A stretch of 24,000 nucleotides of DNA from Magnetococcales bacterium WMHbinv6 (GCA_002753135.1 PDZV01000002.1:57718-81717); one strand, 5' to 3'. Counted from the stretch's first letter, positions 1 to 24,000 are shown. Made by a program: numbers and translations. Notes: generated by a model from the letters alone, not told the origin.

Positions 1-615
1 CACCACCTCACGGCCACGTTCGCCAACCAGGGCAATCACGTTGATATCCGCCGAGGTGTAACGGGCCATCATGCCGAGCAGCGTACTTTTACCCACACCG
101 GAGCCGGAAAAAATACCCACCCGTTGCCCCTGCCCCACCGTCAACAGACCATTGATGGCGCGTACCCCCAAATCCATCGCCGTATCAATGCGCCGCCTGA
201 CCATCGGGTTGACCGGGTCGGCATAGAGCGGCATCCGCTCCGGCAACAGCAACAGCGGACCACCGTCCAACGGTTCCCCCATTGGATTGATGACCCGCCC
301 CAACAACGCATCGCCAACCGCCACATCTTCCGGTCGCCCGTAAGAGACAATCCGGCTGCCAGGATGAATACCACGCAACGGCCCCAGTGGCATGAGCAGC
401 AACGCCTTGTTGCGAAAACCCACCACCTCTGCCTTGATCGGCTCTGCCCCATCTTCCGGCCAAATCTGGCACATATCGCCAATCGAGGCTGCCGGTCCAT
501 CTCCTTCTACCAGCAAGCCCACCACCTGAGTGACCCTGCCGGTTCGCAGCAATCCCAGTTTACCCTGCGCCGCAACCTGGTATTCTGACCAGGGAATATC
601 ATGCGACTTCATCAT
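1..615 (-). CDS. fliI: Flagellar export ATPase FliI, N-terminal part (gene continues beyond the left window edge)
   Basis: Not in the ORF track because the ORF is open at the window edge. Hand translation of the minus strand from ATG-ATG at 615..610 gives MMKSHDIPWSEYQVAAQGKLGLLRTGRVTQVVGLLVEGDGP...AINGLLTVGQGQRVGIFSGSGVGKSTLLGMMARYTSADINVIALVGERGREV. That is an F1/FliI-type N-terminal domain followed by Walker A GSGVGKST. The start overlaps the fliH stop (599-601) by 17 nt, and the gene follows fliH in the canonical order. Confidence 0.9.
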   Translation of the reverse strand, partial: MMKSHDIPWSEYQVAAQGKLGLLRTGRVTQVVGLLVEGDGPAASIGDMCQIWPEDGAEPIKAEVVGFRNKALLLMPLGPLRGIHPGSRIVSYGRPEDVAVGDALLGRVINPMGEPLDGGPLLLLPERMPLYADPVNPMVRRRIDTAMDLGVRAINGLLTVGQGQRVGIFSGSGVGKSTLLGMMARYTSADINVIALVGERGREVV

Positions 616-1858
616 CTTCCTTTATCGCCTCTCCGGCGGAGGGCTCACTCTCTGCCTCGGCTGCCGCATCCACCTCTTCTTGTGGCGACTCGTCAGCCAG
701 GTTGATCGCCTCCTCTTCTGCCAGCAAAGCCTGCCGGTCCTCCTCAGCGACCGCCTCATCTTCGGAAAACTGCTCTGCCTTTGCATCCTGGTCAGGTGCC
801 CAGTGCGAACTGTTAATCCGCCCGGTCAACGCGGTTGAAACGATGGTCTCCTCCATATACGAAGCCTCATCTTCGTCTAAAAAGGATCCCACCAGGCTGG
901 AACCGCTGCGGCTGGGATGATGCCACGCCTCTTCCTGAACCTGTTCAGCGACTGCGTCGGCAATCTCTTCCAAACGTACCGCACCAATCGCTGAAGCCAC
1001 CGCAGGAGCAGCTGGCAGCATCGGCGCGGCTGCCTGCGCCGCCTTTACCTCTTGGTTGTCCATGCCAGTCGGCAAAACCAATGGGCGCCCCTGTGCCGCC
1101 AGGCGCTGCGCATACTGGGCAGAGGCTGCCGCCAAATCTTCGTTACCACTGCTCTGCAAACGATCCTGCAGAAAACTGCGCAAACCGGCCTCCATATCTG
1201 CCAGCTGCCGCTCCAGATTGTCTTCCATTCCACCAAAATCACTGACCAATCTGACTGAGCCAAGTCCGACCGTGGCATCACCCTCAATGCGCAGTTTTGC
1301 CAAGCCTGGTATCTGTTGCAGCAGCGCCGCGCTGTCCGGTGCCACATAAATGACCATGTCGCGTCGGCCTGCCGCCTGCTCCAGCAACCGGTTGACACGA
1401 TGGCTGATCTCTTGCGGATTGATTGACAATTCGTGGGCGACCAACTCCCGCGTCAACATAATGGCCGTCTCGACCAAAAAGCTTTCGGCACTGGCAAAAA
1501 CACGTTTCGGCAAACCATCCAGTTGCCGCAATACCGACTCAAACTGGGGCAGCAGACGGGCCATCTCCCGCTCCATAGTCTGCTCACCCAAGGCCAAACC
1601 AGCCTCTTCGCCCGCTGCAAATGCTTTCTGGTAGGTCTCTCTCTCGATGGTTTCCAGGCGACGCAGATGCAGCTCATCTACGGAAAGTTCCGGTGGCTTA
1701 TCTCCTTTGTCCAGCTCTGGCACCCTGCCATTGGGCAACAGCGGAACAAAGGCCTCGCCGCGATCACCGGCAGCAGCCACCAGATCCCGAAAGGATACCC
1801 GCTGCGGCTCGACATCCAGCTCTTCCTGCTTGATGACAGTCTCAAACACAACCGACAT
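599..1858 (-). CDS. fliH: Flagellar export apparatus protein FliH with an unusual long acidic C-terminal extension
   Basis: 419-aa ORF between fliG and fliI. Residues about 60-235 look like FliH: a charged helical region (RRLETIERETYQKAFAAGEEAG), then a C-terminal block ending ...LRIEGDATVGLGSVRLVSDFGGMEDNLERQLADMEAGL. GAAGGA lies 6-7 nt upstream of the ATG at 1858. Residues 236-419 are Ala/Glu/Asp-rich and low-complexity. Confidence 0.8.
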   Translation of the reverse strand: MSVVFETVIKQEELDVEPQRVSFRDLVAAAGDRGEAFVPLLPNGRVPELDKGDKPPELSVDELHLRRLETIERETYQKAFAAGEEAGLALGEQTMEREMARLLPQFESVLRQLDGLPKRVFASAESFLVETAIMLTRELVAHELSINPQEISHRVNRLLEQAAGRRDMVIYVAPDSAALLQQIPGLAKLRIEGDATVGLGSVRLVSDFGGMEDNLERQLADMEAGLRSFLQDRLQSSGNEDLAAASAQYAQRLAAQGRPLVLPTGMDNQEVKAAQAAAPMLPAAPAVASAIGAVRLEEIADAVAEQVQEEAWHHPSRSGSSLVGSFLDEDEASYMEETIVSTALTGRINSSHWAPDQDAKAEQFSEDEAVAEEDRQALLAEEEAINLADESPQEEVDAAAEAESEPSAGEAIKEDDEVA

Positions 1859-1917
1859 GCGTTTCCTTCCCCGTTTGCAACTGGCTACGCCAACCCATGG
1901 AACACATAAGCTCTTGC

Positions 1918-2994
1918 TTACATCACCATATCATCCGAGCCCTTACCCATGATCACAATCGATCCTTCTGCCTCCAGTCGACGCGCCGCCTTGAGAATCG
2001 ATTGCTGGGCCGCCTCCACATCCACCACTTTGACCGGACCCAACAACTCCAGATCTTCACGCAACATTTCGGCGGCACGTTCCGACATGTTCTGGAAAAA
2101 TTTCTCCCGCAGGCGATCGTCGGCACCCTTCATGGCGGTCAACAGTTCATCGTTGGAAATTTCACGCAGCAGGGTCTGGAAGCTGCGATCATCCATCAGC
2201 AACAGATCTTCAAACAGGAACATCTCTTTGCGCACGCTCTCGGCCAGCGGATTATCCTCTTCATCCAGGTAGGCCAACAGCTTGTCGGAAATTTCCCGGC
2301 TCATCAGGTTCAGCAACTCGGCAACCTTCTTGGTACCACCGCCCTCCTGTTGCCGTCCGCTGCGCGCCACACCCAGGGCATTCAATTCGGTCAGCAGCGA
2401 TGCCTCAATATCTTCCAGGGCACCGGGAGGCAAGGTATTCATGCGCGCCATGCGATAGACCACCTGCTGCTGCATCTCCGTCGAGAGATGGTCGATGACC
2501 TGCGCGGCATGCTCTTGTTGCAACTGTGAGATAATTAAGGTAACACTCTGCGGATGTTCGCTGGCGAGAAAAGTGGCGACCAGGGCAGGCTCCATGCCGT
2601 TCATCACCTCCCACGGCGTGCTCTTGGGACCAGTTTGCACCTCTTTGAGCAGTTGCCGGGCCCGATCTTTGCCCAAGGTTTTGGTCAGCAGATCGCGAAC
2701 CCGATTCTGCCCACCGCGTACATCGTACATTTTTAATTCAAACTTATCGAGAAACTCCTGGCGCACCGCCTGGACCGCATCCGGTGGCATGACACCCATG
2801 CGGGAAATCACGCGGGAAATTTCGCGCAGTTCGGCCTCCTGCATTCCTTCCATGATTTTTTTGGCATCTTCATCCGGTAACGATAACAGAAAAATGCCGG
2901 CCTTCTCTTTGCCACTTAAACGCATCTTTGCCGTTGTATTACCACGCCGGGAAACGGAATCGCCTCCGGCGCTATCCCATGCCTGTGTGTCCAT
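1918..2994 (-). CDS. fliG: Flagellar motor switch protein FliG
   Basis: 358-aa ORF with FliG-like sequence: LSGKEKAGIFLLSLPDEDAKKIMEGM..., EHPQSVTLIISQL, and a C-terminal torque-helix region ...KVVDVEAAQQSILKAARRLEAEGSIVI. GGAG lies 5 nt upstream of the ATG at 2994. Position after fliF is canonical. Confidence 0.92.
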   Translation of the reverse strand: MDTQAWDSAGGDSVSRRGNTTAKMRLSGKEKAGIFLLSLPDEDAKKIMEGMQEAELREISRVISRMGVMPPDAVQAVRQEFLDKFELKMYDVRGGQNRVRDLLTKTLGKDRARQLLKEVQTGPKSTPWEVMNGMEPALVATFLASEHPQSVTLIISQLQQEHAAQVIDHLSTEMQQQVVYRMARMNTLPPGALEDIEASLLTELNALGVARSGRQQEGGGTKKVAELLNLMSREISDKLLAYLDEEDNPLAESVRKEMFLFEDLLLMDDRSFQTLLREISNDELLTAMKGADDRLREKFFQNMSERAAEMLREDLELLGPVKVVDVEAAQQSILKAARRLEAEGSIVIMGKGSDDMVM

Positions 2995-3082
2995 AGATAC
3001 TCCATCCGCCGCAAACAGAAACCATTCATCCGACCCGACAGGTCGCTGACCTACTCAATCAACCGAATGCCAGGGCCTGTTT

Positions 3083-3199
3083 TTATTCAGCCCAAAACTT
3101 TTTGACACGGCGTTCCGGACTGCTGCGCTGCTCACCCACAAACCACTGCGCCATTGCTGGCCCAAGCACCTTATCCAAGTAGTGCAGCGAGCCTCTCAT
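3083..3199 (-). CDS. Hypothetical 38-codon small ORF in the fliF-fliG gap (speculative)
   Basis: Hand translation of the minus strand gives ATG(3199) MRGSLHYLDKVLGPAMAQWFVGEQRSSPERRVKKFWAE TAA(3085..3083). AAGG lies about 9 nt upstream. It is too short for the ORF track, and I recognise no homology. It is the only start-to-stop ORF I found on the operon strand in an otherwise unexplained 217-bp gap. Confidence 0.2.
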   Translation of the reverse strand: MRGSLHYLDKVLGPAMAQWFVGEQRSSPERRVKKFWAE

Positions 3200-3211
3200 G
3201 ACGACACGCCT

Positions 3212-4855
3212 TTAATCCTGCGCCATCCAGCTCCGGATAATTTCGCGAGCCTCTTCTGGATTGTCGTTGATCATCTGCTGGGCCAGCTTGATGCTGCGAT
3301 CCGGTGTACGTAAACGCATCGGCTCTTCGGAAGGCAACGCACCCACCCCTTCCGCAACCAGTTGTTGATCCAACTCGGCTACCGCTGCCGGAATACCGGT
3401 ACTCTCTGCCATCCGTTCCCCAGTCAGGAACTCCTCGATCATCGGCTTCAAGACCAGAATCAGCAGGGCCAGAATCGCTGAGCCCAACAGGAACTGCAGC
3501 CAGAAATCGGCAGACTGCCAGAAACGTGGTGCGGTGTCTTCAGCTGTCGGTACCCGTTCAAACGGTACACTGGACATCTCGATCGTGTCGCCCCGTTTTT
3601 GGTCAAAGCCGACTGCCCGCTCAACTATCTTTTGCAGGCGGGTCATCTCCTCATCGGAACGTTTTTTATTGCCTGTCTTTTCGCCGGTATTGCTCTCCTC
3701 CGGCGTATCCACCAACACCGCTACGGATAACCGTTTAATCGTACCTACCGGCAGCAGGGTTTTGTTGATGGTTTTGGAAATTTCATAGTTGATGGTGTCG
3801 CGTTCGGTATTGCGGCTCTGTGTGGAACCACCCGTGCTGCTCTTGGCCGTATCGTTGGCATCGTTGGCGCGCACACCCGGTGTGCCACCCACGCCGAAAT
3901 CGCCCCGGCTGCTTTCGTTGACCGACTGCTCACTGCGCGGCACGCCACCTTGTCCGGCAGGATCATAGATCTCCTCCTGCCGCTCGGTGCGCGACAGATC
4001 CAACTCCGCCGTGATGCGAACAATGCTGCGACTGACACCGCTGGGGCTGATACCAATCACCTTGTCCAACATGGCCTGGGCGCGATCCTCCAGGCTCTTC
4101 TCAACCTGCTGCTGCATCGTCAGCGTTTCATCAGCACCCAGACGACCATCTTTCGGAGAACCTTTGCCACCGGCAATCAAGTTTCCCTTGCCATCCAGCA
4201 GGGTCACATGGCTCTCTTCGAGCCCTTCCACAGCCGTTGCCACCAGATGGACAATCCCCTCCACCTGTTTGGGCTGCAATGGTCGCGACAACTCCATGAT
4301 CACCGACGCCGTGGCCGGTTTTGATTCGGTAACAAAAAGTGACGGCTTCGGCATCACCAGATGGACCCGCGCCGAATGAACCGCACTGATGCTCTCAACG
4401 GTCCGTGCCAACTCCCCCTGCAAGGCTCGTTGGTAGTTCATCCGCTGCATAAAGTCGGTCATGCCGACCAGATTGCTCTTGTCGAACAACTCAAAACCGA
4501 CACCATTGCTGCCCTGCTTCGGCAACCCCTGCGTGGCCAACTCCAGACGCAAGTCGTAGACGCGATCTGCCGGAACATCAACTGAAGTGCCACCCGGACC
4601 AATCTGGTAGGGCACCTTCATTTTGTTCAACTGCTCGATGATGCGTCCCGTCTCCTCCTGAGGCAGACCGGAAAATAGCATCTTATACGCTGGCCGTGTG
4701 GCAAACCAAATCATCACGGTCAACGCCAGCAGGGTCGTTCCAATCGCCAAGATAAGCCCATTGCGTCCACCCAGAGGCAACTGTGCCAAAAAGCGGGTCG
4801 CCGTATCAATCAAATTCATGGGCGTCTGAGGCACGACAGCGGGAGATTCAGCCAT
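3212..4855 (-). CDS. fliF: Flagellar MS-ring protein FliF
   Basis: 547-aa ORF. It has an N-terminal TM segment (LILAIGTTLLALTVMIWF), a YscJ/FliF periplasmic region (KMLFSGLPQEETGRIIEQLNKMKVPYQI..., DRVYDLRLELATQGLP, MNYQRALQGELARTV), a second TM near the C-terminus (FWLQFLLGSAILALLILVL) and a cytoplasmic tail. Confidence 0.95.
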   Translation of the reverse strand: MAESPAVVPQTPMNLIDTATRFLAQLPLGGRNGLILAIGTTLLALTVMIWFATRPAYKMLFSGLPQEETGRIIEQLNKMKVPYQIGPGGTSVDVPADRVYDLRLELATQGLPKQGSNGVGFELFDKSNLVGMTDFMQRMNYQRALQGELARTVESISAVHSARVHLVMPKPSLFVTESKPATASVIMELSRPLQPKQVEGIVHLVATAVEGLEESHVTLLDGKGNLIAGGKGSPKDGRLGADETLTMQQQVEKSLEDRAQAMLDKVIGISPSGVSRSIVRITAELDLSRTERQEEIYDPAGQGGVPRSEQSVNESSRGDFGVGGTPGVRANDANDTAKSSTGGSTQSRNTERDTINYEISKTINKTLLPVGTIKRLSVAVLVDTPEESNTGEKTGNKKRSDEEMTRLQKIVERAVGFDQKRGDTIEMSSVPFERVPTAEDTAPRFWQSADFWLQFLLGSAILALLILVLKPMIEEFLTGERMAESTGIPAAVAELDQQLVAEGVGALPSEEPMRLRTPDRSIKLAQQMINDNPEEAREIIRSWMAQD

Positions 4856-4970
4856 GGTATTTTGTTTCCATAGTCACTACTTCAGAATGGTACAACCTTT
4901 ACACCGTTTACGGCACACCAGCTCAACAGCAGCCTGGCACCATAAGCAGCGCCACCAGAATGTCACATGC

Positions 4971-5288
4971 CTATGCAGTCGGCATCGTCATGATTTCGTG
5001 ATACACTTCCAGCGCCTTGTTGCGTACTTGCAACAGCAGGCGCAAATGAAGCTCCGCCTCGGAGGCAGCAATCTGAGCTTCATGCAGACTTACACCAGCA
5101 TTACCTAACAAGGCACGCTCCGTCAAGTCTTTGGATTCTTTTTGCAGGCGATCCGTCTCTTTGACCTGTTGGGCCAACATGGTCGAAAAGGTCTCCCAGG
5201 CTCCCCCTTTGCCACTACCCGCCACACTGGTCGTCAGGGAAGGCAACATGCTGGGCAGCGGTACACCAGATACTCCGTTTAGTGACAT
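4971..5288 (-). CDS. fliE: Flagellar hook-basal body complex protein FliE
   Basis: 105-aa ORF with a FliE-like C-terminus (VSLHEAQIAASEAELHLRLLLQVRNKALEVYHEIMTMP). AAGGAG RBS lies directly upstream. It sits between flgC and fliF. Confidence 0.88.
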   Translation of the reverse strand: MSLNGVSGVPLPSMLPSLTTSVAGSGKGGAWETFSTMLAQQVKETDRLQKESKDLTERALLGNAGVSLHEAQIAASEAELHLRLLLQVRNKALEVYHEIMTMPTA

Positions 5289-5303
5289 GCGACTTCTCCT
5301 TTA

Positions 5304-5729
5304 TCAACGCCCGATTTCCAACGCCTTCAAAGCCATCGCTTTGGAAGCATTCAATACCGTCACATTCGCCTCATAGGCATGGGTCGCCGCCATCATGTTG
5401 ACCATCTCGGTCACCGTGTCCACATTCGGCATTTCCACATAGCCATCTGCCTTGGCATCCGGGTGGTTGGGATCATACTGCCGTCGGGGGGGACGTTCAT
5501 CGATGTGAACCCGCTCCACGGCCACGCCGGTGGATCCGGCAATCTGTTCCTGACTCAACATTTCATCGAACGGTTGCGCCGCAAAAACCGGATCCCGTCG
5601 CTTGTACGGTCCACCCTCAACCGTGCGCGTGGTTTGCGCGTTGGCCACATTCTCCGAGGTAATATTCATCCGCATCCGCTGCGCCGTCAACGCGGAGGCT
5701 GTTACCCGAAACGACGTCAAAAAATCCAT
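5304..5729 (-). CDS. flgC: Flagellar basal-body rod protein FlgC
   Basis: 141-aa ORF with a rod-protein N-terminal motif (ASALTAQRMRMNITSENVANAQTT) and C-terminal motif (VDTVTEMVNMMAATHAYEANVTVLNASKAM). AGGGGG RBS lies upstream. Confidence 0.93.
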   Translation of the reverse strand: MDFLTSFRVTASALTAQRMRMNITSENVANAQTTRTVEGGPYKRRDPVFAAQPFDEMLSQEQIAGSTGVAVERVHIDERPPRRQYDPNHPDAKADGYVEMPNVDTVTEMVNMMAATHAYEANVTVLNASKAMALKALEIGR

Positions 5730-5804
5730 TCTGACCCCCTGTTCCCGATTTACTGCACTGGATCATTCCAGAGTGATGCCGATCAACCCTGAAACGCAGA
5801 TACT

Positions 5805-6218
5805 TTATCGCACATTACCATCGATCATCATACGCATCGTACCGATTTGACCGCTTAACGACTGCGCTGCATAGTTGTACAACAACTGGTTGGCCGCCTG
5901 TTGAGCCATCTCCTGCTCCAGGTCAACGCTGTTACCGTCCCCTTTGGGAATCGGTGTCTCCACCTCCTGCATACGCCCTGCCACCGGCCCTTCATACCCT
6001 TTGGGCAGATGTTTGGCGGTGGTACGCGCCATCGGCAACTCATCGCGAGGTGGCAACGACTCTTTCAGGACATCTTCGAACTCAAACCGCTTGGCCTTGT
6101 AGCCCGGCGTATCGGCATTGGCCACATTGGAAGTGATAATTTCCTGACGCTGCTGCCGCAAATCGAGCAGATTGGCCTTGAATTGTCCTGCGGGCCCCAA
6201 CAAACTTAATTCCGCCAT
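5805..6218 (-). CDS. flgB: Flagellar basal-body rod protein FlgB
   Basis: The track ORF extends to 6296. The internal ATG at 6218 (MAELSLLGPAGQFKANLLDLRQQRQEIITSNVANADTPGYKAK...) is preceded by GAGGAG at a 6-nt spacing and gives a normal FlgB N-terminus. The upstream 26 codons (MLVDYWWFFRF...) look non-coding. Confidence 0.9.
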   Translation of the reverse strand: MAELSLLGPAGQFKANLLDLRQQRQEIITSNVANADTPGYKAKRFEFEDVLKESLPPRDELPMARTTAKHLPKGYEGPVAGRMQEVETPIPKGDGNSVDLEQEMAQQAANQLLYNYAAQSLSGQIGTMRMMIDGNVR

Positions 6219-6332
6219 ACCCGTCTCCTCAGCCGGTCGCAAAGCCGTTATGGTACGCGGCAAGAAACGAAAAAACCACCAATAATCCACCAGCAAGGCC
6301 GCAATTGTCCCCCACGCAATCCCTGTACATTG

Positions 6333-6347
6333 CTACCCGCCGGGTAG
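6333..6347. promoter_or_regulatory. Perfect 15-bp palindrome CTACCCG-C-CGGGTAG, 115-129 nt upstream of the flgB start
   Basis: Read directly from the sequence: 7-bp arms around a single central base, in the pyrF-flgB intergenic region. Confidence 0.3.
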
Positions 6348-6361
6348 AATGACAATTCCCA

Positions 6362-6386
6362 CTGAAAAAAGCAATTTATTTTTCAG
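6362..6386. promoter_or_regulatory. A/T-rich inverted repeat CTGAAAAA-N9-TTTTTCAG, 144-168 nt upstream of flgB
   Basis: Read directly: 8-bp perfect arms with a 9-nt A/T-rich spacer. This is the most A/T-rich spot in the intergenic region and could be a bend or architectural-protein site. Confidence 0.25.
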
Positions 6387-6451
6387 TTTTCCTGTACGAT
6401 TCCACGCCATCAAAGCGATGATCCATCTTGTTTACGTGTGGTACCCTTATG

Positions 6452-6471
6452 GCACTTGACAGGTCAAGCGC
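6452..6471. promoter_or_regulatory. 20-bp near-perfect palindrome GCACTTGAC-AG-GTCAAGCGC, just downstream of the pyrF stop and about 235-250 nt upstream of flgB
   Basis: Read directly: 9-bp arms with one mismatch and a 2-nt centre. As RNA it could form an 8-bp stem with a 4-nt loop, but no U-tract follows. As DNA it looks like a dimeric regulator or enhancer site. Confidence 0.3.
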
Positions 6472-6492
6472 ACCACTTGGCACAAAACCGCT

Positions 6493-7443
6493 TCATGCAG
6501 CAAAACGTTGTTGAATGGCCTGCCGCAACTGCTGTGCCACGGCGTGAATACGTGCCGCAGCCTGTTCCATCCAGGCCGCATCCGCCAACTCTTCGGGACG
6601 AAACGGGTAGAGCAAGCCCCGGGATGAGGCGGCGTAGGCTCCATTGCCATCCTCGCCCGCACCGGCCACGATGGCATCCAGAGAACCTCCTTGCGCACCA
6701 ATACCCGGCATCAAAAAGATGGCGCGCGGTGCCAAACGGCGCAAAGCCAGCGCCGCTTGCGGATAGGTGGCACCAACCACCATCCCAACCTGGGCATATC
6801 CCTGCTTGCCTTCCGTCCCTTCACCCCAACAGGCAACCAGTCGGGCCATCTGTTCCGCAACCGTCAAGCCAGGTTGCCCCGCCTCCCACAGGGGCAGATC
6901 CTGCAACTCCCCGGAAGAGGGATTGGAGGTTTTGGCCAGCACAAACAGGCCTGCTGCCCGGTTTGCCTCCTGAAAGGGACGAATACCGTCGCTGCCCAAA
7001 TAGCCGTTCACCGTCAGAGCATCCACTTGCCAGCTATTGGCCTCCGCAAAGAGAGGATGGCGTGCCGCCAGCCAGGCCGTGGCATAGGCCCCTGCCGTAT
7101 GCGCCACATCGTTGCGTTTGGCATCCATGATGATCAGCAAACCTTTTGCCCGCAACAGGGCAATGGTGCGCTGCAGAGCCCGCAAACCGGCAAAACCATA
7201 CTGCTCATAAAAGGCGGCCTGCGGTTTGTAGGCCACGGCCATCTCTGCGGTTGCCTCCACCACCACCCGATTGAAGGCAACCAGCGTCTCTTCCAGCAAA
7301 TCATGGTCCGGTTGACGGCGCAACGCCTCTTGCAAATAGCCCGGAAAGGCTTCGATCTGCGGATCCAGGCCGACAATCACCCGTGATTCACATTGGCGCG
7401 CCCGTTCGATGAGACGGTCGCTAAAACTCTCTTGCCCCTGCAT
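6493..7443 (-). CDS. pyrF: Orotidine 5'-phosphate decarboxylase, type 2 (long form)
   Basis: ORF 6493..7479. ODCase motifs are present: VIVGLDP, AYKPQAAFYE, IIMDAKRNDVAHT, ALTVNGYLGSDG, FVLAKTSNPS, FLMPGIGAQGG. The likely start is the ATG at 7443 (MQGQESFSDRLIERA...), 5 nt after the ccdA stop. The upstream start at 7479 remains possible. Confidence 0.85.
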   Translation of the reverse strand: MQGQESFSDRLIERARQCESRVIVGLDPQIEAFPGYLQEALRRQPDHDLLEETLVAFNRVVVEATAEMAVAYKPQAAFYEQYGFAGLRALQRTIALLRAKGLLIIMDAKRNDVAHTAGAYATAWLAARHPLFAEANSWQVDALTVNGYLGSDGIRPFQEANRAAGLFVLAKTSNPSSGELQDLPLWEAGQPGLTVAEQMARLVACWGEGTEGKQGYAQVGMVVGATYPQAALALRRLAPRAIFLMPGIGAQGGSLDAIVAGAGEDGNGAYAASSRGLLYPFRPEELADAAWMEQAAARIHAVAQQLRQAIQQRFAA

Positions 7444-7448
7444 CCTGC

Positions 7449-8183
7449 TCACCCCACCTTGGCCAACCCGGGAAACCACTGCATCAACCAGATGGAAATC
7501 TGATTGAAACCACCCAGCATGATCAACAAACCAACCAGCACCAACAAAGCACCCGACACCTGTTCAATGCGATGCAAATAGCTCCGTATGCGGGTAAAAA
7601 AGCGGAAAAAACGATTGATCGCCAAACCGGCCAAAACAAATGGCACCCCCAAACCCGCCGAATAGACCGCCAACAGCAGGATGCCCTGTTGCACGCTCTC
7701 CTGACTGCCGGCAATGGCCAAAATACCGGCCAATATCGGACCAACACAGGGCGTCCATCCAAACGCAAAAGCCAGACCAATCACATAGGCCCCCCACAAA
7801 CCCGGCGGTTTTTGCTCTGGATTGAAACGGGCCTCCTGATTGAGCAAGGCCACACGCAGCAGCCCCATGTAGTGCAGTCCAAACAGAATGATCAAGCCGC
7901 CGCCTACTTGGGCAAGCAGTTGCATATATTGCAACAACAAACGACTCAACAGGGTGGCGGAAGCTCCCAGGGCGATAAAGACGGTGGCAAATCCCCCGAC
8001 AAAAAAGAGGCTGAACAGCGCCACCCGCCACGGTTCTGCCCCGCTCTCCTCACCGCTGCGCATCCCTGCGACCGAAACACCGGTCATAAAACTGATATAG
8101 GCGGGCACCAACGGCAGAACACACGGGGAGACAAACGACAACAAACCCGCCAATAAAGCGGTTGCGACCGTCACATTTTCCAT
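7449..8183 (-). CDS. ccdA: Cytochrome c biogenesis / thiol-disulfide electron-transfer membrane protein CcdA (DsbD-family core)
   Basis: 244-aa polytopic membrane ORF with the two conserved Cys-Pro segments of the DsbD/CcdA family (LLSFVSPCVLPLVPAY and FAFGWTPCVGPILAGIL). Confidence 0.88.
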   Translation of the reverse strand: MENVTVATALLAGLLSFVSPCVLPLVPAYISFMTGVSVAGMRSGEESGAEPWRVALFSLFFVGGFATVFIALGASATLLSRLLLQYMQLLAQVGGGLIILFGLHYMGLLRVALLNQEARFNPEQKPPGLWGAYVIGLAFAFGWTPCVGPILAGILAIAGSQESVQQGILLLAVYSAGLGVPFVLAGLAINRFFRFFTRIRSYLHRIEQVSGALLVLVGLLIMLGGFNQISIWLMQWFPGLAKVG

Positions 8184-8186
8184 ATC

Positions 8187-8531
8187 CTAGTCACTCCCCG
8201 ACAGCGGTTGCTCCGGCACCACCTCTTGCAGCCAGGCCGCATAGGCTGGCAGCACTGCCACCACCGGTGTGGCTAAAATTTCCGGCACCTCATACGGGTG
8301 CAGCTGCTGGATTCGTTGCTCCAGCCGGGCATACAGCGTTTGGCGGGTTTTCAGCAACAGCGTCCACTCCTCCTCATCCTGTATTGCCCCCTGCCAACGG
8401 TAGAGAGAACGTCCGCCCGGCAGCAGATGGGCGCAGGCAACATACTGTTCCTCCAGCAACTGCCGAGCCAATTGCACCGCTGCTTGCTGCCCTGGCAAGG
8501 TGGTCCAGACCAGGATGATCTCTGCTTTCAT
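8187..8531 (-). CDS. cutA: Divalent-cation tolerance protein CutA
   Basis: 114-aa ORF with CutA1 signatures (ILVWTTLP..., YVACAHLLPGGRSLYRWQGAIQDEEEWTLLLKT, HPYEVPEILATPV...YAAWL). Confidence 0.88.
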   Translation of the reverse strand: MKAEIILVWTTLPGQQAAVQLARQLLEEQYVACAHLLPGGRSLYRWQGAIQDEEEWTLLLKTRQTLYARLEQRIQQLHPYEVPEILATPVVAVLPAYAAWLQEVVPEQPLSGSD

Positions 8532-8541
8532 CGGATATCAC

Positions 8542-9126
8542 CTATGGTTTTGCCGTTGCTTTGCCCAAATGGGGAGCGACCAACTCCTGCAGGCTGGCCT
8601 CTGTCACGCCTCCCATGCGCGAGGCAACCACTTTGCCTTGTCGATCGAGCAGTTTGCTCACCGGCAAACCGAACACTCCGCCCAACTCTTTGGCCAACTG
8701 GTTTAATTTATTCGCCTCGCCATACAAGACCGGATAGCGGACCTCCTGCCGGTCAAGAAAAGATTTCAACTGCTCCGGGGTCGAGGGATCCATGTAGGTC
8801 ACCCCAACGACCATGACCCCTTTGTCGGCACTGTTTTCGTGAAAACGGCTCAACTCCGGCAACTCCTCCAAACAGGGGGGACACCAGGTTGCCCAAAAAT
8901 TGACCAGGACCACTTTGCCGCGCAAGTCGGCCAAACGCAGTTTTTTGCCATCCACCGTGTTGAAAAGCAACTCCATCGCCGCAGAACCCTCTCCAGCCTG
9001 CGCTGACGAAAAGCCCAGCAGACACAATCCGAGTACAATCAACCAGTAACAACCCGCTTTGCGCCACACCACAAACCTCTGCCCATGCGATGGATTTTCT
9101 GCCATTCTTATTCTCCCTTTACTCAC
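8542..9126 (-). CDS. Membrane-anchored or periplasmic thioredoxin-fold thiol:disulfide oxidoreductase (TlpA/ResA/DsbE-like)
   Basis: 194-aa ORF with a signal or anchor segment (CYWLIVLGLCLLGFSSAQA) and the thioredoxin active site VLVNFWATWCPPCLEELPEL. The alternative start at 9105 (MAENPSH...) is possible. Confidence 0.85.
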   Translation of the reverse strand: MSKGRIRMAENPSHGQRFVVWRKAGCYWLIVLGLCLLGFSSAQAGEGSAAMELLFNTVDGKKLRLADLRGKVVLVNFWATWCPPCLEELPELSRFHENSADKGVMVVGVTYMDPSTPEQLKSFLDRQEVRYPVLYGEANKLNQLAKELGGVFGLPVSKLLDRQGKVVASRMGGVTEASLQELVAPHLGKATAKP

Positions 9127-9169
9127 GCCCAGTGCCGCCTTCTCGCGGCAATCCGGTTCATGTTGCAGT

Positions 9170-10561
9170 ATGCCACTTGAAAGGTCAACAGGTTGGCGTC
9201 ATCATGCACCACTTACCGTTTTTTGCCTGATCTGTCTGGAAAACGATACGCCCGTGCCTGACACCCCTTCCCGCCCCCTCTCTCCTGAACTGGCCGCCTG
9301 CCCGCATTGCGATGCCCTGCATCAACGGCAGCCTCTGGCACGGGGGCAGGTTGCGCTCTGCAGTCGCTGTGCCACCCCCCTGTATGAGAGTCGATCGTAT
9401 GCGCCTCTCTTGCCGATGGTCTTCGTGTTGACCGGCCTGTTGCTCTTTGTCATCGCCAACAGCTATCCCCTGCACTATTTGGAATTGGCCGGCAGAGTGC
9501 AGGCAAGCACCCTGCTGGATGGTGTCGTCGCCCTGTGGCAGAGCGACCTCTGGTTGATGGCCCTGCTGGTGCTGTTGACCAGCCTGCTGGCACCGCTGTG
9601 GGTTTTGCTTGCCCTTCTCTATCTGCTCTGGCCCGTATGGCAACGGCAACCTCCTCCACCCGCTGCGGCCAGCATTGTCCGCACCCTCTCCCTGCTCACC
9701 CCCTGGAGCATGAGCGGGGTCTATACTTTGGGGCTGGTGATCGCCATCGTCAAGCTGCGCGATCTGGCAAGCGTCATGCCAGGCATTGGTTTATACACCT
9801 ATTTTGCCTTTTTGTTGGCCTCCATCGCTGCCCAAATCACCGTCGATGCGGCGCTTAAACGGCGCCTGCTCACCCTCGACACACGCCAAGCGGGGGGGCA
9901 AAGAGCAGCCGGCGTGGCGCACCAGCCTGCGCTTGCCCTGCCGCCGACGGCACGCGAGGCCGGTTTGGGGCTCTGCGCCTGTTGCAACCTGCTGGTGCGC
10001 ATGCCGGTAGCGACCAAAGCAGCTCTCGCCTGCCCGCAGTGCGGAAGCCTGCTGCACAGCCGCAAACCGGCCAGCCTGAGTCAAACCTGGGCCCTGCTGC
10101 TGACCGCCGTCCTGCTCTATCTGCCCGCCAACCTGCTGCCGATCATGACCGTAATCCGCTTCGGCCAGGGTGACCCTGATACCATTTTAAGCGGTATTCA
10201 ACATTTGCTGGAAAACGGTCTGTGGCCGCTGGCTCTGTTGATTTTTTACGCCAGCATCGTCGTGCCGATGATGAAAATTGTGGTGTTGAGCTTTTTGTTG
10301 CTCTCGGTGCAGTGGCGCTCCTCATGGCGGCCAAAAGAGCGTACCACCCTGTATCGGATCATCGAGTCTTTCGGTCATTGGTCGATGGTGGATATCTTTT
10401 TAATCTCCATCTTGACGGCCCTGGTACAATTGGGCACCCTGTCCACCATCGAACCGGGCAGTGGTGCCACCTTTTTCGGTCTGGTGGTGGTGGCCACCAT
10501 GCTGGCAACGCAACGTTTTGACCCGCGCCTGATCTGGGATGCGCTGGAGCAATCACCATGA
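9170..10561 (+). CDS. pqiA: Paraquat-inducible protein A (PqiA), duplicated PqiA-domain inner-membrane protein
   Basis: There are two halves, each with a Cys4 zinc-ribbon-like element (CPHCDALH...CSRCATPLY and CACCNLLV...CPQCGSLLH) followed by multiple TM helices. It ends in an ATGA overlap with pqiB. The track ORF starts at a TTG at 9059, antisense inside the tlpA-like gene. The first ATG in frame is 9170 (MPLERS...), and a later GTG start is also possible. Confidence 0.85.
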   Translation: MPLERSTGWRHHAPLTVFCLICLENDTPVPDTPSRPLSPELAACPHCDALHQRQPLARGQVALCSRCATPLYESRSYAPLLPMVFVLTGLLLFVIANSYPLHYLELAGRVQASTLLDGVVALWQSDLWLMALLVLLTSLLAPLWVLLALLYLLWPVWQRQPPPPAAASIVRTLSLLTPWSMSGVYTLGLVIAIVKLRDLASVMPGIGLYTYFAFLLASIAAQITVDAALKRRLLTLDTRQAGGQRAAGVAHQPALALPPTAREAGLGLCACCNLLVRMPVATKAALACPQCGSLLHSRKPASLSQTWALLLTAVLLYLPANLLPIMTVIRFGQGDPDTILSGIQHLLENGLWPLALLIFYASIVVPMMKIVVLSFLLLSVQWRSSWRPKERTTLYRIIESFGHWSMVDIFLISILTALVQLGTLSTIEPGSGATFFGLVVVATMLATQRFDPRLIWDALEQSP

Positions 10562-12285
10562 CTCACTCTCACACTCCATCGGAACCGCAGCCCACGGTTC
10601 GGCCTGCCGAGGCGCTGGCCGACCTGCCGGTCGCGGTGGTCCATACGCCGCGTGGTCTCTCCTTGATCTGGCTGTTGCCGCTGCTTGCCCTGACCATCGG
10701 TCTCTGGCTGGCCTATAAAACGTTGCTCGAAAAGGGGCCGGATATTGAAATATTTTTCAAAACCGCCGAAGGGCTGGTGGCTGGCAAAACCCGCTGTACC
10801 TTCAAGGCGGTCGAGGTCGGTCAGGTGGAGAGCATCCAGTTGAGCGATGAACCGACCGGAGTGCGCGTCGGTATTCGCATGTTGCGGGCTGCTGAACCCT
10901 ATCTGCGTGAAGAGAGTAAATTTTGGGTGGTACGGCCACGCATGAGTTTGCGCGGGGTCTCCGGCCTGGATACGTTGGTCTCTGGTGCCCATATCGAATT
11001 GGAGCCTGGCCAGGGCCATCCTGCCCGCCGCTTCAAAGGGTTGGAGAGCCCCCCGGTCGTGCGTATGGATGCACCCGGTGGTAAATATATTTTGCAAACC
11101 GAAGCCCTCGGCTCACTGGATAGCGGTTCGCCCCTCTACTATCGGGATATTCCTGCCGGGGAAATTCTAGGCTATACCCTGGCACCCAACAACAAAAGCG
11201 TCTATCTGCATTTATTTGTCCGGGCACCGTACCACCATCTGGTCCAGGAAAATACCCGTTTTTGGCGGGTCAGCGGCGTCGATCTTTCCATCAGCGCCGA
11301 AGGGGTAAAAATCAAGACCGAATCGTTGCAGTCTCTGTTGGCTGGTGGCGTTGCCTTTGATACGCCCGACTCGCTCAGGGAAGGCACCGTCGCCAAAAAT
11401 GATCACACCTTCTGGTTGTACGACGACAAAACAGCCATCACCGAACAGACCTATAGCAAACGAATTGTCTATGTTCTCTATTTCAACGAATCGGTGCGTG
11501 GTTTAAGCAACGGTGCCCCGGTGGAATTTCGTGGCATCAAGGTGGGCAAAGTGACCGACATCGGCATGGAGTATGATCGCCAGAACACCACCTTTCGCAT
11601 TCCGGTGCTGGTGCAGATTGAACCGGAACGGGTCGACGCCCTGCATGCCGGCAAACCGGGTGAAGAGGTGGACAGTGCCGCCTATGACCTGATCGAGGCG
11701 CTGATACAGAAGGGGTTGCGTGCCCAGTTGCAGACCGGCAGCTATTTGACCGGGCAACGGATCATCGAGCTGGATATGCACCCGGAAGTGGCCTTGAAGC
11801 GCAGCGGCATGCCCGGCAAATATCCGGAGATGCCCACCATGCCCGGTTCGATTGGCGAAATCACCGAATCAATCACCCTGTTGTTAAAAACGTTACAATC
11901 CTTGCCGCTGCATGAGATGGCTGATGAGCTGCATGGTACGCTGAAAGGGGCCAATCGCACCATCAACGCCCCGGAACTGCAAGAGACCATCCGGGCCTTG
12001 AAAGGGGTCAGCAGCCAGTTGGAGCAGATGCTTTCACAAATGAACGGCCATCCACCCACCCTGGGCAAGCGGATCAATGAGACAGCCGATGCGGCAGCAC
12101 GGGCTTTGCAGCAGACGGAAAAAACGCTGGCCGGCGTCGAAGGAATGCTCAATCCGGCAGCCCCCTTGCATTATAATCTGCTGGAGGTCACCCGCGAGCT
12201 TTCTTCCACCGCCCGCGCCATCCGCTCGTTTATGGAATTTTTGGAGACCAAGCCGGAATCCCTGCTTTTTGGTAAGGAAAAATAG
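10558..12285 (+). CDS. pqiB: Paraquat-inducible protein B (PqiB), multi-MCE-domain periplasm-spanning protein
   Basis: 575-aa ORF with an N-terminal anchor (LSLIWLLPLLALTIGLWLAY), repeated MCE-type blocks (FKTAEGLVAGKTRCTFKAVEVGQV; YFNESVRGLSNGAPVEFRGIKVGKV) and a long C-terminal helical region. It has a 4-nt overlap with pqiA. Confidence 0.9.
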   Translation: MTHSHTPSEPQPTVRPAEALADLPVAVVHTPRGLSLIWLLPLLALTIGLWLAYKTLLEKGPDIEIFFKTAEGLVAGKTRCTFKAVEVGQVESIQLSDEPTGVRVGIRMLRAAEPYLREESKFWVVRPRMSLRGVSGLDTLVSGAHIELEPGQGHPARRFKGLESPPVVRMDAPGGKYILQTEALGSLDSGSPLYYRDIPAGEILGYTLAPNNKSVYLHLFVRAPYHHLVQENTRFWRVSGVDLSISAEGVKIKTESLQSLLAGGVAFDTPDSLREGTVAKNDHTFWLYDDKTAITEQTYSKRIVYVLYFNESVRGLSNGAPVEFRGIKVGKVTDIGMEYDRQNTTFRIPVLVQIEPERVDALHAGKPGEEVDSAAYDLIEALIQKGLRAQLQTGSYLTGQRIIELDMHPEVALKRSGMPGKYPEMPTMPGSIGEITESITLLLKTLQSLPLHEMADELHGTLKGANRTINAPELQETIRALKGVSSQLEQMLSQMNGHPPTLGKRINETADAAARALQQTEKTLAGVEGMLNPAAPLHYNLLEVTRELSSTARAIRSFMEFLETKPESLLFGKEK

Positions 12286-12289
12286 TTCG

Positions 12290-12892
12290 ATGCGTTACGG
12301 ACTGCTTGTGCTGTTCTCTTTTTTGTTGCACGCCTGTGTTACCGGCTCCCCACCGGTGCGCTATTATTTGCTGACGCCGACCCCTGCTGCCGCCAGCAAA
12401 ACGGCCAGCCCGGCGACAACCCCGGTGCAGCAACCGTTGCTGGTTATCGAACCGGTGGAGCTGCCGCCCTACCTCAACCGGACCCACATTGTCACCCGCA
12501 GCAGCAGCAACCATCTGCAACTGGCACAATTTGAACATTGGGGCGATACGCTGCGCGACAACATCTCCCGCGTCCTGCTGGAAAATCTCTCCAGCCAACT
12601 GGGCAGCAACCGCCTGACCCCCCCCACCACCCTGCAACAGGAAAAACCGGCCTACCGTCTGGCCACCCAGATCAGCCAGTTTGAGCTGGGACCAGAAAAC
12701 CGCGTCACCCTGCAAGCCCGCTGGCGTCTGCTGGACAACCAAAGCGGCAAAACTGTCGTGAGTGAACAAACCCTGCTGCACAGCGACCCCATCAACCCCG
12801 CCAACTACGACGCCATCGCCGCTGCCATGAGCGAACTGTTGCACCTGTGGTGTCAGGAGATGGTGCCAGGCGTTGGTGAATATGTGCGCTGA
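12290..12892 (+). CDS. pqiC: PqiC/YmbA-type auxiliary lipoprotein of the Pqi MCE system
   Basis: The track ORF (12077..12892) overlaps pqiB. The ATG at 12290 lies 5 nt after the pqiB stop and gives MRYGLLVLFSFLLHAC|VTGSPPVRYYLL..., a lipobox followed by the typical YmbA/DUF330-like start. Confidence 0.82.
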   Translation: MRYGLLVLFSFLLHACVTGSPPVRYYLLTPTPAAASKTASPATTPVQQPLLVIEPVELPPYLNRTHIVTRSSSNHLQLAQFEHWGDTLRDNISRVLLENLSSQLGSNRLTPPTTLQQEKPAYRLATQISQFELGPENRVTLQARWRLLDNQSGKTVVSEQTLLHSDPINPANYDAIAAAMSELLHLWCQEMVPGVGEYVR

Positions 12893-13089
12893 ACCGTTGT
12901 ACGGCAATGAACCAGTGCCTCATTTAAGGTGACGGCCAGCGTCTCCAACAATGCGGCACGGGTTGCCTCCTGGCAATTGACACCCGGCATCTCTTCAATC
13001 CAGCCGATCCACCAGCCGTCCGCTTGCTGAATAAGGGCGGTGAAATTATCCGCCTGGTCGACGCCATTGATCGCGATGGTTTCGCTCAT
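12853..13089 (-). CDS. Small HicB-like (UPF0150-type) protein, no HicA partner visible
   Basis: 78-aa ORF. The core FTALIQQADGWWIGWIEEMPGVNCQEATRAALLETLAVTLNEAL matches the short HicB antitoxin-like fold pattern (...PG(C/V)xSQGxTxEEAxxNxxEAL). The start forms an ATGA overlap with the stop of the upstream methyltransferase. The last 40 nt overlap the 3' end of convergent pqiC. Confidence 0.6.
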   Translation of the reverse strand: MSETIAINGVDQADNFTALIQQADGWWIGWIEEMPGVNCQEATRAALLETLAVTLNEALVHCRTTVQRTYSPTPGTIS

Positions 13090-13835
13090 GTCAATCCCCC
13101 CACCCGCAACGCCAGCGGCCAGTTGATTGTGATGGTTCGTTCCGGGTCACCCCAGCAGGCCTGCAGGTGCGGGGTCAGGGCTGTGACCGGATCGTTGCCC
13201 TGTTCCTGCTGATAGCGGCCAACGGCGGACCAGCTGCGCAAATAGCGTAGCAAGTGGGGCAGGTTCCAGGAGAGGCTCATGGCAAATGGTGGCGCGGGGC
13301 GTTGGGCGAAAGGAAAGGGCAGGGTTTGGTAGCCGCTCTCCACGTGGCACCGCTCCGGGGGCCAATAGTCGTGCAGGGCGTGATAAAAGGTTTGCACCTG
13401 GGCGTTGACCGCCGCATCCTCGAGCAGCAGGCGGCCATAACTCCAGACCGCCAGCAGGCCTTGCGGCTTCAAGACCCGTCGCACCTCCTGATAAAAAGGT
13501 TCCAGGGCAAACCAGTGCAGGGCTTGCGCCACCACCACCAGATCGACGGTTGCACCGGGCAGGCCGCTCTGTTCGGCCACGCTTTGCCGATAGGTGATCT
13601 GGGGATGGGCAATGGCCTGGGCAATCTGGGCGGCGCTGCCGTCGGTTGCCCAAACCTGGGTAAAATGATCGGTCAACGCCAACGCGGCCTGGCCGCTGCC
13701 GGTGCCGCAATCCCAGGCCAGAATGCGCTGCGGGCATTGCTCTGCCAGCCAGGCAAACAGGGCGACCGGGTAGGAGGGTCGGCTGGCCACATAATGGTCG
13801 GCAACCGAGGCAAAATGGTCCTGAAATCCGCTCAT
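13086..13835 (-). CDS. Class I SAM-dependent small-molecule methyltransferase (Methyltransf_11; Crg1/TMT1-like family pattern)
   Basis: The ORF runs to 13910, but the likely start is the ATG at 13835 (MSGFQDHFASVADHYVASRPSYP...). SAM motif I is ILAWDCGTGSGQAALALT, followed by VWATDGS..Q and VDLVVVAQALHWF. The C-terminal half (WSYG...YWPPE...) is typical of this family. Confidence 0.8.
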   Translation of the reverse strand: MSGFQDHFASVADHYVASRPSYPVALFAWLAEQCPQRILAWDCGTGSGQAALALTDHFTQVWATDGSAAQIAQAIAHPQITYRQSVAEQSGLPGATVDLVVVAQALHWFALEPFYQEVRRVLKPQGLLAVWSYGRLLLEDAAVNAQVQTFYHALHDYWPPERCHVESGYQTLPFPFAQRPAPPFAMSLSWNLPHLLRYLRSWSAVGRYQQEQGNDPVTALTPHLQACWGDPERTITINWPLALRVGGLT

Positions 13836-13863
13836 ACTCCACATCTCCCCTGCAAAAATATTG

Positions 13864-14760
13864 TCAGGCAATCTGCTCTTTGGCCATGCGCCAGCGCCGC
13901 CGCTCTGCACGCCAGCTGCGCCATAAAATGAGCAATTTTTCGCGCAATGAGAGACGAACCCTCGGCCCGAAACAGAAAAATTCCAGCTGTCGCACCCGCT
14001 GCAAACAGCGGTGGTAAATGGCCCCCATCAACAAGGCGGGCAACAGCGCCTGCCGCTCTTCCGGCAAACGTATCAGAGTGTCCGCCTGCTGGTAGGCCTG
14101 TTCCGCCTCAACCGCCAGGCGGCGCAGCACGGCAGCCAGCGGTGGGCTCCAGCGACCGGCGATAATCTCCTCCTCCGTCACCCCGGCTTCGGCCAACCAG
14201 GCCTGTGGCAAATAGAGGCGGCCCATGCGGGCATCCTCTGCCACATCACGGATAATGTTGGTCAGCTGCAACGCCACCCCTAAACGATCGGCAAACTGTT
14301 TTTCCCGTTCCGGCGACCAGCCCGACAACGGGCGGCCATGGGTGAAAATACGCAGCGCAATCAAGCCGACCGTCACCGCCACCCGGTAACAATAGAGCTG
14401 CAACTCGGCGAGGGTCTGATAGCGACGCGGATACAAATCCATCTCCATGCCGCTCAGAATATCAAAAAAAGGTTCAACCGGCAGGTCAAACAGGGTGCGA
14501 TAATGAGCCAGTTCGACAACAATGGGATGCGTTACCCGCTCGCCAGCAAAGGCCTGCTGTAAACGGTGTCGCCACTCGTGCAAACGGGCAGCGGCCTCGG
14601 CAACCGGCAAACCGCTATCCACCAGGTCATCCACCTCCCGGCAAAAAGCATAGACCGCATACATGGCACCACGGCGGGGCGGTGGCAAAAAGAAAAAGGG
14701 GAGAAAAAAAGAGGAGTGCGCTTCCAGCGTCTTGCGCCGACAGTAGGCAGCCGGAGTCAT
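13864..14760 (-). CDS. hpnD: Presqualene diphosphate synthase HpnD (squalene/phytoene synthase family)
   Basis: The start at ATG 14760 forms an ATGA overlap with the hpnC stop: MTPAAYCRRKTLEAHSSFF...AMYAVYAFCREVDDLVD (first Asp-rich motif). YCYRVAVTVG and LQLTNIIRDVAEDARMGRLYLP (second Asp-rich motif) follow. The track ORF extends to 14808. Confidence 0.85.
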   Translation of the reverse strand: MTPAAYCRRKTLEAHSSFFLPFFFLPPPRRGAMYAVYAFCREVDDLVDSGLPVAEAAARLHEWRHRLQQAFAGERVTHPIVVELAHYRTLFDLPVEPFFDILSGMEMDLYPRRYQTLAELQLYCYRVAVTVGLIALRIFTHGRPLSGWSPEREKQFADRLGVALQLTNIIRDVAEDARMGRLYLPQAWLAEAGVTEEEIIAGRWSPPLAAVLRRLAVEAEQAYQQADTLIRLPEERQALLPALLMGAIYHRCLQRVRQLEFFCFGPRVRLSLREKLLILWRSWRAERRRWRMAKEQIA

Positions 14761-15689
14761 ACCATGACCTGAGCCAACACATTTTTGAAACAAACCGCCC
14801 GATCCCATACCGAAAGGCGCGGTCGCACCCGCAGGGTGTTGCCACCCGATGCCTCAATTTTATTCAGAACCGCCAGACCGCAGGCGCTGATCATCGCCAA
14901 CTCCAGATTGAGAGGCCAGGGTACCTGACGCCATAAGCGATCACCAGACCAGAACATATCGCGAACCTGGGCCGTCAAATGGAGAATCAAACTGCCGACT
15001 GCCGGAGAAAAACGGCGCTTGAGAATCATCTCCTCGCTCACCTCGAAGCGATCCATCTCCTCTTTCGGCAAATACAATGGGCGACCACTCCAGGCATCCT
15101 GACCCAAATCTTGCAGATGGTTGGTCAACTGCAACGCCGTGCAGACCGCATCCGAACAGGCTGCCCGGCAGCTCAACGGCACACCGGAAAGACGTTCCTC
15201 GCGCAACTCCTGCTCCCCGGCCTCGTAGGCCAACTCCCCGGCCAAATGCAGCACGATTCGACCGACCGGATTGGCCGAATAGCGGCAATAGTCCAACAAC
15301 TCCTCCAGCGTATCATAGCGCTTGTTGGTCACATCCATGCGAAAGGCGATCAACAGCTGGTGCAGGGGTTCGCTGGGCAGATCGGTGGTGCGAATCACAT
15401 AGGACAAGGCACGGAAAATCGGATGATCCGGTTGCCCGGCCTCTGCCCGCTCCAGACGGCGGGTCCAATCATCCAGCAACTGCATCCGTGTGGCCTCATC
15501 GCGGCCTGGCAGATCGGCAAAATCATCCGCCGTGCGGGCAAAGGCATAAATGGCATACAGAAACGGGCGCAAACGAGGTGGCACCAACAAAGAGGCCACC
15601 GGAAAATTTTCCTCCCGATTATGGACAATTTCCAGACAATAGCGGAAATCATCCTCCAGTGCTGGCGGAACCAGATTGGCGTTAAACAT
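14757..15689 (-). CDS. hpnC: Hydroxysqualene synthase HpnC (squalene/phytoene synthase family)
   Basis: 310-aa ORF with ENFPVASLLVPPRLRPFLYAIYAFARTADDFADL, DYCRYSANPVGRIVL and ALQLTNHLQDLGQDAWSGRPLYLP. These are the HpnC-type signatures, and the gene lies immediately upstream of hpnD as in hpnCDE loci. Confidence 0.85.
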   Translation of the reverse strand: MFNANLVPPALEDDFRYCLEIVHNREENFPVASLLVPPRLRPFLYAIYAFARTADDFADLPGRDEATRMQLLDDWTRRLERAEAGQPDHPIFRALSYVIRTTDLPSEPLHQLLIAFRMDVTNKRYDTLEELLDYCRYSANPVGRIVLHLAGELAYEAGEQELREERLSGVPLSCRAACSDAVCTALQLTNHLQDLGQDAWSGRPLYLPKEEMDRFEVSEEMILKRRFSPAVGSLILHLTAQVRDMFWSGDRLWRQVPWPLNLELAMISACGLAVLNKIEASGGNTLRVRPRLSVWDRAVCFKNVLAQVMV

Positions 15690-15756
15690 GCGCGTCCTGT
15701 TCTCCGAGGATTGACAGTCAGAGGGGGCAAGGTCGGTTGGCCGGTTGCAACAGAGG

Positions 15757-16854
15757 CTAATCGGCCTCTGTCACCTCTCTGCCCTGCCCGGCCAATTGTT
15801 CTGCCCAGTCGAGCAAATTTTTCCGACTGGCCACAAATACACCACTTGCGCCAAAATGGAAGGGAATCCAGTTGACCTGCAACGTCGGCCAGCGTGCCCG
15901 CATGCGTTGCTCGGTCTCATCCCCCACTTCGCAAATCAACACCCCCTCGGCAGTCAAATGGTCGGCTGCCTGCCGCAAAATGGGCTCCACCACCGCCAAT
16001 CCATCCACACCACCATCCAAGGCCAGGGCCGGTTCATGCCGGTACTCCTGCGGCAAGACGGCCATGCTCTGCTGGTCCACATAGGGGGGATTGCTGACAA
16101 TCAGGGAGTAGCGGCTTTTACCCAATTGGGCAAACAGATCCGATTGACGCCATGACACCCGACTGTTCATGCGAAAACGACACCCATTGGCCGCTGCGAC
16201 CGCCAAAGCGGCGGGGGAAACATCCACACCCTCCACCTGTGCTTCGGGAAAGGCCATGGCAAACGCAATCGCCAAACAACCACTTCCTGTACCCAAATCC
16301 AGAATGCGCTTCGGCTCCCCCTTGTCGAACAGCCGACGCAATTTTTTCGCATCGGCCAGCATGTTTTCGATCCGCGAACGGGGAATCAACACAGCCGGGG
16401 TTACCAGATAGAGATGTCCGGCAAAGGGGGCTTCACCGACAACATAAGCTGCTGGCAGGCGTTGCTGCAACCGCTTGTGCAAAAACTCCGTCAAAATGGC
16501 GGCAAAGCCCGGCGGCGGTTGCCGCTGCAGCCAGTTCTGCCAACGAGCCAACACCTTGGCTATCTTGCGCCGCTCGCCGCCCTCGGAACGCAAACGGTCC
16601 ACCTCTTCTGCCGGCAAAACCCGTAACAAGGCATGATAGACCAAAAATTCTGCCTCAAGGCACGCTTCCTGCATGCCGTTCTCGAGGCTGACTTCCGCTG
16701 CCGTTATTTGCGCGGTGGCCTCATCCAGCCAGCCCTGCAGCGTTGGCTGCCGCCCAGCAGAAACAGTTTGTCTGTTGCGGCTATGACATTCGGTGCGTTT
16801 CACGATTGACGACCTATAGTATCTGTTGGTTACGATAATTGCAGCATGCGTCAT
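15757..16854 (-). CDS. prmB: Ribosomal protein L3 N5-glutamine methyltransferase PrmB (HemK family)
   Basis: Collinear with the PrmB pattern: VLIPRS, ILDLGTGSGCLAIAFAMAFPEAQVEGVDVSPAALAVA, SLIVSNPPYV, LPQEYRHEPALALDGGVDGL, GVLICEVG. The start is uncertain. The first about 18 codons from 16854 are A/T-rich with rare Arg codons, so the GTG at 16803 or another downstream start is plausible. Confidence 0.8.
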   Translation of the reverse strand: MTHAAIIVTNRYYRSSIVKRTECHSRNRQTVSAGRQPTLQGWLDEATAQITAAEVSLENGMQEACLEAEFLVYHALLRVLPAEEVDRLRSEGGERRKIAKVLARWQNWLQRQPPPGFAAILTEFLHKRLQQRLPAAYVVGEAPFAGHLYLVTPAVLIPRSRIENMLADAKKLRRLFDKGEPKRILDLGTGSGCLAIAFAMAFPEAQVEGVDVSPAALAVAAANGCRFRMNSRVSWRQSDLFAQLGKSRYSLIVSNPPYVDQQSMAVLPQEYRHEPALALDGGVDGLAVVEPILRQAADHLTAEGVLICEVGDETEQRMRARWPTLQVNWIPFHFGASGVFVASRKNLLDWAEQLAGQGREVTEAD

Positions 16855-16939
16855 TCATTCCGGATTGACCAGAAAAAAAATGGGGCATCACCCTCTAAAA
16901 GGTGCTTGTTGTTCGTCGTTAATTATCGTACCCTGTGTG

Positions 16940-16968
16940 TTGGAATTTTGACTTGTTGGATTTTTGAC
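16940..16968 (+). repeat. Tandem direct repeat TTGGAATTTTGAC / TTGGATTTTTGAC (13 bp, 1 mismatch, 16-bp register) in the prmB / EBP1 divergent intergenic region
   Basis: Read directly at 16940-16952 and 16956-16968. It is about 80-108 nt upstream of the EBP1 ATG at 17048. An 8-bp stem (ACCGCTCG...CGAGCGGT, 16976-17002) follows. Confidence 0.35.
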
Positions 16969-17047
16969 GCGCTCCACCGCTCGTTGCCGCCGTTCGAGCG
17001 GTCTGTCAACCTTGGCCTCTTCCGGAAAGGGTATCAAGTTCATCATC

Positions 17048-18043
17048 ATGTATGGAATCATCGGCAAATCTCCCAGCATGCAAAAGCTGTACAGAATGAT
17101 CCAACGGGTCGCCACCTCCAGTGCCACCGTCCTGATCCAGGGCGAAAGCGGCACCGGCAAGGAGTTGATTGCGCGTGCCCTGCACGATCTCTCTCCCCGC
17201 AAAGAGCAACCCCTCATTCCGGTCAACTGCGGTGCCATTCCGGAAGATCTTCTGGAATCCGAGCTGTTTGGCCATGTGCGCGGTGCCTTTACCGGTGCGG
17301 CTCATACCCGTGTCGGTCGTTTTGAACTGGCCAACAACGGCACCCTGTTCCTGGATGAAATTGGCGACATGAGCCCGAAGTTGCAAGTAAAAATGTTGCG
17401 CGTTCTGCAGGAAAAAGTGGTGGAACCGGTCGGTGCCGTCAAAACCGTCAAGGTGGATGTGCGCGTCATCGCCGCCACCCATAAAAACCTGGAAAAAGAG
17501 GTCGCAGAAAATCGTTTTCGCGAAGACCTTTTCTACCGCTTGAACGTGGTACCCATTCATGTCCCGCCGCTGCGCGACCGTGGCGATGACATTCCCTTGC
17601 TCGTTGACCATTTTCTGAATAAATTTGCAGAAATCCAGGGCAAACGGGTCACGATCGATCAGGAAATTCTGGAGATGTTTTTCGCCTATCGCTGGCCGGG
17701 CAATGTGCGCGAACTGGAAAATTTGATCGAACGCCTCACCGTGCTGTCGGAAGGACAAGTCCACCGCGATGATATTCCCGAAAAAATATTAAATGGCAGT
17801 GCGGAACCGCTCTCCGGGGAATCGGCAACCGTTGTCGTCCCTGATTTTGGCAATATCATTGCCAACCTGGGCGAAGGGGTTGATTTTAATCATGAAGTGG
17901 ACTCTTTCGAAAACCAGTTGATCCTGTCCGCGCTCGACAGCACCGGATGGAACAAAAACAAGGCCGCCCAATTGCTCAATCTCAACCGTACCACGCTGGT
18001 TGAAAAGATCAAGAAAAAGGGCCTGGAACGCATGGAGGGTTAA
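17048..18043 (+). CDS. Sigma-54-dependent transcriptional activator (bEBP) consisting only of an AAA+ core and a Fis-type HTH; no N-terminal sensor domain
   Basis: [46 protein letters not shown]... carries Walker [16 protein letters not shown] (GAFTGA loop), [10 protein letters not shown] (Walker B), [20 protein letters not shown] and a C-terminal [28 protein letters not shown]. The AAA+ core begins within a few residues of the ATG at 17048. Even the longest ORF (TTG 16964) adds only 28 non-domain residues. Confidence 0.88.
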
Positions 18044-21016
18044 GTGGTCTGTTCTACGCTGCGCGTCAATCACCGGTTGCTCTCTTGGAACGCTGACACA
18101 CTGCGTCTTCTGACGGTGGGTCTGTTGTGGTTACTGCTCTTTTCGTGGGCCCATGAAGCCGCTGCCTTCTCCACCATCCTCAAGGTGAGCCGCGAAGAAA
18201 AGGGCAAACGGGAAGTTCTCTCTTTCAACACCCCCCCCGGTGCCGGACGGCCACGTCTGGAACTGCTGACGCCGGAGACGTTGCGTCTGGTGGTACCCGG
18301 CCTGCTGGCACTGCCGGCTACTGCCCTTGACACCGAACAGTCACAGTTGATCGGCAGCTTTAAAGTGGAAGGTCTGCAAAGCGAGGAGATGGGTCTCGAC
18401 ATTACCATCGGCTTGAAAAAAATCAATCTGTCTTTTCGCGACGCCCTCGGCACCCCTGATCCGGTTCTGGGTACACCCTATCGCCTGGAGATCGACACCC
18501 CCATTGCTCCCACCAGCGTCAAAGAAAATCGCATTCTGGAGAGCCGTGTGCTGGCAGGACGTGACGGTACCTTGTTGATTGTCTCGCACACCGGCAGCTC
18601 CCAGGTGGAGTCGGCAGTGGATCTGGGGGCGCATCTGTTGCGACTGCACTGGAAAGGTGCCCTGCTCGATCCGGGCTGGCGGCATGCCAAACCGGAAGGG
18701 TTGGCCAACCGTGTTCTGGCCTATCCGTTCCCGGAACAGGTGGAGATGGAGGTACAGCTCGATTCCAGTGTTTCCGATGTTCGCTTCCATCAAAGCAATG
18801 AGGCGGGTCTGTATATTGTCGCCATTTCCAACCGATCGCAGCTTGGGCGGCAGGCGGATGTCGAGGAGATGATCCGCCAACGCAAAGAGCAGCTGGCCAG
18901 CGGTGAGGTGCGCCCTTTGAACCGTCTCGACCCCGCTTTTGTCGCCCGCCCGGATCGTACCGTGGTGTTGAACGGCCAACTGGTCGATGAGGTCTATTAC
19001 CTGAAAAGCGCCCAGGCTGCCGCCAAGGATCATCGTTACGCCCGGGCACGTGGTTTTTTGCGACGCCTGCTGACGGTATTTCCGGATACACCCAACCGCC
19101 AGTTCGTTGAATTTTATCTCTGGGATCTGGCCTACAAAATGCGCTGGAAACCGGGTTGGTTACTGGCCGGATTGGGCAATCTGCTGGCACGTTATCCCAA
19201 TACCATCCATTATCCCTACTACCGTCTGCTGCAGCTGCAGTTGCTGAACCGGGCCGGCCTCTATGAAGAGGCAGAACATATCCTTTGGGATCCAAACCTG
19301 CCCAAAGATAATGTCCGTGTCTGGGTGGAACGGGGTCATTCCGCCTTGGGTCTGGCTCGTTCCAACCAGAATGATCCCACCTACTGGAAAGCCGCCGGGG
19401 AGTATCTGCGCAAAGTTCTGGAGCTTACCGGCGACAAGGGGGATGCCAGCGCCGAAGCCCATTACCTGCTGGTACGGGCGGCACAAAATCCCAACAACGA
19501 CGGTCCCAGTGCCACCAAACTGCTGGACGGGCTGCAAGCCGAGCATTTGGCTTTCATCGCCAATCGTCCTGACTGGTTGATGTCCATCGCCGATATTTAC
19601 TACGAAAACCGGCATTATGATCGGGCTTTCAAATATTACAGCCAGTTTTTAACCAACTATCCGACCCTTACCCGCATCACGCCCTGGGCAACCCTGCGGG
19701 CGGCAGAGAGCAGCTGGCAACTGGGCCGCAGCGCCGAAGCAGGCAGCAGCGAACAACGGGATCGCTATTTCGATGCCCGCAACCTCTATAGTGCCCTGCG
19801 AGAAAAATATCCCAAAACCGATGCCGCAGTCTGGGGACAGGTGTTCCAATTGCGGATGGAAGATGGCAGCGATATTGCCACCCGTCTGAAGCGGATCAAC
19901 AGCGTGGCCAAAAATATTCGTCTGCCGGATGCCCTCTCTGAATTGTTGCTCGCCAAAGCAGAACTGTTGGGCGAAGATGGCCGCTACGAAGAGGCTCTGG
20001 TCACTTTGAACCGGATCATCGCCTCGACCATGGAGATCAAAATGGTTGCCCGTGCCATCAAGCTGAAGCGGGAATATTTAATCACCGGTATGCAAAAAGA
20101 TCTGGCCAATGATCGACCGGAACATGCCATCCTGCTGGCCGAACTGAATGGCGAGGATCTGCGCAACAACCCCAATCTGATACCGGTGCGCACCTATCTG
20201 GCCGAAGCGCTGTTGCGCGTCGGCATGCCCGAACAGGTGACAACCCTGCTGGATGGATTGACCACACCGGCTGCCAGCAGCCTGAAACGTCTCAGTACCG
20301 CCTTTGCCGCTGGACGGTGGCCAGAGGTGTTGGCACCACCAGAAATGGGTGATACGGTCAAGGCGATGAGCGAAGCCCATCCGACGGTGGGTACCGGTGC
20401 CCCCATGATCGATGAAAACGCCTCCGCAGAAGAGGCTGTGGCCCACGCGGCCAAACTGGCCGAACCGGTGCCCGATGGCGATGCCGGGGCTTCCATCACC
20501 GAACTGGTCCCCGTGGAAGAGGCACGTGTCCGCCTGGACGAAGCGGCTCGCCTGCTCGATTTAAGAGAGTGGGAAGCCATTTTACGCCTGCTGGAAAAAT
20601 TGCCGGATAACCTGCTTAACCAACAAGGTCAAGAAAAACGCCTGCGCCTGATGGCCAAAGCCGAAGAGGGGCGCGAACGCTATCCTTTCGCCGTACAGTA
20701 TCTGGAAGATCTGTTGGCAGGCAAAAAACTGGCCGATGGCAACGATTATTATTGGTACGCCTCGGTGCTGCAACAGTGGAAGGGTGACAGCAAGGCCCTG
20801 CCCGCCTACCTGCGGGTTAGCGAGGAGGCCAGCGATAAGGACGTGCAGGCCTTGGCCCATATGCGAGTTGGCGATATTATGCAACGGGAGGGCAATTATC
20901 CCGGTGCCCGTGACCATTTCCGTGAGGCGGCCCGACTCGCTCCGGGTTCGGCCCTGGCCACCGTTTCCCAAGAAAATGCTTCGCAACTCGAGATGGCTAT
21001 GGAGGTTGCCAAATAG
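18044..21016 (+). CDS. 990-aa exported protein: signal peptide, beta-rich N-terminal region (about 270 aa), then extended TPR / YbgF-BamD-like helical repeats
   Basis: The GTG at 18044 directly abuts the EBP1 TAA, and there is no in-frame ATG before the signal sequence. The signal peptide is LRLLTVGLLWLLLFSWAHEAAA|FST. The N-terminal part has short alternating beta-like segments (VLSFNTPPGAGRPRLELLTPETLRLVVPG; LLIVSHTGSSQVESAVDLGAHLLRLHW). From about residue 310 there are repeated helical-pair motifs (YARARGFLRRLLTVFPDTPNRQFVEFYLWDLAY; YDRAFKYYSQFLTNYPTLTRITPWATLRAAESSWQLG; YEEALVTLNRII; YPGARDHFREAARLAPGS). I recognise no catalytic motif. Confidence 0.75.
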   Translation: MVCSTLRVNHRLLSWNADTLRLLTVGLLWLLLFSWAHEAAAFSTILKVSREEKGKREVLSFNTPPGAGRPRLELLTPETLRLVVPGLLALPATALDTEQSQLIGSFKVEGLQSEEMGLDITIGLKKINLSFRDALGTPDPVLGTPYRLEIDTPIAPTSVKENRILESRVLAGRDGTLLIVSHTGSSQVESAVDLGAHLLRLHWKGALLDPGWRHAKPEGLANRVLAYPFPEQVEMEVQLDSSVSDVRFHQSNEAGLYIVAISNRSQLGRQADVEEMIRQRKEQLASGEVRPLNRLDPAFVARPDRTVVLNGQLVDEVYYLKSAQAAAKDHRYARARGFLRRLLTVFPDTPNRQFVEFYLWDLAYKMRWKPGWLLAGLGNLLARYPNTIHYPYYRLLQLQLLNRAGLYEEAEHILWDPNLPKDNVRVWVERGHSALGLARSNQNDPTYWKAAGEYLRKVLELTGDKGDASAEAHYLLVRAAQNPNNDGPSATKLLDGLQAEHLAFIANRPDWLMSIADIYYENRHYDRAFKYYSQFLTNYPTLTRITPWATLRAAESSWQLGRSAEAGSSEQRDRYFDARNLYSALREKYPKTDAAVWGQVFQLRMEDGSDIATRLKRINSVAKNIRLPDALSELLLAKAELLGEDGRYEEALVTLNRIIASTMEIKMVARAIKLKREYLITGMQKDLANDRPEHAILLAELNGEDLRNNPNLIPVRTYLAEALLRVGMPEQVTTLLDGLTTPAASSLKRLSTAFAAGRWPEVLAPPEMGDTVKAMSEAHPTVGTGAPMIDENASAEEAVAHAAKLAEPVPDGDAGASITELVPVEEARVRLDEAARLLDLREWEAILRLLEKLPDNLLNQQGQEKRLRLMAKAEEGRERYPFAVQYLEDLLAGKKLADGNDYYWYASVLQQWKGDSKALPAYLRVSEEASDKDVQALAHMRVGDIMQREGNYPGARDHFREAARLAPGSALATVSQENASQLEMAMEVAK

Positions 21017-21021
21017 CCACC

Positions 21022-22506
21022 ATGATGGATAGACAGGATGTGGCCGGATTGTCTCAGCCACCTGCGAAAACATCCCCTGCCGGTAAAGATCAACTCGTCA
21101 TCCTGGTGGGAAAACGTGATGAGCCGCTGCTGATTCTGGCCAACCAGTTGCGTGCCCTCGGTGTTGCCTCTCTGTTGCTTGCTGACGGTGCGGAAATCAA
21201 GCTGCATCTGTCGCAAAATTCACTGCAGCGTCCACCCAGCCTGGTGGTGGTGGATGTGGAAACGGTCCGTAATGCCCTGGAACTGATTCGCGAGTTGACC
21301 TTTCTCTATCGGGGGTTGCCGGTGTTGGCAGCTGCCTGCAAAGGGAGCGTGGCCGATGCCCGTGAAGCCATCGATGTGGGAGCGGCTGACTATTTTCTCC
21401 TGCCGGTTGGCGATGACAAGCTTTCGGGTCTGTGGAGCAGCTTTGGCAATCAATATTTTGATCCAGAACTGGGACGGGGCCGCCGTCTGATTACCAATGA
21501 CGAGCGCATGCGCCGTATCCTGATGCAAATTCGCCGTGTCGGCCAAACCAACGCCACCGTTTTGATTCAAGGTGAGAGCGGCACCGGTAAAGAGTTGATC
21601 GCCCGCTTTCTGCACCAGGTCTCCAATCGGAGCAAGGGCCCTTTTGTTGCCATCAACTGTGCCGCCTTGCCGGAAAATTTGTTGGAATCCGAGCTGTTTG
21701 GCCACGCCAAAGGGGCCTTTACCGGTGCCATGGTCGATCATAAGGGTAAATTTCTGCAAGCCAATGGCGGCACCATTTTTCTTGACGAAATTTCTGAAAT
21801 GTCCTTAAACCTGCAAGCCAAACTGTTGCGGGTGCTGCAGGAACGGGAGGTGGATCCGGTCGGTGGCCGTTCACCGATTGCCCTGGACGTGCGGGTGGTC
21901 GCCTCGACCAACCGGGATCTGCGCCAATGGGTGGACCAGGATAAATTTCGTGAAGATCTCTTTTACCGCCTGAATGTGTTTCCGGTGCAGCTGCCAGCCC
22001 TGCGCGAACGTCCAAAAGATATTTTGCAGCTGAGTGAACATTTTCGGGTACGCTTTATCGCGGAACTGGGGCGCAACAATATTGCCTTTTCCAACCCGGC
22101 GATGGCCGCTTTGCAAACCTATGACTGGCCCGGCAATATTCGTGAATTGGAAAATGTCATCCACCGCGCCCTGCTGATGGCAGAAGGTCGGGAAATCCAA
22201 CCGGAAGATTTGATGATTGATGTGCCGATCACCAGCAACAGCCGCTTTACGCCAGCCGCCAGCAGCGACCAGGATGTGCTGGAACCACCACTGCCCAGCT
22301 ATTTTGCCAACCATGCAGCGGGCGGCGATGATGACGATAAACAACGCCTGCATTTGCCGGTTGGTACCACCGTGCGGGAGATGGAAGAGTTTTTGATCTT
22401 CCGTACCCTGGATGAGGTCAACGGCAACCGCACCCGTGCCGCTGAACTGTTGGGGATTTCCATCCGTACTTTGCGCAACAAGTTAAACGAGTATGCGGCT
22501 CGTTAA
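21022..22506 (+). CDS. Sigma-54-dependent transcriptional activator with a degenerate receiver-like N-terminal domain (FleQ/FlbD-style architecture)
   Basis: 494-aa ORF. The N-terminal domain of about 140 aa has a receiver-like layout (QLVILVG..., SLVVVDVE, LPVLAAACKGS, GAADYFLLPV). The AAA+ core follows: [64 protein letters not shown]. The C-terminal HTH is NRTRAAELLGISIRTLRNKLNEY. Confidence 0.88.
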   Translation: MMDRQDVAGLSQPPAKTSPAGKDQLVILVGKRDEPLLILANQLRALGVASLLLADGAEIKLHLSQNSLQRPPSLVVVDVETVRNALELIRELTFLYRGLPVLAAACKGSVADAREAIDVGAADYFLLPVGDDKLSGLWSSFGNQYFDPELGRGRRLITNDERMRRILMQIRRVGQTNATVLIQGESGTGKELIARFLHQVSNRSKGPFVAINCAALPENLLESELFGHAKGAFTGAMVDHKGKFLQANGGTIFLDEISEMSLNLQAKLLRVLQEREVDPVGGRSPIALDVRVVASTNRDLRQWVDQDKFREDLFYRLNVFPVQLPALRERPKDILQLSEHFRVRFIAELGRNNIAFSNPAMAALQTYDWPGNIRELENVIHRALLMAEGREIQPEDLMIDVPITSNSRFTPAASSDQDVLEPPLPSYFANHAAGGDDDDKQRLHLPVGTTVREMEEFLIFRTLDEVNGNRTRAAELLGISIRTLRNKLNEYAAR

Positions 22507-23003
22507 TGAGCATGGGAGGCAGGGTACCAATCACAATGGCGACCTCTTTTGAGCAAAAGCGGCTGACATGGCTGCTGTTATTGTGTACAGCCCTGTTGCT
22601 GACCGCCTGCAGCCCCAACAGTGCCGCCACCTCTGGCAGCATTGAGGCGGAACTGATCGCCGGTGATGGCTTTCTGCAACATTTGCAGCGCTATTTTTTT
22701 CCGAAATCCTACTGGAAGAAAAAAAGTGAACAGATGCAGGAGCGGGTCAAAGGCTACCAGGAAACCTTCAACGAAAAGGCCAAGATCTATCATCAACTGT
22801 TGAGCAAACGTCGGGAAAAGGTCAACACCGCCATCGCCCAGGCAGAAGCGGCGGGCAAACCGGTGGAAGAGGCACGGCGACTGGTGATTCAGGAGTTTCG
22901 CGACACCCTGGATCCGATCCGCGAAGAGACGCGACAACTGGGGAAAGATTTGCGCCGTGCGATGACACTGCTGGCACAGGCAGAGATGGCCTCCCGGCAA
23001 TAA
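22506..23003 (+). CDS. Small predicted lipoprotein with a charged, helical mature domain; function unknown
   Basis: The ATG at 22506 shares a base with the EBP2 TAA (TAATG); an alternative ATG lies at 22536. The lipobox is LTWLLLLCTALLLTAC|SPNS. The mature part is K/E/R/Q-rich and predicted helical (KKKSEQMQERVKGYQETFNEKAKIYHQLLSKRREKV...EETRQLGKDLRRAMTLLAQAE). Confidence 0.65.
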   Translation: MSMGGRVPITMATSFEQKRLTWLLLLCTALLLTACSPNSAATSGSIEAELIAGDGFLQHLQRYFFPKSYWKKKSEQMQERVKGYQETFNEKAKIYHQLLSKRREKVNTAIAQAEAAGKPVEEARRLVIQEFRDTLDPIREETRQLGKDLRRAMTLLAQAEMASRQ

Positions 23004-23076
23004 ACAACCTGTCCGCACCCTGGCGCACGGCGACGCCACGGCAGACAAGCTGGCACGATCCGTCAACAAAACGCCA

Positions 23077-24000
23077 TCAACGAAACGATTTGCTCAACAA
23101 CGGGGTGATTTCTGCCGCCGGTACCGGCTTGCTGTACAAATAGCCCTGCACGGCATGGCAACCGGCTGTCCGCAACACCGCCTCCTGGGCTGCCGTCTCC
23201 ACCCCTTCGGCCACGGTTTTAAAACCGAGCGAACGGCCCATGGCAATAATGGCGTTGACAATTTCCAAACTGTCCAGATCCCCCGGCAAATCGCGGACAA
23301 ACGATTGATCCACTTTCAGGGTGGTGATGGGAAACCGTTTGAGATAGCTCAAGGAGGAATAACCGGTGCCGAAATCATCCACGGCAATCTGGATACCTCG
23401 TTGCCGCAAGGCCGCCAACAGCTGGATGGTTTTTTCCACGCTGACCATGGCCGATGATTCGGTAATTTCCAGCTCCAGGCGGTCGGGAAAGAGACGGGTT
23501 GCGGTCAAAATTTCTTCCACCACCCGGACGATGCCCTCATCGCGCAGCTGCTGGGAAGCAATATTGACGGCCATATGCAGGTGCATATAGCCCATGTTGT
23601 GCCACTCTTTGAGTTGGGCACAGGCGGTGCGCAGCACAAACATACCCAGCGGCACCACCAAACCACTCTCTTCGGCAGCCGGAATGAACAAACCGGGCGA
23701 AACCAACCCCTTGCCAGGGCGCAACCAGCGCACCAGGGCTTCAAAGCCGAGAATGGTCCCGGTCATCAAATCGACCTTGGGTTGGTAATAGACGGCAAAT
23801 TCGTTATGTTCCAGGCCATCGCGAATATCCTGGACCATCTGCAGGCGATCTTTGGTACCGCGCTGCATCTCATCGGAGAAAAATTGATACTGGCAATCAC
23901 CCGGACTGCGGCGCATGGCCGTTTGCGACTTGACGACCAGATCATCGACATTGCTGCCGTCGTTGGGATAGATGCTGGCACCGATCATCAGCGAGATGAA
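23077..24000 (-). CDS. c-di-GMP phosphodiesterase EAL domain preceded by the end of a GGDEF domain (gene continues beyond the right window edge)
   Basis: A complete EAL signature set is present: YYQPKV, GFEALVRW, AVNIA, LELEITES, IAVDDFGTGYSSLSYL, LKVDQSFV, VAEGVET, VQGYLYSKP. The reading frame stays open upstream of the first Met to the window edge (FISLMIGASIYPNDG..., the typical C-terminal strand of a GGDEF domain). Confidence 0.88.
   Translation of the reverse strand, partial: FISLMIGASIYPNDGSNVDDLVVKSQTAMRRSPGDCQYQFFSDEMQRGTKDRLQMVQDIRDGLEHNEFAVYYQPKVDLMTGTILGFEALVRWLRPGKGLVSPGLFIPAAEESGLVVPLGMFVLRTACAQLKEWHNMGYMHLHMAVNIASQQLRDEGIVRVVEEILTATRLFPDRLELEITESSAMVSVEKTIQLLAALRQRGIQIAVDDFGTGYSSLSYLKRFPITTLKVDQSFVRDLPGDLDSLEIVNAIIAMGRSLGFKTVAEGVETAAQEAVLRTAGCHAVQGYLYSKPVPAAEITPLLSKSFR

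Follow-up and report, generated by a model that had tools for sequence, protein, structure and literature searches.

The stretch of the Magnetococcales bacterium WMHbinv6 genome analysed here (24,000 nucleotides, GCA_002753135.1 PDZV01000002.1:57718-81717; hereafter the window) contains four consecutive genes on one strand, which abut or overlap each other and encode a sensor-less sigma-54 activator (EBP1), a 990-residue exported TPR protein, a second sigma-54 activator (EBP2) and a lipoprotein (Table 1). Re-reading of the ORFs reproduced all three junctions of the preliminary description, and profile-HMM annotation with Pfam agreed with the domains assigned there to both activators and with the TPR repeats, while the 165-residue protein was left without a family. 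A simple promoter scan detected no strong promoter or terminator within the module, and the window gave no match to a plasmid origin. Judged from sequence, the four genes constitute a real operon found throughout the magnetotactic order Magnetococcales, most likely encoding two sigma-54 activators of flagellar type, a periplasmic protein with the shape of the flagellar-motor scaffold PflA and a small exported partner.

Table 1. Features of the module and its upstream region, numbered from the first nucleotide of the window
Feature	Position	Strand	Basis or remark
Promoter-like block: CTTGTTG, 17-nt spacer, CGTACCCT	16905-16911 and 16928-16935 (whole 16905..16935)	+	Conserved
Leader element GTTGGA(A/T)TTTTGAC, two tandem copies	16939-16952, 16955-16968	+	At or just after predicted transcription start
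EBP1, sensor-less sigma-54 activator, 331 aa	17048..18043	+	Pfam and conserved start
EBP1 AAA+ core	about 17057-17560	+	Pfam Sigma54_activat 4e-75
EBP1 HTH_8	about 17903-18016	+	Pfam E 3e-12
EBP1 stop TAA	18041-18043	+	GTG of TPR gene directly next at 18044
Exported PflA-like TPR protein, 990 aa	18044..21016	+	Signal peptide, AF2 model, Pfam TPR
TPR protein, signal peptide	18044-18166	+	Conserved AxA cleavage end
TPR protein, tandem AMIN-like beta-sandwiches	18182-18832	+	Predicted fold, Foldseek
TPR protein, TPR solenoid	18989-20308	+	AF2 model, Pfam TPR
TPR protein, low-confidence linker	20339-20500	+	AF2 model
TPR protein, C-terminal CpoB-like TPR unit	20513-21010	+	TPR model match
TPR gene stop TAG	21014-21016	+	5 nt, then EBP2 ATG at 21022
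EBP2, sigma-54 activator, 494 aa	21022..22506	+	Pfam
EBP2 pseudo-receiver	about 21091-21456	+	Alignment to CheY and NtrC
EBP2 AAA+	21487-21987	+	Pfam Sigma54_activat 4e-72
EBP2 HTH_8	22372-22494	+	Pfam E 5e-12
EBP2 stop TAA	22504-22506	+	Last base common to lipoprotein ATG at 22506
Lipoprotein, 165 aa	22506..23003	+	Lipobox LLTAC
Lipobox Cys35	22608-22610	+	End of LLTAC

Conservation of the module across Magnetococcales

The same gene order was recovered in every sufficiently long locus from 39 Magnetococcales genomes and M. marinus MC-1, with median junction gaps of -2, +4.5 and -14 nt across loci; the gap does not exceed 20 nt at the first junction in 34/36 loci, at the second in 33/36 and at the third in 28/33. 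Such tight spacing, recurring across an order, goes far beyond what chance would produce. The preliminary description would have given up the module had its synteny been absent beyond very close relatives; we find it across the order, including MC-1. Orthologues of EBP1 are 65-94% identical, and those of the TPR protein diverge down to 36% identity, with the gene order and tight junctions still kept. The conserved neighbours of the module are prmB and hpnC/hpnD, with no flagellar genes among them, and the downstream and far-upstream flanks are reshuffled between loci. Retention of order and coupling despite the divergence of the TPR protein and the reshuffling of the flanks argues for selection on co-expression.

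The arrangement had not been recognised as a described system, and our literature search likewise found no paper on this module. No relatives of the TPR protein were found outside the order: an exhaustive phmmer search with its N-terminal domain gave just 17 representatives, of which one is an 88-aa fragment and the others have 850-1007 aa, and a profile search with the same domain through a word index returned one protein and was uninformative.

The upstream region

The start of the module had been placed at 16940, which is not a start codon because its frame runs into a TGA at 16949; the position marks the first copy of a conserved 13-mer in the non-coding leader. The open frame of EBP1 begins with a TTG at 16964, and the conserved start is the ATG from which the sequence MYGIIGKS is read. 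The promoter-like block shows constant spacing (CTTG-N17-CGTAC(C/T)CT) in loci across the order, including MC-1, and is only a weak sigma-70 match that the simple promoter scan did not call, agreeing at 3/6 positions of each hexamer in the window and, in some loci, at 5/6 of the -35 hexamer. The leader 14-mer, allowing one mismatch, lies upstream of EBP1 in 37 loci and the window; elsewhere it has only three matches in about 1 Mb, and the one checked sits inside coding sequence. Both the block and this unique 14-mer are conserved upstream of EBP1 only. The leader had no RNA family match in Rfam, and we rejected it as a regulon-wide operator given the lack of other meaningful copies in the ~1 Mb. 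A sigma-54 promoter for the operon was considered in the form of a GG-N10-GC motif, AGGCACGCTTCCTGCA (16658-16673); 27/34 loci have this motif, at a distance of 306-584 nt upstream of EBP1. Its bases coincide with the prmB codons for G-M-Q-E-(A/P)-(C/Y)-L, which we take to be part of a protein motif also found in E. coli PrmB, and it is gone where these residues change; we tentatively treat it as largely a prmB coding constraint. We propose that the four cistrons would be translationally coupled, with the promoter-like block and leader element placed upstream of EBP1; as the putative promoter and leader are found order-wide, they offer an easy experimental entry point.

The two sigma-54 activators

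Both activators contain Sigma54_activat, AAA_lid_14 and HTH_8 domains in Pfam, and the Walker A and B motifs, the GAFTGA loop, the R-finger, sensor II and the Fis-type HTH are all present in each. Among the 36 orthologues compared for each EBP, 34-36 keep the two Walker motifs, ESELFGH, the R-finger motif and sensor II, and the loop reads exactly GAFTGA in all 36 EBP2 sequences and in 29/36 of EBP1, the remaining seven having GSFTGA. The earlier assignment of complete sigma-54 contact cores and HTH domains to both proteins is thus borne out by motifs largely conserved in 36 orthologues each. It was also correct that neither has an intact signal-input domain. The conserved start of EBP1 opens straight into the AAA+ domain, and in EBP2 about 150 N-terminal residues lacking a Pfam match precede it. 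Aligned to CheY and NtrC, the receiver of EBP2 is seen to be degenerate: the DD pocket is missing, the Thr is replaced by Ala and the Lys by Leu, and the phospho-acceptor position is Asp only in the window's clade, most orthologues having A, S, L, V or F there. The description of the pair as visibly paralogous holds for the common generic EBP core, but at 42-47% identity they are no closer to each other than EBP2 is to EBPs of other phyla (46-50%).

The preliminary description had also noted the lack of a histidine kinase gene, and none of the genes in the window indeed encodes a kinase domain. However, this absence does not hold everywhere: MC-1 has a hybrid kinase gene that begins 3 nt downstream of the fourth gene, the phospho-acceptor residue of the MC-1 EBP2 being Ala. 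A kinase directly following the module is seen in MC-1 only.

Among activators of solved structure, the nearest relatives of both proteins are flagellar regulators, by small margins. The best solved relative of EBP1 is FleQ (8p53, 306 bits, as against 303 for ZraR), and that of EBP2 is FlrC (4qhs, 278 bits, as against 265 for ZraR). The best NCBIfam model for EBP2 is FlbD (NF050807), with an alignment that takes in the receiver and a score of 411 bits, below the curated cutoff of 750; EBP1 scores 316 bits against this model. JGI automatic naming labels orthologues FlrC. We propose that EBP1 would be a FleQ-like AAA+ activator that carries a DNA-binding HTH but lacks any regulatory domain. It should accordingly be as active as it is abundant, or else need a partner encoded elsewhere. 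EBP2 would be an FlrC/FlbD-like activator with a non-phosphorylatable receiver, presumably controlled through contacts with other proteins in the way that FliX controls FlbD.

The pair is reminiscent of several known systems. In the two-tier sigma-54 flagellar cascades of Pseudomonas and Vibrio, with FleQ/FlrA and FleR/FlrC (fleQ ... fleS-fleR, flrA-flrB-flrC), one locus likewise encodes two HTH-containing sigma-54 activators. Unlike FleQ, EBP1 lacks the FleQ N-terminal domain, and of what we take to be the FleQ c-di-GMP motifs (the LFRS Arg, a post-Walker A Arg-Asn and ExxxR), the second, compared by eye, reads ARA in EBP1 and ARF in EBP2 rather than ARN. Unlike FlrC and FleR, EBP2 has a receiver that cannot be phosphorylated, and a scaffold-like gene, in place of a kinase gene, separates the two activators. 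FlbD of Caulobacter crescentus also has a receiver-like domain outside classical phosphotransfer, and its gene shares the fliF operon with flagellar structural genes, just as fleT resides in the Rhodobacter fliE operon. FlbD represses its own operon through a promoter site, of which the leader element could be an analogue; the module differs in the sub-cutoff FlbD score of EBP2, in having no FliX-like Pfam match and in that its fourth protein is exported. The HrpR/HrpS and FleQ/FleT systems too consist of a pair of EBPs from nearby genes, of which one or both have no regulatory domain. Yet HrpR and HrpS, neither of which has an N-domain, are closely related paralogues from adjacent genes, and in FleT the DNA-binding domain is missing, whereas EBP1 and EBP2 are separated by a 3-kb gene and both retain the HTH.

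The exported TPR protein and the lipoprotein

The export inferred earlier for the giant TPR protein and the fourth protein is supported by a conserved signal peptide and a conserved lipobox Cys, respectively. The TPR protein begins with an n-h-c region ending in AxA|FF/FS (AxA|FF(S)T), conserved in orthologues, has no further hydrophobic segment in the AF2 model and reads as a soluble periplasmic protein. The models (pLDDT 88.8 for the N-domain and 84.9 for the full length) predict sixteen strands, suggestive of tandem sandwich domains, followed by about 40 helices (residues 316-755 and 824-989). Foldseek matched the N-domain to the AMIN domain of PilQ (3jc8, E 7e-6), AmiC (4bin, prob 0.99) and PilQ B2 (4aqz, prob 0.96). 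The C-terminal TPR unit resembles YbgF/CpoB and BamD: TIGR02795 (YbgF) scores 40 bits on residues 899-976, below its cutoff, and the CpoB, BamD and PrsT models are all far below cutoff on this protein.

Against the whole PDB, the best match of the full-length model is 9hmf_K (E 3e-14), a chain of the C. jejuni motor scaffold whose length fits PflA, with an E-value 4-5 orders of magnitude better than that of generic TPR proteins; the TM-scores to PflA, at 0.23/0.28, are low, any two long TPR solenoids match readily, and AMIN domains are likewise part of PilQ and AmiC. What is new is the predicted combination of signal peptide, tandem AMIN-like sandwiches and long TPR solenoid with PflA as the best PDB match, together with the leaning of the two activators towards FleQ, FlrC and FlbD. 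PflA, the C. jejuni motor spoke with the proposed relatives MotC, MotK, CC_2058 and FlcA, resembles this protein in its Sec signal peptide, AMIN-like sandwich, long TPR superhelix and soluble periplasmic nature. In contrast to PflA, with which there is no detectable sequence homology, the protein is predicted to have tandem sandwiches rather than one, comprises 990 rather than 788 aa with an extra C-terminal TPR unit beyond a disordered linker, is encoded between two EBPs instead of in a flagellar cluster, and has a location that is predicted only. We propose that it would bind peptidoglycan through the AMIN-like sandwiches, and that its solenoid, like that of PflA, would form a spoke or scaffold around the motor.

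A sigma-54 activator encoded with a very large exported TPR protein is also known from the PrsK-PrsR-PrsT system of PEP-CTERM/exosortase loci, which comprises a sigma-54 response regulator and a TPR lipoprotein of ~900 aa. In distinction to this system, EBP2 and EBP1 reach 355 and 340 bits against the PrsR model TIGR02915 (cutoff 503), the PrsT model TIGR02917 scores 17 against a cutoff of 312 bits, and there is no kinase, exosortase or PEP-CTERM context here.

The lipobox Cys is found in 33/33 lipoprotein orthologues with a complete call from metagenome-assembled loci; the MC-1 orthologue has a hydrophobic N-terminus and no Cys. The mature domain has a constant length of about 130 aa and is probably helical, with the motifs D..(7)R...P..YW..K and Y...L..RR invariant or nearly so. 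The +2 residue is never Asp, which by the E. coli rule suggests sorting to the outer membrane. Searches of Pfam, NCBIfam and the PDB gave no family match. Identification as FliX, FlgY/MotE, FlgP or Skp was rejected, as only coiled-coil noise was obtained, and none of 31 orthologues showed MgtE_N or any other match when an ARM-like domain of the FlgY/MotE/FlbB type was sought. The FlgY homologue of MC-1 (WP_011711761.1) is a gene distinct from those of the module (WP_011711999-2001). This small exported, probably helical lipoprotein would be a partner or anchor of the PflA-like protein.

A possible link to the flagellar motor

Magnetococcales are very fast swimmers with elaborate sheathed flagellar bundles, and to our knowledge next to nothing has been reported on their motor accessories and the regulation of these. 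In our favoured reading, to which we give an even chance, the module represents FleQ-like and FlbD/FlrC-like activators co-transcribed with a PflA-like scaffold protein: a single Magnetococcales-specific operon would link sigma-54 regulators of flagellar type with a motor-scaffold protein in the periplasm, and EBP1 and EBP2 would together switch on sigma-54-dependent flagellar promoters. The flagellar role suggested by the preliminary description gains support from the PflA match and the FleQ, FlrC and FlbD relatives, but the proximity to flgB-fliI and a c-di-GMP enzyme on which it drew is not kept across the order. In the window flgB is 11.7 kb from the TPR gene, and there are no flagellar genes within 10 kb of the module in MC-1 or the other loci examined. 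The TPR gene accordingly lies outside the flagellar-cluster adjacency that served as a criterion for PflA-like proteins in a recent survey (PMC11870540). PflA itself consists of a signal peptide, an AMIN-like sandwich and 16-17 TPRs, and PflA-like proteins are widespread and hard to detect by sequence (PMC11870540, PMC12222027). The survey reported a FlgY homologue in MC-1 and no PflA-like TPR protein near its flagellar genes (PMC11870540); it would have missed a PflA-like spoke in M. marinus because the search was confined to the vicinity of flagellar genes, leaving a gap that the TPR protein of the module could fill. The operon supplies a strong PflA-like candidate with tandem AMIN domains, along with the two most likely sigma-54 regulators. 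If true, the known range of the PflA/E-ring scaffold would grow to include a deep-branching proteobacterial class, and regulator and scaffold genes would be seen wired together in a new manner.

Alternatively, the module might serve a non-flagellar envelope structure, with the two EBPs as its dedicated regulators. This could be a polar or division apparatus associated with peptidoglycan, or else the machinery of type IV pili, by analogy with PilQ-AMIN and PilF/Tgl-TPR or with Tol-Pal and CpoB. The PilQ AMIN and AmiC matches of the N-domain, the YbgF/CpoB- and BamD-like C-terminal unit, the suggested outer-membrane sorting of the lipoprotein and the lack of flagellar genes among the conserved neighbours all speak for this. 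We nevertheless consider it rather unlikely, given that the whole-protein architecture is best matched by PflA, the CpoB, BamD and PrsT models fall far below cutoff, the EBPs lean to flagellar relatives, and pilus or Tol-Pal genes are not adjacent.

The preliminary description raised the possibility of a hetero-oligomeric EBP1-EBP2 switch, in which the co-translated envelope proteins report the state of the envelope or of assembly as a checkpoint. The absence of a working sensor in both EBPs, the strong conservation of the arrangement and the precedents of PspA-PspF, HrpRS-HrpV, FleQ-FleT and FliX-FlbD are in line with such a switch, and translational coupling would fix the stoichiometry with the exported proteins. 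However, since none of the four proteins spans the membrane, the exported two having only cleavable or lipid-anchoring signals, there is no visible link between periplasm and cytoplasm, and the short N-termini that the signal peptides leave in the cytoplasm show no conservation. The modest identity of the pair, their different architectures, the long gene between them and the HTH kept by each further make this switch quite improbable. Distinctly improbable as well is a new type of self-contained flagellar assembly checkpoint, in which the EBPs would form a mixed hexamer tuned by the fate of the PflA-like scaffold and the lipoprotein, with the leader as an autoregulatory operator; the tuning would proceed via coupled translation and export or via a membrane partner outside the four.

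Bacterial operons sometimes mix functions and neither EBP could be linked to a target promoter, but mere co-transcription of EBPs running unrelated sigma-54 regulons with independent exported proteins is very unlikely in view of the order and tight coupling kept while the TPR protein diverged and the flanks were reshuffled. With respect to flagellar targets, a perfect sigma-54 motif, TGGCACAGCAGTTGC, is present upstream of flgB, about 300 nt from its start (6525-6539, minus strand); as evidence for sigma-54 dependence of flgB this motif was rejected, and it is not conserved in the closest relative, locus L044. A weak motif proximal to flgB does align with AGGCACGATTACTGCA of L044, which is suggestive only.

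Organization and conservation of the module

The four genes of the module, encoding in order a sensor-less sigma-54 activator (EBP1), a 990-aa exported TPR protein, a second sigma-54 activator (EBP2) and a lipoprotein, were re-read in the window sequence, which agrees with the preliminary description in all four ORFs and their junctions. The EBP1 TAA (18041-18043) is directly followed by the GTG at 18044 of the TPR gene, the EBP2 ATG (21022) begins 5 nt beyond the TAG of the latter (21014-21016), and the EBP2 TAA (22504-22506) shares one base with the lipoprotein ATG at 22506. The module start previously placed at 16940 had to be abandoned: there is no start codon at this position, which cannot open EBP1 because that frame reaches a TGA at 16949. 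The EBP1 frame is open from a TTG at 16964, and the start common to its orthologues is the ATG at 17048 (MYGIIGKS). The search for promoters and terminators inside the operon gave no strong candidate. The database entry 'MAG: tetratricopeptide repeat protein [Magnetococcales bacterium]' matches the 990-aa protein at 100% identity.

A profile of the TPR protein searched against one-genome-per-species collections recovered 39 loci, all from Magnetococcales, and the gene order prmB (on the opposite strand), EBP1, TPR, EBP2, lipoprotein is kept in every locus of sufficient length, despite identity falling to 36% in the TPR protein and 27% in the lipoprotein. The same order in M. marinus MC-1 (WP_011712001, WP_011712000, WP_011711999 and a 159-aa ORF) likewise carries the synteny, on which the preliminary description had made its proposal depend, beyond close relatives. 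Measured from the most upstream possible start codons, the gaps at the EBP1/TPR, TPR/EBP2 and EBP2/lipoprotein junctions have medians across loci of -2, +4.5 and -14 nt, and are no larger than 20 nt in 34/36, 33/36 and 28/33 loci, respectively.

The only neighbour of the module conserved order-wide is the hpnD-hpnC-prmB trio, which is always divergent from EBP1. The downstream flank is variable, with an EAL gene in the window, a CSD-domain gene in one genome and GGDEF and kinase genes in another. In MC-1 it holds a gene for a dCache_3-HisKA-HATPase-REC hybrid kinase (12203-14902 of L042, the MC-1 locus), which begins 3 nt past the fourth gene of the module even though EBP2 of this organism has Ala at the phospho-acceptor position; such a kinase is seen at this place in MC-1 only. 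GGDEF/EAL genes recur beside the module in differing positions and orientations (23077-23988 on the minus strand of the window, 4530-5438 in locus L040, 5704-7149 and 15088-16026 in locus L041, 3256-4650 in L042), and a GGDEF gene lies between hpnC and prmB in MC-1 and L041; this recurrence may mean no more than that such genes are plentiful in these genomes. The flagellar genes earlier taken as context for the module lie 11.7 kb from it in the window, and none was found within 10 kb of it in MC-1 or the other loci examined. The FliH homologue of the window (599-1858, minus strand) has 419 aa, and the Pfam FliH model (128 positions) matches only 115 residues of it (105-219).

Features of the window and of the modelled TPR protein (nucleotide positions unless residues are stated)
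Feature	Position	Strand	Remark
flgB-flgC-fliE-fliF-fliG-fliH-fliI	about 1-6218	-	flagellar genes
Weak proximal GG-N10-GC motif	about 6297-6312	-	~80 nt from flgB ATG
Perfect sigma-54 consensus TGGCACAGCAGTTGC	6525-6539	-	3' end of pyrF-like gene, ~300 nt upstream of flgB
hpnD-hpnC and prmB	13864-16854	-	hpnD/hpnC: two SQS_PSY squalene/phytoene-synthase-type genes; divergent from EBP1
Sigma-54-like motif AGGCACGCTTCCTGCA	16658-16673	+	inside prmB (15757-16854, -)
CTTG part	16905-16911	+	conserved block
CGTAC(C/T)CT part	16928-16935	+	conserved block
GTTGGA(A/T)TTTTGAC, first copy	16939-16952	+	conserved block
GTTGGA(A/T)TTTTGAC, tandem second copy	16955-16968	+	window's clade only
Signal helix			first part of full-length model
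Sixteen strands in four groups	residues 47-263		full-length model
TPR solenoid	residues 316-755		full-length model
Disordered linker	residues 766-819		full-length model
Second TPR unit	residues 824-989		full-length model

The sigma-54 activators

EBP1 and EBP2 alike contain the Pfam domains Sigma54_activat, AAA_lid_14 and HTH_8, and their catalytic and sigma-54-contact motifs are retained in nearly all orthologues, the sole variation being GSFTGA in seven EBP1 sequences. EBP1 is without a sensor because in every lineage it starts three residues before the AAA+ domain. For EBP2, alignment of the first 150 residues to CheY and NtrC shows a receiver fold that lacks the acidic pair and in which the conserved Thr is replaced by Ala and the conserved Lys by Leu; the phospho-acceptor position is Asp in the window's clade only and is otherwise taken by A, S, L, V or F (Ala in MC-1). 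With the acidic pair, Thr, Lys and mostly the Asp missing, the EBP2 receiver is, by its sequence, a pseudo-receiver throughout the order. The earlier view that neither activator has an intact signal-input domain is thus borne out, EBP1 having no N-domain and EBP2 a pseudo-receiver. In one subclade (L017, L018, L027, L030, L031, L033, L037-L039) EBP1 has 371-390 aa from MYGIIGKS, as against about 331 aa elsewhere, the 40-50 extra residues being inserted in the C-terminal portion ahead of the HTH.

The two activators had been called visibly paralogous; this stands for a generic similarity of their cores and fails for any closer kinship, EBP1 and EBP2 being 42-47% identical. With activators from unrelated bacteria EBP2 shares 46-50% identity. 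Among solved activators EBP1 scores best with P. aeruginosa FleQ (306 bits; ZraR 303, FlrA 271) and EBP2 with V. cholerae FlrC (278 bits; ZraR 265). Among NCBIfam models Caulobacter FlbD ranks first for EBP2, with an alignment spanning the receiver and a score of 411 bits that stays below the cutoff (750), and automatic naming at JGI labels its orthologues 'FlrC'. Because these score margins are small, the resemblance of the sequences to flagellar activators is a lean, not a proof. Unlike FleQ, EBP1 lacks the N-domain, and by-eye comparison suggests that the Asn of the post-Walker A Arg-Asn c-di-GMP motif of FleQ is absent from both EBP1 and EBP2.

The exported proteins

The large protein has Pfam TPR repeats and a conserved Sec signal peptide ending in AxA|FF(S)T. 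An exhaustive phmmer search with its N-terminal domain against 1.84 billion representatives recovered only 17 proteins, all of 850-1007 aa bar one 88-aa fragment, and the family is therefore small; its members of known source are all from Magnetococcales. Residues 37-310 are all-beta in an AlphaFold2 model (pLDDT 88.8), which Foldseek matched with the PilQ AMIN domains of M. xanthus (3jc8, E 7e-6), AmiC of E. coli (4bin, prob 0.99) and the B2 domain of N. meningitidis PilQ (4aqz, prob 0.96). The full-length model (pLDDT 84.9) comprises five parts, of which we read the strands as putative tandem AMIN-like sandwiches.

The best PDB match of this model is chain K of 9HMF (E 3e-14), followed by generic eukaryotic TPR proteins (E from 1e-9). 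Drobnic et al. 2025 (PMC12222027) are the depositors of this entry, whose chain K has 773 residues, equal to residues 16-788 of PflA, the construct expressed in PMC11870540; from this length we infer that the chain is PflA, the flagellar motor spoke of C. jejuni. Both papers describe PflA as having a signal peptide, an N-terminal beta-sandwich, termed 'PflA-AMIN' in PMC11870540 because it resembles the AMIN domains of PilQ, and 16-17 TPRs. According to PMC11870540, PflA-like proteins are widespread yet invisible to sequence searches; its Supplementary Table 5 gives for MC-1 a FlgY homologue (WP_011711761.1) but lacks a TPR protein of the PflA/PflB type, since the survey was confined to the vicinity of flagellar clusters. 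With the PflA-like fold of its model, the TPR protein of the module is thus a candidate to fill this gap as a spoke or scaffold component. TM-scores between the model and PflA are low (0.23/0.28), and the likeness is to be read with the caveat that TPR solenoids match one another readily. A further caveat is a below-cutoff resemblance of the C-terminal unit to YbgF/CpoB.

No Pfam families were found in the small protein. Every one of the 33 orthologues for which the call is complete has the lipobox Cys. The mature domain is of constant length, about 130 aa, and D, YW, Y and R are invariant in it. In the MC-1 orthologue the N-terminus is still hydrophobic and the Cys is missing.

Functional interpretation

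We propose, with belief and doubt evenly balanced, that this operon unites flagellar-type activators, a PflA-like scaffold and its exported partner. EBP1 would be a FleQ-like activator whose activity is set by its abundance, and EBP2 an FlbD/FlrC-like activator gated by protein contacts and not by phosphorylation; both would switch on sigma-54 flagellar promoters. The large protein, as a PflA-like TPR scaffold binding peptidoglycan, would assemble around the motor together with the lipoprotein, its small helical partner. Established in this proposal are the gene anatomy and its conservation, the export signals, the pseudo-receiver and the resemblance in fold, whereas the promoter targets, the site of the exported proteins and the way each activator is controlled are inferences. 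Each component is of a known kind (sigma-54 activator, PflA-like scaffold, lipoprotein), and flbD and fleT are precedents for a flagellar activator co-transcribed with structural genes. The arrangement of an EBP, a tandem-AMIN PflA-like protein, a pseudo-receiver EBP and a lipoprotein behind a unique conserved leader is undescribed: the preliminary description had not recognised it as a known system, and our literature search on the module and its MC-1 accessions found no paper.

The AMIN and CpoB-like resemblances, together with the absence of conserved flagellar neighbours, would also suit an envelope, pilus or division structure unconnected with flagella and served by regulators of its own, which we regard as rather unlikely. 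The hetero-oligomeric EBP checkpoint with envelope feedback that was initially suggested is attractive but appears improbable, as none of the proteins spans the membrane and the two EBPs are without close paralogy. An operon of convenience is the least probable, given how long gene order and coupling have been preserved.

Upstream elements

A non-coding block conserved across the order lies 5' of EBP1 and consists of CTTG, 17 nt, CGTAC(C/T)CT, 3-5 nt and GTTGGA(A/T)TTTTGAC; it is also found at 5815-5865 of L042 and in most of L001-L041. The final 14-mer, allowing one mismatch at most, occurs 5' of EBP1 in the window and in 37 loci; outside this position, about 1 Mb of DNA from Magnetococcales contains three matches only, the one inspected being inside coding sequence. 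The window contains no further copies, and the leader element has no match in Rfam. Judging from its sequence, the block is probably a promoter, although its sigma type is uncertain, and the 14-mer behind it would be an operator or leader element placed where transcription starts. FlbD represses its own fliF operon via a site over the promoter, and by likeness to this the leader element could be a putative autoregulatory site. A related motif, TTTTGAC(A/G)(T/C)C, is located directly 5' of the EBP1 ATG in many loci.

Of 34 loci, 27 have the motif AGGCACGCTTCCTGCA in the corresponding position, at a distance of 306-584 nt 5' of EBP1, where it coincides with the PrmB codons G-M-Q-E-(A/P)-(C/Y)-L; we regard it as an unlikely sigma-54 promoter of the operon since the conserved PrmB protein motif accounts for most of its conservation. 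The Tyr/Cys codon at this site always ends in C, which hints at an extra constraint. Upstream of flgB, the TGGCACAGCAGTTGC consensus is not conserved in L044, the nearest relative, and the weak proximal motif aligns with a good motif in that locus. In Ca. Magnetaquiglobus chichijimensis (L030) an identical 16-mer, AGGCACCTGGATTGCT, is found at 2576, 2852, 3200 and 3824 on the minus strand, with successive copies about 280-620 nt apart, a pattern that points to a repeated sequence 5' of the module.
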